From a bacterium (GTDB lineage Bacteria; Hydrothermota; Tepidihabitantia; Tepidihabitantales; Tepidihabitantaceae): 64,000 bases of DNA. Every line of letters begins with the position of its first letter. Positions within the stretch are counted from its first letter, which is position 1. The stretch spans positions 32,449 through 96,448 of the forward strand of contig JAWOHE010000089.1 in assembly GCA_046485285.1 (NCBI GenBank). The letters are read 5' to 3'. Positions 1 through 64,000 of this stretch are shown here, one piece after another. Under the pieces are notes generated by a model. It saw only the letters and a program-made list of their open reading frames with translations, made no database searches and had not been told where the DNA came from. The translations under genes were made by a program, and so were the position numbers.

Positions 1-38
1 GGCCGCCTGCTGCTCAAGGTCCTGCTCTAGGGGCGGCG

Positions 39-1229
39 ATGCGCTGGTTGCTGCTGTCAGCCGTCCTGCTCGCGGCCGGGTGCTACTACCCGGCCTACTA
101 CCCGCCGGCCGGCGCGAGCTCGGCCCCGGCCGCGGACCGGCCCGAGGTCGTGCTGGCGGGCGGGGAGGGCACCGAGGTGCTGGCCGAGGGCGCGGGGGCA
201 ATCACCGTCCCGGGCGGGATCGACATCGCCCGCGACGCCGCGGTCTCCGACGCCCTGCGCAAGGCCGTCGAGCAGGGCGTCGGCACGTTCATCGACTCCG
301 AGACGCGGGTCGAGAACTGCCAACTGCTGTCCGACCGCATCTACTCGAAGTCGCGCGGCTACGTGTCATCCTACCGGGTCGTCACCGAGAGCCGGGACGA
401 TGGGCTCTACCGCGTCGTGGTCCGGGCGAAGGTGCGGACGAGCGACATCGAGAACGACCTCGCGGCAATCGGCATCCTGCTCCGCGAGCAGGGCCGGCCG
501 CGACTGATGGTCGTCGTCCGCGAAGTGCCGTCGGGCCCGGACCGGGGCGGCGGCGACCCGGCGATGCTCGAGACGATGCTCATCGACGCGTTCCAGGGCC
601 GGGGCTACCCGGTCGTCGACGCGGCGACGGTCGCCCGGAACATCGAGAAGGAACAGCTCCGGCTGATCCTCGAGGGCGACGACCGGACCGCGATGCTGGT
701 CGGAATGAAGACCGGCGCGGAAATCGTCGTCGCGGTCACGGCCGAGCGCTCGGTCGCGAGCCGGGTCATCGCCGGCACGGCGCGCGAGGTCTACCGGTTC
801 CGGGTCAGTGCCCGGGCGGTCAACGTCGAGAGCGGCGAGGTGCTGGGCGCGACGGCGCCGACGGTCGAACTGCCCTTCAGCGAGGACGAGGCCCGGCGCC
901 GGGCCGCGGACACGACGAGCGCGGCGCTCATCAGCCGGATTCTCGGCGGCTGGACCCGGCGCGAGAACGTCACCATCATCCAGGCGTCGAACGCGACCTT
1001 CGAGCGGGTCCAGCAGCTCCGGGACGAGGTCCGCGCGAAGCTCCGCGGCGTGACCCAGGTCATCAGCCGCGACCTGACCGGCAGCGCGGCGACGCTCGAG
1101 GTCGTCTCGGAGGCCTCGTCGCAGGAGGTCCTCGACGGACTCAGGACGCGAGGCATCGCGGTGCCGTTCGAGGTGCTGGGCCTGGCCGGCAACCGCATCG
1201 AAATCAGGTTCACCGGGGGGGCGGAGTGA
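39..1229 (+). CDS. hypothetical lipoprotein (signal peptide, LAAGC lipobox)
   Basis: 396-aa ORF. N-terminus MRWLLLSAVLLAAGC is typical of a lipoprotein signal. Globular alternating hydrophobic/charged composition. The stop overlaps the next start (GTGA). Confidence 0.55.
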   Translation: MRWLLLSAVLLAAGCYYPAYYPPAGASSAPAADRPEVVLAGGEGTEVLAEGAGAITVPGGIDIARDAAVSDALRKAVEQGVGTFIDSETRVENCQLLSDRIYSKSRGYVSSYRVVTESRDDGLYRVVVRAKVRTSDIENDLAAIGILLREQGRPRLMVVVREVPSGPDRGGGDPAMLETMLIDAFQGRGYPVVDAATVARNIEKEQLRLILEGDDRTAMLVGMKTGAEIVVAVTAERSVASRVIAGTAREVYRFRVSARAVNVESGEVLGATAPTVELPFSEDEARRRAADTTSAALISRILGGWTRRENVTIIQASNATFERVQQLRDEVRAKLRGVTQVISRDLTGSAATLEVVSEASSQEVLDGLRTRGIAVPFEVLGLAGNRIEIRFTGGAE

Positions 1230-2002
1230 GACGCGCGGCCGCGCTCGGGCTCGTCCTGCTCGCCGGGCTCGCCTGCGAGGACGGCTGGGAGACCCTGCTC
1301 GTCACCGCCCAGGTCACCCGGACGTTGGGGGTGCCGAGCAACACCGCCTCGGTGCTCATCGGCAAGGTCAGCCTCGTCAACGTCTTCTCGGACGACTGGC
1401 TCGAGACGCCGGACCCGGGCGACTCGACCTTCTGGCACCACGACCCGCTGCCGGCGCGGGTGACGCCGGTCGGCGAGGCGACGGTCCGGGTCGGCGACCG
1501 GTCGGTCGGCCAGCGCCTGCCCGGGGTCTACTTCCAGGCCGCGCTCGACCTCCGGTTCAAGGAGCGTTACGACCTTACGATCGAAACCGATGAGGGCAAG
1601 AGCGTTTCGGGTCGCGCCTGGCTGCCGGACAGCTTCGCGGTGACCGCGCCGGGCCAGGGCGCGACGCTCGACCCGGACTCGGTCCGGGTGACCTGGACCC
1701 GGTCGGACAGCGCGCACAGCTACATCGTCGCGGTCAACCCGGTCGACACGCTCAACCCGGCGCAGGGCTGGGCCGACGGGCTCACCGACACGACCTGCCT
1801 CGTGCCGCGGGCGGCGTTCGAGGACACGCTCGGCGGGCTCGCGCCGGGCGTCTTCTACGTCACGGTCAGCGCCATCAACGGCGGCTGGAAGAAGAGCACG
1901 CTCGACCTCCTGCTCGCGGGCGGCAACCTCACCGGCGCGGCCGGGACCTTCGGCTGCGCGACGATGCCGCCGCCGGTGCTCTTCACGGTCCGGGAACTCT
2001 GA
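1226..2002 (+). CDS. hypothetical lipoprotein, Ig/FN3-like
   Basis: GTG start overlaps the upstream stop. N-terminus VRRAAALGLVLLAGLACE (lipobox LAGLAC). Beta-rich segment '...VRVTWTRSDSAHSYIVAVNP...'. The track's longer 80..2002 frame has a non-protein-like N-terminus. Confidence 0.5.
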   Translation: MRRAAALGLVLLAGLACEDGWETLLVTAQVTRTLGVPSNTASVLIGKVSLVNVFSDDWLETPDPGDSTFWHHDPLPARVTPVGEATVRVGDRSVGQRLPGVYFQAALDLRFKERYDLTIETDEGKSVSGRAWLPDSFAVTAPGQGATLDPDSVRVTWTRSDSAHSYIVAVNPVDTLNPAQGWADGLTDTTCLVPRAAFEDTLGGLAPGVFYVTVSAINGGWKKSTLDLLLAGGNLTGAAGTFGCATMPPPVLFTVREL

Positions 2003-2026
2003 GCCGGGCGACCGCCGGCGCGGCGG

Positions 2027-2845
2027 TCAGCGGACGATGCGGCCGATGCGGCCGGGGCGGATGAGCCAGGGCGACAGCACGATGCGGGCGATGTTGGGCG
2101 GGTTCGACACCGCCGCGGACGAGAAGTACAGCACCAGCGGCTTGCCCCGGACGTAGGCGAGCGGCAGCGGCCCCCAGAACCGGCTGTCCTCGGAGTCGTC
2201 GCGGTTGTCGCCCATCATGAACAGGTGGCCGGGCGGGACGACGACCGGGCCGAAATCGTCGCGGACGTAGGGCGAGAGCCGGGTCCGGAAGAACCGGTCG
2301 TCCTCCCACGAGCGCTGGAAGCCGGCCGGCCGCGGTTCGAGGCCGGGCAGGCGGCGGTAGTCGCCGTGGCTGACGTAGCGCTCGGACTGGAGCCGGCCGT
2401 TGATGAAGAGCTGCTTGTTGCGATAGGCGACGGTGTCGCCGGCGACCGCCACGCAGCGCTTGACGAAGTTGTTCGGGATGTACCACTTGAGGGTCTGGGC
2501 CTCGCGGTCCCACCAGACCGGCAGGAGCGGGAGCCGCTCAGGGAAGATGCGGACGAACCGGCCGGCGGGCTCGGGTACGTCCGGCTCCTGGGGGAAGCGG
2601 AAGACGACGATGTCGCCGCGCTTCGGGTTCGTGACCGGGATTATCGTCCGGTGGGTGAAGGGCAGCTTGACACCGTAGATGAACTTGTTGACGATCATGA
2701 AGTCGCCGACCTGGATGGTCTCGAGCATCGAGCCGGTCGGGACCATGAAGCTCTCGACGAGGAAGCTCCGGATGATAAGGACGGCGACAATGACCGGCCC
2801 CCACTCGCGGGCCAGCCGGACGAAGAACGAGCCGATGCGCTTCAT
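2027..2845 (-). CDS. lepB: signal peptidase I (S26 family)
   Basis: 272 aa. N-terminal TM segment; 'PTGSMLETIQVGDFMIVNKF' (catalytic Ser box), 'RGDIVVFRFP', 'GDNRDDSEDSRFWGPLP' (box E). Classical LepB motifs. Confidence 0.9.
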   Translation of the reverse strand: MKRIGSFFVRLAREWGPVIVAVLIIRSFLVESFMVPTGSMLETIQVGDFMIVNKFIYGVKLPFTHRTIIPVTNPKRGDIVVFRFPQEPDVPEPAGRFVRIFPERLPLLPVWWDREAQTLKWYIPNNFVKRCVAVAGDTVAYRNKQLFINGRLQSERYVSHGDYRRLPGLEPRPAGFQRSWEDDRFFRTRLSPYVRDDFGPVVVPPGHLFMMGDNRDDSEDSRFWGPLPLAYVRGKPLVLYFSSAAVSNPPNIARIVLSPWLIRPGRIGRIVR

Positions 2846-2918
2846 CAGAAAAACGGGCGGCTATCCGCCTCCCTGAGGATAGACCAGCCGCGGCCGCAGT
2901 CAAGCCGGGCCGGCGGGG

Positions 2919-2946
2919 TTGACCCGCGAGCCGGGGCGGCTAGCCT
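2919..2946 (+). promoter_or_regulatory. sigma70-like promoter (TTGACC-N16-TAGCCT) upstream of the 2968 gene
   Basis: Read directly. The same TAGCCTGTT -10 context recurs at 14911. Confidence 0.3.
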
Positions 2947-2967
2947 GTTGCGCCGGGCACAACCGCA

Positions 2968-3618
2968 ATGACGACGTATCGCAGGCTCGAGCTCACCTGC
3001 CCCTGCTGCGGGGCGAAGTTCGAATCGACGACCTTCAACACGACCAACACCTTCGGGCCGATCTCGACCGAGTTCCAGCAGTTCGCGGTCGGCGCCTCGC
3101 CCCTGCCGCTGGTGATGCACGCCTGCGACGCGTGCGGCTACGCGGGCTACGAGACCGCGTTCGAGGCCGGGATGGTCGACGACGAGCTCCGGACGTGGGT
3201 CGGGCGCGAACTCACCCCGCGCCTCGCGCCGGGCGGGCGGCTCGGGGCCGGGGAGAGATACGCCCACGCCGCGATGATCGCCGGCCAGCGCGGCGAGGGC
3301 CCGGAGGCGGTTGCCGGCCTCTACCTCGCCGCGGCCTGGTGCGGCGGGCCCGGGGCGACCGACCACCGGCGCGAGGCGGCACGATGGTACGAGCGGGCCT
3401 TCGCCGAAGAATCCCTCCCGGCGGACCGGCAGGCGATCACCGCCTACCTCATCGGCGAAATCCACCGCCGCATCGGCAACCGGGCCGAGTCCGCGGCCTG
3501 GCTCGGCCGCGTGCCCGCCATCGCCGGCAACCGGCCCGAGCTCGCCGGGCTCGTCCGGCTCGCCCGCCGCCAGCTCGACGAACCGGGCGACTACATCACC
3601 CCGCCGGCTGACCGCTAG
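2968..3618 (+). CDS. zinc-ribbon protein with TPR-like C-terminus (DUF2225-like), hypothetical
   Basis: 216 aa. CPCC...(45 aa)...CDAC treble-clef-type pairs, then a helical repeat region (YLAAAWCGG...ITAYLIGEIHRRIGN). Confidence 0.5.
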   Translation: MTTYRRLELTCPCCGAKFESTTFNTTNTFGPISTEFQQFAVGASPLPLVMHACDACGYAGYETAFEAGMVDDELRTWVGRELTPRLAPGGRLGAGERYAHAAMIAGQRGEGPEAVAGLYLAAAWCGGPGATDHRREAARWYERAFAEESLPADRQAITAYLIGEIHRRIGNRAESAAWLGRVPAIAGNRPELAGLVRLARRQLDEPGDYITPPADR

Positions 3619-3634
3619 CACGCGCCCCTTCCCC

Positions 3635-3830
3635 TTGACTGCCCGGGCCTGACCGCTATGCTGGCGCACGATGATCAGGGCTCTCGCGCCCGACTCGCTC
3701 ATGCGGCTGGTCGAGACCTTCGACCGCAACCTCGCCACGACGGACAAGCAGATTGACGCGCTGGTGAATGAGGTGTATGGGCTGACGGAGGGGGAGATGA
3801 GGATTGTAGAATGTGCTGACCGCTGGGCGC
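3635..3830 (+). repeat. copy 1 of a ~190-bp unit carrying a promoter-like box plus a C-terminal tail remnant of an RM/BREX-type N6 DNA methyltransferase (…IDALVNEVYGLTEGEMRIVE)
   Basis: About 80% identical to 17010..17200 (ATGCTGGCGCACGATGATCAGGGCTC... shared). The encoded tail matches the characteristic ...idrLVyelYgLTeeEikiVE C-terminus of type IIG/BREX PglX-like methyltransferases. ORF 3671..3943 covers it. Confidence 0.5.
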
Positions 3831-3960
3831 GGCGGGCAGGTGCGTGTCGCGCGACTATGGCGACCGTGGCCGGGTCCAATTGGGGGGACTGCGGCAAGGC
3901 AACGCCCGGACCGTCGGCCCCGGGTCGCCGGGTAGTTGCGTGACAGACCCAGACCTTTAG

Positions 3961-4197
3961 CAGACTGTAATCACGGCGTCTGAGGTCAACCGGTACTTCT
4001 ACTGCCCGTACGCGTGGTGGTACGGGGACCGTGAGGTGGGGGCGGAGCGGAGGAAGCAGTTGAGGCGCGGACTGGACTATCACGCCCGGGTGGCCGGGTC
4101 CGCCGCCGCGCCGGCTCGCTGGGGCAGGCTGTTGCCCATCGCGGCCGTCGCGCTCGCGGCCGTCGCAATGGTCCTGCGCTTCTTCGGGGTCTGGTGA
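3961..4197 (+). pseudogene. N-terminal fragment of a Cas4/DUF83-like PD-(D/E)XK nuclease (ITASEVNRYFYCPYAWWY motif) lacking a canonical start codon
   Basis: Open frame after TAG 3958-3960 encodes QTVITASEVNRYFYCPYAWWYGDREV.... No ATG/GTG/TTG precedes the Cas4-type YxYCP motif. It ends TGA 4195-4197, overlapping GTG 4194 of the next ORF in another frame. Confidence 0.35.
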
Positions 4198-4742
4198 TGG
4201 CCGGCTACATCCTGCTCATCCTGGCCGGGCTCTGCCTGCTGTTGTGGCTTGCCCTGCCGCTCGTGTTCCCGCGTCGGGTCGCGGGCCTTCCACACGGCGA
4301 GGTTGTCTATTCCGGCCACGACAGCCGCGCAGAGTCCCTGCACGCGCCCGGCTTCGGCCTCTCCGGCAAGCCGGATTACGTCGTCAGGCAAGGCGAGGAG
4401 CTGGTCCCGGTGGAGCCCAAATCGGGCCGGGCTTCGAAGAAGCTGTACGACTCCGTCAGGATGCAGGTCATCGCGCAGGCGCTGCTGGTCGAGGCCGAGT
4501 TCGGGAAGCGCCCGACCCACGGCCTCGTCAAGTACCCGACGCGGACCTATAGGGTCGACGTGACGCCGCAGGACGTTGCCCGGCTCGAGGAAGCGCTCCA
4601 GGTGATGCGCCACGCCCGCGAGACGGGCATGGCACCAGACGCGCCGACGCCCCGGCACCTCTGCCCGACCTGCACGCGCGAGGCGTGTCCGAAGCGGGCC
4701 GGAGACAGGCAAGCAGCTCGCTCAACCCGCCCGACATCCTGA
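4194..4742 (+). CDS. PD-(D/E)XK nuclease, Cas4/DUF83-like C-terminal part (TM N-terminus, D..E.K core, CxxCx4C cluster)
   Basis: 182 aa. 'GKPDYVVRQGEELVPVEPKSG' (D-E-K), 'QVIAQALL' (Q motif), C-terminal 'CPTCTREAC'. Together with the upstream fragment this reconstitutes the 4-Cys Cas4 arrangement. Confidence 0.5.
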   Translation: MMAGYILLILAGLCLLLWLALPLVFPRRVAGLPHGEVVYSGHDSRAESLHAPGFGLSGKPDYVVRQGEELVPVEPKSGRASKKLYDSVRMQVIAQALLVEAEFGKRPTHGLVKYPTRTYRVDVTPQDVARLEEALQVMRHARETGMAPDAPTPRHLCPTCTREACPKRAGDRQAARSTRPTS

Positions 4743-4794
4743 CCCGCCAAACGGCGTCCAAGACCCGGCGCTTCTTGGCCTGAATCCTGACCGA

Positions 4795-4920
4795 GACCCC
4801 TAACCCCTATCCCCACCCGCATCCCCGGAGCGGTCCCCGGGGCGGTCCCCGGGGCCGTCCCCGGGGCGGCCCCCGGAACCGTCCCGGGGATATCCCCGGG
4901 GATATCCCCCCCTGCCGTCA
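4795..4920. repeat. GC-rich tandem 12-nt repeats (CCGGGGCCGTCC-like) plus 'ggggataggggtgggg' core; reverse-complement relative of 33540..34060
   Basis: Direct reading shows cccctatccccacccgcatccccgg then (cggtccccgggg)n, ending ggatatccccggggatatcccc. ORF 4547..4921(-) is only its translation. Confidence 0.6.
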
Positions 4921-5296
4921 AAGCCCAGCCGGTGTGCGACTTACGTTTCGGTGCCCAAAAAGGGTCCTGCGAGCGTCTCCTGCCCGACTACCCAGGGAGG
5001 GACTTGGCCCGAAGGTGCTGGCTGGGTCCGCCGCGACGTCTTCAGAGTCGCGGCCCGGAGGCGGAGGAGGGGAGAAACGACCTCTGACGTCAGATTGCCG
5101 AGGCGCATTGCAGAAGGAGAGGGATTTCAGGGGGTGTGTGCGAGGACAATGGCGCGGACTGGAGGCAAAGATACAGAGGAAGACGAGCGCGGAACGATGA
5201 GCGATGAATTCTGGACCATGGACCATGAACGACTGCCTGCACGGGTCGGAAAGGGATTTCTCCACATCGAACCGGAGAAACACCAAGACACAAAAA

Positions 5297-5325
5297 CCCG
5301 GCGCGGCGCGCCGGGAGTCCTCAGG
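5297..5325 (-). terminator. rho-independent terminator-like hairpin (CCCGGCGCG-GCG-CGCGCCGGG) followed by a T-run on the minus strand
   Basis: Plus strand reads acaaaaaCCCGGCGCGgcgCGCGCCGGGag; on the minus strand it is a stem followed by TTTTTGT. No annotated minus-strand gene is upstream. Confidence 0.4.
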
Positions 5326-5447
5326 ACGAATAAGGCCTCTTCCTCTTACCCACGCCGAAGGCGCGGTTTCACGGCGGCCCAGGCCACCGGGCTCCTGGTG
5401 CCTTGGCGGTTGGTCCTGCCCGGCCGCGGCGTGGAGGCGGCCGGGGC

Positions 5448-5476
5448 TTGACAGACGAGGCCGGGGCAGGAAGATG
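5448..5476 (+). promoter_or_regulatory. candidate promoter TTGACA-N17-AAGATG for the 5482 operon
   Basis: Strong -35 but weak -10. The downstream ATG at 5482 is preceded by AGGAAG. Confidence 0.25.
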
Positions 5477-5481
5477 GTAGG

Positions 5482-5700
5482 ATGAGCACGGCGCGCGCAC
5501 TCCTGCTGGCGCTGGTCCTCGAGGCGGCCGAGACGCCGGGACGGACCACTTTCCGCAAGCGGAAGTCGGACTATTTCGCGACACTCTTCCTCCTGCCGCA
5601 GGACTACGAGCTGTTCGGGCTGGTCGAGGCCGAGGACGGGCTCGACCTCCTGTGGCGGCCGACCGGCGCGCAGAGGCCGGCAGGGGCGGCCGGGCGATGA
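5482..5700 (+). CDS. small hypothetical protein (72 aa), first gene of the caspase-like operon
   Basis: ATG 5482. Its stop overlaps the next ATG (ATGA at 5697-5700). N-terminus MSTARALLLALVLEAA. Confidence 0.4.
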   Translation: MSTARALLLALVLEAAETPGRTTFRKRKSDYFATLFLLPQDYELFGLVEAEDGLDLLWRPTGAQRPAGAAGR

Positions 5701-6284
5701 GCGCGCCGCAGAAGTGCTGGCCCAAGCGGATCTTCTGCATCGAGGGCAACTGGGACGATAACCTCGCGACGACGAACTCGGTCCGGCCGGTGCTCGACCT
5801 GCTCGAAATCAACGCCGGGGTGAAGTACATCTACCGCGACTGCTCGACGCTCGAGGAGATCGAGTTCCTCGTCGACAAGTGGCGGCAGAAGGGCTACGGC
5901 GAGTACCGGATTCTCTACCTGGCGTTCCACGGCCGGGCGGGCGAGATCCGCATCAGCGGCCGCGCCTGCCTGACGCTCGAGGCGCTGGGCGAGCGGCTGG
6001 ACGGCCGGTGCCGCAACCGGCTGGTCTACTTCGGCGCGTGCTCGGTGCTGAGCGTGCCGGTGAAGCGGTTGCGGCGATTCCTCGACGCCTCGGGGGCGAA
6101 GGCGGTGTGCGGCTACAAGACCGAGGTCGACTGGATGAAGTCGACGGCGCTCGACCTCGTCGCGATGAGCGAGCTGCAGCGGCACGCGATGACCCGGGCC
6201 GGGCTGGCCGCGGCCGAAGCGGCAATCCGCCGGAGCACGCGGGCGCTGTCGGGCGAGCTCGGGTTCCGGATGCTCTACCACTGA
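5697..6284 (+). CDS. minimal caspase/CHAT-like (clan CD) cysteine peptidase domain protein
   Basis: 195 aa from ATG 5697. Clan-CD order and motifs: beta strand RIFCIEGNW; 'YRILYLAFHGRAGEI' (His-Gly); 'RNRLVYFGACSVL' (Ala-Cys after a hydrophobic strand, compare caspase KPKLFFIQACRG); 'AKAVCGYKTEVDW'. Confidence 0.55.
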   Translation: MSAPQKCWPKRIFCIEGNWDDNLATTNSVRPVLDLLEINAGVKYIYRDCSTLEEIEFLVDKWRQKGYGEYRILYLAFHGRAGEIRISGRACLTLEALGERLDGRCRNRLVYFGACSVLSVPVKRLRRFLDASGAKAVCGYKTEVDWMKSTALDLVAMSELQRHAMTRAGLAAAEAAIRRSTRALSGELGFRMLYH

Positions 6285-6287
6285 GCG

Positions 6288-6515
6288 ATGGCGCGGCCGG
6301 TTAGGGACCCGGAGCAGGAGCGGGGCGAGCGCATCCTGCGCGAGATGGCGCGGCTCGAGCGGCGCCTGCCCGAGACCCGGTACTGGCGGTGGCTGCCCTG
6401 GCTCTTGACCGCGCTGGTGCTGTTCGCGATCCTGTTCGTGCTCATGTCCAACACCGAGACGTTCCGGCTGGCCTGGACCCGGCTGGCCCGGCCCGACTCC
6501 CTGCCCGGGCGCTGA
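6288..6515 (+). CDS. small single-TM protein (75 aa)
   Basis: Starts 3 nt after the upstream stop. Charged N-terminus, then WRWLPWLLTALVLFAILFVLM. Confidence 0.5.
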   Translation: MARPVRDPEQERGERILREMARLERRLPETRYWRWLPWLLTALVLFAILFVLMSNTETFRLAWTRLARPDSLPGR

Positions 6516-6555
6516 ACCCAGGCCCGGCCCGGGCGGGTTCCCTGCCGCCGGTTCA

Positions 6556-6680
6556 TTTGACTTGACTCGGCCGCAGGATATCCTGAAGGCGTTCAGGGGG
6601 CCTGAAAGACGGCCCTGCGGCTTGTCCGTCAAGCCGTCGTTTTCAGAGTCGTTTACCCGGCAACGGCGGTCGCTCTGAAT
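6556..6680 (+). ncRNA. candidate short leader/sRNA: TTTGAC-N17-TATCCT promoter followed ~80 nt later by hairpin CGGCTTG-tccgt-CAAGCCG + TCGTTTTC
   Basis: Read directly from sequence. No ORF present. Lies 150 nt upstream of rocA. Confidence 0.2.
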
Positions 6681-6824
6681 CGCCGGAGTTCCCGGCGCAA
6701 GCGAAGCGCGCCCGAACGGGCCGCGCCGCGGCCGCGCGAGCTGTCCCCGGACAGCAGCCCGGAGTCAATAATAGCCGTTGCGATAAGTTGAAGCCGTAAG
6801 CCTAACCTTATTGCAGGAGGCGCA

Positions 6825-8369
<1,545 letters not shown>

Positions 8370-8395
8370 GCGCGCACCCGGAGAGGAGCAAGCCA

Positions 8396-9745
8396 ATGCC
8401 GAAGCGCAAGCGCGTCATCATCGTCGGCGCGGTCGGGATGGACTACCACGTCTTCAACACCTGCTTCCGGGACCGCGAGGACCACGAGGTCGTCGCGTTC
8501 ACGATGGCGGCCGAGCAGAACCTCGGGACGACCGGCGGGCTCCGGCCTTACCCACCGAGCCTGGCCGGCCGGCTCTACCCGAAGGGCATCCCGACGGTGT
8601 ACGAGCACGAGCTCGGGCGGAAGGTCGCGGAGCTCGGGGCGGACGAGGTGGTCTTCGCCTACTCCGACGTGAACTACGTCTCGCTGATGAACTTGGCGGC
8701 CGAGGCGCTGGCGGCCGGGGCGGACTGGCGGCTGATCGCGCCGCGGTTCACCCAGCTCAGGGCCGGGAAGCCGGTCATCGCGGTCTGCGCGGTCCGGACC
8801 GGCTGCGGCAAGAGCCAGACGTCGCGGCGGGTCTACGAGGTCGTCCAGGGGCTCGGGCGCAAGCCGGTCGCGGTGCGCGAGCCGATGCCCTACGGCGACC
8901 TCGAGAAGATGGTCTGGCAGCGGTTCGCGAGCTACGAGGACCTCGACCGGGCCGGCGCGACGATCGAGGAGCGCGAGGAGTACGAGCCCTACGTCGAGAA
9001 CGGGATGGTCATCTACGCCGGCGTCGACTACGCGGAAATCCTCCGGCGGGCCGAGGCCGAGGCCGACGTCATCGTCTTCGACGGCGGCAACAACGAGGTG
9101 TCCTTCTTCCGGCCCGACCTGCTCATCGTCGTCACCGACCCCCTGCGCGCCGACCACGGCACCCAGTACCACCCGGGCGAGGTCAACCTCCGGATGGCCG
9201 ACGTCGTGGTCATAAACAAGGAGGACTCGGCGACCAAGGCGCAGGTCGCCGAGGTCGAGCTGAATGCGCTCCACGTCAACCCGGGTGCGGTCATCGTCCA
9301 CGCCGACTCGCCGCTCGAGGTCGCCGACCCGGCGGCGATCAGGGGCAGGCGGGTGCTGGTCGTCGAGGACGGGCCGACCGTCACCCACGGCGGGATGGCG
9401 TTCGGCGCGGGCCGGATCGCGGCCGAGCGGTTCGGCGCGGCGGCGATCATCGACCCGCGGCCGTACGCGACCGGCTCGCTTCGCCGGGAGCTCGACCACT
9501 CGACGCACCTGACCGACGTCCTGCCGGCGATGGGCTACTCGAAGGAGCAGCTCACCGAGCTCGAGCAGGCGATCAACGCGGCGGACTGTCACGTTGTCGT
9601 GTCGGGCACGCCGATTGACCTCGGCCGCATCATCAAGGCCAACAAGCCGATCATCCGGGTCCGCTATTCGCTCGCCGAGAAGAGCAGTCCCGACCTCGCG
9701 GCGCTGGTCGAGCGGAAGCTCAGGGAGCTCGGCGCGCTGAAGTAA
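8396..9745 (+). CDS. P-loop NTPase, cyclic 2,3-diphosphoglycerate synthetase-like family (assignment tentative)
   Basis: 449 aa. Walker A 'VRTGCGKSQTS'. Rossmann-like N-terminus 'RVIIVGAVGMDYHVFN'. Begins 26 nt after rocA. Confidence 0.4.
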   Translation: MPKRKRVIIVGAVGMDYHVFNTCFRDREDHEVVAFTMAAEQNLGTTGGLRPYPPSLAGRLYPKGIPTVYEHELGRKVAELGADEVVFAYSDVNYVSLMNLAAEALAAGADWRLIAPRFTQLRAGKPVIAVCAVRTGCGKSQTSRRVYEVVQGLGRKPVAVREPMPYGDLEKMVWQRFASYEDLDRAGATIEEREEYEPYVENGMVIYAGVDYAEILRRAEAEADVIVFDGGNNEVSFFRPDLLIVVTDPLRADHGTQYHPGEVNLRMADVVVINKEDSATKAQVAEVELNALHVNPGAVIVHADSPLEVADPAAIRGRRVLVVEDGPTVTHGGMAFGAGRIAAERFGAAAIIDPRPYATGSLRRELDHSTHLTDVLPAMGYSKEQLTELEQAINAADCHVVVSGTPIDLGRIIKANKPIIRVRYSLAEKSSPDLAALVERKLRELGALK

Positions 9746-9819
9746 CGCCGAGGCGGGGACAGCTGGGAAGCGAGCCCGGTCCGGCCCGGCCGGCGGCCGG
9801 TTCCCGCTGGCGCGCGGCG

Positions 9820-10311
9820 GTGACGGTCGTCGCGTGGCTGTTGATTCTCCAGGCCGGGTTCGGTGCGGCCGGCAGCGGCATCGAGTTCGCGCTCAGGCCC
9901 CTGCTCGTGCCGCCGGAGGCGCGGGCGCTCGACGTGCCGGGCGCGGAGGAGCTCGTCCCCGGCTACCGCGTCCTTTCGCCACTGGTCCGGCTGCTCGAGG
10001 CGTTGATCTGGGCCGGGCTGGCGTTCAATGCCGCGCTCCTCGCCGGCGCGGTCGGGCTGCTCCGGCGCCGGAAGTGGGGTTGGTACGCGGTCGTCGTGCT
10101 CCACATCCTCGCCGCGGGCGGGCTGTTCACGGTCCTGCCGACCGCGTTCGGCGGCGTCCTCGGGGTGGCCGCGCCTGGCGCCTCGCCGTTCCTGCCCTGG
10201 CTCCTGTCCGGCCTCGCGGTCCTGCCCGCGCTGGTGCTGATCGGTTTCCTCCTGCTCGACCCGGTCGTCGGCCAGTTCGAGGCGGGCGGCGAGCCCGCGC
10301 CGCCGGCTTGA
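9820..10311 (+). CDS. hypothetical polytopic membrane protein
   Basis: 163 aa with four hydrophobic segments. Confidence 0.45.
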   Translation: MTVVAWLLILQAGFGAAGSGIEFALRPLLVPPEARALDVPGAEELVPGYRVLSPLVRLLEALIWAGLAFNAALLAGAVGLLRRRKWGWYAVVVLHILAAGGLFTVLPTAFGGVLGVAAPGASPFLPWLLSGLAVLPALVLIGFLLLDPVVGQFEAGGEPAPPA

Positions 10312-10343
10312 CTTGGCTGATGGTTCGGGCATAGTGACGTGCG

Positions 10344-11945
10344 ATGACACGGCTACCCGAGCACGAGTACTGCGTCGTCCGGGCGCTGGAGCCGGGCGAA
10401 AGCGTGGCCCTTGACGAACTGCTTCGGCGGATCGCCGGACTGGCGTCCGCCGACGCGGCGCTGGTCGTCCAGTCGCTCTACCGGGACGACAGGAAGCTCA
10501 AGGACGCGGCGCTCGCGGACCAGGCGTACGTGATGGCGGGCGCGAAGGCCCTGGCCGACCGCGGGCTGCTGACCATCGCCGAGACGCCCGACGAGGAGTT
10601 GAGCCTGGTCGAGGACGGCGGGCTCGAGGTGGAGGAGTTCGGCCTGCCCGAGCGCCGGGCGCTGAAGAGGATTGTCGAGCACGGCGGCAAGGTGTCTTTC
10701 CAGGAACTGCCGCAACTGCTGGGCAAGGACGACGTCCGGTCCGAGGTGAAGTGGCTGACGAAGAAGGGCTGGTGTCGCCGGGACGCCGGCACGCTCGAGG
10801 CAACCGAGGCCGGACGGCAGACGCTGGGCTCGGTCGCGCAGGACGCTGATGAGCTCCTGCTGTGGGAGCTCCGTGACCACAACGCAAGGATGCTCACCTC
10901 TGAGGTCACGCGGGCGGACGTCAAGAGGGCGCTCGAGCTCCTGCGCGGCCGCGACGACATCCTGAAGAGAAGGAAGCGCACGAGGCGGACGCTGGCACTG
11001 ACCGGGCTGGGAGCCGAGCTCAAGCGCGGTGGCATCGAGCCGGCGCAGGAGGTCAGCCAGCTGACCCCGGAGCTGCTGGTTTCCGGCAAGTGGCGGGAGG
11101 TCGTGTTCAAGCCCTACGACCCGAAGCTCGAGACCGCGCCGGCCTGGCCGGGCAAGGAGCACCCGCTCCAGCGGGTCATCCAGGAGACGCGACGGGCGTT
11201 CCTCGAGATGGGTTTCGAGGAGGTCGCGTCGCCGGCGATCGAGACCGAGTTCTGGGACTTCGACGCGCTGTTCCAGCCCCAGGACCACCCGGCGCGGGAG
11301 CTGCAGGACACCTTCTACATCGCCGAGCCGGCGCAGGGCCGCCTGCCGGCCGCCGCGATCGTCGAGCCGGTGCGGCGGACGCACGAGGACGGCGGTGACA
11401 CCGGTTCGACCGGCTGGCGCTACCGCTGGAGCGCGGAGAAGGCGCGCAAGCTGGTGATGCGGACGCACACGACCGCGGCGACGATCCGCGCGCTTGCCGC
11501 GAACCCGCGGCCGCCGCGCAAGGTCTTCAGCATCGGCAAGTGCTTCCGGCGCGACGACCTCGACCAGACCCACCTGCCCGAGTTCATCCAGATTGACGGC
11601 ATTATCATCGACGAGGACGCCAACCTGGCGACGCTGTTCGGCACCCTCGGCGAGTTCTACCGCAAGATGGGCGCGAGGGAAGTGCGGTTCCGGCCGTCGT
11701 TCTTCCCCTACACCGAGCCGAGCGCGGAGGTCTACGCCAACCTGCCGGGGCTGGGCTGGGTCGAGATGTGCGGCTCGGGTGTGTTCCGGCCCGAGGTGAC
11801 CCGGCCGCTGGGTTGCGAGGTGCCGGTGATCGCGTGGGGCGGCGGGCTCGAGCGGGTGGCGATGATGCGCTACGGCCTCGACGACATCCGCCGGCTCTAC
11901 TGGTCGGACGTCGACTGGCTGAAACGGAGCGAGCTGTGCCGGTAG
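10344..11945 (+). CDS. pheS: phenylalanine--tRNA ligase alpha subunit, archaeal/eukaryal type (long N-terminal winged-helix region)
   Basis: 533 aa. Class II aaRS core: 'HPLQRVIQETRRAFLEMGFEEV', 'FQPQDHPARELQDTFYI', 'RTHTTAATIRAL', 'GKCFRRD', 'EFIQIDG', 'GWVEMCGSGVFRPEV', 'AWGGGLER'. Confidence 0.85.
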   Translation: MTRLPEHEYCVVRALEPGESVALDELLRRIAGLASADAALVVQSLYRDDRKLKDAALADQAYVMAGAKALADRGLLTIAETPDEELSLVEDGGLEVEEFGLPERRALKRIVEHGGKVSFQELPQLLGKDDVRSEVKWLTKKGWCRRDAGTLEATEAGRQTLGSVAQDADELLLWELRDHNARMLTSEVTRADVKRALELLRGRDDILKRRKRTRRTLALTGLGAELKRGGIEPAQEVSQLTPELLVSGKWREVVFKPYDPKLETAPAWPGKEHPLQRVIQETRRAFLEMGFEEVASPAIETEFWDFDALFQPQDHPARELQDTFYIAEPAQGRLPAAAIVEPVRRTHEDGGDTGSTGWRYRWSAEKARKLVMRTHTTAATIRALAANPRPPRKVFSIGKCFRRDDLDQTHLPEFIQIDGIIIDEDANLATLFGTLGEFYRKMGAREVRFRPSFFPYTEPSAEVYANLPGLGWVEMCGSGVFRPEVTRPLGCEVPVIAWGGGLERVAMMRYGLDDIRRLYWSDVDWLKRSELCR

Positions 11946-13747
11946 TCGGGATACCGGTTGAGCGGCTGGCGCGGCTCGTCGGCCGCGCCGTGCCGCGGGA
12001 GGAGCTCCAGCACGCGCTCGAGCAGCTCGGCAACGACGTCGAGGGCTACGCCCGGGTGACGCGTCACGCCTGCGGCCGGTGCGGCGGGGTGGTCGAGCTG
12101 ATGGAGCACGAGGAACTGCCGGCCGCCTGCCCTTCGTGCGGCGCCGCGGCGAGCCTCGGCGCGGTCGGCACCGACGAGGTCATCCGCATCGCGCTCCTGC
12201 CGGTGCGGCCCGACCTCTACGACGTCGCCGGGCTGGCGCGCGCACTGCGCGGCTGGTTCGGAGTCGAGACCGGCCTGCCGGCGTGGCCGGTGACCCAGTC
12301 CGGCTTCCGGGTCGACGTCGCGGCGGGAATGGCGGAGGTCCGGCCGTACATCGTCGCGGCGGTCGTGCGCCGGCTTGCGTTCGACGACGAGACGGTGCGG
12401 ATGGTGATGAAGATGCAGGAGAACCTGCACTGGGCGCTCGGCCGGGACCGGCGCCGGGCGTCGATCGGCGTCTACGATCTCGCGACGGTCCGGCCACCGT
12501 TCCGGTTCCGGCCGGTCGGGCCGGACGAGCTCCGGTTTGCGCCGCTGTTCGGCCTGCCCGACGACCCGCGCGCCCGGCTGACCCCGCGCGAGGTGCTCGA
12601 AAAACACCCGAAGGGGCAGGCCTACGCGCACCTGCTCGCCGGGCTCGCGCGCTACCCGCTGCTCGAGGACGCCGACGGCCGGGTGCTGTCGATGCCGCCG
12701 ATAATCAACAGCGACGAGACGCGAGTGACCCGGGCGACGAAGGACTGCCTGATCGACGTGACCGGCCCGGACCAGCCCGCGCTCGATGCGTGTCTTGCGG
12801 TGCTGGTGACCGCGCTCGCCGAGCTCGGCGGGCGGATCGAGTCGGTCGCGGTGCGCTACCCGGGCGGCGAGGATGTCGCGACGCCCGACCTCTCGCCCCG
12901 GCCGCGGACGCTCGACCCGGCGGCCTGCGCGCGGGTCACCGGGCTCGCGCTCTCGGCCGAGGAGACCGCCCGGGCGCTCGAGCGGATGCGCTACGGCGCG
13001 CGCGCCGAGGACGGAACGGTGCGGCTCGATGTGCCGGCCCACCGCTCGGACGTGATGCACGACTGCGACGTGTTCGAGGACGTCGCGATCGGCCGCGGCT
13101 ACGAGCGGATCCGGCCGCGGCTCGTGCCGACGATGACCGCCAGCCGGCCGCTCGCGCGCGAGGAGCTCGCGGCGCGGGCGCGGCGGGTGCTGACCGGGCT
13201 CGGGCTGTTCGAGGTGATGACGCTGGTGCTGACCAACGCCTGCGAGCAGTTCGAACTGCTCGGGGTGCCGGAGCCGGCGCACCCGGCCGTCGCGAACCCG
13301 CTAAACGTCGAGCAGGCGATGCCACGCGCGCACCTGCTGACCGGCCTGCTGGCGACTTTCCGCGGCAATGTCACCCGCGAGATGCCCCAGCGCGTGTTCG
13401 AGGTCGGCGAGTGCTTCGAGCTCGACCCGCGGGCCGAGACCGGGTGCCGGACGATGCTCAGGGTCGCGGCCGGGGTCGCCGGCCCGCGGGCGGGGTTTGC
13501 CGAGGTGCGGGCGCTGGCCGCGGCGCTGGCGCGGGAGCTGTGCGCGGAGCCGGAGTTCGAGGCGGCCGAGCACCCGGCATACATCCCCGGCCGCTGCGCC
13601 CGCATCCTCCTGCCGCGGGCCGGCCAGCGCGGGCCGGCCGGGACGGTCGGGGAAATCCACCCGCAGGTGCTCGAGAACTTCGGGCTCGGCCAGCCGGTGG
13701 CGGTCTTCGAGCTTGACCTGTCTTTGCTGGAGGTGAACGATGCCTAA
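11936..13747 (+). CDS. pheT: phenylalanine--tRNA ligase beta subunit, archaeal type
   Basis: 603 aa from GTG 11936, overlapping the pheS stop by 10 nt. N-terminus 'VPVVGIPVERLARLVG' like archaeal MPxVxxxxxdLxxLxG. B3/4 and B5-like segments. Carries an inserted CGRCGG...CPSCG zinc ribbon. Confidence 0.8.
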   Translation: MPVVGIPVERLARLVGRAVPREELQHALEQLGNDVEGYARVTRHACGRCGGVVELMEHEELPAACPSCGAAASLGAVGTDEVIRIALLPVRPDLYDVAGLARALRGWFGVETGLPAWPVTQSGFRVDVAAGMAEVRPYIVAAVVRRLAFDDETVRMVMKMQENLHWALGRDRRRASIGVYDLATVRPPFRFRPVGPDELRFAPLFGLPDDPRARLTPREVLEKHPKGQAYAHLLAGLARYPLLEDADGRVLSMPPIINSDETRVTRATKDCLIDVTGPDQPALDACLAVLVTALAELGGRIESVAVRYPGGEDVATPDLSPRPRTLDPAACARVTGLALSAEETARALERMRYGARAEDGTVRLDVPAHRSDVMHDCDVFEDVAIGRGYERIRPRLVPTMTASRPLAREELAARARRVLTGLGLFEVMTLVLTNACEQFELLGVPEPAHPAVANPLNVEQAMPRAHLLTGLLATFRGNVTREMPQRVFEVGECFELDPRAETGCRTMLRVAAGVAGPRAGFAEVRALAAALARELCAEPEFEAAEHPAYIPGRCARILLPRAGQRGPAGTVGEIHPQVLENFGLGQPVAVFELDLSLLEVNDA

Positions 13748-14291
13748 GTGCCCGCATTGTGGAGAACCTTACCGCTACGGCCAGGAGAAATGCTACGCCT
13801 GCGGCGAGCCGGTCAAAGGCCGGGGTGGACGAGGCGCAGGCGCCGTCAACCCGCTGGTCTTCGTGGTCGCGGGCGGGCTGGTCCTGATCGCCGTGGTCGG
13901 CATCGTGCTGGTCTGGAACAACCGCCGGGAGGCGGCGCGGGAGCGGGCCGCCGAGATCGAGCAGCAGCGCGTGCGCGACTCGGTGCGCCAGGCTGATCTT
14001 GACCGGCGGTTTGCCCTGCGCCAGAGCCGGAAGGAGGAGGGTGTCGGGGCGGTGATCGCCGACCTCGAATACCGCCTGAGCCGGCTGACGAGCAAGGCCG
14101 ACCGGGGCCAGGTATCGGCCGAGAAGGCCGAGCTTGTCAGCGAGGCCGAGCGCCGCATCAACGAGCTCAAGGTCCGGCTCGCGTCGATGGCGGGCAAGTT
14201 GGAGGTGGAGCAGGAGGCGGCCGCGGATACGGTCCGGGCCCAGGCGGTCGAGATCCGTGACCTGCTCTCGAAGATCAGCCGGACGCGCTAG
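13740..14291 (+). CDS. zinc-ribbon / TM / coiled-coil protein, hypothetical
   Basis: 183 aa. MPKCPHCGEPYRYGQEKCYACGEP, then a TM helix and a long charged helical region. Confidence 0.5.
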   Translation: MPKCPHCGEPYRYGQEKCYACGEPVKGRGGRGAGAVNPLVFVVAGGLVLIAVVGIVLVWNNRREAARERAAEIEQQRVRDSVRQADLDRRFALRQSRKEEGVGAVIADLEYRLSRLTSKADRGQVSAEKAELVSEAERRINELKVRLASMAGKLEVEQEAAADTVRAQAVEIRDLLSKISRTR

Positions 14292-14300
14292 CGCCCGGGG

Positions 14301-14809
14301 CTAGAACGGCGCGAAGCCGGCCGCGTTCCAGTAATCGTCACGCAGGAGCCGGGACTGGCGCTCGAGCGCCGCGGCGTGACCTTCCTCCCAGCGGACCAGC
14401 CTCTCGAAGAACTGCCTGAGCTCGGGGGAGGCGGCCCGGGCAGCGAGGTCGCGGTAGCGGGCGATGCTGGCCTCCTCGAGCTGGAGCCCGACCGAGAGCG
14501 CGGTCATCTCCCAGTGCGCCTCGCCGATGCGCGACCGGAGCTCGTCGGAGAAGATCGGGCTCGGGCCACCGAGTTCGGCGCCGGTATCGGATATGAGCGG
14601 CTCGGGCGGGCGCCCGGCGGCGAGCAGCCGGTACTGCTCACGGAGAAAGTCGAGGTGCCGGGCCTCCTCGACGGCGAGCATCAGGAAGACCTCGCTGCCC
14701 CTCGGGTCGGTGGTCCTGCCGGCGGCGGCCGAGTAGAACTGGTTGCCGGCCTGCTCGGCGAGCATCGCTTCCCGGATGCCGGCGATGATACCAAGATCGG
14801 TTTTCACGG
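14301..14809 (-). CDS. ferritin-like / rubrerythrin-type diiron domain protein
   Basis: GTG start with AAGGAGA RBS 5 nt upstream. Paired ExxH motifs 'VEEARHLDF', 'QLEEASIARY', 'VRWEEGHAAAL'. Confidence 0.6.
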
Positions 14810-14887
14810 CAGTCTCCTTCGGTTCGTCGTCACGCTGAGTCCGACCTGAGGATAGGCGAATCGCGGCCGCGGTCAACGTCACCGCGC

Positions 14888-14916
14888 TTGACAGCGGCAG
14901 GCGGGGAGGGTAGCCT
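14888..14916 (+). promoter_or_regulatory. sigma70-like promoter TTGACA-N17-TAGCCT
   Basis: Read directly. Shares the TAGCCTGTT context with 2941. Confidence 0.3.
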
Positions 14917-14959
14917 GTTCGAGCCGGGGGGCATGAGTCCCGCCCGGCGGGAGGCAACA

Positions 14960-15610
14960 ATGAGATGCTCTGTCCTCGCCGCACCGCTCGCGTTGGCGTT
15001 CGTGGTCGGCTGCGGGACGATGACCGCGGTCCGGCCACTGCGCGCGGGCGAGTCGGCGGCCGCATTGTCGCTGGGCGGGCCGGTCGCGCGGGTCGCCGGT
15101 TTCGACATCCCGCTACCCTACGTCACCGCCCGCTACCGGTACGGCGCCAGCGACCGGCTCGGGCTCAGCGCCGGCTGGCACGTCACGCCGGCGGTTCTCG
15201 GAGTCGCGTCGTTCGACGCCGCGATGAGCTACGTCCTGCTCGACCAGCGCGGGTTCCTGCCCGCGGCCGGCGTCGCCGTCGGCGTCACCGCCCACATCGA
15301 GCCGGCCGGGCCGTCGCGGCTGTTTCCGAATCTCGACCTCGCGGCAGCCTGGCGCTACGGGGGCAGGTTCACGAGCTACCTCGGGATCCAGAGCATGTAC
15401 CAGCTCAGCCGCGAACCCTATGCCGCCTTCGCGCCGCTGGTCGGCCAGGCGGTTGAATTCGGGCGGTTCGGGCTCGGCGTCGAGGCCAAGTGGTACGCGC
15501 CGACGGAGAACACCGAGCCGCGCCAGGTCGAGTACCGGATACCGATCGCCGGCAAGGGCGCGGTCGGCTTCGTGCTCGGCGCGGACTGGCGCTGGGGAGG
15601 TGCGAGGTGA
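14960..15610 (+). CDS. hypothetical lipoprotein (beta-rich, possible outer-membrane)
   Basis: MRCSVLAAPLALAFVVGCG lipoprotein signal. 216 aa. Its stop overlaps the next GTG. Confidence 0.5.
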   Translation: MRCSVLAAPLALAFVVGCGTMTAVRPLRAGESAAALSLGGPVARVAGFDIPLPYVTARYRYGASDRLGLSAGWHVTPAVLGVASFDAAMSYVLLDQRGFLPAAGVAVGVTAHIEPAGPSRLFPNLDLAAAWRYGGRFTSYLGIQSMYQLSREPYAAFAPLVGQAVEFGRFGLGVEAKWYAPTENTEPRQVEYRIPIAGKGAVGFVLGADWRWGGAR

Positions 15611-16506
15611 CGCGGCGGCTCGCGGTGCTCGCGCTGGCCGGGCTCGTCGTCGTCGCCTGCTTCAGGCTCGACAGCTTCCTGTTCCACCCGGACCGGCTCG
15701 AGCGCTACCTCGTGCCCGAGGACGTCGACGCGAACTGGCGCGTGCGGTTCGTCATCCCGGACTCGCTCTACGAGGAGGTCGAGCTCTCGAGCACGGGCGG
15801 CAACCGGATCTACGGGTTCTTCATCCGGCCGGCCGAGAGCGAGAGGGGGCCGTCGCTCGCGAACCGGACGACGGTCATCTACGCCCACGGCAACTGGCAC
15901 TCGATCAACCGTTACTGGGGCCGGGCCGAACTGCTCTGGGAAGCGGGCTGCCGGGTGTTCATCTACGACTACCAGGGCTACGGCCGGAGCGAGGGCAGCC
16001 CGTCGGGCGCGGGCTGCTACGACGACGCCCGGGCCGCGCTCGACTACTGCCGGTCGCGGGACGACGTCGAGGACAGCATGATTGTCTTCTACGGCTGGTC
16101 GCTCGGAACCTTCATGACTTGCCACTCGGCCGCCGACCTCTGCCGCGATAGCGTCCCTTACCTCGGCGTCGTGCTCGAAACGCCGCTCGCCTCGATGTCG
16201 TCGATCGCCCGCGAGGGCGCGGTGCTCGACATCCCGGGCAGCTACCTGGCCGACGCCGACTTCGACAACGAGTCGCGCATTGGCCGTATCGGAAGGCCGG
16301 TGCTGCTGCTGCGGGCCGAGTTCGACTCGTCGTCGGTCTACGAGCGCAACTCGAAGCCGCTGGTCGAGACCGCCCGGCGACGGGGCGTAGACCTCGAGGA
16401 CCGGATGGTACCCGGCGCGGTCCACGACGACGTCCCGGAGGCGATGGGATACGAGGCGTACCGGCAACTGGTGCGGGAGTTCGTCAGCTACTGCGCAGCG
16501 CGCTAG
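15607..16506 (+). CDS. alpha/beta hydrolase (S9/BAAT-like)
   Basis: 299 aa. N-terminal TM/signal. 'VIYAHGNWHS', nucleophile elbow 'GWSLGT', 'YDYQGYGRSEG'. Confidence 0.7.
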   Translation: MTRRLAVLALAGLVVVACFRLDSFLFHPDRLERYLVPEDVDANWRVRFVIPDSLYEEVELSSTGGNRIYGFFIRPAESERGPSLANRTTVIYAHGNWHSINRYWGRAELLWEAGCRVFIYDYQGYGRSEGSPSGAGCYDDARAALDYCRSRDDVEDSMIVFYGWSLGTFMTCHSAADLCRDSVPYLGVVLETPLASMSSIAREGAVLDIPGSYLADADFDNESRIGRIGRPVLLLRAEFDSSSVYERNSKPLVETARRRGVDLEDRMVPGAVHDDVPEAMGYEAYRQLVREFVSYCAAR

Positions 16507-16530
16507 CGCTGAGCCGGCGGGCGGGACGGG

Positions 16531-16896
16531 CTAGAATGGCTGGCCGGTGCGCCGGTCGCGCAGCCACTTGAGCGCGGCGGCGTAGCGCGGGCTCTGGGCG
16601 GCCCAGTCGCGCAACTGGCGGCAGGGGAGCTCCGGGCAGTCAGAGCAGTGGTTGCGGCCGTGCTCGCTGGCACAGCACGCGAGAATCCAGCAGTCCGGGT
16701 TCCAGTGCTCATCGCGCGGGCCGTGACAGCCGGAACAGCGCACCTGCCCGGGCTCGACCTCGAGTTTGAGGTTGTCGCGGAACCATGCGGCGAGCCCTTT
16801 CTGCAGTTCGCGGTTGCCGGCCGCGGTCCGGAGCCGGCACTCACTGCAGTTGAGCCCGCAGCAGGCGATGGAATCGACCTTCTTCCGGGTCCTCAA
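16531..16896 (-). CDS. DUF3795-family cysteine-rich protein
   Basis: 121 aa. CCGLNCSEC ... CSGCHG ... CWILACCASEHG ... CSDCPELPC pattern. Confidence 0.6.
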   Translation of the reverse strand: MRTRKKVDSIACCGLNCSECRLRTAAGNRELQKGLAAWFRDNLKLEVEPGQVRCSGCHGPRDEHWNPDCWILACCASEHGRNHCSDCPELPCRQLRDWAAQSPRYAAALKWLRDRRTGQPF

Positions 16897-17009
16897 GACT
16901 TCTCAGTCGCGACCCGGTACGGGGGGTTGCAGACGCACGATATATGATAGCCCGGGCCGGGGCAATGTCCAATCGCCCTCCCCCTCGGCCGCCCCTGCGC
17001 CCGGCCGGG

Positions 17010-17200
17010 TTGACAGATCGGGTCGGACCGCAATGCTGGCGCACGATGATCAGGGCTCCCGCGTCGGACTCGCTCGAGCGGCTGGTCAGACCTTCGACCG
17101 CACCGTCGCGACGGGCAAGGCGATTGACGCGCTGGTGTATGAGTTGTATGGGCTGACGGAGGAGGATGGCAGGATCGCGGAGGGGTTGGCGGAGAAGTAA
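17010..17200 (+). repeat. copy 2 of the methyltransferase-tail remnant unit (…IDALVYELYGLTEEDGRIAEG), frameshifted relative to copy 1
   Basis: Shares the TTGACA...GCAATGCTGGCGCACGATGATCAGGGCTC leader and tail with 3635..3830. A 1-nt indel (GTCGAGACC versus GTCAGACC) splits the reading frame. Confidence 0.5.
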
Positions 17201-17245
17201 TCGCCGGGACCGGGGGACTGGCCCCGGGTAACCAAAGGAGGAATC

Positions 17246-17790
17246 GTGTTGGTAATACATCTGACGATACCGTCCGGCCTGCTGGTGCTGGCCACGGTCG
17301 GCGCGCTGGCGCATTGCGACACGATGGGCGGACCTGTGGTCGGGGAGGCCCGGGATGCCCTGGCCAGGGGCAACGCGACCCAGGTGCTGAAGAGGGTGAA
17401 GCCTGAAGCCGAACCATAGGTGACGGCCGCATTCGAGAAGGCCCGGGCCGTGCGCACGAAGGGCAAGGACGCGCAGGAGCTTGCGGACAGGCACTTCCTC
17501 GAGACGCTCGTCCGCGTCCACCGCGCGGGCGAGGGCGCTCCATACACCGGGCTCAAGGATGAGCCGGTGGAGCCGATTGTCGCCAGGACCGACGAGGCCC
17601 TGACCGCAGGATCCGTTGGCGAGGTAATCGGCCTGCTTACCGCCGCCCTTGAATAGGGCGGCCGCGCGGCAGAACGAGAGCGTGGCGTTGGGCCGGGGGT
17701 ACGTCGAGGCGTATGTCGAGTTCGCGCACTACGTCGAGCGCCTGCACCGTGACATCAAGTCCGGGGCCGCACACACCCACGAGCACTAGG
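17246..17790 (+). pseudogene. disrupted DUF6448-family gene (HCDTMGGPVV ... HRAGEGAPYTGLK ... YVEAYVEFAHYVE)
   Basis: Three collinear protein-like segments. Segments 1 and 2 are in the same frame but separated by TAG 17417-17419. Segment 3 (GTG 17682..17790) is in the +1 frame. DUF6448 proteins are ~190-aa single polypeptides with the HCDT motif, as recalled from Pfam. Confidence 0.4.
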
Positions 17791-17859
17791 ATGGGAAGGC
17801 AACGCGGGTCAGCGGCGCGCTGACCCGCTGAGCCCGGCGGGCGGGTGGCCGCCAGGCCC

Positions 17860-17965
17860 ACTGAACCGGGCCCGCACCGTACCCCCACCCGCACTCCCAG
17901 TGCTACTCCCCCAGTAACTCCCAGGGTTACTGGGGGAGCAATACCGGGTATGGGGGGAGGGTAGG
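17860..17965. repeat. GC-rich dispersed repeat with 13-bp perfect hairpin (CTCCCCCAGTAAC-tcccagg-GTTACTGGGGGAG)
   Basis: Read directly. Homologous to 58975..59060 and shares the ggagtgcgggtgggg core with 33542. Confidence 0.45.
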
Positions 17966-18104
17966 GGGGTCCGAAATCGGCTAACCGGCCATATTACCAG
18001 GATTTAGGTTGCATGCCCGAGAACGCCCGAATTGCGTCCGGACGCAATTCGCCGACCGAAAATCCGGGGCAGGCGCCGGGCGCGGGTTGGAGGCGGGCCG
18101 GAGG

Positions 18105-19337
18105 CTAGTTGCCGGTGTCGGCGCAGTCCTGGCCGGAGAAGCGGGCCTGGTAGGCTTCCCAGGCCTCGCGGCGGATGCGCTCCATCTCGCAGATGGCGTG
18201 CCAGGACTCGTCCTGGCGGCCGAGGAAGAGCAGGGCGTCGGCGAGGGTGACGTAGGCCTGCTGGGCGTTGGGGTCGAGCCGGATTGCCCGTCGGCTGGAG
18301 CTGATTGCGAGGCGGAGGTGGCCGCGGCGGAGGTGGAGGTCGCCGAGCATCGCGATTGCCCCGGCATCCTCGGGCACGAGCCGGGTGAGCCGGCGCGCGG
18401 TGCGGGCGGCGTCGTCGAGCCGGCCGGCCTCGCAGTAGGCCCGGCTGAGCCGGGCGAGGACGTCGGGGTCGTCCGGTTCCTCGCGAGCGAGCCGCTCGAG
18501 GGCGGCGATGGCCTCCGGTCGCATGTTGAAGTGTTCGTAGAAGCCGCTGGTCAGCTCCGGGGAGTCGCCGAAGCGCTGGGCGATTTCGCCGTAGAGGTCG
18601 ATGGCGTCGTCGGAGCGGTTGAGGCGGCGCAGGCAGTCGAGGAGGTAGAAGTGACCGGCCGGTTCGTCGGGCTCGTCGTTGACCGCGCGGGCGAACTCGC
18701 CGGCGGCCTGCTCGATCATTCCCTCGTGGTAGTAGTCGCGGCCGAGTTTCTGGTGGGGGTTCTCGATGTCCGGCGCGACCTCGCGGGCGCGGGAGTACAG
18801 GGCGAGCGCGGAGTCGTACTCGCCGTCCATCGCGTAGAAGCCGCCGAGCGAGACGAGCGCGCGGACATTGTCGGGCTCGCGCTCGAGCGCGCGCCGGCAC
18901 GCGGCGACGCCCTTGTCGCGCTCGCCGGAGTATTCGTGGACGACGCCGAGGCCGAGGATGAGCTCGAGCCGGTCGGGCAGCTCGGCGAGCGCGCCCTCGA
19001 TGAGGTCCTCGGCGCGCGAGAAGTTGGCGAGGAAGAGGTAGCGGATGCCCTCGCAAGCCCGGGTCCAGGGGTTGCGGCGGTCGAGCTCGCGGGCGTGGGA
19101 GCAGAGCTGTTCGAGGGTGTCTTCCCGAGTGACGATCTGCGCGCAGAGGGCGGCGAGGTAGTGGGCGCGGAGGTCGTCGGGCGAGTACTCGAGCGCCTCG
19201 AGAAACAGCCCGAGCGCCTCGTCCTCGCGCTCGCGGTAGAACTCGGCGAGGCCGCGCTCGATGAGGCCGCTCGCGGTCGCGATCGACGGCCGGAGCCGGG
19301 ACCGGGTGCCGCGCCGGGCAGGGGCAGGAGAGTCCAT
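18105..19337 (-). CDS. TPR repeat protein
   Basis: 411 aa from ATG 19337 (MDSPAPARRG). Repeated 34-aa W-LG-Y-A-F-A-P units. The longer track ORF extends into the divergent promoter region. Confidence 0.75.
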   Translation of the reverse strand: MDSPAPARRGTRSRLRPSIATASGLIERGLAEFYREREDEALGLFLEALEYSPDDLRAHYLAALCAQIVTREDTLEQLCSHARELDRRNPWTRACEGIRYLFLANFSRAEDLIEGALAELPDRLELILGLGVVHEYSGERDKGVAACRRALEREPDNVRALVSLGGFYAMDGEYDSALALYSRAREVAPDIENPHQKLGRDYYHEGMIEQAAGEFARAVNDEPDEPAGHFYLLDCLRRLNRSDDAIDLYGEIAQRFGDSPELTSGFYEHFNMRPEAIAALERLAREEPDDPDVLARLSRAYCEAGRLDDAARTARRLTRLVPEDAGAIAMLGDLHLRRGHLRLAISSSRRAIRLDPNAQQAYVTLADALLFLGRQDESWHAICEMERIRREAWEAYQARFSGQDCADTGN

Positions 19338-19390
19338 CACCGCCAATATTGTAGCCGGGCCGGGGCGGTCTGGCAACTGCCGGCGCGGGA

Positions 19391-19418
19391 TTGACAGATT
19401 TCCGGCCGGTGTTAGACT
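19391..19418 (+). promoter_or_regulatory. sigma70-like promoter TTGACA-N16-TAGACT
   Basis: Read directly. About 35 nt upstream of ATG 19452. Confidence 0.35.
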
Positions 19419-19451
19419 TGGTCGTTTGCCGACAACCAGAAGGGAGAGCCG

Positions 19452-20441
19452 ATGCCGACAATGCGCAAGGCCGCCGTCGCGGCGCTGCTGCTGCCGCTCG
19501 TCGCGGGCGCGGCGAGCATCTGTGTCTGGAACTACGACCCGCTGGACCGGTTCTTCGACCCGGCGGTCGGGGATTCGATTGACTGCAGTTACTGGGTCGA
19601 GCGGGTGCTGTCCGAGCAGGGCCACTCGGTCGAGGTACACGACAGCTACCTGCCCGGGGACATCACGGGCTACGACCTGGTGTTCTGCCTGATGGGCTGG
19701 TACCGGTGCTGAGGGGACAACTGCACCGTCGGTTCGACGGAGCGTACCAGCCTGATAGCATTCCTTCATTCCGGCAAGGCGGTCTACGCCGAGGGTGGGG
19801 ACTTCGGCTATTCGAACCGCAGCAATGAGTTCTGGCCCTACTTCGGCTGCAGTTACCTCGGCGACGGCAACGCCTCGGCCAACGTCCAGAGCCTGACCGG
19901 CGTGGCCGGGACGTTCGCCGCGGGACTCGCCTTCGGGCATGCCTACGGCGAACCGCCCGACGCCTGGGTCGACGAGATCGGGGAGGACGGCGGCACGCTG
20001 TTCCTGCGCGACCAGTCCGGCGTCGGCCGGGCGATTCATTACTCGAACTCGAACTGGCGAACCGCGTTCTCGGCGCCGGTCTTCGGGGCGATCCGGCCGA
20101 CCGACCGAACCGACCTGATGCGTGGGATCACGAACTTCCTTCTCGACGGAACCGCGGTTGGTGAGCGGCCGGGCGCGGCCGGGCCAGCCGGATTCACGGT
20201 CGCGCCGAACCCGGCGCGGCCGGGCCAGCCGGTCCGAGTGCGGGTGCCGGCCGGGACGGGCAGGGTGACGGTCCACGATGCCTCGGGCCGGACCGTTGCG
20301 ACGCTCGAACCGGACCACGCCGGCGTGGCGAGTTGGAGCTGCCTCAGGCCGGACGGCCGGGCGGTGCCGGCAGGCGCGTACTTCGTGCGCGCGGCGACGG
20401 GCGGCCAGACCCTGGGCCGCACGCTGGTGCTGGCTCGGTAG
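19452..20441 (+). CDS. secreted T9SS-CTD protein with a single in-frame TGA (codon 87) - candidate selenoprotein, or pseudogene
   Basis: Signal peptide MPTMRKAAVAALLLPLVAGAAS. Continuous 330-codon frame with one TGA at 19710-19712 inside 'VFCLMGWYRC-U-GDNCT'. C-terminus '...AGAYFVRAATGGQTLGRTLVLAR' is a T9SS sorting domain. Confidence 0.5.
19726..19740 (+). promoter_or_regulatory. SECIS-like hairpin (CCGTCG-GTT-CGACGG), 14 nt 3' of the in-frame TGA
   Basis: Perfect 6-bp stem with a G/U-containing apical loop. It can extend with bulges (ctgca / agcgtaccag). Position matches bacterial SECIS geometry. Confidence 0.3.
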
Positions 20442-20451
20442 CGGGGATTGT

Positions 20452-20492
20452 CGAACGAGCGGCCGGGAGGAGACTCCCGGCCGCCTTCGTTC
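20452..20492 (+). terminator. strong hairpin (CGAACGAGCGGCCGGGA-ggagac-TCCCGGCCGCCTTCGTTC) after the 19452 gene
   Basis: A 16-17-bp stem read directly. No T-tract follows. Confidence 0.4.
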
Positions 20493-20835
20493 AGGCGGAT
20501 GAAATGAGGAACCGCGATGCGTCAGGAGGCCCAACGCACCGCGGTTCCGGTCCCCATTCAGAGTGCAGGTCGTCGGGCGGTGAGGAGCGCGACACCACCC
20601 GGTGAGAGAACCTCACTCTAGCTCGGTCAGACTCTCCTAAGCCCTATGTATGCGCTACTGATATGCACAGAGCGTACCAAAGTCTGGCGATGGTGTCGCT
20701 GCGTCTAAGTCATTGATAACAATGCACAACTTCAGAACTGGTAGATGTGACAGTAGACATCAGCTCGCCTGCGCCGCCGAAATCTGCTGTTCGACTGCCG
20801 AAATCTGCACGGCAGCTGGTGACGAAGGTGGCGAG

Positions 20836-22422
20836 CTAGATGCCGTACTCGGCGATTCTCCGCCGCAGTGTGTCGCGGTGGAGGCTCATCATCTCGGCGG
20901 CCCTGGTGATGTTGTTTCCGGAGCGCTCGAGAGCCTCGATAATCGCGTGCTTCTCGATGGCCTTAATACTAAGGCTCCCGACGAGTCCCTCGAGGGTCTG
21001 CCGTCGCTCGGGCCGGGGTGCCCGCTGGCCGAGAAACCGCATCACACCGATGGTTGAGATGACGTGGCCGACCGAGACCGCCGCGCTGCCGTCGTACTGG
21101 GCGCGCTCCCAGGCCTGCTCGAGCAGCGCCCGGAGGGTGCGGAAATTGCCCCTGAAGACGTCATTGTCACCGCTGATGTACTCGCCGACGAGCTGGTGGA
21201 CGAAGCGGGCCGCGCCCTCGTCGACCTCGATCGGCCGGGGCCGGCGGGGGCTGGCGTTGCGCTCCGCGGCGACGAAGCTGAAGAACTCGCGGACGTCGGA
21301 CTCGACGACCGCGGGGGTCTCATCCTGCCAGCGGTCGATGAGCGACGGGACCGGCAGGCACTGCTGGACGACCCGGCTGTAGAAGTCGGGCCGGAAGCTG
21401 ACTACGAGTTCGTCGATCGTGCGGTTGGTCGCGGCAATCACGCGCATATCGACCGGGATCTCGCTCGAACTGCCGACGCGCCGGATGCGGCGGTTCTCGA
21501 TGGTCCTGAGGAGCTTGAGCTGGACCTCGGGGCTGATGTCGCCGATTTCATCGATGAACACGGTCGAGCCGTTGCCGTACTCGAAGACGCCCTCGCGGTC
21601 GCCGGTCGAGCCGGTGAACGCGCCCCGGACGTGGCCGAAAAGCTCGGACTCGATGAGGTTGCGGTCGAGCGCGGCGATGTTGACGGCACAGGGCAGGCCG
21701 CGGACCGGGTCATCGGGAACGCAGCGCAGACTGCAGCGGTGAAGCGCGTTGGCGACGAGTTCCTTGCCGACACCCGGTTGGCCGAGTATCAGGACGACCG
21801 AGTCGGCAGGCCCGAGCCGTTCGATTTCGTGGGCGAGGAAGACCATCCGGCGCGAGCGGCCGACGACCATCCGGTGCTTCGCGCGCCACTCGGCCCTGCG
21901 CTTCTCGTCGAGCAGCCGCATCGCGAAGGCGTCGACCCGCTCGGCGAGCGGCTCGAGGTCGGCCCGGTCGGGCGGGACGCTGACCAGATGGCAGAGGCCC
22001 TGGGCCGGGTAGAGCATGAAGTGGTGGAAGCGACGCATGCGCTCGTCGTCGGCATCGCGGGACAGGAGCAGGACCGGCACGATCGGGTCAATCCCGGTCT
22101 CCCGCATCAGCGCGTAGATGATCAGGCCCTGGAACTCGCGGGCATTGAAGTCTCTCGGAACAGGGTAATTCAGCTCGGGGTAGCCGACGAGCTTCCGCTC
22201 ATCTTCGACCCCGGTGAAGTCAACGCCGATGACGACCGCGGACACGAACCGGTCCAGGTTGCGGACGTGCCAGTCGCGCAGGGACTCGAAGCAGTCGAGG
22301 CCGATCAGCTCGAACTCGCGGCCGAGCCGTCCGTAGTCGAACGAGGTGATGGCGCTCGAGATGGCCTCGAGCCGACTGCTAACCCCCTCGACGACGATGA
22401 CGACCGGCAGTTTGGCGTCCAT
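20836..22422 (-). CDS. sigma-54-dependent Fis-family transcriptional activator (non-canonical N-terminal sensor domain)
   Basis: 528 aa. AAA+ core 'GQPGVGKELVANALH', 'GAFTGS' (GAFTGA variant), 'FRPDFYSR'. C-terminal HTH 'SIKAIEKHAIIEALERSGNNITRAAEMMSLHRDTLRRRIAEYGI'. Confidence 0.85.
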   Translation of the reverse strand: MDAKLPVVIVVEGVSSRLEAISSAITSFDYGRLGREFELIGLDCFESLRDWHVRNLDRFVSAVVIGVDFTGVEDERKLVGYPELNYPVPRDFNAREFQGLIIYALMRETGIDPIVPVLLLSRDADDERMRRFHHFMLYPAQGLCHLVSVPPDRADLEPLAERVDAFAMRLLDEKRRAEWRAKHRMVVGRSRRMVFLAHEIERLGPADSVVLILGQPGVGKELVANALHRCSLRCVPDDPVRGLPCAVNIAALDRNLIESELFGHVRGAFTGSTGDREGVFEYGNGSTVFIDEIGDISPEVQLKLLRTIENRRIRRVGSSSEIPVDMRVIAATNRTIDELVVSFRPDFYSRVVQQCLPVPSLIDRWQDETPAVVESDVREFFSFVAAERNASPRRPRPIEVDEGAARFVHQLVGEYISGDNDVFRGNFRTLRALLEQAWERAQYDGSAAVSVGHVISTIGVMRFLGQRAPRPERRQTLEGLVGSLSIKAIEKHAIIEALERSGNNITRAAEMMSLHRDTLRRRIAEYGI

Positions 22423-22637
22423 TATCGGCGCAGGTCGCGATCAGTCCCGGCAATCATCGCGAGGGAATTATATGCCGAAACGCCTATCTGGCAAGCGCCG
22501 GGCGCCGCCGCAGAGTTGTGCGCCGGGGCGACGGACCGCCGAAACCAGCGCATCGCCGGCCGCCGCTTTCTGCTGCCAACGGCAGGTGGGCCTGTTAAGG
22601 GATTCTCCTGACGCGGGGCGATGTCCGGCTTGACTCC

Positions 22638-22653
22638 CGGCACAGGTCCGGCA
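22638..22653 (+). promoter_or_regulatory. candidate sigma-54 promoter CGGCAC-N5-CGGCA (-24 GG / -12 GC)
   Basis: GG and GC have the exact 10-nt spacing. Predicted TSS ~22664 precedes RBS AAGGAG (22673) and ATG 22687. Divergent from the sigma-54 activator gene. Confidence 0.35.
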
Positions 22654-22686
22654 GACTGTCTTGTGATGAGGAAAGGAGCATCCACC

Positions 22687-23265
22687 ATGTGTCGCATTCT
22701 CATTCTTGTTCTCGTGGCCCTGGCGGCGACCGGCTCCCTGTGCGAGCGTGCGCCAGAGCGGAACTGGGAACGCGGGGATTTTCGCCCCGACCCGGGCCGG
22801 GTCTGGGACCTGCCCGGTGACGTGCGGGTCAACAGCATCATCGGCTGGGAGGACGAGATCGTCAACTCCGAGCTGCCGCTGGCGCTGGCATTCCGCAACG
22901 ACGGCAATGCCCCGAGGTCGGTGACGATGCCGGCCGGGCTGTGCTTCAGGCCGCGCGACCCGGAGTATGCCTGGATGATACTGCTCCAGGATTTCACCTT
23001 CACGGTCCCGCTCGACGACACGACGGTCTTGGTCCCGACCTGGTCGGCCAATGAGGAGCGGGACGAGCCTGACGACGAGTCGCCCTACGACATCGACCTG
23101 GTGGCCCGGGACCGGGAGATGAAGGAGCTGTTCGACCTGCTCGCCGGCAAGACACTCATTGACACGATTGTCGAACTCGACGTGGTCCAGGACGCGCTCT
23201 GGGAAGTCACCGACGGCGACGGGCTGACCGACTCGACCCGCGCCTGGCTCGAGGAACTGCCCTAG
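22687..23265 (+). CDS. hypothetical lipoprotein, paralog of 24925..25560
   Basis: 192 aa. AAGGAG + 8 nt + ATG. Signal MCRILILVLVALAATGSLC. C-terminal motif 'ALWEVTDGDGLTDSTRAWLEELP' is shared with the 'AVWMVTDSTGLTQAYRDSLAALP' gene at 24925. Confidence 0.55.
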   Translation: MCRILILVLVALAATGSLCERAPERNWERGDFRPDPGRVWDLPGDVRVNSIIGWEDEIVNSELPLALAFRNDGNAPRSVTMPAGLCFRPRDPEYAWMILLQDFTFTVPLDDTTVLVPTWSANEERDEPDDESPYDIDLVARDREMKELFDLLAGKTLIDTIVELDVVQDALWEVTDGDGLTDSTRAWLEELP

Positions 23266-23274
23266 CGGCAGGCG

Positions 23275-24855
23275 ATGGCGGCCTGGTTCCTTCTCGCAAC
23301 GCTGGCCGCGGCGCTGTCCGGCTCGGGCGACGCGCGGGGCGCGGCCGGCCCTGCGCCGGTGAAGGAGCTTGACCGCGCCGAGGCGGTCACCCGGCCGGCG
23401 GCCGGCCGGCGGGCGGACGTCGAGCCGGGGAGCGGCAGGGTGGAGTTCGCCGCCGGGACGGTCGACACCACGGCGGTGAGCGCGTTCGGGGCCGCGGCGG
23501 ACGAGCGCGGGAGGATATGGCTAGCGATCGCCGGCCGGGACGCGTGGCTCCGGGTCCTGCGGTCGGAGGACCTCGGGTCGAGCTGGGAGCAGCTCTTCAC
23601 CTTCCCGACCGGCACCGATGTGCCGAGGGTGGAGGTCGTGACCGGCCCGGGCGACTCCGGGTGCGTGTTCGTCTTCTACCTGACCGTTGCCCGGGCCGGC
23701 GACCTGCGGGCGCTGCGGATCGGGCCGGGCGAGAGCCTCGAGGTGCTGGACTTCGAGGTCGCGGTCGGGCCGGACACGATAACCGCCTTCTCGGTCGCGG
23801 CCGACCGCGACCGCCACTACTACCTCTACCTGCTCTATGCGAACGAGACTCGCGCCGGCAACAACGCCAGCTTCACCCGGTCGCTTGACTATGGCAAGAG
23901 CTGGGAGATTCCCCAGAGCTGGTGGAACTGCCTCGACCCGTGCGTTGTCTACGGCTCGGGCTCGACGGTGCACTGCGCCTGGCGCTACGCGGCCAACGGC
24001 CGGGAGATCCACGTCGAGACGAACCGCTGGCACGGCCGGCCTCGGAACTGGTGGGGGCACGCGCGGGTGAGCCGTGCGGCGCAGAGCGTCGGCGAGCCGA
24101 CGGTGGCCCAGCTCGACACCTGCAACGATGCCCGCGGCGCGACCTGGGTGGCGTGGACAGTCGCGGACCGGTCCGGTCGCCGGCGCAACATCGAGTACGC
24201 CCGGAGCGACGACGGCGGCGGGGGCTGGACCTACGTCGGGCCGCCCGCCGATGAGCCGTTTCTCGACCGCTGGGCGCCGGTACTGGCCGCCGCGCCGGGC
24301 CGGCCGTACGGCCCGGTCCAGCTCGGCTACGTCGCGGGCCGGATCGGAGCGGACACGACCGATACGATGCCGGGCAGGACCGGGCTCCGGTGGCGGACGA
24401 CGACCCACGCCGACCGCGCGAGCTGGTCGGCCGCGAGCGGCGTCGGCACCGGGCCGTTCGCATCGGGCCCGGGCGTCAAGCCCCGGCTGGTCATCCCGCC
24501 CGGCGCGCCCAAGGGCTGGCCGCTCGCAGTCTACAGCCGCCGCTCGCCGACCGGGGCGCGCGGGGTGTACGCGAGCGCGCCGTGGCCGGGCGGGTCCGAG
24601 GACGGACCGGTCGCCGACCGGGGCCGCGGGAGCGCGCGGGCGGTCCTGGCCGGCCGGACGCTACGGCTCGAGCCGGTGCCGGACGGGCCGGTGCGGATCG
24701 AGCTGTTCGACGCGTCGGGCCGGCGCGCCGGCCGCACGGCCGTCGTCGCGGGCGGCGCGGCCGAGCTCGAGTCAGACCCGCCGGCCGGGACGCTGTTCGC
24801 CCGGGTGACCGGCTGGCCAGCGACCGTGACGTTGCGGGTGTTCGTCGCCCGCTGA
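23275..24855 (+). CDS. secreted BNR/sialidase-like repeat protein with T9SS C-terminal sorting domain
   Basis: 526 aa. SxDxGxxW units (SEDLGSSW, SLDYGKSW, SDDGGGGW). C-terminus 'VRIELFDASGRRAG...TLFARVTGWPATVTLRVFVAR'. Confidence 0.7.
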   Translation: MAAWFLLATLAAALSGSGDARGAAGPAPVKELDRAEAVTRPAAGRRADVEPGSGRVEFAAGTVDTTAVSAFGAAADERGRIWLAIAGRDAWLRVLRSEDLGSSWEQLFTFPTGTDVPRVEVVTGPGDSGCVFVFYLTVARAGDLRALRIGPGESLEVLDFEVAVGPDTITAFSVAADRDRHYYLYLLYANETRAGNNASFTRSLDYGKSWEIPQSWWNCLDPCVVYGSGSTVHCAWRYAANGREIHVETNRWHGRPRNWWGHARVSRAAQSVGEPTVAQLDTCNDARGATWVAWTVADRSGRRRNIEYARSDDGGGGWTYVGPPADEPFLDRWAPVLAAAPGRPYGPVQLGYVAGRIGADTTDTMPGRTGLRWRTTTHADRASWSAASGVGTGPFASGPGVKPRLVIPPGAPKGWPLAVYSRRSPTGARGVYASAPWPGGSEDGPVADRGRGSARAVLAGRTLRLEPVPDGPVRIELFDASGRRAGRTAVVAGGAAELESDPPAGTLFARVTGWPATVTLRVFVAR

Positions 24856-24864
24856 GGACGGGCT

Positions 24865-24893
24865 TGACGAGGCGGCCGGGCGGCCCGATACTC
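24865..24893 (+). promoter_or_regulatory. sigma70-like promoter TTGACG-N17-GATACT
   Basis: Read directly, upstream of ATG 24925. Confidence 0.35.
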
Positions 24894-24924
24894 TGACCGC
24901 GCAACGAGCGCAGACGAGGAGCCA

Positions 24925-25560
24925 ATGATGAGCCGCAACTACCGACGGTCGGCCCGACTCGCCGCCGTCGCCCTCCTGGCGGCGGGCGCGTTGCTGATGG
25001 GTGGTGCCGAATGCGACCCGTTCCTGGACGGGGATTTCGAGCCGACCGGGACGCCGTTCAGCCTGAACTCGAACCTGGAGCTGACGAGCATCACCGGCGG
25101 ACCGCAGCCGGTGCCGACCGGCACCTACACGATCGACATGACCTGCCGGGCGACCGGCGGCGCGCCGGCGAACCAGGCCTTCCCGGCCGGGCTGTTGTTC
25201 AGTTCGACGAAGAACCGGGTCCAGCACGTGGTCGTGCTCAAGTCGCAGAGCGCGAACTTCGACGTCGCCGGGAGCCGGCGGTCGGTCGGGGTATTCTGCT
25301 GCAACCGGTTTCGGCGGACGCCGGACCAGCTCGACACCTTCGACCTCGGGCCGGTGACCGACAACGGCCAGCTCCAGGAGATTGCCGCGCTGGTCGGCGC
25401 CAAGGACATCTCGGGCAACGCGAACCTGTGGCTGGTCCAGCGGGCGGTCTGGATGGTGACCGACTCGACCGGGCTGACCCAGGCCTACCGCGACTCGCTG
25501 GCCGCCCTGCCGGCGGCGATGCCGCGAGGGCCGGGTCGGGAGTGGATCGCGCGGCAATGA
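24925..25560 (+). CDS. hypothetical lipoprotein, paralog of 22687..23265
   Basis: 211 aa. Signal 'AAVALLAAGALLMGGAEC'. Shares the C-terminal W.VTD..GLT...R..L..LP motif with the 22687 gene. Confidence 0.55.
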   Translation: MMSRNYRRSARLAAVALLAAGALLMGGAECDPFLDGDFEPTGTPFSLNSNLELTSITGGPQPVPTGTYTIDMTCRATGGAPANQAFPAGLLFSSTKNRVQHVVVLKSQSANFDVAGSRRSVGVFCCNRFRRTPDQLDTFDLGPVTDNGQLQEIAALVGAKDISGNANLWLVQRAVWMVTDSTGLTQAYRDSLAALPAAMPRGPGREWIARQ

Positions 25561-26939
25561 GCGAGGCGGTCGGTATGCGCGCGGTCCTCGAGCAGGCGCT
25601 CGCCGGGCTCGCGGTCGACTACGCCGACCTCCGGGTCGAGGAGACCGAGCGCTCGACGGTGCAGTACCGCGGCGAGGAGCTCGAGAGCGTCGGCCGCAAC
25701 TTCGAGCGCGGCGGCTGCCTGCGGGTGTTCCACCGCGGCAACTGGGCGGTCGCGTCGTTCAACGGGATCGACGAGGGACTGGCCGGGCTCGCCCGGGAGC
25801 TCGCGCGGCAGGTCGAGGAGCTGCCGGCACAGGAGGGGATGGTCGCGCCGTTGCCGCCGCACGTCGAGACGGTGCGGCTCGACCCGGCGCACGACCCGCG
25901 CAAGCACGGCCTCGCCGAGAAGCGCGCGCTCCTCCATCACTACAACAGCATCCTGACCTCGACGCCGGGCATCGTCTCGACGGTCGCCCGCTACCTGGAC
26001 GAGCACCGGTTCGTCTCCTTCCTTTCGACGGAAGGGCGGTACCTCGACCAGGAGTCGGCCGACTGCGGGTTCCACGTCCGGGCGGTGGCGCGCGACGGCG
26101 CCGACATCCAGGACTACGGCGACGGGTTCGGCAAGCCCCAGGGGTTCGAGGCGCTCCGCCACAAGGAGGCGCTGGTCGAGCGGGTGGCGAAGGTGGCGCG
26201 GGACCTGCTCAAGGCGGAGCCGGTCGCGGCCGGCCGCTACGCGGTGATCGTCGACCCGCTGCTGGCCGGGGTGTTCTGCCACGAGGCGTTCGGGCACCTG
26301 GCCGAGGCGGACCACGTCGCCGACAACCCGCAGCTCCGGGAGATGATGAAGCCGGGGATGAGGCTCGGCGTCGACGAGCTGACGATTGTCGATGACGCGA
26401 CGGCGCCGGGCGAGCGGGGGAGCTTCCGGTTCGACGACGAAGGCGCCGCCGCGGCGCGGACCGAGCTCATCCGCCACGGCGTGCTCGTCGGCCGCCTGCA
26501 CGACCGGCAGACCGCCCAGGCGATGAACGAGCCGCCGACCGGCAACGGCCGGGCGCTGTCGTACCGGCACCCGCCGCTGGTCCGGATGTCGAACACCTAC
26601 ATCGAGCCGCGCGAGGCCGAGCTCGACGACATGCTCGACCGGACCGAGCGCGGGCTCTACGTCTGTGGCAGTCGGGGCGGGATGACCGAGCTCGAGAGCT
26701 TCACCTTCTCGGCCCAGTACGCGTGGCTGGTCGAGGATGGCCGGAAGACGCGGATGGTGCGCGACGTGACGCTGGCCGGCAACGTCTTCGAGACGATGAA
26801 GAACATCACCGACATCGGCGACGACCTGGTGCTGTTCGGCGGGCTGGGCGGGTGCGGCAAGGCCGGGCAGGGGCCGCTCCCGGTCGGGCTGGGCGGTCCA
26901 CACCTCAGGATCCGCGACGTGACGGTGGGCGGGAGGTGA
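25557..26939 (+). CDS. TldD/PmbA-family metallopeptidase (U62)
   Basis: 461 aa. ATG overlaps the upstream stop (ATGA). Family hallmarks 'HEAFGHLAEADH' (HExxxH) and C-terminal 'GGLGGCGKAGQG'. Confidence 0.8.
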   Translation: MSEAVGMRAVLEQALAGLAVDYADLRVEETERSTVQYRGEELESVGRNFERGGCLRVFHRGNWAVASFNGIDEGLAGLARELARQVEELPAQEGMVAPLPPHVETVRLDPAHDPRKHGLAEKRALLHHYNSILTSTPGIVSTVARYLDEHRFVSFLSTEGRYLDQESADCGFHVRAVARDGADIQDYGDGFGKPQGFEALRHKEALVERVAKVARDLLKAEPVAAGRYAVIVDPLLAGVFCHEAFGHLAEADHVADNPQLREMMKPGMRLGVDELTIVDDATAPGERGSFRFDDEGAAAARTELIRHGVLVGRLHDRQTAQAMNEPPTGNGRALSYRHPPLVRMSNTYIEPREAELDDMLDRTERGLYVCGSRGGMTELESFTFSAQYAWLVEDGRKTRMVRDVTLAGNVFETMKNITDIGDDLVLFGGLGGCGKAGQGPLPVGLGGPHLRIRDVTVGGR

Positions 26940-28246
26940 CGGTGCGGGCGGACGCGATACTGGCGATGGCCCGGCACCGGGCGGATGCCGCCGAGGTCTA
27001 CGACGAGGAGTCGGACCGCACCGTCGTCGAGTTCCGGGGCGGCCGGTTCCAGTCGCAGGTGACGCGACTCACCCGCGGCTGCGGGCTCCGGGTCATCAAG
27101 GACGGCCGGCTAGGGTTCTCGTCCTCGACCAACGACGAGCGCTACGACGAGCTGGTCGACGCGGCGCTCGAGACCGCGGTGCTGGGCCGGCCGGCGGCGT
27201 TCGGGTTCGCCGGGCCGGCGGCGATGCCGACGGTCGCCGCCTGCGAAAGCCGGGTGATGCTCCACCCGCTGGCGCGGATGATCGAGTGGGGCCGCGAGCT
27301 GTGCGCGGCGATGCGGGCGCGGGTGCCGGAGCTCGCGCTCGACCTGGCCTTCGACCGGACCTGGCACGAGACCCGGGTCCGGACGACCGCCGGGCTCGAG
27401 GCGGAGTCCGCCCGGGCGACGTTCGAGCTGGCCGCGAGCGGGGTCATCGCCGGCGACGGCATCTTCTGGCTACCGGAGTACGTCAACCTCTCCGACGGCC
27501 GGCACTTCGACCCGGGGCCGCTCTGCGACCGGCTCGAGGCGGCGGCACGTCGGGGCCGACGCCGGGCCCGGCTGGCGAGCGGGACGCACCCGGTCATCGT
27601 CCTGCCACTGGCGCTGCCGGCCCTGCTCGCGCCGCTGCGGGCCGGGGTCGACGGCCGCCAGGCCGCCCGGCGTACCTCGCCGCTTGCGGGCCGGGAGGGC
27701 GAGCGGATCCTCGCCGGCGTGCTGACCATCAGCGACGACCCGCTCCGGAGCCACGGGCTCGAGAGCACACCGTTCGACGGCGAAGGACTGCCGGCCCGGC
27801 GCAACCCGCTGTTCGAGCGCGGGGTCTTCCGGGGCTTCCTGCACGACCTCGCCTCGGCCGCGGCCGTGGGCGCGGAGAGCACCGGCTCGGCGCGGCGCGA
27901 CTACGCGAGCCCGCCCGGGCCGGGGGTGAGCAACCTCGAAATCGAGCCGGGGACAACGCCGCTCGAGCAGGCGATCGCGGCGACCAGCGACGGCCTGCTG
28001 GTCGCCGGCTTCGTCGGCGACGGGCAGTCGAACGTCCTCGCCGGCGAGGTCGCACTCAACGCGACCTCGGCGTTCCGCATCGAAGGCGGCGAACTCGCGG
28101 GCCGGGTTAAGGACGCGATGGTCGCCGGCAACGTCTATGAAATGCTCGCGTCGGTGGACCTGGTCGGCGCGGAGGTCCGCGACCTCGGCCGCCAGTTCCT
28201 GCCCTGGCTGCGGTTCCCGGCGCTGAGAGTGGCGACCCGGGACTAG
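26936..28246 (+). CDS. TldD/PmbA-family protein (second subunit, TldE/PmbA-like)
   Basis: 436 aa, GTG after GGGAGG. Homologous layout to the preceding gene without the HExxxH motif, typical of a TldD/TldE pair. Confidence 0.75.
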   Translation: MTVRADAILAMARHRADAAEVYDEESDRTVVEFRGGRFQSQVTRLTRGCGLRVIKDGRLGFSSSTNDERYDELVDAALETAVLGRPAAFGFAGPAAMPTVAACESRVMLHPLARMIEWGRELCAAMRARVPELALDLAFDRTWHETRVRTTAGLEAESARATFELAASGVIAGDGIFWLPEYVNLSDGRHFDPGPLCDRLEAAARRGRRRARLASGTHPVIVLPLALPALLAPLRAGVDGRQAARRTSPLAGREGERILAGVLTISDDPLRSHGLESTPFDGEGLPARRNPLFERGVFRGFLHDLASAAAVGAESTGSARRDYASPPGPGVSNLEIEPGTTPLEQAIAATSDGLLVAGFVGDGQSNVLAGEVALNATSAFRIEGGELAGRVKDAMVAGNVYEMLASVDLVGAEVRDLGRQFLPWLRFPALRVATRD

Positions 28247-28278
28247 CCGGGCAAGGACCTGGAGAACAGGAGGCGACA

Positions 28279-30843
28279 TTGACGAAGGCAAAGCTGACCG
28301 CACTCGAGAAGAAACTCGCGCTCGGGCCGGGCGCGCTGGCGTGGACCTGCCCGCCCGGGTGTCTCAAGTTCACGACCACCGACGACATCAAGCCACCCGC
28401 GGCCGACCCCGGCGACGACCACTGCGGCATCGTCGGCCAGCGCCGGGCGGTTGACGCGCTTGCGCTCGGGCTCGAGATAAAGGCCTCGGGCTACAACGTC
28501 TTCGTCACCGGGCCGGTCGGCACGGGCCGGACGACGACGGTCCGCCAGCTCCTCACGCGCTACGAGCGGGCGCCGCGCCGGCTCGACGACAAGTGCTACG
28601 TCAACAACTTCAAGGACCCGGACCAGCCGATCCTGCTTCGGCTGGCGGCCGGGGCGGGCCGGCGGTTCGCGCGGGAGCTGGACGAGTTCGTCGAATACCT
28701 CGCCGCCAACCTGCCCAACCAGTTCGAGAGCGAGGCCTACCAGCACAGCCGGGCCGCGATCGTCGAGTCGTTCAAGGAACGGGGCGGGGGCAAGGTCCGC
28801 GAGTTCGAGAAGAAGGTCGCCGCGGCCGGGTTCGCGCTCGTCCAGGTCGCGCCGTTCGTCAAGCCGGAGCTGGCGCCGATCGTCGAGAAACAGCCGGCGA
28901 AGATGGACGCCCTGCCGGCGCTGGTTGATGAGGGGCGGCTGACCATGGCGCGGGCGGACGAGATCCGCAAGAGCCACCGGGAACTGACGGGCGAACTCGC
29001 GGCGATCTTCAAGGAGATCCGCGGCGACGAGCGCGAGGCCCGCGAGGCGCTCGAGGCGCTTGACCGGGGCGTGGTCGAGCCGGTGCTCGGCGAGCGGCTC
29101 GGCGACATTGCCGACCACCACCCGGGCGAGAAGGTCAAGGCCTGGCTCGACGACGTCAAGGAGTCGATCCTCGGCAACATCGACCTGTTCCGGAGCCAGC
29201 CCCAGGCCGAGAAACCGGCGCCGGGCGCGGTTGACCCGTACCTCGAGTACCGGGTCAACGTGCTGGTCGACAACCGCCGGACGAAGGGCGCGCCGATCGT
29301 CTTCGAGACCAACCCGAACTACAAGAACCTGTTCGGGACGATCGAGCGGGTGGTTGACCGGTCCGGCCAGTGGCGGACCGACTTCACGAAGGTCAAGGCC
29401 GGGTCGGTCCTGCGCGCGGACGGCGGCTTCCTCGTGCTGAACGCGCTCGACGTGCTGGTCGAGCCCGGGGTCTGGCCGGCGCTGAAGCGGACGCTGCGCA
29501 ACCGGCGGCTGGAGATATCGGCCTACGAGCCGTTCCTGTCGATGCTGTCGCTGACGGCGATGAAGCCGGAGCAGGTCGCGATCGACATCAAGGTCGTGAT
29601 GGTCGGCGACCCATACGTCTACTCGGTGCTGGCGGCCTACGACGAGGACTTCCGGAAGATCTTCAAGGTCCGGGCCGACTTCGACTGGGTGATGGACCTC
29701 GACGACCACGCCATCGGCCAGTACAGCCGGGTCATCAAGCTGCTCTGCGACAACGAGAAGCTGCTCCCCTTTGACCGGAGCGGCGTCAAGCGGGTCGTCG
29801 AGCACGGCGTCCGGCTGGCCGGGCGGCAGGACAAGCTCTCGACCCGGTTCAACATCGTCGGCGACGTGCTCAAGGAGGCGAGCTACTGGGCGGCCCGGAC
29901 CGGGGCGAAGCGCGTCAGGGCCGCGCACGTCCAGCAGGCAATCGACGGCCGGCGCGAGCGGGTCAGGCTCTACGAGGATAAGCTCCAGGAGCTGATCGAC
30001 CGGGGCACGGTGTTCATCGCCACCGCGGGCCGGGCGCAGGGCCAGGTCAACGGGCTGGCGGTCTACGACACCGGCGAGCACGCCTTCGGCAAGCCGGCGC
30101 GAATCACCGCGAAGACCGGGGTCGGCGCGGCCGGCATCATCAACATCGAGCGCGAGTCGGCGCTGTCCGGCCCGACCCACGACAAGGGCGTCTACATCCT
30201 CACCGGGTACCTGCGCAACAAGTACGCCCGGCGCCGGCCGCTGGTGATGTCGGCATCGATAACCTTCGAGCAGAGCTACGGCGGGGTGGACGGCGACTCG
30301 GCCTCGTCGACCGAAGTCTACGCCCTGCTCTCCGACCTCGCCGGGCTCGGCATCCGGCAGGACCTCGCGGTCACCGGCTCGGTGGACCAGCACGGCCGGG
30401 TCCAGCCGATCGGCGGCGTCAACGAGAAGGTCGAGGGGTTCTACGAGGTCTGCGTCCGGCGCGGTCTCACCGGCCGGCAGGGCGTCATCATCCCGAAGGC
30501 CAACGCCGGCGACCTGATGCTCCGGCCGGACGTGGTCGAGGCGGTCGGGAAGGGGAAGTTCCACGTCTACGCGGTCGAGACGATCGACGACGGCATCGAG
30601 CTGCTCACCGGGGTCCCGGCGGGCAAGGCGAGCCGCGGTGGTGCCTACCCGCCGGGCTCGGTCCACGACCGGGTCGCGAAGCGGCTCGAGGAGCTCGCCG
30701 AACTCCAACGGCGCTACGAGGGCGACGGCGCGAAGCCGGCCGCGAAGAAGCGCGGGGCCGGGCTCAGGAAGCGCGGCGAGGCGGGGCCGGCGCGGCGGTC
30801 ACCCGCGCCGCGCGGACGAGGTCGGCGAAGCCCGCGGGCTTGA
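28279..30843 (+). CDS. LonC-like protease: AAA-like domain with degenerate Walker A plus C-terminal S16 Lon proteolytic domain
   Basis: 854 aa. 'GPVGTGRTT' (Walker A with Arg in place of Lys). Large helical insertion. Lon protease core 'YGGVDGDSASSTEVYALLSDLAGLGIRQDLAVTGSVDQHGRVQPIGGVNEKVEGF' (Ser-Lys dyad). Confidence 0.8.
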   Translation: MTKAKLTALEKKLALGPGALAWTCPPGCLKFTTTDDIKPPAADPGDDHCGIVGQRRAVDALALGLEIKASGYNVFVTGPVGTGRTTTVRQLLTRYERAPRRLDDKCYVNNFKDPDQPILLRLAAGAGRRFARELDEFVEYLAANLPNQFESEAYQHSRAAIVESFKERGGGKVREFEKKVAAAGFALVQVAPFVKPELAPIVEKQPAKMDALPALVDEGRLTMARADEIRKSHRELTGELAAIFKEIRGDEREAREALEALDRGVVEPVLGERLGDIADHHPGEKVKAWLDDVKESILGNIDLFRSQPQAEKPAPGAVDPYLEYRVNVLVDNRRTKGAPIVFETNPNYKNLFGTIERVVDRSGQWRTDFTKVKAGSVLRADGGFLVLNALDVLVEPGVWPALKRTLRNRRLEISAYEPFLSMLSLTAMKPEQVAIDIKVVMVGDPYVYSVLAAYDEDFRKIFKVRADFDWVMDLDDHAIGQYSRVIKLLCDNEKLLPFDRSGVKRVVEHGVRLAGRQDKLSTRFNIVGDVLKEASYWAARTGAKRVRAAHVQQAIDGRRERVRLYEDKLQELIDRGTVFIATAGRAQGQVNGLAVYDTGEHAFGKPARITAKTGVGAAGIINIERESALSGPTHDKGVYILTGYLRNKYARRRPLVMSASITFEQSYGGVDGDSASSTEVYALLSDLAGLGIRQDLAVTGSVDQHGRVQPIGGVNEKVEGFYEVCVRRGLTGRQGVIIPKANAGDLMLRPDVVEAVGKGKFHVYAVETIDDGIELLTGVPAGKASRGGAYPPGSVHDRVAKRLEELAELQRRYEGDGAKPAAKKRGAGLRKRGEAGPARRSPAPRGRGRRSPRA

Positions 30844-31420
30844 CGACGCCGCCGGAGACGACGAGCTTGAGACCCTCGTCGGTCGTCAGCGCGGTCTCGG
30901 TGAGGTCCTCCTCCGGGATGAGCGCGAGCCAGCCCGAGGTCGGGTTGGGCGTGGTCGGGAAGTAGACGAACACCGCCCGGCGGCCGTCGGCCAGCGTCAC
31001 CCGCTCGTCCGAGGTCTGGAAGCCGATCGCGAGGAGGCCCGGCCGCGGGTACTCGGCGATGACCGTCTTGCGCAGGGAGCTGCGCTTGACGAAGACCGCG
31101 TCGGCGAGCTCGCGGGTCGAGGTATAGATGCCGCGGATGAAGGGCAGGCGACGCATCAGCCGGTCGAGCCGGCCGACGAACCAGCGGCCGGCGAGGCTGG
31201 TCGCGAGCGCGCCGACCGCGAGAATCAGCAGGACGACGATGACAAACCCGATGACGGTCGTGACCCAGCCGGGCAGGCGGGTGAGCCAGGACTGGCGGGC
31301 GAGCAGGGGCGAGAGCAGGTCGCCGAGCCGGGTGACGAGGAACCAGACCACGAACGCGCTCAGCCCGAGCGGCAGGACCGTCGCGATGCCGGCGACGAGG
31401 TACTTGCGAAGCTGGCCCAC
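30764..31420 (-). CDS. DUF502-family membrane protein
   Basis: 218 aa. Two N-terminal TM helices, then 'RLPFIRGIYTSTRELADAV...AIGFQT...VFVYFPTTPNPTSGWLALIPEEDL', characteristic of DUF502. The 3' end overlaps the Lon-like gene convergently by 80 nt. Confidence 0.65.
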   Translation of the reverse strand: MGQLRKYLVAGIATVLPLGLSAFVVWFLVTRLGDLLSPLLARQSWLTRLPGWVTTVIGFVIVVLLILAVGALATSLAGRWFVGRLDRLMRRLPFIRGIYTSTRELADAVFVKRSSLRKTVIAEYPRPGLLAIGFQTSDERVTLADGRRAVFVYFPTTPNPTSGWLALIPEEDLTETALTTDEGLKLVVSGGVVKPAGFADLVRAARVTAAPAPPRRAS

Positions 31421-31481
31421 GAATCAAGTGTAGCGCGAAAACCGCCGCCCGGCAACGCCGGTCAGGGGACGCGGTGCGGGC

Positions 31482-32447
31482 CTACCGGGCGCGCCAGTCG
31501 GCGAGCGGGCGTTCGAGGGTCGTACTGCCGCGCACGACCGTGAAGCCGAGCCTTTCGTAGAGCCGACGGGCGTGGGTGACGTTGGTGTCATCGACGCCGA
31601 GCTCGGACTCGGCGAGGCCCTGGCCGGCCAGCCACGCCATCCCGTCGAGCATCAGCCGCTTGGCGATGCCCTTGTCGCGGTGTTCCTTGAGCACGCCGAG
31701 GTCCCAGAGCCCGCCGCGGCTCGTGCCCAGCTCCCGGTTCTCGCGCGGGTCAAGGCCGTGGACGAGATAGCCGACCGGCTCGCCGGCGACCCGGGCGACC
31801 GTCCGCCGCACCACGTAGCCCAGGGTCGGGGCGCTGCGCATCCAGTAGGCGCGCTCCTCCTCGGTGCCGTCGCGGTGGCCGAAGTGCTCCTTGAAGGCGG
31901 CGTTCGAGAGCCGGACGAGGAGCGCGACGTCGGCGTCGGAGGTGCCGAGCGTCTCGATTGCCACGTCCGGGTTCTCGCCGACGCCCGAGGGCAGGCCGGC
32001 GAGCGGCCGGCGCATCAGGCTGAACCGGCGGACCGGGGTGAAACCGAGCTTCGCGAGGAACGCGGCCGCGGCGCGGTTCCAGTCGCCGACACCGGTCCGC
32101 GCCCGTTCCATCCCGCGCGAGCGGAGGTGAGCGAGCGCCTTCCGGGCGAGCGCGGTGCCGATGCCGCGGCGGCGGTACTCGGCTAGGACCTTCGGGCCAT
32201 CGAGGTAGCCGAGCGGCTCGGGCCGGTGTGGGTCAACGTAGCCGCCGCTGGTGCCGACCGGCGTGCCGTCGAGCTCGGCGAGGTAGATGCCGTCGGCGGT
32301 CCAGTCGGGCGAGTTGCGTTCGGCCCGGAACTCCGCGAGGGTGCGGGGCACGAAGTCCGGCGCCTCGGCCGAGGCGGCGTTGCCGAGGGCGAGCAGGGTT
32401 TCGTCGTCCTGGTCCGGGACGTACGGCCGGATGCGCAGTCCTTCCAC
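31482..32447 (-). CDS. tandem GNAT N-acetyltransferase (MshD-like two-domain architecture)
   Basis: 321 aa with two acetyl-CoA motif A regions ('RRRGIGTALARKAL', 'RDKGIAKRLMLDGMAWL'). Confidence 0.7.
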   Translation of the reverse strand: MEGLRIRPYVPDQDDETLLALGNAASAEAPDFVPRTLAEFRAERNSPDWTADGIYLAELDGTPVGTSGGYVDPHRPEPLGYLDGPKVLAEYRRRGIGTALARKALAHLRSRGMERARTGVGDWNRAAAAFLAKLGFTPVRRFSLMRRPLAGLPSGVGENPDVAIETLGTSDADVALLVRLSNAAFKEHFGHRDGTEEERAYWMRSAPTLGYVVRRTVARVAGEPVGYLVHGLDPRENRELGTSRGGLWDLGVLKEHRDKGIAKRLMLDGMAWLAGQGLAESELGVDDTNVTHARRLYERLGFTVVRGSTTLERPLADWRAR

Positions 32448-32559
32448 GGGGCAGGATAGTCTGCCGCCGGGCGGATGTCAAGCGCGGCAAGGAGCGGGTT
32501 CCCGGTGACGCAGCCCGCTGTCATCTCGACCGATGGCCGCCGCGGCCCCGCCGTCATTG

Positions 32560-32935
32560 CGACCAACGTGGAGAAATCCCTCTCCGGGCTTGGTCGCGCC
32601 CTCCGCAGGAGCGACATCCCCTTCCACTTCGCTCAGAGCTTGCCCTGAGGGACTCGAAGGGGCAAGCTCTGTCGCAATTCGGTCCGGCCATCGCGGCTTG
32701 GAAGCCGCTCCTACGTCCCGACGGTTCCTGGTTCGCAGTTCAAGGTCCACAGTTCAGAACTCAGCGTTCAGCGCTTTCCCTTCGCCCACTCCTTCCCCTT
32801 TCGCTCCTCACCCTTCCCCATTTGCCTTCGTGTCGAAATCCCTCTCCGGCCTTTGCCCCCTCTCCGCTTCAGGGGAGAGGGTTGGGGTGAGGGGGCGCTC
32901 AAGCCATCGCGGCTTGGAAGCCGCTCCTACATCCT
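32560..32935. repeat. structured intergenic region: 30-bp direct repeat (GCCATCGCGGCTTGGAAGCCGCTCCTAC x2), perfect 12-bp inverted repeat (CAGAGCTTGCCC...GGGCAAGCTCTG) and CCCTCTCC/GGAGAGGG hairpin
   Basis: Read directly. No credible ORF. Lies between two minus-strand genes. Confidence 0.4.
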
Positions 32936-33208
32936 GAACCGCACGGAGCGCACACCCTCCCTCATCTCGAACGACGCGCCGCAGGCCCGCCTGCGCGCAA
33001 CGCGCGGGCAGGCCCGCAGGTAATCGGCAATCAGCCCCAGCGTCGGGCGCCGCAACCGGCCGTGCTCCAACTGGCTGAGGCGCGAGTAGAAGCCAGACTC
33101 GCGGCCCATAAGGTGCGCCAACGCGACCAGGCTCAGCCCGGCCCGAAACTGCAAACCGTGTAGCGCCGCACCCAACGCAACCGTCTCTCCCGGTCCAAAG
33201 CCAGCCAC
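32927..33208 (-). CDS. XRE-family helix-turn-helix transcriptional regulator
   Basis: 93 aa. 'GLSLVALAHLMGRESGFYSRLSQLEHGRLRRPTLGLIADYL' matches the XRE HTH pattern. Confidence 0.55.
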   Translation of the reverse strand: MAGFGPGETVALGAALHGLQFRAGLSLVALAHLMGRESGFYSRLSQLEHGRLRRPTLGLIADYLRACPRVARRRACGASFEMREGVRSVRFRM

Positions 33209-33218
33209 CTTCGCATCA

Positions 33219-33602
33219 CTATCCGTAGCCTATGTTAGTAGAAACTAACGACCTGGCCAATCGGGAAATCGTCACAATCGATTGAAAAATCAGCACTTCA
33301 TTCACCTCCGAATTTACCCCCTCCCCCATACCCCCTACCGTACCCCCTACCGTAGGGGGTACCGTAGGGGGAACCGTAGGGGGTACCGTAGGGGGAACCG
33401 TAGGGGGTACGGTAGGGGGAACGGTTAGCCCTACCGTTGGGGTAACCGTTAGCCCTACGGTAGGGGCAGCGGTAGGGGTAGCCGTAGGGCCTACGGTAGG
33501 GGTAACGGTTGGGGGAACGGTAGGGCATACGGCTGGGGGAACGGTAGGGGTAGCGGTTGGGGGAGTGCGGGTGGGGATGGGGGGTAGCGGGCGGGCAGCC
33601 AC
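33219..33602 (-). CDS. possible Pro/Thr/Val-rich repeat protein (PTVx)n encoded by the 12-nt tandem array; coding status uncertain
   Basis: 127-aa ORF whose stop lies 10 nt before the XRE gene. The central part is the translation of the period-12 array. Confidence 0.25.
   Translation of the reverse strand: MAARPLPPIPTRTPPTATPTVPPAVCPTVPPTVTPTVGPTATPTAAPTVGLTVTPTVGLTVPPTVPPTVPPTVPPTVPPTVPPTVGGTVGGMGEGVNSEVNEVLIFQSIVTISRLARSLVSTNIGYG
33320..33565. repeat. tandem array, period 12 nt (ACCGTAGGGGGT variants, about 20 copies)
   Basis: Read directly. Confidence 0.75.
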
Positions 33603-33739
33603 GCCGGATGGCCGGCAGGAAGTGCCCTTGTACTTGGAGTCCGGATAGCTCGCGCCCCCGGCGCAACCGGGCTCACTGGGACGGGGGGGACCGGCGGAGT
33701 CGGGTCCGCCGGGCTAAGTCACCGTGGGGACTGCGGGTT

Positions 33740-34040
33740 GCGCGTGGGCAGGAGCGCTCCGGGGGGTATACCCGGGGATATCCCCGGGACGGTTCCGGGG
33801 GCCGCCCCGGGGACCGTCCCGGAGGCCGCTCCCGGGGCCGTCCGGGGAACCGCTCCTGGGGATATCGGGGGGACGGTTCCGGGGGCCGTCCCGGGAGCCG
33901 CTCCGGGAGCCGTCCCGGAGGCCGCCCCGGGGGCCGCTAGGGGGGCCGTCCCGGGAGCCGCTGGGGGAGCCCGTCCCGGGAGCCGCTAGGGGAGCCGTCC
34001 CCGGGGCCGCCCCGGGGGCCGCCCCCGGGACGGCTCCGGG
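33740..34040. repeat. GC-rich tandem array, period ~12 nt (CCGGGRGCCGYC variants), flanked by 'gggtggggatgggggg' and 'ggggatgcggggggggataggggt' cores
   Basis: Read directly. Reverse-complement relative at 4795..4920. ORFs 33724..34158 and 33738..33989 are only its translations. Confidence 0.7.
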
Positions 34041-34188
34041 GATGCGGGGGGGGATAGGGGTCGGGCCGGGTTCAGTCGCCGGGGGTGCCTGTCTGTTCCT
34101 CCCGCGCGCGGATTCTACTGGCGCGCGGAATGAGCCTCCGCGCCTCGGGGGCTGTTAGGCGATGTCCCCGAAACCTCCCTGTCCGATG
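34041..34188. repeat. ~135-bp direct repeat, copy A1 (…GGGCCGGGTTCAGTCGCCGGGGGTGCCTGTCTGTTCCTCCCGCGCGCGGATTCTA…GCTGTTAGGCGATGTCCCCGAAA)
   Basis: About 90% identical to 35043..35175. Together they bracket the GIY-YIG gene. Confidence 0.65.
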
Positions 34189-34287
34189 AACTGATCCGCC
34201 AGCCAAGTTCCCCGCCGACCTTCCGCAGTTCAAGCGCGACTGACGCGCCGTCGCTGGCCGCTCATCGCGGCCAACTCGGCGTCCGAG

Positions 34288-34794
34288 TCAGCGAGGCTTC
34301 TGAGGGCTGTTCACCTCAGGGGACAGGTACTCGATGAGCGCGATCTCCAGCAAAGCTATCATGGTCTCCTCGCTCAACCACGCCGGCGGATTGGGGAAAT
34401 GCGCGCATACATCGGGCCGGGACACCAGACAGACCGGGATCAACCGCTTCCCGTGCTCTGAGTACTCCCAGAGCTTCCGGAAGACCGGGCTGTCGTTCGA
34501 CGCCTTGCGCGTCGAGTGTCGGTACAGCCGAGTAGCGAAGTCCATCACGCCCCGCCGCGTCTTGGTCGTCCGGCCCACGTACAGGATCCCGGCCCGACCG
34601 GCCAGCAGGATGTAGATGCCATCGGCCCGGTGCAGACCGGCCGGGTTGTCCAGCTTCTCTGCGAACCCAACCCCACCGCCGACCAACAGATGCCCGCACA
34701 CGCGCCGATACCACCGCCTCGGCCGCAACTCAATCGACGCCACGTTGTCCACGTGAGTGATGTAGTGCAGCTCCCTGACATCGGCTCTGGTCAT
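34288..34794 (-). CDS. GIY-YIG nuclease domain protein
   Basis: 168 aa. 'DGIYILLAGRAGILYVGRTTKTRRGV...RLYRH...LWEYSE' gives GIY-x10-YVG, then Arg and Glu, the catalytic-core pattern. Confidence 0.55.
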   Translation of the reverse strand: MTRADVRELHYITHVDNVASIELRPRRWYRRVCGHLLVGGGVGFAEKLDNPAGLHRADGIYILLAGRAGILYVGRTTKTRRGVMDFATRLYRHSTRKASNDSPVFRKLWEYSEHGKRLIPVCLVSRPDVCAHFPNPPAWLSEETMIALLEIALIEYLSPEVNSPQKPR

Positions 34795-35042
34795 TCGGCT
34801 GGCTCACTTCGCCCGGTCTTCGACAATCGCAATCTCAGCCATCGGCGGGATTCTAGGACTCGCGGTCAGGCGTGTCAATTGGGCCGGGCGGAATCGAGTC
34901 GTGGCCCGACAGCCGAGCCTCAAGTCTCACCCGCCGCCATCCCGGCGGCCGGCCGTGCCGCCAGCCGGGGCGAGGGTATGGCCGCCGCCGGGCGGGTGTC
35001 AAGCCCTGCGGGGGGAGCGGACGGGGCCGGGGGATGCGGGCG

Positions 35043-35175
35043 GGGGCAGAGACCGGGCCGGGTTCAGTCGCCGGGGGTGCCTGTCTGTTCCTCCCGCGCG
35101 CGGATTCTATCGGCGCGCGCGGAACGAGCCTCCGCGCCTCGGAGGCTGTTAGGCGATGTCCCCGAAATCTCCTGG
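35043..35175. repeat. ~135-bp direct repeat, copy A2
   Basis: See copy A1. Lies at the left edge of the low-GC island. Confidence 0.65.
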
Positions 35176-35181
35176 CGAGCC

Positions 35182-35574
35182 CTACTGGCGAGACGGCTCC
35201 TCGGGGTGATGGAGGATCAGGTCAAGCGCCCCGACAAACTTGTGGCTGGATTCCGCCATCTGCTGCGCATCGGCGCGCCCCGAAAGGAATCCATCTGCGA
35301 CAGCTCGGAACTCAGCGAGGTGGCGTTTATACATCTGCTGGGCACCTTCTGCCACCTGCATTCCGCGTGCCGTCATCTCAAGCCACAGGACTTTCCAAGT
35401 CAAGTAGTCCGTCGGTTCGGGCACAACCCTGTCGTCGCCTCGATTCATGAGTATGGCGGCGCTGCAGATCATCACAAAGCGGTTCAGGTAGCGTTCACCC
35501 TCCGGGCCAGCGAATCTCGTGACGGCGGCCATAGAAGCTGCTTGCCTCAGCAGCTCTTGAGCTTCCTTGTTCAA
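35182..35574 (-). CDS. hypothetical protein (130 aa), last gene of the island operon
   Basis: Protein-like composition in a ~55% GC context. Same strand, 80 nt downstream of the DUF4263 gene. Confidence 0.45.
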   Translation of the reverse strand: MNKEAQELLRQAASMAAVTRFAGPEGERYLNRFVMICSAAILMNRGDDRVVPEPTDYLTWKVLWLEMTARGMQVAEGAQQMYKRHLAEFRAVADGFLSGRADAQQMAESSHKFVGALDLILHHPEEPSRQ

Positions 35575-35654
35575 GATGTCCTCCTTGGCGTCATAGCAGA
35601 TCTAGTTGTTGATCTACTAAGTCCGGCCTTCGACAATCGCAGTCTCGGCCTCCA

Positions 35655-36659
35655 TCAAAACGGCGTCGAGTCGTGCACATCCTGCGGAAGCTTCCCCTGG
35701 TTCGGGTTCAGGATGCGCTTGGCCCTTTCCAGCACATGATCGTATGTGAGTATGGTGAGGTTGTGATAGCAGGAATTGAGGAGGCGGTATGTCTCTTGCT
35801 TGGGAGTATCCCACCCGGTCGAGCGGCCGTAGATGAGGACACATCGTGGCTTGATGGCCTTAACGCCTTGCATCCTCTCGGTGAATTCCAAATCGTTCAT
35901 CCTCCGTTCCACCTCGTGGATGTAGCGAGCGGACTGCGTGATTGCCTCGACTAGCTTCCCGGATGGTACGGGGTGCCCGCCGTTCGCTAGCTTCCGCCAG
36001 AAGCGTAGGTCCGGCGCTGGTTTCTTTATCTCGATTATGTCCACGAATCCATCGTACGCCTGCATGATGAAATCCGCCACATTCCCCACGTCGATTCTCC
36101 GCTCGTCCAGTACACGCACGAACTCACTCCCAAGGACCCAAGGGTTCGACTTGAACCAGTTCTCCCAGTCTGATTCATCAAGGTCTCGGCAGAGCATTTC
36201 CTCAAACTGCCTGACCGCCTTCTTATGTGACTGCAGTTGGATGCCTGCAGCTATCTCGTCGGGCAGAATCTCATTCTCGGCAATGAAACGCAGCAGGTCA
36301 GTCCTGTTGGGATTCGCGAATATTGCCCGCAGGTGCGCTAGGTTCTCGGCGTCGAATCGCTCATCTATGGCGATGTACTTGCGCTGGCCGCGTCGAAACG
36401 GTTCGTAGCTCTCCTGAAGGAAGCTGATCAGGGCGTCAAACTCGTCGTGGTCTAGAGTAAGCTCGCTCCGGGGTTTGGCGGTTTCGCATTTACCAGACGG
36501 TCGGTCGTATCGACCTATCTTCAGCCGAATATCCTCCCGCGGAGTCTTGTGGCTGATCTTCCAGAAGACCACCTTTGTGAACGTCTTCTTGGTTGTACGC
36601 AGAACCTTAGATAGGTAGTCTTCCAGTCCCGGTCTAGGGGCCTGCTTTGTCAGTGTCAT
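35655..36659 (-). CDS. DUF4263 (Shedu SduA-like) PD-(D/E)xK nuclease domain protein
   Basis: 335 aa from ATG 36659 (MTLTKQ). 'ESDWENWFKSNPWVLGSEF', 'RIDVGNVADFIMQAYDGFVDIIEIKKPAPDLF' (D..(D)-E-I-K), 'SGKLVEAITQSARYIHEV', 'PRCVLIYGRS'. This order of blocks matches DUF4263. Confidence 0.5.
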   Translation of the reverse strand: MTLTKQAPRPGLEDYLSKVLRTTKKTFTKVVFWKISHKTPREDIRLKIGRYDRPSGKCETAKPRSELTLDHDEFDALISFLQESYEPFRRGQRKYIAIDERFDAENLAHLRAIFANPNRTDLLRFIAENEILPDEIAAGIQLQSHKKAVRQFEEMLCRDLDESDWENWFKSNPWVLGSEFVRVLDERRIDVGNVADFIMQAYDGFVDIIEIKKPAPDLRFWRKLANGGHPVPSGKLVEAITQSARYIHEVERRMNDLEFTERMQGVKAIKPRCVLIYGRSTGWDTPKQETYRLLNSCYHNLTILTYDHVLERAKRILNPNQGKLPQDVHDSTPF

Positions 36660-36717
36660 CGAACCCCCAATCCAGACGTTACGTCCGGACCACTTCTGTG
36701 ACGCGAGCGTGACGTCT

Positions 36718-36927
36718 TCACTGCAGCACCCTTTTGAGGTCCGCCCGCCAGTCCTTGTCCGCGTATTCGCCTTCATCGAGAATCTGGAAGCGGAACTGCT
36801 CGTCTGCAAAGCCCTTGCCAAGCTCCTGCCAGGTTACCTTCTTGCCGACCTCCTCAAACACCCGCGCCACGGTGGCTATCAAGTAAGATGTCCCCGAGAC
36901 CCTTTCACTGCTTCTTTGCCTGGGCAA
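36718..36927 (-). CDS. possible small ORF (69 aa) between the two island genes
   Basis: Protein-like sequence 'VARVFEEVGKKVTWQELGKGFADEQFRFQILDEGEYADKDW'. Overlaps the GHKL gene end by 23 nt and the non-protein-like 5' extension of the DUF4263 frame. Confidence 0.25.
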   Translation of the reverse strand: MPRQRSSERVSGTSYLIATVARVFEEVGKKVTWQELGKGFADEQFRFQILDEGEYADKDWRADLKRVLQ

Positions 36928-38617
36928 ACCGGACGTCGAGCTTTTCCTCGAGGTAACACTTCAGCCGAATCACTTGGATCTTGGTCCTGGTGTTGCCGGC
37001 ATCGAGGTAGTACTTACTGGCGTCGGCATCTCCAGTCGGGTAGACGATGCGCCGTTTGGTTTTGTCGACGCTGGACTCGAGCTCAAACCCATCTTCGCAG
37101 TCATCCGTGAAGTCCCAGCAGACGACCCACCTGAGGTTGGTGAAGCCGTGGTTGAAGTTACGATGTCCCAATCTGTGCTTGAACTCGACGTACCCGTGGG
37201 GCAGTTCGGAGACTCCCGGGTTGCCTATGCTACGAGCGATCATGTCGATTCCCCGTGCTGTATTGTAGTCGCAGGGCAGAAACTCAAATAAGTCAGGGTG
37301 TTTGGCGTAGACTCTCATGAACAGCCCGAACAGCTCGGCCTCATTCTGCGGCTCCAGCACCTCCTGGTCGTCTATCGAGGCGCGGGCACGATACTTGATG
37401 CTCTTGACCCGGCTCTTGTAGTCGGTCTCCTCCTGCTTCTGTGTCCGAGCCTCCTCCTGCATGTTCATCAGCGCGTACAGCTGGTTCTTCAGGATGTCCC
37501 GATCCACGGCTTCGACCACCTCAGCTATGGCTATCTTGAGCCCAGCAGTGACTTGGGGGTCGGTATTCGCGAATGTGCCACGGTTAGCTGTGAGATTGAG
37601 TTCCTGGCAGTTCACGAAGCCATGCAGGAGTACCCAGGCGTTGCCGCCAGTTCCAAAGCTAGATATCCACTCATTGACTCGGCAGACCGGGATGTAGTCC
37701 TTGCAGAGCCAGATGCCGTATCTGTCGCCTACTTTGTATCCATCCGAGCCCTTGCGAAGCCGCTGCTTGATCATCGGATTGTATGCCCTCTTCGCCAAAT
37801 CCCCTTCGACGTAGATGACGGCCTCGTAGCGCACGTCGGGAAGGTCTTGCAGTACGTCAGTCTTGTGGTACCGCTTCACGAAGTAGTCGGCGGCGTCGTA
37901 GGAGTACCGGTCGAATAGCTTATTGAGGTCGGCGGCCTCCGGTGGGAACGGGTGGCCATGGGGTAGGGCCTCATGCTCCGCAACATCCAATCCCTTGAGA
38001 TGCACAGTTAGCTCTCGCTTCACCTGGCCTGTCAGTTCCTTCTCCACCGAGCCGGCTTTCGTGCACCACAGCACGTAGTCCTTCACGACACGCTGTGTAA
38101 ACGTGCCGCTTGCGTTGTTATTGTAGCCTTGGAGCTCTATCTCAGTGAACGTCTTGCCATCGTTGGGCGGGGAGACTTCCCACCACTCAGGCGCATGGAG
38201 TTCGTGGTTACAGAGCTTCCTGAAGGGGCGCTCACATTCCGCAGCGAAGGCCCCATCAGGACCAAGTGTGCTCACCCTGACCTTCTCTGAGTTGAGGAAG
38301 ATCTTGGTGCCATGGCCCTTCTCGCCGATCTTCTGCGAGTCGCCACGGGACTCCGAATGGCCCAGTCCCCAGAACGTCGCCGAGACCGCCTGCTTGGACA
38401 TTCCGGTGCCGTCGTCCCGGAAGCGGACTATCAGCGTTCTTGCGCCTTCCAGCCGTTGCGTCTCAAAGGTGATCCAGATATTCGAGGCTTCCCAATCATG
38501 CGCGTTGGATATTGCCTCGCGAACGGCCTCCAGCGGTTCCGCGAAGTCGTTCGCAATCTCGAAGAACTCCCGAGCTTCATCTACTGACGGCACCACTGTG
38601 TGTCTAGTTGTGTCCAT
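36905..38617 (-). CDS. GHKL-type ATPase (HATPase_c/MORC-like) with C-terminal DUF3883/PD-(D/E)xK-like region
   Basis: 570 aa. N box 'EAISNAHDWEASNIWI', G1 'RFRDDGTGMSK', G2 'KIGEKGHGTKIF'. C-terminal 'ARGIDMIARS...ELPHGYVEFKHRLG' (D...E-x-K). Low GC (~50-55%) compared with ~70% in the flanks. Confidence 0.6.
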   Translation of the reverse strand: MDTTRHTVVPSVDEAREFFEIANDFAEPLEAVREAISNAHDWEASNIWITFETQRLEGARTLIVRFRDDGTGMSKQAVSATFWGLGHSESRGDSQKIGEKGHGTKIFLNSEKVRVSTLGPDGAFAAECERPFRKLCNHELHAPEWWEVSPPNDGKTFTEIELQGYNNNASGTFTQRVVKDYVLWCTKAGSVEKELTGQVKRELTVHLKGLDVAEHEALPHGHPFPPEAADLNKLFDRYSYDAADYFVKRYHKTDVLQDLPDVRYEAVIYVEGDLAKRAYNPMIKQRLRKGSDGYKVGDRYGIWLCKDYIPVCRVNEWISSFGTGGNAWVLLHGFVNCQELNLTANRGTFANTDPQVTAGLKIAIAEVVEAVDRDILKNQLYALMNMQEEARTQKQEETDYKSRVKSIKYRARASIDDQEVLEPQNEAELFGLFMRVYAKHPDLFEFLPCDYNTARGIDMIARSIGNPGVSELPHGYVEFKHRLGHRNFNHGFTNLRWVVCWDFTDDCEDGFELESSVDKTKRRIVYPTGDADASKYYLDAGNTRTKIQVIRLKCYLEEKLDVRFAQAKKQ

Positions 38618-39043
38618 GTTCCTGTCTGCTCCCTAGGGTTGGCATTGCCCGCATCGTAGCGAGCGGGGAGGAGGTTGTCAAGCGAGTTGGTGCATCGTTG
38701 ATGGCTCGCGGTTCAGCGTTCACCGTACCGGGCCGTCCGTGTTCATCGGTGTCCACCCAGGGCTGACGCTCGGGGCCGGTATGGAGGGTCTGGCGCGGTA
38801 TCGCGCCGCGCACGGCTGGGGGAGGGCCCACAGCCGAATCGGCAGGCCGGGCGGAAGTAGCGCACAACCTGTCCACGACGCAGGTCGTGATTGACAACTG
38901 GCGAACAGCGGGTAGAACTGAAGCGCTGTACCAGGTGCAGGCTCAGGGCAGCGTGCTCTGGTCCACTTGCTAGAGCGTGCGTTCTATGGATTCCGGCGGA
39001 GCCGGGAGGTAGAATCTGGGTCCGTCCGGAGGTGCTGAGGGAG

Positions 39044-39697
39044 GTTTGCTTGCTAGGTGAAAGATGCTGCTACGAGACCATATCGGTCCTCGCGCTGGCA
39101 CTGTTGCTCGCTCATGGATGCGTTAGCGCCCCTGCAGTTCGCCGCTACCCACCGGACGATGTCATATGGTCCCCGCGGACTGAGTACGGAAGGGCGTACA
39201 AGAACCACAACGTTACACTCCTGACATCTCTCGTTCAGAGCATCCAGACTTCGCCTCAGCTCGGGTCTGCTACTCTGGAGCGGGAAGGACTGCTCGTGAC
39301 CTACCGCGCCGAGGAAGGAGACACCGGCTACTACCTGTCTGTACACCTCACCTGCAATGTGGTGTTCAACACGCTGCAGACCAACTACCTTCAGAGGGCC
39401 GCCAGCGCCTACTCGCGGATTCTCTTTCCATTTGCCTGCATTCTGGCTGAACACCCAGAGTTACTCGACTACGAGCGTATCAGCGGGGTTCTGGTGTGGC
39501 TCGATTGGCGGGCGACCAACTTCCTTGAGGACCGGTACAGAGTGTTTGCGCGAACCGAGGGGATGAATGCCTTTGTGTCAACGCCGGTCTTGAGGGAGTT
39601 CGCCGGCGAGAAGATATCTATTCAAGAACTCGGGCGCCGCTCCGTATTCACGTCTACCGGTGGGAGAACAGAACTTGACTTCAGCAACATCCCCTGA
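39044..39697 (+). CDS. hypothetical secreted/lipoprotein at the right edge of the low-GC island
   Basis: TTG start 6 nt after GGGAGG. Signal 'ISVLALALLLAHGC'. The track's longer ORF from 38891 overlaps a promoter-like region. Confidence 0.4.
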   Translation, partial: VCLLGERCCYETISVLALALLLAHGCVSAPAVRRYPPDDVIWSPRTEYGRAYKNHNVTLLTSLVQSIQTSPQLGSATLEREGLLVTYRAEEGDTGYYLSVHLTCNVVFNTLQTNYLQRAASAYSRILFPFACILAEHPELLDYERISGVLVWLDWRATNFLEDRYRVFARTEGMNAFVSTPVLREFAGEKISIQELGRRSVFTSTGGRTELDFSNIP

Positions 39698-40243
39698 CAT
39701 CGTGTCGGTGCTTGGCTGGTTATTTCCCGGTTCTCGGTCCCTCGGACCCGAGTCAGCCCTGGCCCACAGTCCGATAGCGGGTAGACGCGCTCGTGCGCCC
39801 TGCAGGGGGCAGGGGCTTGGCTTGACTCGACTAGTGCGATGTCCGGACGCGGCCTCCTGCCGAAGAGGAAGCAGTCCGTTGGCGAGGCCGAAGTACGCTT
39901 CGTCTGCAACGTCATACACCCGCGTCCGGCCGTAGTAGCACGCGGTCGGCCAAGCCCGGGCGACAGGGTGGGCTTGACCGGCGGGCGCACGATGGGCGGT
40001 AGCGTGCCGGGCTTCGGACGGACGCGGCCCGGAGCGGCGCGCTGACCAGAGGCCCGGACAGACCATCGTGATCGAGTGCCAAACGAGGAACTCAGTCGCC
40101 GGGCCAGGGTGAGCCGGGTGTCTGCCAGCCCGGCATCCTGTCTGGGGCCGGAGACGGCACATGCGATGGAGCAGGCGACCGAATGGGCGACCCGGCCCCA
40201 GTGCCGGCGGCGGGCTGGTCGCCGGGTCCGGGCTTCGGCGGTC

Positions 40244-41146
40244 TCAGCGGTAGGCCGGCGCGGGCGCGCGGACCCGGAGGGCGCGGGGGAGGATTTCGAG
40301 CCGGAACCGGCGGGCGTCCGGCCAGTCGAGGAGGTCGCCATCGAGCTGGACGGGGACCGGGCCGTCGAATTCGAGGGCGAGTTCGGCGGCGCGCAGGAAC
40401 CTGACTTCGGGCAGGGAGCCGTGGGTGCCGCGGACGAGTTCGGGCAGGCAGCGGAGTATCCGGAGCCGGCCGACGGCGGCGATGACGCAGAGGTCGAAGA
40501 GGCCGTCGTCGAGCGCGGCGTCGGGCGCGACTTTCATCCCGCCGCCGTAGCAGGGGCCGTTGGCCGCGGCGACGAGGAGCACGGGCTGTTCGATTGTCTG
40601 CGCGCCGGCGGCGAGGCGGCAGCGCGGGCAGTCGAAGTCGCGGACCGCGAGCAGGACCGCGGCGAGGTAGAGCGGCATTCCCCGCAGGTGCCGGAGCCGG
40701 CGGGCCTCGACGATGACCCGGGCGTCGAAGCCAAAGCCGGCGGCGTTGGCGAAGGCCGCGACGCGGCCGCCGGATTCGAGCCGGCCGAGGTCAATCGGCC
40801 GGGCCGGGCATTCGGCGGCGAGGCGGCAGGCGGCGGCGACGTCGGGCGGGATGCCGAGGTTGCGGCAGAAGTCGTTGCCCGAGCCAACCGGGACCGCGGC
40901 AAGTTCGGTGTCGCTGCCGGCGAGGCCGGCGGCGACCTCGCGGGCGGTGCCGTCGCCGCCGACCGCGACGACGAGCCCGCGGCCGCGGGCGGCGCGGGCG
41001 AGGTCGGTGGCGTGGCCGGGGCGCTCGCTCTCGACGAACTCGATGCCCGGGATGAGCCGGGCGAGCTCGGCGCGGGCCCGGGCGCGGAGTTTCGCGCCGC
41101 GCGCCCGGCCGGCGACCGGGTTGATGACGGCAAGGGCGCCTGGCAA
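40244..41146 (-). CDS. diacylglycerol/lipid kinase family protein (DAGK_cat, YegS/BmrU-like)
   Basis: 'AVINPVAGRARG', 'VVAVGGDGTAREVAAGL', 'VPVGSGNDFCRNLGIP', 'GGGMKVAPDA'. Start set at TTG 41146 because the upstream ATG (41230) would overlap the divergent gene's start codon. Confidence 0.7.
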   Translation of the reverse strand: MPGALAVINPVAGRARGAKLRARARAELARLIPGIEFVESERPGHATDLARAARGRGLVVAVGGDGTAREVAAGLAGSDTELAAVPVGSGNDFCRNLGIPPDVAAACRLAAECPARPIDLGRLESGGRVAAFANAAGFGFDARVIVEARRLRHLRGMPLYLAAVLLAVRDFDCPRCRLAAGAQTIEQPVLLVAAANGPCYGGGMKVAPDAALDDGLFDLCVIAAVGRLRILRCLPELVRGTHGSLPEVRFLRAAELALEFDGPVPVQLDGDLLDWPDARRFRLEILPRALRVRAPAPAYR

Positions 41147-41228
41147 GGTCCTGATGATGCCGCCGGGGCAGGGGCTGTCAAGCCGGGCCGGGCTTGCGGC
41201 CGGGCCCGGCGTCCGGTATAACCTTGCC

Positions 41229-42692
41229 ATGAGAGCAATCACGGTTTCGCTCGCCATCCTGCTCGCGGCGCCGGCCGCGGCGCAGGACTGGGAGACGGTC
41301 GGCGGCAACTCGGCACGCTCGGGGCTGAGCCCGTGGTCCGGGCCGAGGTACGGCGAGGTCAGGTGGAGCATGCCGACCCTGCCCTCGACGATCGGGATGC
41401 AGGTATATACCTGGGACACGCTCTGCGCGGTCGGCCGCTACACCTTCAGCCCGAACCTGATAACCGTCGCCTGCCACAACCTGCTGACCGGCGACACGGC
41501 CTGGACGCGGAACTGGTCGGGCGCGGGTAAGTACCTGCCGTTCGGCGCCCGCGACGGCCGGCTCTACGTCCGCAACTTCAAGGAGTCCAGGTTCGACAGC
41601 CTGTACTGCGTGAGCATGAGCACCGGCGACATCCTCTGGCAGGTCGATTCCGCGTGCGGGCTCGGCATCGTCTGGAGCGCGGCGTTCACCGACGAGGGCG
41701 ACCCGGTCGTTGCCGGGGGCAGGTACCCGCTGGCGCGCTACGACCGTCTGACCGGCGACACGGTCTGGACCTGCGCGCGGCCGATACCCAACTCCGGGGC
41801 GGAGTGCGTCGGCGTTTCCGACGGGTTCGTCTACGCCTGGATGGGCGCGGGCATCAACCGGCCGAAGTACCTGATCGCGATTGACGCGGCGACCGGCGTC
41901 ATCACGGACACGACACCGGAACTGCCCGGCGACGGCGACCAGGAGATGCCATTCTCGGTCGGGCCGGGCCGGGTCGTCTACTGCCAGCGCGACGGCGGCC
42001 GATTCCACGCGTTCCGGCACACCGACACCGGCTTCGTCGAGCTGTGGAACGCGGACCCGTTCGGCGCGAGCCCGTGGATGAATTATGGCATCGCGCCCGA
42101 CAGCACCCTGCTCGTGCCGCGCGGCCGGCGGCTGTTGCGGCTCGACCAGCACACCGGCGCGGTGCTCGATTCCTCGCCCGAGCTGACCGCAGGCGACGCG
42201 CTGGCGCCCCGGGTCGCGGTCGACCGGCACGGCTGGGTTTACCTCGCGACCGGGGTCAACGCCGGTGGGGGAACGTGGTGCCTGTCGCCGGAGCTCGACA
42301 GTGCGTGGTTCGAGCCGATGACCAGCAGTTACTACACCGGCCCGGCGATCGGGATGCACGGCATCACGGTCGTCTCCGGCCCGGGCACGACAATCAGGGC
42401 CTGGCAGCCGGCGCTGGGCATTGCCGGCGGCGAGCCGGGACCGGCACGGCGTCTCGCGCCGGGCTGCAGCCCGAACCCGTTTCGGTCCGGGACGCTGGTC
42501 CGCGCGGCCCGGCCCGGGGTGGTGACGGTGTACGACGCGCTCGGCCGCGAGGTGCGGCGCCTCGAGGCCGGGCCGGCCGGCGCGTGGTGGGACGGCCGGG
42601 ACGCGGCCGGCGTGGCGCTGGCCGCCGGGGCCTACATCCTGCGCGCGGGCGGCGAGCAGGTCCGGGTCGTGATTGCCGGGGTGGCGCGGTGA
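41229..42692 (+). CDS. secreted PQQ-like beta-propeller repeat protein with T9SS C-terminal domain
   Basis: 487 aa. Signal MRAITVSLAILLAAPAAAQ. Repeated 'TGDTVW...G.lY' propeller blades. C-terminus 'VVTVYDALGREVRRL...GAYILRAGGEQVRVVIAGVAR'. Confidence 0.65.
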   Translation: MRAITVSLAILLAAPAAAQDWETVGGNSARSGLSPWSGPRYGEVRWSMPTLPSTIGMQVYTWDTLCAVGRYTFSPNLITVACHNLLTGDTAWTRNWSGAGKYLPFGARDGRLYVRNFKESRFDSLYCVSMSTGDILWQVDSACGLGIVWSAAFTDEGDPVVAGGRYPLARYDRLTGDTVWTCARPIPNSGAECVGVSDGFVYAWMGAGINRPKYLIAIDAATGVITDTTPELPGDGDQEMPFSVGPGRVVYCQRDGGRFHAFRHTDTGFVELWNADPFGASPWMNYGIAPDSTLLVPRGRRLLRLDQHTGAVLDSSPELTAGDALAPRVAVDRHGWVYLATGVNAGGGTWCLSPELDSAWFEPMTSSYYTGPAIGMHGITVVSGPGTTIRAWQPALGIAGGEPGPARRLAPGCSPNPFRSGTLVRAARPGVVTVYDALGREVRRLEAGPAGAWWDGRDAAGVALAAGAYILRAGGEQVRVVIAGVAR

Positions 42693-43117
42693 GGGTGGGA
42701 CGCGGGCTGGCCGGGGCGCTGGTCGTCGCGGCGGTGTTCGCGGCCGGCTACCTGGTCGGGCGCGGACAGCGGCCGGCCGGAGCGCCGGTGCTCATGAACC
42801 CGGACAGCGTGCCGGGCTTCCCGAGGGGCGGCCTCGAGGCACACGGGCAGGAGGGCGAGCCGGCGTTTGCCGACTCGGTCGAGCTGTTGCTGGCCGACCT
42901 CGACCGGCGCATCGCGGCCCTGCACGGTGACGCCGGGACGGCCGATGCCGGGTTCGAGCACATCTACGTCTACTACGGGAGGTGCCGCGACGGGCTGAGG
43001 CGGCTGAGGCTGGTCTCCGAACCGGACACGGTCGAGGCTATCCGCCGGCAGGTTGTGGCGCACTACCGCGCGGCGGAGCGGGCCTTGCGGCTGGCCGAAG
43101 CGCGGCCCGGCCGCTGA
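42689..43117 (+). CDS. hypothetical membrane-anchored protein
   Basis: GTG overlaps the upstream stop. N-terminal TM 'LAGALVVAAVFAAGYLV'. 142 aa. Confidence 0.4.
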   Translation: MRVGRGLAGALVVAAVFAAGYLVGRGQRPAGAPVLMNPDSVPGFPRGGLEAHGQEGEPAFADSVELLLADLDRRIAALHGDAGTADAGFEHIYVYYGRCRDGLRRLRLVSEPDTVEAIRRQVVAHYRAAERALRLAEARPGR

Positions 43118-43124
43118 GCGGCAG

Positions 43125-43346
43125 TCAGACCTCGTCGTCCTCGTCGGGCGGAATCTCGGTACCGTCGAGCGGCCGGCCGCAGGCCGGGCAGGTGCTATCG
43201 TCGCCCGGGCAGGCCGCCCCGCATTCCGGGCAGCGGGCGAGGCCGTCCGCGGCGTCCGTCTCGCCGGCCCCCTCGAGGTCGGCGTAGCACTCCGGGCAGT
43301 AGCGCTCGTCGCTCGTGAGCTGGGCTCCACATTGCCAGCAACGCAT
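43125..43346 (-). CDS. double zinc-ribbon protein
   Basis: 73 aa. CWQCG...CPECY...CPECGAAC...CPACG. Confidence 0.5.
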   Translation of the reverse strand: MRCWQCGAQLTSDERYCPECYADLEGAGETDAADGLARCPECGAACPGDDSTCPACGRPLDGTEIPPDEDDEV

Positions 43347-43404
43347 TCAGAACCTCCTGTCAGTATCACGGCACGACCCAGATTAGCGCCGGCGGGGCGG
43401 GCGG

Positions 43405-46062
43405 TCAACTGCCGGCGCGCCGGCGCAGGCGGCCGATGAGCTTGCGGGCCTCGTCGGCGAGCAGGATCGAACTCGCGAGCGCGACGATGCGAAGCCAGTC
43501 GCCGAGCGAGAGCGGCACGGTGCCGAAGACGAGCGGGCCGACCGGCGTGTGGATGACCAGCACCTGGAGGACGACCGCGACCGCGATGCCGAGGAGCAGC
43601 CAGCGGTTTGGCGCGAAGCCGCGGGCGAAGACGGACCGGCGGTCCGAGCGCATCGCGAGCGCCTGGAACCACTGGAAGGCGGCGAGGGTGGTGAAGGCGA
43701 TGGTGCGGGCGTGGGCGAGCGGGCGGGCCCGGCGGTCGAGCCAGAACTGGAGCACGGTCCCGGCCGCCATCACCAGGGCGAGGAGCGCGATGCGGCGCGC
43801 CATCGCGCCGCTGACGAGCCGCTCGCGGGGCGGGCGGGGCGGTTCGCCGAGGACGTCGCCGTGGCCGGGCTCGACGCCGAGCGGGATCGTGCAGGCACCG
43901 TCGGTGACGAGGTTGACCCAGAGCACCATCACCGGGGTCAGCGGCTTGTCGAGCCCGGCGATGATGCAGGCGGTGAAGGCGAGCATCTCGCCGAAGTTGG
44001 TCGCCATCAGGTAGCTGACGACCCGGCGGATGTTGTGGTAGATGACCCGGCCCTGTTCGACCGCCCGGACGATGGTGGCGAAGTTGTTGTCGGTGAGGAC
44101 CATGTCGGCGGCCTCGCGGGCGACCTCGGTACCGGAGCCCATCGCGATGCCGATGTCGGCGGCCTTGAGCGCGGGCGCGTCGTTGACTCCGTCGCCGGTC
44201 ATCGCGACGACCTCGCCCCGGCCGGAGAGGGCGTTGAGGATGGTGAGCTTGTGGGCGGGCGTGACCCGGGCGCAGACCCGGGCCCGGGCTACCCGGCCGG
44301 CGAGCTCGGGTCCGGGCAGGTCGTCGATGTCCTGCCCGGTCAGGGGCGGGCCGGCGTCCCGGCCCGTGATGCCGACCTCGCGGGCGACCGCGGCCGCGGT
44401 CGCGGCGTGGTCGCCGGTGACCATCACGACGCTGATGCCCGCGCCCTGCGCGGACCTGACCGCGCCGGCGGCCTCGGGCCGGGGCGGATCGACCATTCCC
44501 CAGAGGCCGAGGAAGGTGAACCCGCTTTCGAGCTCGTCCTCGGCGAGCGCGTCCGGCCCGGCGGCCGGAAGGTCGCGGTAGGCCGCGGCGACGACCCGGA
44601 GCGCGTCGGCGGCGAAGTGCTCGGCGGCGTCCCGGACCGCCCAGTTGAACTCGTCGTCGACCCGGGCGGGCCGGCCGTCGGCGCCGGCGTGGTGACTGCA
44701 CCGGGCGAGGACCCGCTCGGGCGCGCCCTTGAGGTAGACGCGGTGGCCGCGCTCGCCGTCCCGGACCAGCACCGCCATCCACTTGCGGGCGCTGGAGAAT
44801 GGCAGCTCGGCAAGGCGCGGCTTGTCGCGCGCGAGCGTCTCGGGGGCGATGCCGCCGTCGAGCGAGAACCGGAGGATAGCGGCCTCGGTCGCCGAGCCTT
44901 CGATCGTCGAGCCGGAGCGGCGGGCGTTGTTGGCGAGCGCGCCGGCCTCGAGCAGGAGCGCGGCCGCGGGGCCGGGCGCGCGGACCGGCGCCGCGAGGTC
45001 GTCTCCGCCGGCCCAGGCCCGGGTCACCGCCATTTCGTTGCGGGTGAGGGTGCCGGTCTTGTCGGTGCAGATGACCGTGGTCGAGCCGAGGGTCTCGACC
45101 GCGGGCAGGCGGCGGACGATGGCGTTGCGGCCGGCCATCCGGCGGACGCCGAGGGCGAGGGTGACGCTGACCGCGGCGGGCAGGCCGGCCGGCACCGACG
45201 ACACCGCGGCCGCGACCGCGAAGAGTAGCATCTCCATCGGCACGTAGCCGCGCAGGAGCCCGATTCCGAAGAGCGCCGCGCCGAGACCGACCGCGATCGT
45301 GCCGAGTATCGTCCCGAGGCGGTTGATGCGGCGCTGGAGCGGGGTCTCGGGCCGACGGGTCGAGCGCATCTGCTCGGCGATCGCGCCAACAGCGGTGTTC
45401 ATACCGGTCGCCGTGACCAGCGCCCGGGCCCGGCCGCCGGTCACGGCCGTCGACAGCCAGACCATGTTCGTGCGGTCGGCGAGCCCGGTTGCCGCCGGCA
45501 GCTCCCCGGTGTGCTTGGCGGCCGGCTCGGACTCGCCGGTCAGCGCCGACTCGTCCGCGAGCAGCTCGTCGGCCTCGATCAGACGGCCGTCGGCCGCGAC
45601 GCGGTCGCCGGCCTCGAGCTCGAGCAGGTCGCCGGGCACGACCGCGGTCGCCGGCACGGTCACCGTCGCGCCGCCGCGCCGGACCCGGGCGCGCGGTGCG
45701 ACGAGCTCGGCAAGCGCGGCCAGCGCCTGCTCGGCCCGCCACTCCTGGGCGACGCCGAGCGCAGTGTTGAGCAGGATGACGACCGCGATGGCGACAGCGT
45801 CGACGTAGTTGCGGGTGAGGAGCGAGACCGCGACCGCGGCGAAGAGGACGTAGATTACCGGGTTGGCGAGGTGGCGGAGCGCGAGCGAGAGGACGCTCTC
45901 GCGCCGCTCGGCGGCAAGGGCGTTGGGACCGAAGCGCTCAGCCCGGGCCCGCGCCTCGTCCGGGGAGAGCCCGCCAGTCCCGGACTCGAGCCGGGCGAGC
46001 GCCGCGTCGGCCGCCAGCGCGTGCCAGTCGGCTTCGACCGGGCGGGCGGCGGTCTGCTTCAT
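43405..46062 (-). CDS. P-type cation-transporting ATPase (Ca2+/Mg2+ P2-type)
   Basis: 885 aa from ATG 46062. 'ICTDKTGTLTRNEM', 'MVTGDHAATA', 'TGDGVNDAPALKAADIGIAMG', 'LSPDEARARAERFGPNAL' N-terminal motif. Ten TM segments. Confidence 0.9.
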   Translation of the reverse strand: MKQTAARPVEADWHALAADAALARLESGTGGLSPDEARARAERFGPNALAAERRESVLSLALRHLANPVIYVLFAAVAVSLLTRNYVDAVAIAVVILLNTALGVAQEWRAEQALAALAELVAPRARVRRGGATVTVPATAVVPGDLLELEAGDRVAADGRLIEADELLADESALTGESEPAAKHTGELPAATGLADRTNMVWLSTAVTGGRARALVTATGMNTAVGAIAEQMRSTRRPETPLQRRINRLGTILGTIAVGLGAALFGIGLLRGYVPMEMLLFAVAAAVSSVPAGLPAAVSVTLALGVRRMAGRNAIVRRLPAVETLGSTTVICTDKTGTLTRNEMAVTRAWAGGDDLAAPVRAPGPAAALLLEAGALANNARRSGSTIEGSATEAAILRFSLDGGIAPETLARDKPRLAELPFSSARKWMAVLVRDGERGHRVYLKGAPERVLARCSHHAGADGRPARVDDEFNWAVRDAAEHFAADALRVVAAAYRDLPAAGPDALAEDELESGFTFLGLWGMVDPPRPEAAGAVRSAQGAGISVVMVTGDHAATAAAVAREVGITGRDAGPPLTGQDIDDLPGPELAGRVARARVCARVTPAHKLTILNALSGRGEVVAMTGDGVNDAPALKAADIGIAMGSGTEVAREAADMVLTDNNFATIVRAVEQGRVIYHNIRRVVSYLMATNFGEMLAFTACIIAGLDKPLTPVMVLWVNLVTDGACTIPLGVEPGHGDVLGEPPRPPRERLVSGAMARRIALLALVMAAGTVLQFWLDRRARPLAHARTIAFTTLAAFQWFQALAMRSDRRSVFARGFAPNRWLLLGIAVAVVLQVLVIHTPVGPLVFGTVPLSLGDWLRIVALASSILLADEARKLIGRLRRRAGS

Positions 46063-46104
46063 GGTCCAGCATACCGGCCGCCGCCCGCCGGTCAACGGTA
46101 CGGG

Positions 46105-46944
46105 CTAGCGAATGTAGAAGCCGAGGGCGAGCGAGAACGCGCCGAGCCAGTTCGAGGTGTAGCCGTCGGCGAGCGGGTTCTCCGGGTTGACCTGCTGGCC
46201 CTCGGCACCGCCGCCGAGGTAGCGCAGGTTGAGGAACCCCTCGAGGGCGTCGTTGAGGCGGTAGCCGGAACGGAGCGACGCGTCGAGGATGGCGCCCTTG
46301 AAGCTCGATTCGACGTTGGTCGAGCCGGTGATGAACTTGCCCTGGGCGTAGAAGCCGTCGACCTCGGCGCCGAGCCAGAGCCGCCGGCCGAGCGGGGCCT
46401 TGAGCCGGGCCTTGAGGACCGGCACCGGGCCGAGGTCCTGGTAGACGCGCTGGCGGTGGCCGTCCTGGGACGCGAAGGCGATCGACGCGTCGCGGATCTG
46501 GCCGGAGAGACCGAACGCCAGCTCGCGGTCGGGCGCGGGCCAGAGGTCGTAGAGCCAGCTCAGCCGGTAGAAGTCGAACCCGTAGCGGAGGTTCATCGGC
46601 GTGCCGGGCGGGAAGGTGTCGGTGTCGACGATGAGCGGGTTCTCGAGCGTCGCGGCGGTGCGGATGTCGAGCGGCTGGTACAGGAAGACGATGGTGTGGC
46701 GGGGCTTGAGGTGGAGCTCGGCGGTCAGTCGCTCGAATGGGAAGAGGATGTTCTGCCGGCCCTCGCGGACGTAGTCGAACTCGGTGCCGTTCACGCCGAA
46801 ACGGATGGTGTGGTCGAGGACGCCGAAGAAGCCGATTTCGGTGCCGGCGCGGAACTCGACCGGGCTCGAGGGGTCGTTGAGCCAGCCGGCGGCGGCGGGC
46901 AGGGCCAAGGCGAGGATAAGGGCGGTTGCCATTACGCGTTTCAC
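46105..46944 (-). CDS. hypothetical outer-membrane beta-barrel protein
   Basis: Signal 'MKRVMATALILALALPAAAG'. Alternating amphipathic beta strands. Aromatic C-terminal 'LALGFYIR'. Confidence 0.5.
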   Translation of the reverse strand: MKRVMATALILALALPAAAGWLNDPSSPVEFRAGTEIGFFGVLDHTIRFGVNGTEFDYVREGRQNILFPFERLTAELHLKPRHTIVFLYQPLDIRTAATLENPLIVDTDTFPPGTPMNLRYGFDFYRLSWLYDLWPAPDRELAFGLSGQIRDASIAFASQDGHRQRVYQDLGPVPVLKARLKAPLGRRLWLGAEVDGFYAQGKFITGSTNVESSFKGAILDASLRSGYRLNDALEGFLNLRYLGGGAEGQQVNPENPLADGYTSNWLGAFSLALGFYIR

Positions 46945-47024
46945 TGCTTACCTCCGAGGTGGTATAGCGGACGCCTGCTGATTACCGGTATTTGACCCGC
47001 TCGGCGAGCCGGGCGATGCGCCAC

Positions 47025-47774
47025 TCAGTGCAGTACCGTCACCCGCCGGACCGGGTCGCCCGGCCGGCACAGGTAGTAGACCCCGGGCGCGAGGCCGGCA
47101 AGCCGGTTGTCGCCCGGTGCCAGGAGGCGCGCGCCGCGGCCGTCGACGGTGACGAGCCGCGCGGGCTCCGCACCGGGCAGGAAGAGCTCTCCACGGCAGA
47201 TGAGCGGCGCGACCGCGGCCGTGGGACCAGACCAGCGGCCTTGCCCCATACCCACGACGCATTCGCAGGCGTAAGCGAAGAAGCAGTACTCACCGGAAGT
47301 GCACTGCGTCCAGGCACCGGGACTGCCGTGGAAGCTGCCGACCGGGGTTCCGTTGTCGTCGGTGTTGATGTAGGGGTGGGCCCACGGATTCACGCTGCGG
47401 GCGGTCGCGACAATCCAGAACGTGCCCGACTCGATGAGGACCGGTTCGGGCAGGCCGTAGTGGACCCAGTAGCCCGACGGGCAGGTCAGGCTGTCGGACT
47501 CGAAGAGCAAGGTCCGGCCGTCGTCAGCGTAGATGCGAAAGGTGAAGACCGAGTCAGTGAGCGAGCCCATGCCCCAGTAGAACCAGATCTTCAGCGACTC
47601 GATCTCGACCGGCAGGTCGAGGCCAAATTCAGTCGGGTCGAGACGCATGGCGCGCTCCGGCCCCTGAAATTCGAACCAGCCTTCGTTGCCGTTGTAGTGG
47701 CTGATCCAGGACGAGTCGAGCTGGGCCTGGCCGGACGCAGCAAGCACCAGCAGCAGCAAAGTCACGCAGCGCAT
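47025..47774 (-). CDS. secreted protein with T9SS C-terminal sorting domain
   Basis: 250 aa from ATG 47774 (MRCVTLLLLVLAASGQAQ). C-terminus 'RLVTVDGRGARLLAPG...GVYYLCRPGDPVRRVTVLH'. Confidence 0.55.
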   Translation of the reverse strand: MRCVTLLLLVLAASGQAQLDSSWISHYNGNEGWFEFQGPERAMRLDPTEFGLDLPVEIESLKIWFYWGMGSLTDSVFTFRIYADDGRTLLFESDSLTCPSGYWVHYGLPEPVLIESGTFWIVATARSVNPWAHPYINTDDNGTPVGSFHGSPGAWTQCTSGEYCFFAYACECVVGMGQGRWSGPTAAVAPLICRGELFLPGAEPARLVTVDGRGARLLAPGDNRLAGLAPGVYYLCRPGDPVRRVTVLH

Positions 47775-47869
47775 CGCGCACTCCTTTCGCGCCCGGCCGC
47801 CCCCGCGGACCGGCGCACCCGCCAGACTAGCCCTGCAGCCGGACCTGTCAACAGATAGGGCCAGAGCCG

Positions 47870-48361
47870 CTAGCGGTTGGTCTTCCCGCTCCACGACGAC
47901 ACCTTGACGCGGACGACGCCGACCGACTCGACGCCGGCGGCCCGGAGCAGGCGCGTCTTTACCGGGCCGGGGTCGGGCTCGCAGTGGTCGATGAGCAGGG
48001 CGAGCGCGCGGCGTTTCTCCTCGATGTCCTCGACGAACTCCGCCCGGCCCTCGAACTGGACGGTAGTGAAGGAGTGGTCGCACTCGCCGGGCAGGTAGCC
48101 CCGGTCATCGAGGACCTGCCCGTAGACCTCGGGGTTTTCCCGGATGGCGTCGGCCTTGCGTCCCTGCCGCGAGCAGTGGAAGTAGAAGGTGTCGGCGGCC
48201 TCGCCGAACCCGAAGTTGACGGTCGCCAGGTAGGGCCGGCCCGCGGATACGACGGCGAGGGTCAGGTGTTTCTGCGCGCGAACCATTGCCAGCAGTCGGT
48301 CGCGGTCGGTGATTGCCTTGTCAGGGTGACGGGTATGCCAGCGCTTGTCGGGTGCTTCCAT
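47870..48361 (-). CDS. pyridoxamine 5'-phosphate oxidase-family (FMN-binding split barrel) protein
   Basis: 163 aa. 'LTLAVVSAGRPYLATVNFGF...TFYFHCSRQGRKADAIRENPEV' typical PNPOx-like fold signature. Confidence 0.65.
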   Translation of the reverse strand: MEAPDKRWHTRHPDKAITDRDRLLAMVRAQKHLTLAVVSAGRPYLATVNFGFGEAADTFYFHCSRQGRKADAIRENPEVYGQVLDDRGYLPGECDHSFTTVQFEGRAEFVEDIEEKRRALALLIDHCEPDPGPVKTRLLRAAGVESVGVVRVKVSSWSGKTNR

Positions 48362-48473
48362 GCCCAGAGGCTAGGCGGTCGGGCGGCGCGGTCAAGCCCG
48401 GGGCGCAGCCGGCAGACCGGGCCATCGCGGGCCGCCGCCCTTCATACTGCCTCGGGGTGCGACCGCGCTGACC

Positions 48474-48839
48474 CTACCGCTTGTCCCGGAACAGCGCCGA
48501 GAGTATCACCGTCGCTATCGAGACAATCAGCGCGCCCCAGAACGCGGCCCAGAACCCGTGGACGTGGAACCCGACGTGGAGCCAGTTGACCGCGATCCAG
48601 GACGAGAACCACAGCATCAGCGCGTTGATGACCAGCGAGAACAGGCCCAGCGTCAGGATTATCAGGCCGCAGGACAGGAGCTTCAGCACCGGCCGGATGA
48701 GCGCGTTGACCAACCCGAACACGACGGCCATCACGGCAACCACCCACCAGGCCTTGTCCGCGACCTCGATGCCCGGCACTACCCACGCCGCGAGAACCAG
48801 CGCCAGCGCGGCAATCAACCAGCGTATCAGCAGATGCAC
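48474..48839 (-). CDS. phage holin family IV (DUF360)-like membrane protein
   Basis: 121 aa, GTG start after GGAGGA. 'LIAALALVLAAWVVPGIEV', 'FGLVNALIRPVLKLLSCGLIILTLGLFSLVINALMLW' matches the Phage_holin_4_2 pattern. Confidence 0.6.
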   Translation of the reverse strand: MHLLIRWLIAALALVLAAWVVPGIEVADKAWWVVAVMAVVFGLVNALIRPVLKLLSCGLIILTLGLFSLVINALMLWFSSWIAVNWLHVGFHVHGFWAAFWGALIVSIATVILSALFRDKR

Positions 48840-49243
48840 TACAGTCCTCCTCTCGGGCGGCGCGACACGCCCCCGTGTCAACATGATGGCCCGGCAATCC
48901 CCTCCCGTCAACCCCAAATCCTGATCAGCTCGGGTCGAGGGAGGATACGGGCAGCCCTGCGGTGTTGAGCCCGCGCACTGTCGCGGGTCCGCGCCCCGCC
49001 GGCCGGGACGCGGCGCGGTCGCAGACTCTCTGGCCGGCCGCGTTGTCGTCAACCCACATCCGGCTGTCGTCCGGTGCGGCAAGGGCTGGCCCGGTCGGGA
49101 CAGAATTGGACCAGGATGCGCGCCGGCGTCCGCCTGCCGAGCAATACCATGTTGGCAAATCAGAACTTAGCGACGGCACGGCCAATGCATAGGAGAATGT
49201 CGATGGGCTGTGTGAATACGACCGCAATCGAAAGGAACAGCCG

Positions 49244-50122
49244 ATGAGAACGATGCTCAGTCTCGTGACGCTGGCGGCGCTGGCGGGCCCGGTTTTGGCC
49301 GGCGGTGGCGGCCTCGCCGGCCGGGTGACCGACGCCGTGACCGGCGCGCCCCTGGCCGGGGTCGTGGTGACCGCCCGGTCCGAGGGCGGCCGCGCGAGCC
49401 AGGCCCGAACGAACGAGCGGGGCGCGTACCTGTTTGACGAGTTGAGGCCGGGCGACTACCGGGTGCGGGCCGCGGGCGCGCGCGGCTACGAGCCGGCCGT
49501 ATACCCGAGGAGGGTGACGGTGCGCGCGGGCGAGGTGACCCGCGGGATCGACTTCGCGCTGTTCCGGGTCGCGAACCCGGACCCGGGCGCAATTTCCGGC
49601 CAGGTGACCGACGAGAACGGCAGGCCGCTCGCCCACGCGCTGGTGATGGCGCACGGGCGGTACGGCCGCCGGGCGGCCCGGGCCGACGCCGGCGGGGAAT
49701 ATGTCATCCGCGGGCTCAGGCCGGGGACCTACCGGGTCGTCGCGGCCGCGCGCGGGTACCTCCGGGCGGCCTACCCGGAGCCGGTTGATGTCCGGCCCGG
49801 GCAGACGGTCGAGGGGATCAACTTCGCGCTGGTCCCGCGACGGCGCACGGGCGGCATTGCCGGTCGGGTGACCGATGCCCGGACCGGCGAGCCGATTGCC
49901 CGAGCGGCGGTCGTCGCCCGGGGCCGGGCCGACGCGGCCCGCGCGACCACGGACCGGCGCGGGCACTACCGGATGAGGCTCGAGCCGGGTGACTACCGGG
50001 TCCGGGCGATGGCCCGGGGCTACGAGTCCACCGAGCACCAGGGGCCGGTGACGGTCAGGCCGCAGGAACTCACCCGGGACGTGGATTTCGCCCTCAGACG
50101 CACAACGCTCAGTTACGACTGA
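49244..50122 (+). CDS. carboxypeptidase-regulatory-like domain repeat protein (4 repeats), secreted
   Basis: 292 aa. Four 'GRVTDAxTGxPLAxAxV...GxYxxxxLxPGDYRV...GY' units. Confidence 0.65.
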   Translation: MRTMLSLVTLAALAGPVLAGGGGLAGRVTDAVTGAPLAGVVVTARSEGGRASQARTNERGAYLFDELRPGDYRVRAAGARGYEPAVYPRRVTVRAGEVTRGIDFALFRVANPDPGAISGQVTDENGRPLAHALVMAHGRYGRRAARADAGGEYVIRGLRPGTYRVVAAARGYLRAAYPEPVDVRPGQTVEGINFALVPRRRTGGIAGRVTDARTGEPIARAAVVARGRADAARATTDRRGHYRMRLEPGDYRVRAMARGYESTEHQGPVTVRPQELTRDVDFALRRTTLSYD

Positions 50123-50236
50123 GCGGGCACCAGCCGGGTTGCTCCCGTCAGGGGTGGCGGGGGCGACCCGGAAGACCGGGGCCGTCCCTCTGCCGGGAGC
50201 GCAAATGGCAGGGACGGCCCCGGTTGTCGAAAGATG

Positions 50237-50266
50237 TTGACAAGGGCCGTCCGGTTGAGGTATGCT
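50237..50266 (+). promoter_or_regulatory. sigma70-like promoter TTGACA-N18-TATGCT
   Basis: Read directly, upstream of ATG 50337 (RBS AGGAGG). Confidence 0.35.
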
Positions 50267-50336
50267 ATCGCCGGCAGAGAGCGGGCGCGCCGGACCGGTT
50301 GCCCGATGCCCAGTCCGGCGGCCCAAAGGAGGTAGA

Positions 50337-52055
50337 ATGATCCGACTCATCGCCATCGTTGCCGGGGCGGCACTGGCCGCGGCTGCCGGCAACCTCATTC
50401 CCCTGACCGCGCTCGCGCCGGAGACTTCGGCGTTGCCGGACGAGGCCGTCACACGGGTGAGCGGCGACCCGCCCGTACCGGCGGGCCGGCCGGTCGTCGG
50501 CACCGTCGACACGGTCGGCGGCACGACCGTCGACTGGCAGGCCAACGGCCCCCAACTCCGGCAGATAGTAGTCGACCCGGAACGCGGCATCCACGTGCTC
50601 TGGATGTACTCGGCCTCGAACCAGACGACGTTCCCGGACCGGAACATGCGCTACAACTTCTATGACTTCGCGCTCGGCGAGTGGAACTGGATTGACCCGG
50701 ATTACATGCAGTCCGGGGTCAACGTGTTCACCGCGCGCGCGGGGTACGGGAACCTGGCGCTGGACTGGACGACCGGGTGCGCGCTGGTGTCGACGCACAT
50801 GGGCACGACGCCCTTGTACCCGTCGCTGGGGCGGGATATGGCGCCGGGCGGCGGCCTCTTCGAGTACTGCGACGGGCCGAGCGCCTACCTCTGGCCGGTG
50901 CTCGCCTCCAGCCCGGGCCTGCCCTACCACGTCTCGGTGATAGACGACGGGAGCCGCGACCAGCTCTACTACAGCCGCGTCAACCCGTGGTGCACGTGGT
51001 CTGGCCCGGTTGGTGTGAGCTCGCCCCAGCCCGACCCGATGTTCCCGACCCAGAACATCGCCGCGAGCCGGGTGAGCCAGAAGGTCTGTATCACTTGGGA
51101 GTACTCCGAGGGGGCACCCGACCCGGGCTTCTACCGGCAGTCCACCGACGGCGGAACCACCTGGCAGAACCCGGAGGAACTGCCGTGGCCGCCGGCCTAC
51201 GGCGGCGACACGCTGACGTCTTTCCACATCAGCGCGTTCACGCCGTTCTACGACCAGGAGGACGATCTCCACATCGTCGCGGCGACGATGCCCTACGTCG
51301 CCGGGCAGGGCTACATCATCCCGGCCCAGATCTGGCACTGGTCGCCCGCAAACTCACCGAATTGGTCGCGGGTGACGATCGCCCGGTGCAACCCGCTGAA
51401 CCTCGGGGCGCCGATCGGCTACAACGCGATCTACGCCTGCCGGCCGAGCATCGGCGAGGCGGGCGGGTACCTCGTCGCTGCGTGGGAGCAGTTCGACTCC
51501 TCGAACGTCGAACCCGGGCCGCCCGAGCGCCTGCGGGCGGACATCTTCATCGCGTTCGACAACGGCGACAACGGCGCGACCTGGCAGGCGCCGCTCAAGA
51601 TAACCGACCGGACAACCGCCTCGCACCGGTTTCCATCGGTCGCCGAGGTCAACACCGGCGACGTCGTCCGGGTGACCTACGAGATCGACCAGAAGGCCGG
51701 GTTCTTCGTCCAAGGCGAGAACATCGTGACCAACAACCCGATTGTCGTCCACACGGTCGACTTCACCGGCATCGCCGAGGAGCGGACCGCGCCAGCCGGG
51801 CCACTGCTTGCGGTCGGCGCGAACCCGGTCCGGGGCCGGGCGCGGTTCGAATACCGGCTGCCCGCCGCCGGGCCGGCCGAGCTCGTCCTCCTCGACGCGG
51901 CCGGCCGGCGGGTCGCGACGCTCGTCTCCGGGCGGCAGGCCGCGGGCCGGCACGCGGTGAGCTGGGACGCGACCGGGCTCCGGCCCGGCGTCTACCTTGC
52001 TCGGCTGCGCGCCGGCGGCGCCAGCATCACGCGCAAGCTGGTGCTGGCGGAGTGA
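50337..52055 (+). CDS. secreted BNR-like repeat protein with T9SS C-terminal domain
   Basis: 573 aa. 'STDGGTTWQNP', 'AFDNGDNGATWQAP' BNR units. C-terminus 'ELVLLDAAGRRVATL...GVYLARLRAGGASITRKLVLAE'. Confidence 0.6.
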   Translation: MIRLIAIVAGAALAAAAGNLIPLTALAPETSALPDEAVTRVSGDPPVPAGRPVVGTVDTVGGTTVDWQANGPQLRQIVVDPERGIHVLWMYSASNQTTFPDRNMRYNFYDFALGEWNWIDPDYMQSGVNVFTARAGYGNLALDWTTGCALVSTHMGTTPLYPSLGRDMAPGGGLFEYCDGPSAYLWPVLASSPGLPYHVSVIDDGSRDQLYYSRVNPWCTWSGPVGVSSPQPDPMFPTQNIAASRVSQKVCITWEYSEGAPDPGFYRQSTDGGTTWQNPEELPWPPAYGGDTLTSFHISAFTPFYDQEDDLHIVAATMPYVAGQGYIIPAQIWHWSPANSPNWSRVTIARCNPLNLGAPIGYNAIYACRPSIGEAGGYLVAAWEQFDSSNVEPGPPERLRADIFIAFDNGDNGATWQAPLKITDRTTASHRFPSVAEVNTGDVVRVTYEIDQKAGFFVQGENIVTNNPIVVHTVDFTGIAEERTAPAGPLLAVGANPVRGRARFEYRLPAAGPAELVLLDAAGRRVATLVSGRQAAGRHAVSWDATGLRPGVYLARLRAGGASITRKLVLAE

Positions 52056-52091
52056 CCCGGCGATGACGGCAGGATACTGCCCCGGACAGGC

Positions 52092-52119
52092 TTGCATTCC
52101 CGGCCCGGGGCGGTATCCT
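52092..52119 (+). promoter_or_regulatory. sigma70-like promoter TTGCAT-N16-TATCCT
   Basis: Read directly, upstream of ATG 52139. Confidence 0.3.
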
Positions 52120-52138
52120 GTCTCGCTGAGATGAGGCG

Positions 52139-53278
52139 ATGAGAAACCCGACATTCCTGCTCGCGACACTGGCCGCGCTGGCCGTTGCCCAGTCCGACTA
52201 CTCCGCGCCGGGCCGGTTCGCTGCCGCGTTCCGGACCGAGGATATCCCGGGCTCGACCGAGCTGATGCAGGGCTCGCGCATCTACTACCCGGAGTCGGCC
52301 GGGGTCATCCCGCGCCGGGCCGCGCCCGCACCGGTCGTCGTCTTCGGCCACGGCTGGCAGATGGGCATCGACCGCTACTACAGCTACGCCGAGCACCTCG
52401 CGACCTGGGGCTACATCGCGGTCCTGCCGACCATATCCAACCCGATCATCCGGCCCGAGCACGACCGCCGCGCCCGGCTGATGGCCGACGCGGCACGATT
52501 CGCGGCCGCGCTGGACACCGTGACCGGCGACCCGTTCGCGGGCCGCGTCGCCCGCGCGAACTGGGGCTTCTGCGGGCACTCGATGGGCGGCGGCCTGGCG
52601 ATGCTCGCCGCGGACACGCTCCGGCTCGGCGACAGCCTGCGGGCGGTCGCGGCGCTGGCAAGTCCGCAGACCGACCCGCCGACCAATGCCGCCAACGTCC
52701 GGGTGCCGAAGCTCGTCATCGGCGGCGGGACCGACAACACCGCGCCCTGGCCGGCGGTCCGCGAGGCCTACTGGCAGGGCGCGCCCGCGCCCGGCACGTT
52801 CGGCGTGGTCCGCGGGGCAAACCACGGTTACTTCATGGACTACTCCTACTTCTGGGAGAATGGCGGCACCGCCGGCATCACCCGCGAGGAGCAGTTGCGG
52901 AGCGCCCGGCGCTGGCTCACCGCGATCTTCGAGCGGTACCTGCACGGCGACGAGGGTAACTGGAACACCGCTTGGCTCTACGGCGACTCACTGCGGTCGA
53001 GCCCGGCGTTCGAGTCGGTCGAGGTGCGGCTGACGGTAGCGGTGCGCGACCGTGCGGCGCGACTCCAGCCCCGGCTGTCGGTCCGGCCCAACCCGTTCAG
53101 CAACTGGGCGCTCCTGTCGGGCTACGAGTCTAGCGACGTGCTGGTCTACGACGCGGGCGGGAGCCTTGTCGGCGTGCTCAGCGGGCCGGCGGTCGGCGGC
53201 GATCTCGGGCCCGGAGTCTACTTCCTGCGCAGCGCCGACGGTGACGGCCGGCCGGTCCGGGTCGTCAAGGCGCGCTAG
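52139..53278 (+). CDS. secreted alpha/beta hydrolase (dienelactone-hydrolase/cutinase-PETase-like, GHSMGGG elbow) with T9SS C-terminal domain
   Basis: 379 aa. 'PVVVFGHGWQ', 'FCGHSMGGGLAML'. C-terminal 'VLVYDAGGSLVGVL...GVYFLRSADGDGRPVRVVKAR'. Confidence 0.65.
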   Translation: MRNPTFLLATLAALAVAQSDYSAPGRFAAAFRTEDIPGSTELMQGSRIYYPESAGVIPRRAAPAPVVVFGHGWQMGIDRYYSYAEHLATWGYIAVLPTISNPIIRPEHDRRARLMADAARFAAALDTVTGDPFAGRVARANWGFCGHSMGGGLAMLAADTLRLGDSLRAVAALASPQTDPPTNAANVRVPKLVIGGGTDNTAPWPAVREAYWQGAPAPGTFGVVRGANHGYFMDYSYFWENGGTAGITREEQLRSARRWLTAIFERYLHGDEGNWNTAWLYGDSLRSSPAFESVEVRLTVAVRDRAARLQPRLSVRPNPFSNWALLSGYESSDVLVYDAGGSLVGVLSGPAVGGDLGPGVYFLRSADGDGRPVRVVKAR

Positions 53279-53289
53279 CCGGCCCGGCA

Positions 53290-56058
53290 GTGGGCACGAC
53301 CCGCACGCCGGCACTCTTGGCCGCCTTCCTTGTTCTCACCGCCGCCGCGGTTGCATCCCCGGCGCGGCTGGTTGCGGTGCCGGCATCGGACGCGGGGCTG
53401 ATCGAACGGCTGGCAGCGGAAGGCGCGCGGAGTTGGGGCGCGACCGATTCCTGGCACTACCTCGACCCGGCCTCGATCGCCGGCCCGGTGCCGGGCGCGC
53501 GCGAGGTCCTGCTCGACCCCGACCGGCCGGCGTTCTTCGCCTGGGCCGGGCTCGATGCCGGGCCGGAGCTGGTCCAGCCCGGCGAGGCCGAGGCCCGGCG
53601 CTACCGGCGGCTGGTCTCCCTGCCCGACGCGCCGGTGCCGCTCAGGATGCCGCGGGCGCCGGTCCTGTCCCGGCCGGCGGCCAGCGACAGCTTCGTCCAG
53701 CGGCTGGTCGCGCGGGTGAGCCCGGACTCGATCCGGGCCCGGATTACCGAGCTCTGCGGGTTCCAGACTCGCCACTCACCGACCGACAGCTGCCGCAGTG
53801 CCGAGCGCCACGTCTTCGAGTACTTCACCCGGCTCGGGCTGGACTCGGTCGAGCTCGACTCCTACCCGCGCGGCGGCGAGTACTGGCGCAACCCGGTCGG
53901 CATCAGGCTCGGCCGGTACCGGCCGGACAAGGAGCTCATCGTCTGCGGCCACATGGACGCGATCTCGGAGATCCCGGATAGCCTCGCGCCCGGAGCCGAG
54001 GACAACGCGTCCGGGACCGCGATCGCGCTCGAGGCGGCGCGGGTGCTCGCGGCCGAGAATCTCGACCTGACGGTCAAGTTCGTCGCCTTCACCGGCGAGG
54101 AGCTCGGGCTCTACGGCAGCGCGCACTACGCCCAACGGATGCGGGCGGCCGGCACCGACATCCTCGGCGCGCTGAACTTCGACATGGTCGCCTGGCCGGG
54201 CGGTAGCTGGGGCGTCGCGCTGGTCGGGCTCGCGCCGGCGCGCAGGCTGTGCGACTACCAGGCCGCGATGGCCGACCGCTACACCGAGCTCGATCACCGC
54301 ATCTCGGTGCGGAGCTTCCCGTCCGACTCGCGTTCGTTCGAGGAGGCCGGCTATGTCGCGACCTCGGGCTACGAGTTCGGCTCCGAGCCCTACATCTGGT
54401 ACCACACCTCGGCCGACACGCTCGGTAACCTCGACTTCGACCTCGCCGCGGAAGTCTGCCGGATGGCGGTCGCGACGCTTGCCTCGCTCGCGGTCGCGCC
54501 GCTGCCGCCCGAGGGGTTCGCGCTCGCCGACTGCGGCGACGGGACTAGCCTGCGGGCGAGCTGGCGGGCCTCGCCCGAGCCGGACCTCGCCGGCTACCGG
54601 CTGTTCTGGGGGTTCGACACGCTGACCTACGCCGATTCGCTCGACACCGGGCCGGATACCGTCGCGGTCATCACCGGGCTCGAGACCGGCCGGCGCGTGT
54701 TCGCGACCGTGCTCGCGCGGGACCGGGACGGCTACGAGAGCGGCTTCGCGGACGGGGCCAGCGCGGTGCCGGCAGACGTGCCGGCCGCGCCCTCGAGCGC
54801 GGCGGCGCTGCCATTCCGGCACGGGATGAGCGTCACCTGGCGGGCGAACCGCGAGCTCGACCTCGCCGGCTACAACCTCTACCGCTCGACCCGGCCCGAC
54901 AGCGGCTATGCCCGGGTCAACCCCGCGCTGCTGCCCGACACCGCCCGGCGCGACTCCGGCCTGCTCGCCGACACGATGTACCACTGGGTCGTCACCGCGG
55001 TCGACACCGGGGGCAATGAGAGCGAGCGCTCGACCCCGGCCCGGGGCAAGGCGGTAACGCTCGACCACGGCATCCTGCTCGTCAACGAGACCCGGCCCGG
55101 CTCGGGCCAGCCCGGCAGCCCGTCCCGGGCCCAGCTCGACGCGTTCTGGCACGCGGTCCTGCGCGGCTACCGGCTTACCGACTGGAACTGCGCCGAGGCC
55201 GGCGCGCCGGGCGCGGGCGACCTCGGGCCGTACTCGACCATCGTCTGGCACGGGGACGAGTACCAGCAGATGCTCATCGCCGGCGCGGTGCCGGGCCTCG
55301 CCAACCACCTCGCCCACGGCGGCCGGCTCTGGCTTTCGGGCTGGAAGACCGCGCTCGCGCTGGCTGGCGGCGGCGGATACCCGTTCAACTACGAGCCGGG
55401 CCGGTTCGAGCGGGACCGGCTCGGCCTCGCCCGGGCCGAGCAGTCCGCCCGCAGTGACTTCATCGGCGCTGTCGGGCAGGCCGGGTACCCGGACGTTGCG
55501 GTCGACTCGGCCAAGGCCCTGCCCGCCCTGCAGGGCCGCCTGCCCTACATCGACGCGCTCCTGCCCGGCGACGGGGTGCCGGTGCTGGCGTTCCGGTCAT
55601 TCTCGGGCGACAGCTTCGAATGCAAGCCGGTCGCGGTCCGCCACGAGGCCGGTGCGCACCGGGCGGTGGCCTGCGGGTTCCCGGTCTACTACCTGCGTGA
55701 CGAGGACGCGAGGGCGCTGGCGCGCCGGGTGCTCGAGGACCTGGGCGAGCCGTACGGCATCGCCGAGGCGGGGCGCGCGGCCGCGACCGGCGGGCTCGCG
55801 GTCCTGCCCAGCCCGGCCCGGGGCGGGCTGGCCGTGCGCTTCCAGCTCGCCGCGGCCGCACCGGCGCGGCTGGCGGTGTACGACGCGGGCGGCCGGCTGG
55901 TGCGGGTGCTGGCGACCGGCGAGCACCGGGCCGGCGAGCATCTCACGCGCTGGGACGGTCGCGACGCGGCGGGGCGGAAGGTGTCGGCCGGGGTGTTCTT
56001 CTGCCGGCTCGAGGTCGGCGGCGCGGCGTCGGCGCGCCGGTTCGAGCTCCTGCGCTGA
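53290..56058 (+). CDS. secreted M28-family aminopeptidase with FN3-like domains and T9SS C-terminal domain
   Basis: 922 aa. 'LIVCGHMDAI', 'PGAEDNASGTAIALEAARVLA', 'VKFVAFTGEELGLYGSAHYA' (M28 Zn ligands). 'ASWRASPEPDLAGYRLFWG' (FN3). C-terminus 'RLAVYDAGGRLVRVL...GVFFCRLEVGG'. Confidence 0.75.
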   Translation: MGTTRTPALLAAFLVLTAAAVASPARLVAVPASDAGLIERLAAEGARSWGATDSWHYLDPASIAGPVPGAREVLLDPDRPAFFAWAGLDAGPELVQPGEAEARRYRRLVSLPDAPVPLRMPRAPVLSRPAASDSFVQRLVARVSPDSIRARITELCGFQTRHSPTDSCRSAERHVFEYFTRLGLDSVELDSYPRGGEYWRNPVGIRLGRYRPDKELIVCGHMDAISEIPDSLAPGAEDNASGTAIALEAARVLAAENLDLTVKFVAFTGEELGLYGSAHYAQRMRAAGTDILGALNFDMVAWPGGSWGVALVGLAPARRLCDYQAAMADRYTELDHRISVRSFPSDSRSFEEAGYVATSGYEFGSEPYIWYHTSADTLGNLDFDLAAEVCRMAVATLASLAVAPLPPEGFALADCGDGTSLRASWRASPEPDLAGYRLFWGFDTLTYADSLDTGPDTVAVITGLETGRRVFATVLARDRDGYESGFADGASAVPADVPAAPSSAAALPFRHGMSVTWRANRELDLAGYNLYRSTRPDSGYARVNPALLPDTARRDSGLLADTMYHWVVTAVDTGGNESERSTPARGKAVTLDHGILLVNETRPGSGQPGSPSRAQLDAFWHAVLRGYRLTDWNCAEAGAPGAGDLGPYSTIVWHGDEYQQMLIAGAVPGLANHLAHGGRLWLSGWKTALALAGGGGYPFNYEPGRFERDRLGLARAEQSARSDFIGAVGQAGYPDVAVDSAKALPALQGRLPYIDALLPGDGVPVLAFRSFSGDSFECKPVAVRHEAGAHRAVACGFPVYYLRDEDARALARRVLEDLGEPYGIAEAGRAAATGGLAVLPSPARGGLAVRFQLAAAAPARLAVYDAGGRLVRVLATGEHRAGEHLTRWDGRDAAGRKVSAGVFFCRLEVGGAASARRFELLR

Positions 56059-56060
56059 AC

Positions 56061-57347
56061 TCAGTCGAAGACGGTGAGCTGGCCGGTCTTGTAGTAGCGG
56101 GTGGCCCGGCTCCGGCCGCGCATCTGGAGCCGCTTGCGCCGGACGAGGCCGGCGAGGATGTGGCCGGCCTGGTGCGGGCTGCAGCGCAGGATGGTCCGGA
56201 CGATTTCGTTGGTGACGTACTGCCGGTCCTTCGGCATGTCCTCGAGGTAGGTCATTATTGCGCTATCGGCGTAGGCGGCCTCGGCGCGGCGGAACAGCGT
56301 GTAGCTGACGCAGGTCGAGAGCTGTGAGTAGATGCGCTTGCTGAGCCGGTAGACCCGGCCGCCCTTCTGCCCGAACGGCTCGATGAGCCCGCGCAGGGCC
56401 ATCGAGTTGAGCGCCTCGCGGGACTCGTTCTCGCCGCGCTGGAGCAGGCGCTGGACGTCGGCAAGGCTGACCTCGCGGTTGCGCTTGAGCCAGGTCAGCA
56501 CCAGCAGGTCGTGGAGCGTCAGGCCGCGGCCGGCCCGACCCTCGTCGGCGACGAAGCGGGCGAAGGTCTCGTCGACACCGGGCCCGGCCTCGGTCCGTCC
56601 GCTCCGGAGGATAACCCGGACGTAGTCGCGCTCGGCTTCCCAGGCCGGCGGCTCCTTGCCGAACGATAGCATCACGTGGTACATCCGCTTGACGCCCATC
56701 CCGGCGCGCTCGACGAGCCGGATGCGCTGGAGGACCTCGGCGAGCAGGCGATTGCGGCTGACCGGCTCGTGGCCGAGGATGTTGTCGAGCGTCACCCCGC
56801 CCCAGAGCCCGCCCGGGTTGGCGATCTCGATGCGGTCCGGGTAGTGGCGGAGGTAGACCGGCGCGTTGAGTTCGTAGTCGCGGTGGACGAGGGTGTTGAG
56901 CAGGGCCTCGCGGCAGACCTCGGCCGGGAAGTCCGGGACCTCGACGTGGAACAGGCCGAGCTTGAGCGTGTGGACACGGTTGTGCGGTTCGAGCGCCTGG
57001 CCGAACTGCTCGACGAGCGCGAGGAGCGGCCGGCGCGAGTCGAGCCGCCGGTCGTAGTCGGTGTCGGACTGCATGTGGAGGTAGATGGCCTCGTGGCCGG
57101 GTAGGTCGGCGCGGAGGAATTCCTCGCGGCCGACGAGCAACAGCCCTGCGACGGTGATGCGGCGGTCGCCGTCGGGCCGGAGGACGCCGAGCCGGGCGAG
57201 CAGGTCCTCGTCGGACAGGCCGAGCAGGGACGAGCCGGGCTCGCTGGCGGCGAGCACCCGGCGCAGGCGTTCGACCTCGATGCGGTCAATCGCCTCCGGG
57301 CCGCGGGCGAGCGGCCGGGCCGAGAAGTCGGCGTGCTCCGCTATCAC
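56061..57347 (-). CDS. Schlafen/AlbA_2 + HATPase_c_4 family putative transcriptional regulator (COG2865-like)
   Basis: 428 aa. 'REALLNTLVHRDY', 'IEIANPGGLWGGVTLDNILG...SRNRLLAEVLQRIRLVERAGMGVKRM' typical of this family. C-terminal wHTH. Confidence 0.6.
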   Translation of the reverse strand: MIAEHADFSARPLARGPEAIDRIEVERLRRVLAASEPGSSLLGLSDEDLLARLGVLRPDGDRRITVAGLLLVGREEFLRADLPGHEAIYLHMQSDTDYDRRLDSRRPLLALVEQFGQALEPHNRVHTLKLGLFHVEVPDFPAEVCREALLNTLVHRDYELNAPVYLRHYPDRIEIANPGGLWGGVTLDNILGHEPVSRNRLLAEVLQRIRLVERAGMGVKRMYHVMLSFGKEPPAWEAERDYVRVILRSGRTEAGPGVDETFARFVADEGRAGRGLTLHDLLVLTWLKRNREVSLADVQRLLQRGENESREALNSMALRGLIEPFGQKGGRVYRLSKRIYSQLSTCVSYTLFRRAEAAYADSAIMTYLEDMPKDRQYVTNEIVRTILRCSPHQAGHILAGLVRRKRLQMRGRSRATRYYKTGQLTVFD

Positions 57348-57397
57348 AGGGCCATATTATCCCGGGCCGGAGGGCAGTCAAGGAGCGCGGCCAGTGG

Positions 57398-57425
57398 TTG
57401 ACCGGGTCGCCGGGCCGGATAAGCT
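57398..57425 (+). promoter_or_regulatory. sigma70-like promoter TTGACC-N16-TAAGCT
   Basis: Read directly, upstream of ATG 57426. Confidence 0.3.
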
Positions 57426-58937
57426 TTGCTGATGCTCCGGCTCGCGCTGCTCCTGCTCGCCGCGCTCGCGGCGCCGCTCCCGGCCGGGCACCGGCTCGGG
57501 CTCATCCCCGAGGACCTCGACACGGTGCCGGGAGTGGTCCGGGTCGACCGGATCGCGGCCGCGCCGTGCCGGCCGCTCTGCGACACGGTCGTCCGGGTCG
57601 ACCATTCTGCCAACCTGCCGCCGGTCGGCAACCAGGGCGGCCAGGGCTCCTGCGTGGCCTGGGCCCACGGCTACTACCATATGACCCACAACGAGTTCGT
57701 CGAGCGCGGCTGGAACGTCCGCGACCCGCGCAACCAGTTCAGCCCGGCGTTCCTCTACAACCAGGTTAACGGCGGACAGGACGGCGGCACCAGCGGCAGC
57801 CGGGTGATGGTGCTCGCCATCGAGCAGGGCTGCGCGACCCTTTTCAGCAAGCCTTACAACCCGACCGACTACTCGAGCTGGCCGAGCGAGGCGGCGTACT
57901 TCAATGCGCTCGAGTTCCGGGGCGAGGAGGCCTGTTTCATCGCCGCCTACGACACTGCGGGCATCAACCGGGTCCGCCAGCACCTCGCCAACGGCTACAC
58001 CGGGGTCATCGGCATCCGGGTCTGGGAGAACTTCGACAACATCCACGAGTTCCGCCACACCTACTGCTCGAGCGAGCGCTACGGCACGATGCGGGGCTGG
58101 CACGCGGTCACCATCGTCGGCTACGACGACACGCTCCCGACCTCGGATGGACCGGGCGCGTTCCGGGTCGTCAACTCGTGGGGCACGGGCTGGGGCGACG
58201 CGGGTTTCTTCTGGATGTCATACGTCGCGGTGATGGACGCCGAGATGGGCGGCCGGCAGGTCGAGTACCTGCGCGACCGCGTCGACTACCGGCCGGTGCT
58301 GGTCGGCCTGGTTACCATCAGCCACCCGACTCGGGACCGGGTCGGTATCGAGCTCGGGGTCGCGCCGGTGATGGGGCCGCCGTGGAGCTACCCGTTCCGG
58401 AGCTGGCGCTCGCCGGCCCGGGACTTCCCGTTCCCCGGCCACCCGATGGTCTTCGACCTGACCGAGGGCGCGGAGTTCCTCGCCGGCAACGGCGAGGACC
58501 GGCTGTTCCTCGGCGTGGTGGACGACCAGTGCGAGGGCGCGACCGGGTCGATCACCGGGTTCTCGGTCGAGCACCTCGACTGGGGAACGCGGGGCGTGTC
58601 GGGCGATCCGCCGGTGGCGATACCGGACGACGGGGAGCCGGTGTTCGCACTCGCGCAACTGCCGGCGAGCGGGATCGCGGGGGGCGCGGCCGGCGGACGG
58701 CCGGGCGCGGCCGTGGCGACCATTGTGCGCGGCAGCCTGAGCCTCACGGGCTTGGGACACGATCCCGGTTCGGAGAACCGAAGCGGGTCATGCCCCGCGC
58801 TCCTCCTCGACATCTCCGGCCGGATGGTGATGGAGCTTCTCCCTGGTGACAACGATGTCCGGCATCTCGCGCCCGGGGTCTACTTCGTTCGCAGGCAGGA
58901 CACCGGCGAATCCAGCCGGCTGGTGCTGGTCGAGTAG
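57426..58937 (+). CDS. secreted papain-like cysteine peptidase (C1 family) with T9SS C-terminal domain
   Basis: 503 aa. 'NQGGQGSCVAWA' (Gln-Cys), 'GWHAVTIVGYDD' (His), 'NSWGTGWGDAGFFWMSY' (Asn-Ser-Trp). C-terminus 'GVYFVRRQDTGESSRLVLVE'. Confidence 0.75.
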   Translation: MLMLRLALLLLAALAAPLPAGHRLGLIPEDLDTVPGVVRVDRIAAAPCRPLCDTVVRVDHSANLPPVGNQGGQGSCVAWAHGYYHMTHNEFVERGWNVRDPRNQFSPAFLYNQVNGGQDGGTSGSRVMVLAIEQGCATLFSKPYNPTDYSSWPSEAAYFNALEFRGEEACFIAAYDTAGINRVRQHLANGYTGVIGIRVWENFDNIHEFRHTYCSSERYGTMRGWHAVTIVGYDDTLPTSDGPGAFRVVNSWGTGWGDAGFFWMSYVAVMDAEMGGRQVEYLRDRVDYRPVLVGLVTISHPTRDRVGIELGVAPVMGPPWSYPFRSWRSPARDFPFPGHPMVFDLTEGAEFLAGNGEDRLFLGVVDDQCEGATGSITGFSVEHLDWGTRGVSGDPPVAIPDDGEPVFALAQLPASGIAGGAAGGRPGAAVATIVRGSLSLTGLGHDPGSENRSGSCPALLLDISGRMVMELLPGDNDVRHLAPGVYFVRRQDTGESSRLVLVE

Positions 58938-58974
58938 CGCGGCTCAACCCTCAGCTTTCCTCGCGCCAGCCCGC

Positions 58975-59060
58975 CTGGACACCCCACCCTCGGCTGCACT
59001 CCCGGTGTTACTCCCCCGGTAACTACCCCAGTAATACCGGGGATAGGGGATGGGGGAAAT
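58975..59060. repeat. GC-rich dispersed repeat, degenerate relative of 17860..17965
   Basis: About 75% identity over ~75 bp (cactcccRgtgYtactcccccRgtaact...ataccggg). Confidence 0.4.
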
Positions 59061-59189
59061 TCAGACAGGGACTAATTTCTTGATGTACCGGTGATTAGGT
59101 GGAGTCGACGCGATTATGGGAATTGCGTGATTGCCATCTTTGCGCATTCGGAGTTTTGTGTCAGGGCGTCGAGTCAGGGTCCGGCCGGG

Positions 59190-60920
59190 CTAGCGGAGGA
59201 GTTTCAGCGCCTTCTCGATGTGCTCGTCGCGGCCCTCGCGGAGGGCCCTTAGCGTGCGCCGGACGGGCACGGTCGGCCGGATGCCGAGGAGGTGGTGCTG
59301 GGAGCCGTCGAACCTCGTGACCTTCATCCCGGTCCAGGAGAAGCGGAACGCGCCGGGCAGGGGCAGGAGAAGGATGTTGCCATTGGCGCCCGCGGTCGGG
59401 CTGCCGACGATCTCGCCGAGCCTGAATCCCTCGACGTAGCCGAGGACCGACTCGGCGTAGGAGATGGCGCTGGAGTCGGCGAGGAACACGGCCCGGCCCC
59501 GGAAGTGCGGCTCGTCGGGCCGGATGTGCTCCCAGCCGAACCCGTCCCAGCCCGAGATGCGCTCGCGGTCCGGCCAGGCGGTGCGCGAGATGAACATCCA
59601 CTTCTCCCCGCGTTTCTCCTCGCCGGTGAGGAGGTAGCCGAGGACGCCCTCGTTCCGGTTCGGGTAGCCGCGCAGGTCGAAGATGACGCCGCGCGCCCGC
59701 GCCAGCTTGCGCAGGTTCGAGTTGATTTCGTCGAGCGCGCGGTTGAGGTCGACGTACCAGATGCCGGGTTCGAGCTCCCGGACACACTCGCCGGTGTCGG
59801 GCGGGAACGGGCGGGAGGGGTCGCCCGGCATCGCGCTGGCCCGGATGGTGTCGGTCCCGCGCTCGACGAGCAGGCTGAGCGAGGCGGTCTTCGGGCCGAG
59901 AAGGAGCCGGTTGAGGCTGCGCGCGCGGCGCCACTGGGGCGAGCCGGAGACGTGCTGCTCCTCCTCCTTGAGCAGCCTGTCGACGGGCCGGCCGTCGACC
60001 TCGAGCAGGACGTCACCCCGGCGCAGGCCGGTGTCGGCGGCGGCCGCGACGACGACGACGCGCTCCTCGACGAACTCGAGCCGGGCCCGGACGACGCCGT
60101 CGTCGCGGCGCAGGTCGACCGCGCCGGCGTGTCCGTCGTGAAGCGCGACGGCCATCCGCCGGAGGGTGCGGTGGAAACCGGCGCGGTCGGTGGCGTCGAG
60201 CGCCGCGGCGAGCGTCTCGGTCAGCACCGCGTCCCAGTCGGTCGGCACGACGTCGAAGTAGGGGTAGAAGTGCCGGGCGGCGGTCCAGGCGATGACGACC
60301 GCGCCGAGCCGGACGTCGGGCGGCGGGTCGCCGGGCGGGTCGAGCTCGACCGCGTCGAGCGCGGCCTGCAGGCGCTCGAGCGCGGTCGTGTCCGCGAATG
60401 GCAGGGTCTCGCCGTATTTCGACCAGATGCAGAGCGGTACGCGGCAGGCGAGCTCCCGGTCGAGCGGCTTGTCGACGTACTCGCCCGGCGCCGGGCAGTC
60501 CCCGAACGCGGGCAGGTCGCCGCCGCCGTCGTGCATCGGCCGGTTGGTGCGCAGGCTGGAGTAGACGCTCAGGGTGCCGTAGGTCTGTTCGAGGAAGCGC
60601 TCGGCCTCCGGGAGCCTGAGGCCGCGGTGCTGCCAGCAGACCGGCAGGCAGGTCGCGTCGTCGCCGGACAGTTCCGGCGCGCGCGGCCCGGTCCCGGCGC
60701 CGCAGACCTGCACCGTCGGGGCGACCGGGCCGAACAGTCCGGCCAGCGTCGAGCGGAGCGACCCGGCGTCGGCGCAGTCGAGCACCCGCGCGGCGCCGAG
60801 CACGGCGAGCCGGGCCCAGTCGATCGAGCTCGCCTCGTCGCTCGGGTGGAAGAAGCGGGCGTAGCCGTAGAGCCGGGCGAACGCCCGCAGGTTGGCGACC
60901 GCGTCGGCCCGGGCCGTCAT
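59190..60920 (-). CDS. S41-family peptidase (C-terminal processing/tail-specific protease-like) with PDZ-like domain
   Basis: 576 aa. 'GVIFDLRGYPNRNEG', 'AVFLADSSAISYAESVLGYV' (Ser nucleophile region), 'VLLEVDGRPV' PDZ-like. Confidence 0.65.
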   Translation of the reverse strand: MTARADAVANLRAFARLYGYARFFHPSDEASSIDWARLAVLGAARVLDCADAGSLRSTLAGLFGPVAPTVQVCGAGTGPRAPELSGDDATCLPVCWQHRGLRLPEAERFLEQTYGTLSVYSSLRTNRPMHDGGGDLPAFGDCPAPGEYVDKPLDRELACRVPLCIWSKYGETLPFADTTALERLQAALDAVELDPPGDPPPDVRLGAVVIAWTAARHFYPYFDVVPTDWDAVLTETLAAALDATDRAGFHRTLRRMAVALHDGHAGAVDLRRDDGVVRARLEFVEERVVVVAAAADTGLRRGDVLLEVDGRPVDRLLKEEEQHVSGSPQWRRARSLNRLLLGPKTASLSLLVERGTDTIRASAMPGDPSRPFPPDTGECVRELEPGIWYVDLNRALDEINSNLRKLARARGVIFDLRGYPNRNEGVLGYLLTGEEKRGEKWMFISRTAWPDRERISGWDGFGWEHIRPDEPHFRGRAVFLADSSAISYAESVLGYVEGFRLGEIVGSPTAGANGNILLLPLPGAFRFSWTGMKVTRFDGSQHHLLGIRPTVPVRRTLRALREGRDEHIEKALKLLR

Positions 60921-61021
60921 CTCCGGGCCTGCCCGGGGCGGGTCCCCGCACGATGCCTGCCGTTCATCGTGGCGATTCTATGCCACAATCGCACGGGTTG
61001 TCAAGCGGCGGCGGGCGGGCG

Positions 61022-61483
61022 TCAGGCGCGCGGGGCCGGTCCGCGGACGAGGTGCTTCGGGATCAGCCGCCAGAGGCGGTCGCAGTTGCGGCCGGTGGCC
61101 CGGAGCTGGGCGCCGACCTGTTCCGGCCCGAGCTTGAGGTTGACGTGCAGGCTCGAGTCCCTGGTGGCCCGCCGCGCGTCGTACTTGTGCGCGATGATGT
61201 CGAAGGTCATCGGCGTTGACAGGGGGACTGCGACGAACTTGGCGACATCAGTGGCCAGCTCGCTGATGTTCGCGGTCAGCCACCAGTGGGCGGTGAACGC
61301 CACGAGGCTCTCGGCGTGCCGCTTGTTGACCTCGCTCAGGTACTCGGAGACAAACAGGTCGATGACTTCCTCGGACGAGAGGGCGCGCAGGCGCTGGTAG
61401 GCGGTCATTAGCGCCCGCGCCTGGTGCTCGGGCAGTCCCAGGCAGGCCACGTGTACCTTCATCTGGCTTACGGTCCAGCTCAT
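61022..61483 (-). CDS. hypothetical protein
   Basis: 153 aa from ATG 61483, with AAGGAGG 4 nt upstream. Helical composition. Confidence 0.45.
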   Translation of the reverse strand: MSWTVSQMKVHVACLGLPEHQARALMTAYQRLRALSSEEVIDLFVSEYLSEVNKRHAESLVAFTAHWWLTANISELATDVAKFVAVPLSTPMTFDIIAHKYDARRATRDSSLHVNLKLGPEQVGAQLRATGRNCDRLWRLIPKHLVRGPAPRA

Positions 61484-61709
61484 TGGTCCTCCTTCTGGTC
61501 GTCCCAAGGCCCGGGCCTCCGCGCTGGCCTGCGGCAGTCTCCGCCGGCCCGCGGCGGATTAGCGTGTCGGCCGTGGTGATTATGCGGCCGGAACGGCCGG
61601 GTTGTCAAGAGACGGCGGGTGGCGCCGCCGGGACCGCGCGAACGGGAGCCGGGCCGGCAAGGGCGATGGCGGCGCTCGCGACTCCGGGCCCCGGAGTCAG
61701 CTGGCCCCG

Positions 61710-61853
61710 TCAGGTGGGCCGTGGGGATTCCGGGGGCGGGAACTGCTCGCGCGGGCGGGGGTTGCAGCGGCTCGACAACATCGAGGCGAGGAGCAGTCCG
61801 CCCAGGACGATGAGGATGACCGGCCACCACGACCGCAGGGAGTCGTCGCTCAT
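61710..61853 (-). CDS. possible small single-TM protein (47 aa)
   Basis: ATG preceded by GAGG. 'SWWPVILIVLGGLLLASML'. Confidence 0.25.
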   Translation of the reverse strand: MSDDSLRSWWPVILIVLGGLLLASMLSSRCNPRPREQFPPPESPRPT

Positions 61854-61952
61854 GGTCGCCTCGGCCCGGTCCCGGGAATCCGGTGCTCGATCATCGACCG
61901 TAGTCTAGCCGGGCCGCGGCCGGGGTGTCAAGGTCGGCGGGCGGTGGCCGCG

Positions 61953-62610
61953 CTACTCGGGCTCGCCGAGCCTGTGCTCGAGCGCGTCGCGCCTGGCCTT
62001 CAGCCGGGCGGGCTGGACGTAGTAGAAGTCGAAGAGGCCCTCGATCACGTCGAGGTTCAGCTCGGTCTCACCCGGATCGGCGTCACAGACCTGCCCGGGC
62101 AAGCTGCTCTTGGCGGGATGGCCGGCGAAGTTGCCGATCCGGGGAACGGCGGCGAGGTCGACGGCAAGCTCGGCCGGGAGGTGGCCCTTGTCGAGCGCCT
62201 CGAGTATCTCGACCGCGAGGTCGGCGTGCCTGACCCCGGTCCTGGTCCGGAGGATGCTCTGCAGACAGCGCCGGCTCAGTGCCGCGCTCGCCCGGGGGCT
62301 CAAGTGGGATACCTCGCAGGCTTCCTCGTAGTCGGCCGCGATGCCCGGTGACTCGGTCCTGACTTCCTCCGGGGCCGGCGGCCGGCCCGACCCGAGCGGG
62401 CGGAACCGGAGGACCGGCTCCCACGGCTCGGGCAGGCCGAGCAGGCTGACCGACACGCGGGAGGGCGTCCGTGTCTCGAGGGTCAGGGTGTTCTTCCGAC
62501 AGCTCGGGCACCGCACCGCGTCGACGCGCCAGTAGCCGTCGTGGTCCGCCGGCAGGACGACGTGGCTGTGCCCGGGGTCAATCTCCTTCAGGCAGTGTGG
62601 ACACCTCATA
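61953..62610 (-). CDS. zinc-ribbon + DUF4145-like domain protein
   Basis: 219 aa. 'MRCPHCLKEI...VRCPSCRKN' ribbon. C-terminal 'ALSRRCLQSILR...LAAVPRIGNFAGHP' resembles the DUF4145 pattern. Confidence 0.5.
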
Positions 62611-62805
62611 CGTACCTCCCACGGGCGGCCGGGCCGGTCGGGGATCGGGTTACTGGCTCGGCCATGGGCAAGGATAGCGGAGATTCGGCCGGTCGTCAAG
62701 TGAGCGCTGGCGGTTCCAACGGCCCCCTCGGGAGCGCGGCTACCGGCCCGGTGAAATGGAAACAGCCCCGGTTCGGGGCTGTTTCAATCTGGCTACGCGG
62801 ACCGG

Positions 62806-63408
62806 CTACTGCCCGGCGGGCTCGGGCTGGCCGGTCTTGACTGCGACCGCGATCTCAGTCTTGAGCGACTCGGGCGGGGTCGCCTGCGGGTCGCTCAGGT
62901 AGAACTCGATGGCCGGGCCGGCAACCGTCATCCCCTTCGCGTCGACCCACATCTCGAGGCTGTCGTGGGCCGCGCCGATGCCGTCATACGGGCCGGTGTA
63001 GGTCGCGAAGGCGACTTGGATGCCGCCGAACGGCTTGACCGTGACGCCGGAGGCCGGGTCGGCGATGGTGCCGGTCGGGACCGGCAGGCAGATCTCCCAG
63101 GCCGCGCTGTCGGCCGGGGTCTCGGGCGAGCTGAGGAACACGCCGAAGGGCGCGCCGGCCGGCACGACCCCGGCGGTTCCGGCCCAGGCCATCAGCTTGC
63201 CCATCGCCTCGGGGAACAGCGAGAACGGTCCGGTGACCTCGAGCGAGGCAACGGTCATTGAGTCGAGCACTTTCAGCGAAGCCGCGTAGTTGAGCTCGGG
63301 CTTCGTCTCGGTCTGCTGCGGGGCCGGCTGGCCGCCGCAGCCGGCCAGCACTGCCAGCAGCGCCGCGATCGCGGCGAGGCCGGGCAGACTGACATTGGCT
63401 GTACGCAT
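62806..63408 (-). CDS. GyrI-like small-molecule-binding domain lipoprotein
   Basis: 200 aa. Signal/lipobox 'LLAVLAGCGG'. 'VTGPFSLFPEAMGKLMAW...WEICLPV...FATYTGPYDGIGAAHDSLEMWV' GyrI-like pattern. Confidence 0.55.
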   Translation of the reverse strand: MRTANVSLPGLAAIAALLAVLAGCGGQPAPQQTETKPELNYAASLKVLDSMTVASLEVTGPFSLFPEAMGKLMAWAGTAGVVPAGAPFGVFLSSPETPADSAAWEICLPVPTGTIADPASGVTVKPFGGIQVAFATYTGPYDGIGAAHDSLEMWVDAKGMTVAGPAIEFYLSDPQATPPESLKTEIAVAVKTGQPEPAGQ

Positions 63409-63513
63409 CTGCGTAGTTGTCCTTTCGCCCCGGAGCCGTCAAACGCCTTCGTCTGAGGTTGTCACTTGGGGCGGACAATGGTATGGAAAGCCGGCCCGCT
63501 GTCAAGGCCGCGC

Positions 63514-63541
63514 TTGACGAACAGGCGGGTTGGGCTACAAT
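63514..63541 (+). promoter_or_regulatory. sigma70-like promoter TTGACG-N16-TACAAT
   Basis: Read directly, upstream of ATG 63614. Confidence 0.4.
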
Positions 63542-63613
63542 CCCGGGTTCGCGCCGGAGACCGCGCGGCCGCGCCGGTCCCGGCGGAGGCATTCGCATCA
63601 AGGAGGAACCGTG

Positions 63614-64000
63614 ATGAAGCGGCTGATGGTCCTGACCGTAATCGTGGCGGCGGTGCTGAGCTTCGCCGGCTGCGAGAAGCAGACCAAGCTGGTCGGCACG
63701 CTGATCCTGCAGACCGGGCAGACCGGCGACGTCCAGAACAGCAAGGTCCAGTTGTTCCTTTCGGCCGACCTGACCGGCAACCCGGTCAAGGAGGTCGGGT
63801 CGAAGTCGGAGGGCAACGCGTCCCGGTCCGCGTTCGAGTTCACCGACGTCCTGCCCGGCTACTACTACGTGCTGGCCTGGAAGGACCTGAACGGCGACGG
63901 CGTCGTCAGCGACAAGGACATCGTCGGCATCCACGGCGGTACCTACCGGCCCGGCTACGGCGGGTCGCAGGTGACCGTGTCGGAGGGCAAGACGACCGAC
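63614..64000 (+). CDS. hypothetical lipoprotein (5' part; runs off the window)
   Basis: MKRLMVLTVIVAAVLSFAGC lipoprotein signal. Beta-rich. No stop codon before the window end. Confidence 0.5.
   Translation, partial: MKRLMVLTVIVAAVLSFAGCEKQTKLVGTLILQTGQTGDVQNSKVQLFLSADLTGNPVKEVGSKSEGNASRSAFEFTDVLPGYYYVLAWKDLNGDGVVSDKDIVGIHGGTYRPGYGGSQVTVSEGKTTD

Follow-up and report, generated by a model that had tools for sequence, protein, structure and literature searches.

The middle gene (B) of a three-gene operon, A-B-C, in the window (the whole 64,000-nt stretch of DNA analyzed here) probably encodes an autonomous caspase-fold cysteine peptidase of the DUF6642 family, which appears to be embedded in an independent A-C module within a WOR-3-specific operon. 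In this proposal, Cys115 of B would act as the nucleophile and be activated by His78, and B would work as a cysteine endopeptidase, its extended peptide substrate being cut in a groove that other near-invariant residues line (Glu16, Trp19, Gly139-Tyr140 and Asp145-Trp146). One conserved promoter would give a leaderless or nearly leaderless mRNA starting from A, and B and C would be translated by coupling. A and C would form a two-gene module of their own, consisting of a small soluble basic protein and a small single-pass membrane protein.

All three genes are located on the forward strand. Gene A (5482..5700, supported by homologs and dN/dS) encodes a small soluble protein of 72 aa, gene B (5697..6284, supported by PF20347, AF2 and Foldseek) a DUF6642 protein of 195 aa, and gene C (6288..6515, supported by homologs and hydropathy) a single-pass membrane protein of 75 aa. 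The start of B and the stop of A share an ATGA overlap, and C starts 3 nts past the stop codon of B. The ORFs, this overlap, the 3-nt spacer, the TTGACA box and the protein motifs reported in a preliminary description of this DNA (RIFCIEGNW, YLAFHGRAG and RLVYFGACSVL, all in B) are indeed present in the sequence. We judge A, B and C to be real genes rather than chance ORFs of 70% G+C DNA on the following grounds: B matches PF20347 and has a GC3 of 0.96, similar to the housekeeping genes nearby; homologs of A and C occupy the same relative positions at other loci (tblastn E 1e-15 to 1e-19); and dN/dS of the window against locus L092, its nearest relative, is 0.14 for A in frame (about 2 in each of the remaining frames) and 0.58 for C, the lowest among its three frames. 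A 342-aa antisense ORF at 5604-6632 was also considered and was rejected as a mere shadow of the coding sequence opposite it, which is high in G+C. Positions 4700-7000 gave no match in Rfam and tRNA scans.

Upstream of A, the sequence contains TTGACA (5448..5453, +), a -35-like box for A-B-C transcription, followed 16 nts past it by a weak -10-like hexamer, GAAGAT (5470..5475, +). Comparison of 11 WOR-3-like loci, with and without B, revealed that TTGACA is kept 28-30 nts 5' of the ATG of A, and that a -10-like hexamer (GAGAAT, AAGAAT, GACAAT or GAAGAT) is found 16-17 nts past it across these loci. The tight coupling of three genes behind a TTGACA promoter, as previously described, is therefore borne out by the overlap, the short spacer and the conservation of the box. 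A generic promoter scan of the window did not call this promoter, because the second hexamer of the window is weak. Since the -10-like hexamer lies only 6 nts before the ATG of A, the transcription start that we infer would make the A-B-C mRNA leaderless or nearly so. Downstream of C, a weak terminator-like hairpin (6532..6549, +) was detected by a consensus scan only, and the part of the spacer that holds it is absent from L092. The aldehyde dehydrogenase (Aldedh) gene further downstream has a separate promoter, TTGACT-16-TATCCT (6557..6584, +), detected by the promoter scan; TTGAC...TATCCT is kept 5' of this gene in the window, L092, L023 and L006. This second promoter delimits the A-B-C unit on its downstream side.

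Although the preliminary description found no system it could name, B falls in a catalogued protein family. It is a full-length member of DUF6642 (PF20347), with a score of 97 bits against a cut-off of 27 (E 1.3e-27) and residues 10-194 aligned on profile positions 2-182 of 182. A protein identical to B has already been named 'DUF6642 family protein' by NCBI. PF20347 is carried by all 66 homologs of B (66/66) and matched by 30/30 aligned relatives, and it was the sole significant match when A, B and C were searched against Pfam, NCBIfam, PADLOC and PHROGs. The family is large: clustering at 50% identity gives more than 1,600 clusters, and its members come from at least 227 species and a dozen or more phyla; no description of its fold, activity or biology was found in the searchable literature. 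Neither a signal peptide nor a TM segment is predicted in B. No second Pfam domain is present in ten longer DUF6642 members; in one member of 399 aa (P0117), the N-terminal ~200 aa are without annotation.

Sequence-based searches give no link between this family and proteases, a point against the peptidase reading. The CHAT and Peptidase_C14 profiles, to which B had been expected to be related, do not match significantly: the CHAT HMM (PF12770) scores 14.2 bits on B against a cut-off of 24 (E 0.03) and matches 1 of 30 DUF6642 members at E<=1, and the Peptidase_C14 HMM of Pfam has no match at E<=1 in B and 30 relatives. Searches of PDB sequences using phmmer and a profile returned no significant match, and no caspase at E<=10. 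An hhalign comparison of the DUF6642 family with caspase-3 gave a probability of 2%; this alignment, without significance, sets the FHG of B against the SHG (His121) of caspase-3.

The predicted structure points in another direction from the profiles. B is predicted to have a caspase-hemoglobinase (clan CD) fold, based on an AF2 model with a pLDDT of 90.8 and a pTM of 0.89, which contains strands at residues 12-17, 44-49, 72-76, 109-112, 136-140 and 190-194. When this model was searched against the PDB using Foldseek, the top match was SAVED-CHAT (8tl0_C, E 7e-7, TMq 0.66), and the next 48 matches listed were caspase chains without exception (caspases-3, -6 and -7, CED-3 and further animal caspases); the best 50 matches have a probability of 1.00 and E values of 7e-7 to 1.5e-4. 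Named matches in BFVD are mostly caspase, metacaspase and clostripain. The caspase/CHAT-like fold originally proposed from sequence motifs is thus supported by the model. In this model, His78-Gly79 (ILYLAF-H78-G79) directly follows strand 72-76, and Cys115 (LVYFGA-C115) directly follows strand 109-112. The codons of the putative catalytic residues, CAC of His78 in the FHG motif (5928..5930, +) and TGC of Cys115 in the GAC motif (6039..6041, +), were assigned by family conservation. Among 210 DUF6642 members, His78 and Gly79 are each conserved in 208 and Cys115 in all 210, so that the His-Gly and Cys motifs initially noted (Ala/Ser-Cys in the family) lie after consecutive hydrophobic strands and are 99-100% kept. 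Other near-invariant positions among the 210 members are Glu16 (98%), Trp19 (96%) and Gly139 (99%); these three residues, together with His78, Gly79 and Cys115, are invariant across the 30-sequence alignment. Both residues lie at the C-terminal ends of adjacent parallel strands, the position of the catalytic dyad in caspases and CHAT proteases. Judging from the strand order, His78 would be close to Cys115 in space, and the pair would superpose on a known dyad. The His-to-Cys spacing is 37 residues in B, and it is 42 in caspase-3.

Based on the model, B is most likely a small cytoplasmic cysteine peptidase of the clan-CD type, with catalysis presumed from the fold and the conserved pair. Its P1 preference might tentatively be Arg or Lys, by analogy with metacaspases and paracaspases, because near-invariant acidic residues are found after strand 1 (Glu16) and strand 5 (Asp145). 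Control of caspase-fold proteins usually needs a sensor domain, dimerization or processing; the bare 190-aa domain of B has no evident regulator.

A different activity on the same scaffold was also considered, in which B keeps the fold and the His/Cys pair but serves as a transpeptidase/ligase, a deacylase/thioesterase-type hydrolase, or a protein with a redox or metal-binding role in which Cys14 and Cys138 take part as well. Clan CD includes transamidases (GPI8 and legumain ligases), no protease HMM matches B, and both additional cysteines are often conserved: Cys14 in 93% of members, and Cys138, the commonest residue at its site, in 108/210, being invariant within the WOR-3/Acidobacteria subfamily. 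However, His78 and Cys115 alone are essentially invariant family-wide; many members have Ser, Val, Leu or Ile in place of Cys138. The best 50 solved structural neighbors are peptidases, with no other enzyme class among them. We regard such a function as very improbable compared to that of an endopeptidase.

The family of A comprises 55 clusters, and every named one is from WOR-3; no Pfam, NCBIfam, PADLOC or PHROG matches were obtained for A. Its recognizable features are a helix in the N-terminal part (ALLLALVLEAA), a conserved basic motif (F-R-K/R-R-K-S/T) and, in the C-terminal part, a beta-hairpin (GLVE..DGLDLLW). Its AF2 model is poor (pLDDT 67, pTM 0.36). The family of C comprises 24 clusters, the named ones being from WOR-3, and C has no significant Pfam or PADLOC match. 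It contains one hydrophobic segment (WLPWLLTALVLFAILFVLM), with a peak 19-residue Kyte-Doolittle hydropathy of 2.5, and in its predicted layout a cytoplasmic helix on the N-terminal side (DPEQERGERIL..RLERR) precedes a single TM segment, with a PDS(I/L)PG motif on the C-terminal side; the helix and this motif are conserved, and identity of C across the loci with all three genes is 37-51%.

Comparison of gene neighborhoods revealed that the three genes are separable. The complete A-B-C arrangement was found only in about eight WOR-3-like loci (the window, L006, L011-L014, L023 and L097), whose B proteins are 56-74% identical. In at least six WOR-3 lineages (L090, L092, L094, L100, L102 and L103), A is directly followed by C and B is exactly absent; the A-C spacing at these loci is 3-30 nts, and the motifs are the same as those in the A-B-C loci. 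A metagenome scan with the A profile yielded 8 loci only, so the ratio of A-B-C to A-C rests on about 14 independent loci. Conversely, by far most members of the family of B come without A or C, as in Acidobacteriota, Verrucomicrobiota, Cloacimonadota, Bacteroidota and others, and relatives of A or C were not found at the other ~70 loci fetched with B. The closest relatives of B, L007 (78-80% identity, the upstream side of which ends at a contig edge) and L003 (75%), lack C, and L003 is also without A. As to the expected conservation of the trio, it does recur in the WOR-3-like loci, while the A-C pair and B each occur apart. Because A and C pair with each other even where B is missing, A-B-C is not a fixed three-gene system; it comprises two separable modules in one operon.

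Across DUF6642, the gene for B usually stands at the end of its operon, and these operons are varied and unrelated. Its upstream neighbor is co-directional in 58/70 loci, and a close co-directional downstream gene was observed in only 9/71. The upstream neighbors represent 78 Pfam families, none of which occurs in more than 4/70 loci. In an all-against-all clustering of neighboring ORFs, no partner was conserved throughout DUF6642; apart from lineage synteny, the clustering showed a link to the Bat operon in 5 loci.

The clearest view of the separation comes from L092, which is the partner of the window in the A+C tree (100% bootstrap) and shares with it the downstream Aldedh and 449-aa genes. 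The two differ by an exact B-sized indel at the syntenic site. The L092 junction, TGAGCGATG, consists of the stop codon of A, GCG and the start codon of C, and in the window B is held between two copies of TGAGCG. These copies form a 6-bp direct repeat at the indel edges in this comparison: the left one (5698..5703, +) is the stop codon of A plus GCG, and the right one (6282..6287, +) is the stop codon of B plus GCG, directly before the ATG of C. The more likely direction of change at L092 is the loss of B. A recent foreign insertion of B was considered and rejected, as B does not differ from host genes in G+C or GC3 and the loci with all three genes are spread over both the A+C tree and the B tree.

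The same comparisons bear on the possibility that A-B-C is a true three-component unit in WOR-3, in which B cleaves A or C and C serves as a protease-gated membrane effector or switch. The cut sites proposed for such a unit are F-R-R-R-K-S/T in A and R-L-E-R-R-K-R just before the TM segment of C, and cleavage would release, activate or remove C. The gene order and tight coupling kept in at least eight loci, together with the degree of B identity there, speak for this possibility, as do the single conserved promoter before A, the conserved basic motifs of A and C, and the conserved acidic residues by the presumed S1 site of B. Moreover, the A+C and B trees are roughly congruent: the most distant loci in each are L023 and L097, as would be expected after long co-inheritance. 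However, the B-less A-C pairs of at least six lineages keep their spacing and motifs, indicating that A-C does not need B; the motifs of A and C show no systematic difference between loci with and without B; the closest relatives of B lack C; and no small-protein partners are present in the rest of DUF6642. We therefore consider a three-component unit unlikely. An extended version appears more doubtful still: B would be wired to A-C by cutting a polybasic linker of A or C and thereby switching on a membrane effector, and DUF6642 would comprise the smallest free-standing bacterial caspase-fold proteases, all active on a common substrate. If true, this wiring would represent a previously undescribed sensor-less protease/membrane-peptide system, possibly for stress response or abortive infection. 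The reading that we prefer, B as an autonomous enzyme inside an A-C pair, follows from the persistence of A-C without B and of B without A or C, and it leaves B no role as a hub. An operon 'centred' on the protease, as the preliminary description put it, does not agree with a self-standing A-C pair in at least six lineages, including the closest relative of the window.

It had also been suggested that the operon is a defense or effector module. In this explanation, A-B-C or DUF6642 in general would act in anti-phage defense or abortive infection, by analogy with gasdermin-activating or CRISPR/CBASS CHAT proteases. The closest fold is indeed SAVED-CHAT, and the family has a patchy distribution with presence/absence polymorphism. 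Just upstream of the operon in the window, a Cas4-like PD-(D/E)XK gene and an apparent C-terminal fragment of a restriction-modification methyltransferase are located; the Cas4-like gene, which is unrelated, was the only PADLOC-DB v2 match near the operon. A few upstream neighbors elsewhere also match PADLOC (one type I S subunit, one PtuB and some PDC candidates), but these are single cases. A, B and C themselves have no match in PADLOC-DB v2 at E<=1. Among about 70-80+ loci, no SAVED, TPR, NACHT, gasdermin, cyclase or CRISPR genes were found beside B; gasdermin is absent from the 25 commonest Pfam families of its upstream neighbors, and neither A nor C matches the gasdermin model. In addition, the locus is syntenic beside a housekeeping aldehyde dehydrogenase gene in four diverged genomes, unlike fast-turnover defense islands, and the codon composition of B is that of the host. 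Searches for B in phages yielded no match, and those in plasmids 2/72,556. With no PADLOC match, no defense-enriched neighborhood, no phage match and two plasmid matches, the defense interpretation seems very unlikely, and the evidence does not support a new defense system.

With the predicted caspase/CHAT-like fold and the His78/Cys115 pair, a large unstudied family now has a testable prediction. If active, B-type proteins would be near the lower size limit of clan-CD peptidases, and bacteria would keep bare caspase-fold enzymes without a sensor or partner. The sister-genome comparison also calls for caution on guilt by association, since a tightly coupled operon can be composed of two separable modules.

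Compared to the rest of DUF6642, B is a typical member in size (about 185-210 aa) and single-domain architecture, and its setting between A and C is peculiar to a WOR-3 subclade. Among known proteases, the CHAT proteins (SAVED-CHAT of type III-B CRISPR, 8tl0, and TPR-CHAT/Craspase) resemble B in having His and then Cys after consecutive strands, although the dyad spacing of SAVED-CHAT is 47 (H375/C422; bioRxiv 10.1101/2023.06.23.546230) rather than 37. The CHAT HMM has 289 positions, whereas B is a bare domain of 195 aa; the known ones carry a fused SAVED or TPR sensor and are located in CRISPR/CBASS loci, whereas B has neither a sensor nor such neighbors. Caspases, metacaspases and orthocaspases share the six-strand alpha/beta fold of the predicted B model according to Foldseek, and their HG and (Q/G)AC-type motifs are matched in B. 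However, the caspase catalytic domain is about 50-60 residues longer, B lacks the p20/p10 linker and the prodomain, and the residues conserved near the presumed S1 site are acidic in B and basic in caspases. Bacterial gasdermin-protease operons likewise place a gene for a caspase-like protease beside one whose product acts on, or resides in, the membrane. Here, in contrast, C is a single-pass protein of 75 aa and no gasdermin, and its constant partner is A rather than the protease.

Gene B, the second of three genes in the window operon, encodes a 195-aa protein whose full length matches the Pfam family DUF6642 (PF20347; 97 bits vs. a gathering score of 27). The profile search did not place it in the protease families expected from the preliminary description: there was no match to Peptidase_C14 in Pfam, and the sole protease-related sequence signal was a sub-threshold CHAT match (14 bits, E 0.03), which appears in only one of 30 B relatives. 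A PDB sequence search with B returned nothing significant. We then considered the AlphaFold2 model of B, built with 30 relatives as input (pLDDT 90.8, pTM 0.89), which has alternating strands and helices with six main strands. In a Foldseek comparison with the PDB, the first match was the activated SAVED-CHAT filament (8tl0_C; E 7e-7, TMq 0.66), and the remainder of the best 50 comprised caspase-3, -6, and -7, CED-3, and other animal caspases. A viral model in BFVD outscored every solved CHAT or caspase structure and was the closest structural match of all (A0A8S5MXG5, an unnamed 320-aa protein of Myoviridae sp. ctWaE18; E 9e-9, TMq 0.74, 17% identity); other named viral matches were mostly caspase, metacaspase, and clostripain proteins of giant viruses and insect viruses.

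In the B model, strand 72-76 is followed by His78-Gly79 and strand 109-112 by Cys115, a placement that corresponds, as modeled, to the clan-CD arrangement, and we infer that His78 and Cys115 would be paired in space. Among 210 family members, His78 and Gly79 are each conserved in 99% and Cys115 in 100%, along with Glu16 (98%), Trp19 (96%), Gly139 (99%), Tyr140 (91%), and Trp146 (89%). The His-to-Cys spacing is 37 residues in B and 42 in caspase-3. The corresponding spacing in SAVED-CHAT is 47 (H375/C422; bioRxiv 10.1101/2023.06.23.546230). An hhalign comparison of the DUF6642 family with a caspase-3 sequence was non-significant and aligned FHG on the catalytic SHG. The caspase/CHAT-like fold and His/Cys dyad proposed earlier have therefore both survived the observations that could have overturned them, namely the predicted structure and the conservation of the pair. 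A non-peptidase use of the caspase-type fold by B appears improbable.

DUF6642 is a large family. When 1.84 billion cluster representatives were searched with a family profile, 1,643 proteins matched with E<=1e-3, of which 408 reached E<=1e-30. Almost all are single-domain proteins of 185-210 aa; no second Pfam domain was detected in ten longer members. One longer protein in the representative library (P0117, 399 aa) carries an extra N-terminal region of ~200 aa without a Pfam match, containing 'SIEVKTS', which recalls the ExK motif of PD-(D/E)XK nucleases; this extension could reflect an uncommon fusion or an error in gene calling. Scanning one genome per species revealed relatives in 227 species, including members of WOR-3 (the bacterial group with window-like loci), Acidobacteriota, Bacteroidota, Cloacimonadota, Verrucomicrobiota, Gemmatimonadota, Eisenbacteria, and Planctomycetota. 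None of 50,697 phage records (tblastn) and only two of 72,556 plasmids matched B. No paper mentioning DUF6642 or PF20347 was found in our literature search.

The layout previously described for the operon was confirmed in the sequence. Three co-directional ORFs lie within 5448-6515 on the forward strand: gene A (5482-5700, 72 aa), gene B (5697-6284), whose start ATG shares ATGA with the TGA of A, and gene C (6288-6515, 75 aa), which begins 3 nt past the B stop codon and encodes one hydrophobic segment. B contains the motifs RIFCIEGNW, YLAFHGRAG, and RLVYFGACSVL. Because the window has a G+C content of 70%, long chance ORFs are abundant, as exemplified by a rejected 342-aa antisense ORF (5604-6632). 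A, B, and C are genuine genes, judging by the GC3 of B (0.96, vs. 0.97 for the neighboring aldehyde dehydrogenase gene), homologs of A and C in matching positions at other loci (tblastn), dN/dS against the nearest relative, locus L092 (for A, 0.14 in frame and ~2 in other frames; for C, 0.58, the lowest among its three frames), and the NCBI source-contig annotation, which calls A and C genes (R6X12_09100 and R6X12_09110) and names the B product 'DUF6642 family protein'.

The TTGACA at 5448-5453 (+), previously read as a -35 box, proved to be real: it occurs 28-30 nt upstream of the A ATG in 11 loci, both with B (A-B-C order, ABC loci) and without it (A then C, AC loci). A -10-like hexamer (GAGAAT, AAGAAT, or GACAAT; GAAGAT in the window) is located 16-17 nt past TTGACA and 5-8 nt before the A ATG. 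From this spacing, the mRNA is predicted to start at A and to be leaderless or nearly so, and B and C would be translated by coupling. A separate conserved promoter, detected by a promoter scan (TTGACT-16-TATCCT, 6557-6584, +), serves the downstream aldehyde dehydrogenase gene (6825-8369), and thus the A-B-C unit ends after C. The aldehyde dehydrogenase leader (~240 nt within 6557-6824) is hairpin-rich, contains long stretches nearly identical to L092 (GGGGGCCTGAAAGACGGCCCTGCGGCTTGTCCG and CAAGCCGTCGTTTTCAGAGTCGTTTACCCGGCAACGGCG), has no Rfam match, and could be a regulatory leader.

Several features were observed upstream of A. A seemingly orphan gene for a 182-aa Cas4-like PD-(D/E)XK nuclease with a hydrophobic N-terminal segment (4194-4742, +; TIGR00372 cas4 58.5 bits, under the cut-off of 65; PADLOC Cas4 E 2e-16) lies ~740 nt from A, and no CRISPR-like tandem-repeat array was found in window 1-12000. 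The 740-nt spacer between this gene and the A promoter contains a tandem repeat (4822-4909; ~6.8 copies of the 12-nt unit TCCCCGGGGCGG, then two of CCCGGGGATATC). A strong GC hairpin, CCCGGCGCGCCGCGCCGGG (5297-5315, - strand), with a minus-strand T-tail looks like a terminator by its sequence, with no obvious minus-strand gene to its right; Rfam gave nothing in 4700-7000. Further upstream, a 90-aa ORF (3671-3943, +) carries IDALVNEVYGLTEGEMRIVE, which we take to resemble the motif found at the C terminus of type IIG or BREX-type DNA methyltransferases, and is probably a methyltransferase-like gene fragment.

The A-B-C trio is conserved only locally. Among 89 B-carrying loci analyzed by tblastn, A and C both flank B in L006, L011 (where a contig end truncates A), L012, L013, L014, and L023; L097 came from a later scan, which also gave L096 and L099, apparently additional L013-type copies. 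All trio loci are WOR-3-like, and their B proteins share 56-74% identity with that of the window. The two closest B relatives are both outside the trio context: the L003 gene (75% protein identity) lies downstream of a Bat aerotolerance-type operon, and L007 (78-80%) has unrelated genes downstream, its upstream side being lost at a contig end. Neither A nor C was present beside B in Acidobacteriota or any more distant member, and clustering of all neighboring ORFs revealed no partner common beyond lineage synteny. Pfam assigns the 70 nearest upstream neighbors to 78 families, and no family recurs in more than four loci. The upstream neighbor points the same way as B in 58 of 70 loci, 37 of them with a gap of no more than 150 nt. 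On the downstream side, only 9 of 71 loci have a close gene in the same direction, so B usually stands last in operons that are unrelated to one another. The only cross-phylum neighborhood link found for DUF6642 is with Bat-type operons (VWA proteins, BatD, then a TPR-type protein, also with SH3 in L003, positions 1-5573), directly upstream of it in one WOR-3 genome (L003) and four Verrucomicrobiota (L036, L038, L040, and L043); the window has no Bat genes. In the acidobacterial locus L001 (5218-5836, - strand), a PIN-domain gene (137 aa) and a 67-aa partner, which look like a toxin-antitoxin pair, are divergent from the adjoining DUF6642 gene.

Alignment searches retrieved 55 protein clusters for A and 24 for C, all of about 70-80 aa, every named one from WOR-3. 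Fetched contigs showed A directly followed by C, 3-30 nt apart and without B, in L090/L091, L092/L093, L094/L095, L100/L101, L102, and L103. L092 encodes an A protein 88% identical to that of the window (BLASTP), pairs with the window in the A+C tree (100% bootstrap), and shares the downstream genes for the 514-aa aldehyde dehydrogenase and a 449-aa protein. Its DNA aligns to the window on either side of B, which is precisely absent: the L092 junction reads TGA GCG ATG (A stop, three bases, C start), and in the window B is bordered by two TGAGCG copies (5698-5703 and 6282-6287, +). Trio loci are dispersed across both the A+C and B trees (neighbor-joining, with weakly supported deep branches); together with the fully host-like composition of B, this would make an ancestral A-B-C followed by repeated exact loss of B more likely than recent insertion. 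Whichever the direction, these loci indicate that A-C functions without B and B without A-C.

No significant family was found for A or C in Pfam, NCBIfam, PADLOC, or PHROG. The A protein, for which the structure model is poor (pLDDT 67), combines a helix at its N terminus and a hairpin at its C terminus with a conserved basic stretch (RFRRRK-S/T; in the window, FRKRKS). In the C protein, a cytoplasmic helix (DPExERG..IL...RLERRKR) and a C-terminal PDSIPG motif are conserved, and there is a single TM segment. These motifs are alike in ABC and AC loci. Should B favor Arg or Lys, the basic ones could conceivably be where it cuts, as might be imagined for a true three-part protease/membrane-peptide unit in WOR-3. 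Such a unit is rather unlikely, and the three-gene system suggested earlier does not hold, with the trio confined to WOR-3-like loci and A-C and B each occurring apart. An anti-phage or abortive-infection role, also proposed at the outset, has a low probability: no test came out positive, PADLOC matches among upstream neighbors are isolated cases, and the steady synteny beside the housekeeping aldehyde dehydrogenase gene in four diverged genomes (window, L092, L006, and L023) weakens it further. Most likely, B is a putative autonomous cytoplasmic clan-CD-type cysteine peptidase, predicted from its model to use Cys115 and His78, which in WOR-3 would sit within an independent A-C module and share its transcript.

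One more caspase-fold family will be no great surprise to specialists; it is useful to have a fold for an unstudied yet very widespread family, and the exact presence or absence of B within a conserved small-gene pair offers a tidy natural experiment. With regard to known systems, B belongs to none catalogued by PADLOC and is a member of DUF6642. According to its model, it probably works like CHAT and Peptidase_C14 proteins, yet its sequence placed it in neither family, and compared to known clan-CD enzymes it is shorter and has neither sensor nor partner.

Follow-up and report, generated by a model that had tools for sequence, protein, structure and literature searches.

In the paradigm of bacterial selenocysteine (Sec) insertion, E. 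coli FdhF with its intragenic SECIS, recoding is specific to the gene and TGA serves as an ordinary stop elsewhere. Thioredoxin reductase carries a C-terminal Gly-Cys-Sec-Gly redox centre on the flexible tail of a flavoenzyme. Adjacent Cys-Sec dyads also occur in the 'CU' selenoproteins HgcA, MerB-like SaoL, SaoC, MbdU and KCU-star (PMC13188914, Table 1), several of which are annotated as metal- or organometal-handling. The bacterial element itself has been modelled (bSECIS) as a loop of 3-9 nt with G in the first two loop positions, on an upper stem of 4-16 bp, placed 16-37 nt from the UGA and with a minimum free energy of -7.5 kcal/mol or below (PMC13188914). Furthermore, the CTP-synthase-related glutamine amidotransferase NF004836, a GxUxG selenoprotein in deep-Sep (PMC12013277), provides an example of Sec on a class I amidotransferase-type fold.

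The gene described here, from a 64-kb stretch of bacterial DNA (the window), shares features with each of these systems and differs from all of them. It resembles FdhF in its gene-specific recoding, with TGA an ordinary stop elsewhere, whereas its family, fold and destination are new, its close family is without a Cys orthologue and its hairpin is minimal, with a 6-bp stem and a 3-nt loop. Like thioredoxin reductase it has a predicted vicinal Cys-Sec pair followed by Gly (here R-C-U-G-D) that could form a selenenylsulfide; however, this dyad would sit on a loop within a glutamine-amidotransferase-like domain, with no FAD or NADPH domain, and because the protein would be exported an NADPH-linked reductant would not be at hand. 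The adjacent dyad is likewise common to the 'CU' selenoproteins, a likeness that suggests a role as a soft-metal or chalcogen ligand, but there is no sequence or domain relation to them, their NCBIfam models do not match, and fold and secretion signals differ. NF004836 is a cytoplasmic enzyme with a true triad, and its Sec stands in for the catalytic Cys nucleophile of the GxCxG elbow, whereas the window family has no conserved triad, places its predicted Sec in a loop after the preceding strand and appears to be secreted. The deep-Sep protein was considered as a member of the same family and rejected, being PyrG-type with GxUxG.

The gene and its in-frame TGA

The segments 19452-19709 and 19713-20441 share one reading frame, and a frame check identified the TGA at 19710-19712 as the sole interruption, in the context FCLMGWYRC-[TGA]-GDNCTVGSTE. 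The initial annotation had described two ORFs in the same frame, 19452-19712 and 19902-20441. The common frame was borne out, whereas 19902 does not begin a second ORF: the frame is open from 19713, and the later start is a gene-caller restart at an internal GTG, nothing more. The gene is monocistronic. On one side it has a divergent TPR gene (18105-19337, minus strand) and on the other a convergent sigma-54 activator gene (20836-22422, minus strand), and one related locus, L006, has the same synteny. The features of the locus are collected in Table 1. The sigma-70-like element upstream matches the consensus at 10 of 12 positions, in a region with 2 such sites against 0.1 expected from shuffles, and is a candidate promoter by this consensus match. 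The GC-rich hairpin past the stop codon is a possible terminator without a U tract, and was not called in the terminator scan because the T run is absent.

Table 1. Features of the candidate selenoprotein locus (positions in the window)
Feature	Position	Strand	Remarks
Sigma-70-like promoter (predicted)	19391..19418	+	TTGACA-16 nt-TAGACT, extended -10 TG; 34 nt upstream of ATG
Shine-Dalgarno GGGAG	19442..19446	+	5 nt before ATG; read from sequence
Complete candidate selenoprotein gene	19452..20441	+	329 codons including Sec87, then TAG stop 20439-20441
Sec-type signal peptide (predicted)	19452..19511	+	residues 1-20, MPTMRKAAVAALLLPLVAGA, followed by AS; by inspection
Class I glutamine-amidotransferase-like (flavodoxin-like) alpha/beta domain (modelled)	19518..20165	+	residues ~23-238
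Cys86 codon TGC, vicinal partner of predicted Sec	19707..19709	+	Cys in 24/25 unique full-length genes
In-frame TGA, predicted Sec87	19710..19712	+	TGA at homologous codon in all 46 related loci
SECIS-like hairpin	19723..19743	+	core CCGUCG-GUU-CGACGG 19726-19740; lengthened at its base by 2 bp, 19723-24 paired to 19742-43
C-terminal beta-sandwich sorting domain (T9SS type A / FlgD Ig-like)	20199..20438	+	residues ~250-329
10-bp GC-rich hairpin (possible terminator)	20460..20483	+	CGGCCGGGAG-GAGA-CUCCCGGCCG; 19 nt past stop; read from sequence

Comparison with 46 related loci, mostly from metagenome-assembled genomes (MAGs) of candidate division WOR-3, provides the main evidence for recoding. 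They yield 35 distinct segments of 75 nt and 25 distinct full-length genes, with proteins 40-82% identical. Together with the window gene the loci give 47 sequences, and in 47/47 the same codon is TGA and never TGG, TGC or TGT, within the flanking motif FCLMGW[YWF][RH][CT]-U-GDN. The alignment of homologues thus has TGA in every member at this position, with neither an unrelated residue nor a gap, and Cys in distant relatives. The preceding Cys is replaced, by Thr, only in L020 among the unique full-length genes. The initial reading of C-[TGA]-GDNC as both a vicinal Cys-Sec pair and a CxxxC-like motif therefore stands in its first part only: the downstream Cys of GDNC varies between C, S, N and Q, and since it is not universally conserved the core motif is the vicinal dyad. 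Purifying selection acts on both sides of the TGA, with a dN/dS of 0.27 downstream (residues 98-150) compared to 0.34 upstream, and the first in-frame ATG, GTG or TTG past it falls anywhere from +11 to +138 codons depending on the locus, the restart codon not being conserved. Because the TGA is conserved and the codons downstream are under selection, this comparison shows that the ribosome decodes UGA87 instead of terminating.

Recoding is specific to this gene, as had been proposed. TGA closes the neighbouring genes for a P-type ATPase, LonC and three proteins with FlgD_ig tails, whose C-terminal domains are complete, and at least eight well-supported window genes terminate in this way. No other gene split by an in-frame TGA was seen in the window. 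As a separate observation, Logan gene calls with 'W' at the TGA, made under code 4 and not re-translating under code 11, flag candidate selenoproteins.

The downstream hairpin and the identity of residue 87

The perfect 6-bp hairpin of the initial annotation is present as CCGTCG (19726-19731), GTT (19732-19734) and CGACGG (19735-19740), with 13 nt between the TGA and the stem, which starts at the 14th nucleotide. Its loop begins 19 nt after the UGA, which agrees with the claim of a suitable distance and lies within the published bSECIS geometry, as do the 3-nt GUU loop and the 6-bp stem. All 35 unique sequences (35/35) fit the same geometry, with loops of 3-5 nt carrying G first or second, stems of 4-7 bp and a spacing of 18-23 nt. 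The bare stem, at -7.3 kcal/mol, is slightly short of the -7.5 kcal/mol of the model, and the 51-nt element reaches -14.6 kcal/mol. In this 70%-GC context the fold energy is not exceptional (z = -0.49 against dinucleotide shuffles), and as it was no better than the shuffles we dropped it as support for the hairpin.

Support comes instead from covariation and synonymous constraint. Across the family 98.5% of the cells in the stem are paired, with compensatory C-G to A-U changes in L001 and L007. Alternative hairpins are found in L016, L017, L022 and L034, and members encoding TIAQAE, RVAQSE or TVAPEE use different G-first-triloop hairpins. The entropy of 4-fold sites is 0.34 bits at the hairpin compared to 1.40 bits (p = 2e-4) and pS is 0.29 compared to 0.60-0.67, synonymous variation being suppressed only at the hairpin. 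The conservation of both the TGA (47/47) and the hairpin lies far beyond chance. Against Rfam, the window gave no SECIS or tRNA-Sec match at the gathering threshold, and the segment 19680-19800, scanned at E <= 10, gave chance snoRNA matches only, with no SECIS family.

More distant relatives present a graded picture of the same loop. Three members of a sister subfamily (L049, L050 and L051) have a CxxU motif, each with a TGA and a hairpin 18-20 nt downstream that shows double compensatory changes, and CxxC counterparts occupy the same loop in P0028, P0041, P0055 and P0070; the equivalence to this CxxC group is at the level of the loop rather than the residue because loop lengths differ. In P0031 (36% identity) the residue that aligns with Sec is a Cys. 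The closest TGA-free relative has RP in place of CU, both residues of the dyad being replaced, and no Cys orthologue was found within the close family, which is atypical for selenoproteins. Of two Cys-form relatives, L052 has lost the hairpin and L053 retains a similar one, so that a restriction of the hairpin to TGA forms is not demonstrated.

Searches for the Sec machinery covered the window and the flanks of the related loci, about 400 kb. ARAGORN found no tRNA-Sec in the window and 23 related loci, and tblastn with E. coli SelA, SelB and SelD gave no match in the window or any related locus. Within WOR-3, selA, selB and selD, along with grdABCE, have been reported in MAG-1066 (PMC9469722, Table S5), which belongs to another class, UBA3073 (PMC9469722).

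Decoding of UGA87 need not in itself mean Sec, as selection supports decoding of the TGA without fixing the residue inserted. Programmed, hairpin-stimulated read-through by a specialised or near-cognate tRNA, such as tRNA-Trp or a tRNA-Sec-like species carrying Cys or Ser, would yield a full-length protein with Trp, Cys or Ser at position 87; SelB/SECIS-dependent insertion of Cys by tRNA-Sec-like tRNAs is described in a few bacteria, and the failure to find Sec machinery in the window or the flanks of related loci is consistent with such a route. However, TGG, TGC or TGT would be selectively equivalent for a Trp or Cys product, and the strict TGA in 47/47 sequences speaks against this. The site is moreover a vicinal Cys-X dyad, the sister CxxU/CxxC pair is typical of Sec/Cys exchange, the hairpin has bSECIS geometry and Sec machinery is present in the phylum (PMC9469722). 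We consider insertion of another residue improbable.

It is more improbable still that the TGA is a real stop dividing the gene into a secreted peptide of 86 residues and a second protein with its own start downstream. Gene callers do annotate the locus in this manner (P0002 is a 179-aa 'hypothetical protein'), and among the top 150 cluster representatives 68 begin just past the site and 11 stop at it. Yet in L001 the first in-frame start lies 138 codons downstream, past conserved codons with a dN/dS of 0.27, the downstream piece alone would have no signal peptide and only half of one compact domain, and distant homologues without the TGA run continuously across the site. Least credible of all are the readings of the gene as a pseudogene, of the TGA as a mistake of sequencing or assembly, or of TGA as reassigned throughout the genome (code 4 or 25). 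Logan calls on two short contigs did use code 4, with W at the site, but the same TGA recurs across many samples and assemblers, in 46 independent contigs, with purifying selection on either side of it, and the TGA stops of at least eight window genes, in a window where no second TGA-split gene was seen, refute reassignment as the contigs and the selection refute error or decay. Taken together, we consider it highly likely that the gene encodes a secreted selenoprotein with Sec at the in-frame TGA, and the TGA with its conserved hairpin very probably marks a real selenoprotein of a previously uncatalogued family.

Export signals and fold

A signal peptide had been proposed from the window sequence alone, and inspection of the n-h-c pattern agrees with it: a basic n-region, a hydrophobic core and A-x-A precede an [IV]C[VI]WNYD strand in 25/25 full-length homologues. 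The proposed type IX secretion system (T9SS) tail holds at the level of the family, whereas the window protein alone is sub-threshold, scoring 16.9-20.7 bits against the TIGR04183 cutoff of 23 and 25.2-27.0 against 27 for FlgD_ig. Among the family tails, 17/19 match TIGR04183 at E <= 0.01 (best 1.2e-9). The architecture is that of T9SS type A cargo (TIGR04183 / PF18962), namely an N-terminal signal peptide and a C-terminal beta-sandwich of about 80 residues, although the window protein's own tail is slightly under the curated cutoff. At least three other window proteins bear the same tail, with peptidases among the tailed proteins.

The suggestion that a secreted Sec protein of this kind would be unusual needs correction in one respect: a 2026 inventory holds envelope or periplasmic precedents, namely a TonB-dependent receptor, an MtrB/PioB-type barrel and ExtKL. 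The novelty lies in the setting, that of T9SS cargo, and in the family, which is not among the 119 selenoprotein families of that inventory; the literature on T9SS cargo with selenocysteine yielded incidental co-mentions only, with none reported.

The N-terminal domain, whose tblastn footprint spans 19515-20165, matches no Pfam or NCBIfam model, either as a domain or as a family, and a profile search of PDB sequences gave a best E of about 1, with no significant match to any PDB chain. Residues 23-241 of the orthologue P0001 were modelled with AF2 from 39 superfamily sequences, after a shallow alignment had given an unusable pLDDT of 52, and this model reached a pLDDT of 95.5 and a pTM of 0.93. 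Foldseek against the PDB matched this model to 2gk3 (E 8e-8), the IFT52 N-terminal domain 5fms, the GH42 domain 5e9a, the ThuA-like 4e5v and Pdx2 2nv0 (TMq 0.65), and with a probability of 1.0 and TM of 0.57-0.65 to the Pdx2, PabA and GuaA GATase subunits, consistent with a flavodoxin-like GATase1 fold. The best structural matches (E 8e-8 to 1e-4, TM about 0.55-0.63) are STM3548/STM1381, the IFT52/GldG 'GIFT' domain, the GH42 beta-galactosidase trimerisation domain and ThuA-like proteins, which are non-catalytic, just as the wider superfamily of the window domain has no catalytic triad; identity to them is however only 8-13%, and an insertion with Cys-Sec or CxxC/CxxU occurs in none of them.

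In the 39-sequence superfamily alignment the Cys-His-Glu triad and the GxCxG elbow are absent, there is no conserved Cys or His, and the near-invariant columns are Y, E, G, G and D only. From the topology of the model, the strand that bears the elbow in true amidotransferases would here end in Y-x-E-G-x-D. We therefore assign the N-terminal domain, with high confidence in the model, to a class I glutamine-amidotransferase-like fold that appears to be without a catalytic triad. The secreted domain is widespread, with 475 cluster representatives at E <= 1e-3.

A proposed mechanism and its implications

These comparisons enable us to propose a model for the synthesis and function of the protein. 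The gene would form a transcription unit by itself, with a promoter of its own, and on the message UGA87 is decoded rather than read as a stop. The conserved hairpin with its G-first triloop, 19 nt past the UGA, would recruit SelB-GTP-Sec-tRNA(Sec), and Sec would be inserted. The 329-residue product, to judge by its signal peptide, would be exported through the Sec translocon, and its N-terminal domain is modelled to fold as a class I glutamine-amidotransferase-like alpha/beta domain. Through its type A sorting domain the protein would then pass to the type IX secretion system and be released or attached to the cell surface. The selenol would adjoin Cys86 in a loop inserted after a central beta-strand and before the next helix, at the sheet edge that houses the active sites of enzymes with the same fold. 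The protein may display on the cell surface a Cys-Sec site for redox chemistry or metal binding. The vicinal pair could switch between a selenol/thiol and a selenenylsulfide state, in the manner of the thioredoxin reductase GCUG centre, or it could be the ligand of a substrate, either a soft metal or a chalcogen, a role proposed for other selenoproteins of the 'CU' type.

A more specific reading, which we put forward tentatively as quite possible, is that this is an obligate-Sec family of T9SS-exported proteins, in which a thioredoxin reductase-like Cys-Sec centre sits on a glutamine-amidotransferase-like scaffold at the cell surface of uncultured WOR-3 bacteria and acts on an environmental substrate, as an extracellular selenoenzyme or as a selenium-based ligand, redox motifs having been grafted repeatedly onto one loop, as the CxxU/CxxC sister subfamily would illustrate. 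The substrates envisaged in the obligate-Sec reading are polysulfide or elemental sulfur, metal(loid)s and peroxides, handled without cytoplasmic reductants. The host domain in that reading is a widespread, otherwise non-catalytic T9SS cargo domain.

If the selenoprotein assignment is correct, a well-populated family would be added to the prokaryotic selenoproteome, one missed by pipelines that need Cys homologues or family models and systematically mis-annotated as two truncated hypothetical proteins. It would place Sec in candidate phylum WOR-3, for which the literature searched holds only a supplementary-table mention (one MAG), and a very widespread secreted domain with a glutamine-amidotransferase-like fold and no family model would be recognised as new. 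Sec would moreover be carried on type IX cargo, at or beyond the outer membrane, raising the question of how an exposed selenol stays functional and what its reaction partner is. Looking forward, the strict lack of Cys variants would make this family a good system for asking when selenium is irreplaceable.

The window gene and its in-frame TGA

Translation of the window bears out the initial annotation's claim of a single frame with one interruption: 329 codons at 19452-20441 (+), with TGA at 19710-19712 as the only internal stop, in the context ...YDLVFCLMGWYRC-[TGA]-GDNCTVGSTERTSLIAFL..., and open from 19713 onward. The separate ORF at 19902-20441 was rejected as a mere restart at an internal GTG of this gene, and an 809-aa ORF antisense to it (18105-20534, -) as an artefact of GC-richness (the window has 70% GC), the real gene there being the TPR gene. 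As the window gene is flanked by this divergent gene and a convergent sigma-54 activator gene, we regard it as monocistronic. For the TPR gene, a separate promoter-like site lies at 19376-19348. At 20460-20483, 19 nt past the TAG stop of the window gene, a 10-bp GC-rich hairpin (CGGCCGGGAG-GAGA-CUCCCGGCCG) may be a terminator; it was not called by the terminator scan, and a U tract is absent. Elsewhere, a low-GC island at 35000-39800 (55-61%, against 70-75% in its flanks), holding a Shedu protein, an adjoining ATPase and two ORFs without family match, is probably a horizontally acquired defence island.

Features of the window discussed in the text
Feature	Position	Strand	Remarks
FlgT_N domain protein	39-1229	+	flagellar assembly protein T, N-terminal; E 9e-9
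TPR gene	18105-19337	-	410 aa; divergent from window gene
Sigma-70-like promoter TTGACA-16-TAGACT	19391-19418	+	consensus match, upstream of window gene
Shine-Dalgarno GGGAG		+	upstream of window gene; from sequence
Sigma-54 activator gene	20836-22422	-	convergent with window gene
LonC	28279-30843		ends in TGA; terminal domain complete
Shedu defence protein	35655-36821	-	SduA_C, E 5e-20
GHKL-type ATPase	36905-38617	-	HATPase_c_3
PQQ_2 beta-propeller protein	40713-42692	+	secreted; C-terminal FlgD_ig/T9SS-type tail; ends in TGA
P-type ATPase	43405-46095	-	ends in TGA; terminal domain complete
Protein without assigned function	50262-52055	+	secreted; C-terminal FlgD_ig/T9SS-type tail; ends in TGA
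M28 peptidase with fn3	53290-56058	+	secreted; C-terminal FlgD_ig/T9SS-type tail; ends in TGA

The TGA is conserved and not an accident. The initial annotation had left the residue at this site to be settled from homologues, and TGA stands at that codon in all 46 related loci (13 from scans of GTDB genomes, 27 from scans of JGI metagenomes and six from contig look-ups), within FCLMGW[YWF][RH][CT]-TGA-GDN[CSNQ]; of the 13 genome loci, eight bear the label candidate division WOR-3. The 5.8 billion proteins searched held 15 relatives of the window protein, nearly all annotated as fragments beginning just past the TGA position. The sole "full-length" match, P0001, reads W at the site; its underlying DNA is TGA, and the W is the product of a code-4 gene call. 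Such Logan calls put Trp at the Sec-TGA in both P0001 (L001 301-1293) and the more distant P0040 (L049 251-1285), which were exposed by failure to re-translate from their DNA, and a systematic search for this artefact could bring to light selenoproteins that have gone unrecognised.

Of 25 unique full-length genes, 24 have Cys directly before the TGA, and the Cys of "GDNC" is replaced by S, N or Q in some relatives, which leaves a vicinal Cys-Sec dyad as the core motif; the CxxxC-like alternative first suggested falls away. No Cys-codon version was found among relatives above ~45% identity in either protein database, and in the nearest TGA-free relative (P0020) Arg-Pro replaces Cys-Sec. Locus L020 (3262 region) has Thr before Sec (RT-U-GDNC, where U is Sec), and its hairpin (-1.6 kcal/mol) contains an A.G mismatch. 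This family member may be decaying, may be a variant that relies on the Cys further downstream, or may reflect an error in sequencing.

Comparison of homologues indicates that the TGA of the window gene is decoded: the two halves either side of it form one compact domain in the AlphaFold model, and distant homologues run uninterrupted across the site. Restart downstream of the TGA cannot explain the conservation found there, because residues 98-150, which precede any in-frame start codon of the window protein, are constrained (median dN/dS 0.27, against 0.34 for residues 25-86 upstream; Nei-Gojobori, 25 unique genes), and the first in-frame ATG, GTG or TTG varies from +11 to +138 codons across homologues. 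Genome-wide reassignment of TGA was likewise rejected, since TGA ends window genes with complete terminal domains; the P-type ATPase, LonC and the three FlgD_ig-tailed proteins agree with the initial statement that neighbouring genes use it as a genuine stop, and no second TGA-split gene was seen within the window.

The SECIS-like hairpin

Thirteen nucleotides after the TGA lies a perfect hairpin, CCGTCG (19726-31)-GTT (19732-34)-CGACGG (19735-40). The published bacterial SECIS (bSECIS) model calls for a stem of 4-16 bp capped by an apical loop of 3-9 nt, G within the first two nucleotides of that loop, a distance of 16-37 nt from UGA to loop and an MFE <= -7.5 kcal/mol (PMC13188914, Fig. 2 legend). 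In the window hairpin a 6-bp stem carries a GUU loop at a spacing of 19 nt from the UGA, with -7.3 kcal/mol for the bare stem and -14.6 for the 51-nt element. Its stability is not used as evidence, because this energy is unremarkable in 70%-GC sequence (z = -0.49).

A hairpin with a small loop, G first or second, 18-23 nt from the UGA occurs in 35/35 unique homologous segments, and 98.5% of cells are paired when 22 sequences are aligned in register, with a compensatory C-G to A-U change in L001 and L007. Loci encoding TIAQAE (L016/L034), RVAQSE (L017) and TVAPEE (L022) have their own hairpins with G-first triloops, respectively UCGCUCA-GGC-UGAGCGA, UUGCUCA-GUC-UGAGCAA and GCUCC-GGA-GGAGC, and a further compensatory pair distinguishes L016 from L017. 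At conserved 4-fold sites, codons 88-97 show a third-position entropy of 0.34 bits versus 1.40 elsewhere (p = 2e-4), and pS falls to 0.29 at the hairpin codons from 0.60-0.67. Rfam holds no family matching the hairpin. The proposal of a SECIS-like element is upheld by loop, stem and spacing and by the compensatory changes.

Neither the window nor the flanks of related loci yielded any Sec machinery. WOR-3 MAG-1066 (class UBA3073) is tabulated with selA, selB, selD and grdA/B/C/E (PMC9469722, Table S5), and so the Sec trait exists in the WOR-3 phylum, as shown for that MAG rather than for the window organism.

Fold, sorting signal and wider superfamily

By inspection, a Sec-type signal peptide with an A-x-A end forms the N-terminus of all 25 full-length homologues. 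The mature N-terminal domain, without a Pfam or NCBIfam match, is modelled with pLDDT 95.5 and pTM 0.93 (AlphaFold, 39-sequence alignment), and Foldseek against the PDB assigns the model a class I glutamine-amidotransferase-like fold. The closest matches are non-catalytic members (STM3548, 2gk3, E 8e-8; the IFT52 N-terminal domain; the GH42 trimerisation domain; ThuA-like), with TM ~0.6 to Pdx2, PabA and GuaA. A Cys-His-Glu triad is not conserved in the 39-sequence alignment, whose columns come close to invariance for Y, E, G, G and D. Sec lies in the sole lower-confidence stretch of the model, a loop from a central strand (VFCLM) to the next helix, which would sit along the sheet's C-terminal edge beside the invariant Y-x-E-G-x-D strand end, the likely topological counterpart of the amidotransferase nucleophile elbow.

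At the family level, the C-terminal ~80 residues form a sorting domain of T9SS type A (TIGR04183 matches 17/19 family tails, best E 1.2e-9), the window protein's own tail scoring 20.7 against a cutoff of 23; of the features first annotated, the signal peptide is supported, and the tail is clear for the family and marginal for the window protein. Three further secreted proteins of the window bear the same kind of tail, and the window organism uses this sorting signal widely. An FlgT_N protein is encoded in this genome, whose secreted proteins bear FlgD Ig-like tails.

Exhaustive phmmer against 1.84 billion cluster representatives gave 475 relatives at E <= 1e-3, most of them domains in T9SS-tailed proteins that are secreted and often very large, some being fused to peptidases of the S8 or C25 type or to PKD domains, and the domain is sometimes duplicated in one protein; it is a very widespread T9SS cargo module without a family model. 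Most relatives lack Cys in the corresponding loop (typically LGIYSNN-HVL), and two groups have insertions there, the Cys-Sec family and a WCxG[C/U]GxTPPG group. In the latter, TGA (CxxU) forms at L049 506-508, L050 1480-1482 and L051 56-58 have a hairpin 18-20 nt past the TGA, with G within the first two nucleotides of the loop and double compensatory changes (GGAAC/GUUCC versus GGAGU/ACUCC), and P0028, P0041, P0055 and P0070 are Cys (CxxC) forms; P0031 has Cys exactly at the position aligned with the Sec of the window family. As 68 of the top 150 representatives begin just past the site and 11 end at it, TGA-containing members are numerous. The Cys-form control comprises two cases only, with the hairpin lost in L052 and retained in L053. 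The proteins of this sister subfamily are larger and, besides a T9SS tail, contain HYDIN-like Ig and NIDO domains. The strong SECIS-like hairpin of L053 (NCBI GCA_021108395.1), a TGC Cys form, may be a relic from a recent switch of Sec to Cys.

Novelty and proposed role

Among the 119 prokaryotic selenoprotein families inventoried in 2026, all of them listed with a domain identifier, none is comparable, the sole amidotransferase entry being an unrelated PyrG-type GxUxG protein, and our literature search found no link of selenoproteins to T9SS or to WOR-3. By its authors' own statement, pipelines such as deep-Sep (PMC12013277) may miss selenoproteins without Cys homologues. The inventory already lists envelope selenoproteins (a TonB-dependent receptor, an MtrB/PioB-type barrel, ExtKL), so a secreted Sec protein is less unusual than first supposed and the mechanism is the standard one; what is new is the protein family, its fold context and the secretion route. 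The initial observation was real, and its reading as a secreted selenoprotein is supported by the conserved TGA and hairpin: the window gene very probably encodes a true SECIS-dependent selenoprotein, which would be the founding window member of a T9SS-sorted, obligate-Sec family not catalogued so far. We infer that this candidate protein would provide a Cys-Sec redox centre, or a soft-metal/chalcogen-binding one, at the cell surface.

Follow-up and report, generated by a model that had tools for sequence, protein, structure and literature searches.

The window analysed, a stretch of 64,000 nucleotides, contains a compact islet of five open reading frames (ORFs; Table 1). The genes for a 570-aa protein (the GHKL-nuclease), for the Shedu nuclease SduA and for a 130-aa protein (p130) follow one another on the same strand, with gaps of 245 bp and 80 bp respectively; the first gap holds a small ORF (p54), and a further gene (p215) is divergent from the GHKL gene. 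The GC content of the islet is 57.7% as against 71.0% over the remaining window, the 500-bp profile running at 0.55–0.63 inside 35250–39750 and at 0.70–0.78 in the flanks, and every other 2-kb bin of the window has at least 67.6% GC. Moreover, GC3 is around 0.70 (0.69–0.78 across the five island ORFs), whereas in the neighbouring genes (Lon-like, GNAT, YegS and P-type ATPase) the values are 0.92–0.95. The block is, in fact, compositionally foreign, and the lower GC claimed for it in the original prediction was borne out by both GC and codon usage. The predicted boundaries were also found: to the left, two direct repeat copies (143 nt, 91% identical) and two tandem arrays with a 12-bp period (33329–33564 and 33795–34041); to the right, between the convergent 215-aa and YegS-like genes, 546 bp (39698–40243) at 70% GC, close to the GC-rich 550 bp or so expected, where the ORFs are only of the overlapping kind common throughout the high-GC window.

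Table 1. Features of the islet and its left boundary (positions are those of the window)
Feature	Position	Strand	Basis or remark
Direct repeat copy 1	34030..34178	.	begins about 110 nt past the stop codon of a 168-aa ORF
Direct repeat copy 2	35030..35172	.	begins 10 nt past the p130 stop codon
Low-GC islet, horizontally acquired; p130, SduA, p54, GHKL-nuclease, p215	35182..39697	.	GC, GC3
p130, 130-aa orphan ORF	35182..35574	-	strong Shine-Dalgarno AAGGAGG 5 nt 5' of TTG start
SduA, 334 aa: N-terminal domain of about 160 aa and DUF4263	35655..36659	-	PADLOC, family profile vs solved structures
DUF4263 (SduA_C) PD-(D/E)xK nuclease domain	35733..36179	-	PF14082 match, invariant columns
p54, 54-aa ORF (69 aa from TTG at 36927), orphan, possibly not a gene	36718..36882	-	NCBI R6X12_09265
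GHKL ATPase - middle domain - coiled coil - PD-(D/E)xK-like protein, 570 aa	36905..38617	-	HATPase_c_3, homologues, AF2 model
C-terminal PD-(D/E)xK-like domain, residues 410-570	36908..37390	-	conserved residues
Two long helices, residues 354-409, joining ATPase module to C-terminal domain	37391..37558	-	DSSP on AF2 model
Middle (S5/transducer-like) domain, residues about 171-350	37568..38107	-	Foldseek
GHKL (Bergerat) ATP-binding domain, residues about 25-170	38108..38545	-	motif conservation, PDB profile matches
Promoter-like site TTGACA-17-TACGAT	38653..38681	-	consensus scan only; 36 nt 5' of GHKL start codon
p215, 215-aa predicted lipoprotein	39050..39697	+	NCBI R6X12_09275; signal peptide and LLAHGC lipobox

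The hypothetical protein p130 is carried in the NCBI annotation too. A homologue search over 1.84 billion representatives returned only the protein itself and two repetitive chance matches, and p130 is absent from all related GHKL and SduA loci; neither nuclease has it as a conserved partner. The 69-aa ORF suggested as possible corresponds in the NCBI annotation to a 54-aa protein forming a singleton cluster; the suggestion stood in so far as this shorter form is annotated, but p54, which has no Pfam match and lacks homologues at all 165 related loci, is an orphan and possibly not a gene at all. On the other strand, p215 is a real island gene, of island composition, which had previously been overlooked. 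This predicted lipoprotein has four homologues (38–52% identity), all of which show a signal peptide and an SGC or HGC lipobox; two of the four lie near toxin-antitoxin modules, and no defence partner was seen.

Shedu (SduA, DUF4263) is a single-gene anti-phage nuclease. The assignment of SduA to this group was confirmed by matches to the PADLOC model PDLC00385 (9.8e-120, profile positions 6–315 of 319) and to Pfam PF14082 (5.2e-20, positions 3–158 of 159). The protein has 984 homologues, D197, D204, D208, E211 and K213 are invariant columns, and the family profile matches the solved structures 8TI8, 8TI9 and 8PS4 at about 1e-12, the first two being B. cereus SduA structures and the third labelled only 'Shedu effector protein'. 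Since the homologues are 331–342 aa long, the ATG at 36659 is the likely start, as had been assumed. An unrelated gene follows the nearest relative (76%), and often (15–16 of 81 loci) the gene of this subfamily immediately precedes type III Mod+Res genes, in agreement with the report of Gu et al. that Shedu is embedded in restriction-modification loci. Judged from its sequence, SduA is a genuine and unremarkable Shedu, one of a short subfamily with many members.

In the 570-aa protein, a GHKL ATPase is joined to a PD-(D/E)xK-like domain. The protein exceeds the Pfam gathering scores of both HATPase_c_3 (3.4e-8) and HATPase_c, and the full N/G1/G2 signature attributed to it is intact: motif I (E34/N38/D41), G1 (D68xG70xG72), G2 (G98-E-K-G-H-G103-T-K) and the conserved T158 are invariant or nearly so across the homologues compared, 115 of them close and 38 distant. 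Against the PDB, a family profile picks up chains of MutL, Hsp90 and MORC3, and with the AF2 model (pLDDT 90.8) the Foldseek alignments to Hsp90, MORC2/3/4, SMCHD1 and TopoVI-B (410–440 columns, E 1e-13 to 1e-9) cross the middle domain, which is followed by the two modelled helices (H354–377 and H380–409, by DSSP). In the C-terminal domain E426, E428, D458, E478-x-K480 and H490 are conserved, and the E426/D458/E478xK480 set is kept, together with the GHKL motifs, down to 26% identity. The D...E-x-K pattern originally noticed there was therefore upheld, as a conserved E-D-ExK set of the PD-(D/E)xK-like kind, but not the resemblance to DUF3883. Although in DUF3883/NO VEIN proteins, too, a GHKL-type ATPase precedes a restriction-endonuclease-like domain at the C-terminus, PF13020 had no match in any of the 63 family members scanned, and this identity was rejected; the sole link is a weak match to a sacsin-type ATP-binding domain (2e-5, below the cut-off).

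At least 923 full-length homologues of this protein (45–58% identity) were found across phyla, and the family ranges over many bacterial phyla and archaea at 30–49% identity, a spread which points to lateral transfer. The nearest relatives looked up (55–58% identity) stand alone. Some homologues are alone between housekeeping genes, some adjoin type I/GmrSD or MTase+NmeDI-like restriction genes, some are located in prophage-like DNA, and one is carried by a Caballeronia plasmid, where antirestriction, toxin-antitoxin and methylase genes are close by. The GHKL-nuclease is regarded as a candidate defence protein from a large stand-alone family of bacteria and archaea. It might, on the other hand, be non-immune, that is, a repair or recombination nuclease, an unlinked restriction-modification component or a selfish/addiction-type gene, Shedu alone being defensive. 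In fact, many homologues are found among housekeeping genes and not in recognisable defence islands, several of them with no defence neighbour, the PADLOC v2 models gave only weak matches, taken as GHKL-domain derived, and GHKL+nuclease proteins such as MutL work in repair; a restriction-modification role was considered for the paraMORC3 proteins by Iyer et al. (PMC2292703). Nevertheless, a non-immune role seems unlikely in view of the sporadic cross-phylum distribution at high identity, of a shifting genomic context with some copies borne on plasmids or prophages, and of the recurrence of restriction or methylase neighbours. Furthermore, the closest architectural analogue, VcSduA, is a proven defence protein, and in this window the gene lies in foreign DNA with Shedu adjacent.

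The original prediction had joined the GHKL and Shedu genes into one multi-gene system. A cooperative system made up of the GHKL-nuclease, the small ORF, SduA and p130, in which, for example, the GHKL protein would sense or remodel DNA and so license Shedu, agrees with the shared strand, the short gaps and the uniform GC3. The consensus scan gave a single promoter-like site, upstream of the GHKL gene, and neither a terminator-like nor a promoter-like site was detected between this gene and sduA, and GHKL and DUF4263 are known to act together when fused. These features are compatible with the genes having been acquired and expressed together in this genome, where both genes may be co-transcribed. 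Nevertheless, the survey, covering a sample of representatives, gave no conserved pairing of the 570-aa protein with DUF4263 genes in either direction: a Shedu gene was found in none of 84 GHKL loci (SduA-family HMM, E<=1; flanks of at least 1.5 kb downstream in 66 and upstream in 75 of the 80 measured), and a GHKL gene (GHKL HMMs), like p130 and the small ORF, in none of 81 SduA loci, whose flanks are often short (at least 2 kb upstream in 37 of 80). Moreover, those close relatives of the GHKL protein that were examined are solitary genes, the GHKL protein has a conserved nuclease domain of its own, p130 and p54 are orphans, and the SduA subfamily, complete in itself, is common with no partner of this kind. 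The cooperative system is thus considered very improbable, and the claim of a joint system was not supported.

The defence-island signature, on the contrary, was sustained, being given by a foreign block with a genuine Shedu nuclease and a GHKL ATPase-nuclease. The locus is probably a small, horizontally acquired defence islet, in which two autonomous single-gene nucleases lie side by side by chance, accompanied by passenger ORFs. The absence of co-occurrence in both sets of loci, together with the recurrence of any neighbour cluster in four GHKL loci at most, indicates that the nucleases are independent, so that neither would need the other. The weak PADLOC matches and the many homologues amid housekeeping genes count against this explanation. 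By the known mechanism of its family, SduA would form a homotetramer through its DUF4263 domain, the N-terminal domain would keep the enzyme inactive, and only on sensing a sign of infection (free DNA ends, for example) would it cut the invading DNA. By analogy with GHKL clamps and with VcSduA, in which mutation of either the ATPase or the nuclease abolishes defence, the 570-aa protein would be a stand-alone ATP-gated nuclease: on binding ATP, the GHKL heads would dimerise and clamp the DNA, and the two helices would relay this change to the C-terminal domain, which could then cut. The GHKL-nuclease is a candidate variant of a known ATPase-nuclease kind of defence, next to an ordinary Shedu gene.

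Compared with described Shedu proteins, SduA is a full-length, autonomous member of PDLC00385 with all the invariant residues of the DUF4263 core, and nothing essential differs, although its N-terminal domain does not align with that of the B. cereus protein and, elsewhere, the subfamily sits upstream of type III Mod/Res genes and not beside a GHKL gene. As regards the 570-aa protein, the first 400 residues or so appear, from the model, to share the fold of MORC, Hsp90, TopoVI-B and SMCHD1, but with only 11–16% identity. A further likeness is the long helical connector that runs into a nuclease, comparable to the transducer of TopoVI-B and the A subunit to which it leads. Unlike in that group, the module here has a PD-(D/E)xK-like domain of its own in the same chain, and chromatin-reader or chaperone C-terminal domains are lacking. 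The link between GHKL and Shedu, originally called undescribed, is no longer so, since GHKL-DUF4263 fusions constitute Shedu type I-D (Gu et al. 2023, bioRxiv 10.1101/2023.08.10.552793, published in Mol Cell 2025), and phage protection by one of these fusions, VcSduA, a GHKL+nuclease protein, is lost with E27A or K557A (PMC12137116, Nat Microbiol 2025). Like these, the 570-aa protein is a single polypeptide from a stand-alone gene, with intact N-terminal GHKL motifs, a Hsp90/MORC-like middle and a C-terminal PD-(D/E)xK domain, and probably a dimeric clamp. This domain order, common to VcSduA and paraMORC3, would suit a divergent type I-D Shedu, and hence an island with two Shedu paralogues, but DUF4263 is not detectable in the nuclease domain of the 570-aa protein, and this is the least probable of the explanations considered. 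The paraMORC3 proteins combine GHKL, S5 and a C-terminal restriction-fold domain with E-D-ExK, and are often stand-alone genes of sporadic distribution with no conserved neighbourhood (Iyer, Abhiman & Aravind 2008, PMC2292703), all of which, when compared by description, applies to the 570-aa family. Nevertheless, paraMORC3 has been equated with the DUF4263-bearing architecture (PMC12137116), and therefore the GHKL-nucleases, in which DUF4263 is not detectable, may represent a sister family and not paraMORC3 in the strict sense.

The low GC content by which the block had been recognized was confirmed, 57.7% against 71.0% in the remainder of the window. In sliding 500-bp windows it lies at 0.55-0.63 at ~35.25-39.75 kb against 0.70-0.78 outside, and no 2-kb bin of the 64-kb window outside the block falls below 67.6%. 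GC3 is 0.69-0.78 in the five island ORFs, as opposed to 0.92-0.95 in the flanking genes compared (Lon-like protease, GNAT acetyltransferase, YegS-type lipid kinase and P-type ATPase), and this common GC3 suggests that the five ORFs arrived together. Between the right end of the island and the convergent YegS-like gene lie 546 bp at 70% GC. A mobile-element signature was rejected, as the window holds no tRNA genes, no integrase or transposase was found among the ten neighbouring ORFs scanned, and no direct repeat flanks the right side of the island. The NCBI annotation lists six genes here (R6X12_09250 to 09275), encoding proteins of 168 and 130 aa, a DUF4263 protein called at 305 aa, a 54-aa protein, a 570-aa 'ATP-binding protein' and, on the plus strand, a 215-aa protein; the minus-strand ORFs of the original prediction are thus all annotated, whereas the plus-strand gene had been overlooked. 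The coordinates of all these features are collected in the table.

Features of the low-GC island and of its left border (window coordinates)
Feature	Coordinates	Strand	Remarks
93-aa ORF	32927-33208	-	left edge of variable region
Tandem array	33329-33564		12-bp period, ~18 copies, GTAGGGGGAACG
Tandem array	33795-34041		12-bp period, ~20 copies, CCGGGGGCCGCC
143-bp repeat, left copy	34030-34178
143-bp repeat, right copy	35030-35172
Two cassette-like units	34030-35650	-	box, ORF, 143-bp repeat
168-aa ORF	34288-34794	-	R6X12_09250; between the repeat copies
Box of 168-aa unit	34840-34806	-
Promoter-like site of 168-aa ORF	34878-34850	-	TTGACA-17-TAGAAT
Low-GC island	35182-39697
130-aa ORF (p130)	35182-35574	-
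Box of p130 unit	35650-35616	-
sduA	35655-36659	-	334 aa
ORF matched by PF14082	35655-36821	-
54-aa ORF (p54)	36718-36882	-	69 aa from alternative TTG start
GHKL-nuclease gene	36905-38617	-	570 aa
215-aa ORF (p215)	39050-39697	+	predicted lipoprotein

The left border is formed by a direct repeat of 143 bp, the two copies of which are 91% identical and are the only full ones in 64 kb. Together with two boxes of 28-35 nt (83-89% identical), the repeats delimit two tandem cassette-like units on the minus strand, in which a box is followed by an ORF (p130 or the 168-aa ORF) and this by the repeat. Two rejected readings concern this element. Although its GCCTAAC fits the R'' consensus (RYYYAAC) of an integron attC site, R' (GTTRRRY) is lacking downstream in either copy, and no intI or other integrase was found among the ten neighbouring ORFs scanned. 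A role as structured RNA or terminator was likewise dismissed: the repeat contains two GC-rich hairpins, but it folds no better than shuffled sequences (z-scores -1.2 and 0.0), and no Rfam gathering score was reached in the region, where four sub-threshold miRNA-model matches fall in a tandem array (E 0.12-1). Both 12-bp-period arrays lie just left of the 143-bp repeats and are partly self-complementary, and in a minus-strand ORF the first would be translated as a (PTVx)n repeat. The 168-aa ORF has a near-consensus promoter-like site, a very weak GIY-YIG match (E 0.086), no plasmid homologue and a GC3 of 0.84, between those of island and host; the 93-aa ORF, also intermediate at 0.84, shows a weak XRE-type HTH_31 match (6e-4, below the cut-off).

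Within the island, the assignment of one gene to DUF4263 (Shedu) proved correct. Its ORF matches Pfam PF14082 (DUF4263/SduA_C) with 72.6 bits (cut-off 27, E 5.2e-20, profile positions 3-158 of 159) and, essentially over the full length of the profile, the PADLOC SduA model PDLC00385 (9.8e-120, positions 6-315 of 319), with 20 more PADLOC SduA models also matching. Since the alignment of its relatives begins at the ATG at 36659, the protein was set at 334 aa, close to the 335 aa first proposed; the 984 relatives retrieved from 5.8 billion proteins are mostly of 331-342 aa. Residues D197, D204, D208, E211 and K213 of the PD-(D/E)xK core, invariant in 21 homologues, are present in the window SduA, and the family profile matches the solved SduA chains 8TI8, 8TI9 and 8PS4 at 9e-13 to 2e-11. 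Judged by its sequence, the window SduA is a typical representative of a known, short Shedu subfamily and a predicted anti-phage nuclease. In 15-16 of 81 SduA loci a type III-like pair, Mod (N6_N4_Mtase) and Res (ResIII), lies directly downstream of SduA, in line with an earlier account of Shedu genes lying frequently within restriction-modification loci (bioRxiv 10.1101/2023.08.10.552793). One SduA locus, L096 (6001-11541), shows SduA upstream of Mod (598 aa) and a Res helicase (922 aa), as do 14-15 others, and its cluster also contains an SNF2 helicase and two Schlafen/AlbA_2-HATPase_c_4 genes.

The 570-aa protein carries the complete N/G1/G2 GHKL signature ascribed to it, both HATPase_c_3 and HATPase_c matching above their gathering thresholds. 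In two sets of homologues, 115 close and 38 distant (26-40% identity), the N-box (E34, N38, D41), the G1 box (D68-x-G70-x-G72) and the G2 box (G98-E-K-G-H-G103-T-K) are conserved, the Bergerat-fold motifs E34/N38, D68-G70-G72 and G98-G101-G103 being invariant or nearly so. The same two sets conserve a C-terminal group, E426, D458, E478-x-K480 and H490, to which the close homologues add an invariant E428. The family is large and tightly conserved: it comprises at least 923 clusters at 90% identity, nearly all of 560-580 aa, whose members from unrelated phyla share 45-58% identity with the window protein. Species-representative genomes contributed 141 loci, spread over many bacterial phyla and some archaea. 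In the AlphaFold2 model, which is confident (pLDDT 90.8, pTM 0.81), the first 400-440 residues align by Foldseek with Hsp90, MORC2/3/4, SMCHD1 and topoisomerase VI-B at E 1e-13 to 1e-9, in alignments of 410-440 columns that include the Hsp90 N+M and TopoVI-B ATPase modules. Because these matches run past the GHKL domain, an S5/transducer-like middle domain is placed after it, the arrangement of MORC/paraMORC-type proteins; two long helices (354-409) then lead into a compact C-terminal domain, which has the E-D-ExK motifs of the restriction-fold domain of paraMORC3.

This C-terminal domain is not recognizable as DUF4263, the nuclease of Shedu type I-D and VcSduA-like proteins. PF14082 matched none of 63 members of the family, the PADLOC SduA models none of the 25 members scanned, and profile-profile comparison with the SduA family gave a probability of 0.2%. 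DUF3883, which had been suggested instead, found no Pfam support either, PF13020 giving no match at E<=1 in 25 close members or at E<=0.01 in 38 distant ones. Against PADLOC v2 the family yields only weak matches, to REase_II, MzaB, TmtA and PbeC, which are taken to stem from the GHKL domain. The same C-terminal domain ends an otherwise unrelated 749-aa plasmid protein of Bacillus thuringiensis (hhalign 98.5%), and on account of this recurrence the nuclease domain is regarded as a mobile module in restriction-like settings. The 749-aa hypothetical protein is encoded on plasmid pH3-552 (locus L169, 4267-6516) beside a dcm methylase and a DUF3883 gene, and its N-terminal region matches no Pfam family; this suggests an undescribed restriction-like module.

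The original prediction combined both genes and the small ORFs into one multi-gene defence system. Co-transcription of the GHKL gene and sduA in this genome is possible, as the GHKL gene is preceded by the single promoter-like site found on this strand of the island, and the interval between the two genes showed no terminator-like site. The distribution of the families speaks against a system. No Shedu gene was detected, by tblastn and the SduA-family HMM, in any of 84 GHKL loci (80 from species-representative genomes plus those of the closest metagenomic relatives); this HMM still picks up the SduA of B. cereus (8TI8) and the Shedu protein of 8PS4, and at least 1.5 kb of flank was available downstream in 66 and upstream in 75 of the 80 loci. 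Conversely, none of 81 SduA loci (80 metagenomic loci of the subfamily and the contig of the closest relative, 76% identical) encodes the GHKL protein, its C-terminal domain, p130, the small ORF or the 215- and 168-aa proteins. All-against-all clustering of neighbours within 5 kb of the GHKL genes gave no protein family present in more than 4 loci. The small ORFs, proposed as conserved parts, are absent from all related GHKL and SduA loci, p54 (or its 69-aa form) being a singleton and p130 having no true homologue among 1.84 billion cluster representatives; p130 was therefore rejected as a conserved accessory or antitoxin. With zero co-occurrence in both directions and orphan small ORFs, the pairing hypothesis therefore fails its own test. 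The plus-strand p215 has the composition of the island and is a predicted lipoprotein (signal peptide and LLAHGC lipobox). Only four homologues were found among 5.8 billion proteins (the two named ones from Cloacimonadota and Ca. Hinthialibacter); toxin-antitoxin modules adjoin two of them, and the contexts are otherwise unrelated, so that p215 was rejected as a defence partner.

Relatives of the GHKL gene examined gene by gene always stand alone. Some are single insertions between housekeeping genes, amongst which many homologues of the family are found; one adjoins GmrSD, type I HsdR, transposase and AddAB-like genes, another an N6/N4 methylase and an NmeDI-like nuclease, and on a Caballeronia plasmid a relative lies between toxin-antitoxin, antirestriction and methylase genes. 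The Pfam/PADLOC families recurring most among the 144 immediate neighbours were helicase/ResIII, DpdF, restriction enzymes, integrases and ParE, none of them in more than 5 loci and with many housekeeping genes besides. Relatives also occur beside a terminase gene or within prophage-like DNA; carriage by phages was rejected, the family being absent from 50,697 phage genomes and found in only 3 IMG/VR loci. A haloarchaeal homologue of the GHKL and middle regions (518 aa, without the nuclease domain) is encoded on a Natrinema plasmid (L171, 4943-7545) directly downstream of a tRNA-guanine transglycosylase (DpdA/ArcTGT-like) gene, and on a Haladaptatus plasmid (H3) the match covers the same two annotations; these may represent a DNA-modification-linked GHKL system.

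The block is most likely a small laterally acquired islet of two autonomous single-gene nucleases, so that the defence module first proposed stands as an islet and not as a new multi-gene system. A two-gene system of Shedu and MORC would have mattered, and the evidence says that none exists; this underlines that adjacency and common composition are not evidence for a system. Two things remain, a clear-cut case of a defence islet reduced to a minimum, from an uncultured bacterium of high GC content, and a large cross-domain GHKL-nuclease family which PADLOC v2 does not recognize and for which we infer a defence activity. By analogy with the mechanism in the literature, the Shedu protein would be a tetrameric DUF4263 nuclease kept inactive by its N-terminal sensor domain. 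The 570-aa protein would act as an ATP-gated clamp nuclease, in which ATP would make the GHKL heads dimerise, as they do in MORC, Hsp90 and TopoVI-B, and the middle domain and long helices would relay this change to the PD-(D/E)xK domain. GHKL clamps are the ancestors of eukaryotic MORCs, and the family could help to explain how such clamps control nucleases.

For an ATP-gated clamp nuclease there is strong precedent, by analogy. In Vibrio cholerae, VcSduA, a GHKL ATPase with a C-terminal PD-(D/E)xK nuclease, validated only in 2025, protects against phage, and protection is abolished by the E27A (ATPase) or K557A (nuclease) mutation (PMC12137116). Fusions of this sort constitute Shedu type I-D of Gu et al. 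(bioRxiv 10.1101/2023.08.10.552793). The link between GHKL and Shedu-type nuclease, thought to be undescribed, had therefore already been reported, as a fusion and not as a gene pair. Moreover, paraMORC3 combines GHKL, S5 and a C-terminal restriction-fold domain with E-D-ExK, and is often a stand-alone gene without conserved neighbours (Iyer et al. 2008, PMC2292703). The Shedu gene is thus already known, and the GHKL-nuclease is a candidate variant of a known architecture. We consider it an evenly balanced proposition that the 570-aa protein represents a widespread family of stand-alone ATP-gated immune nucleases, in which a GHKL/MORC-like clamp is fused to a PD-(D/E)xK-like domain outside the Pfam and PADLOC models and distinct from DUF4263; prokaryotic immunity could then comprise a second ATP-gated MORC-like nuclease, of convergent origin. 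The family may correspond to paraMORC3 itself or be a sister of it that carries another nuclease module. It shares the architecture of VcSduA and paraMORC3, but its nuclease domain, unlike that of VcSduA and Shedu type I-D, is not detectably DUF4263; if the proposition holds, it would be their parallel, independently assembled counterpart.
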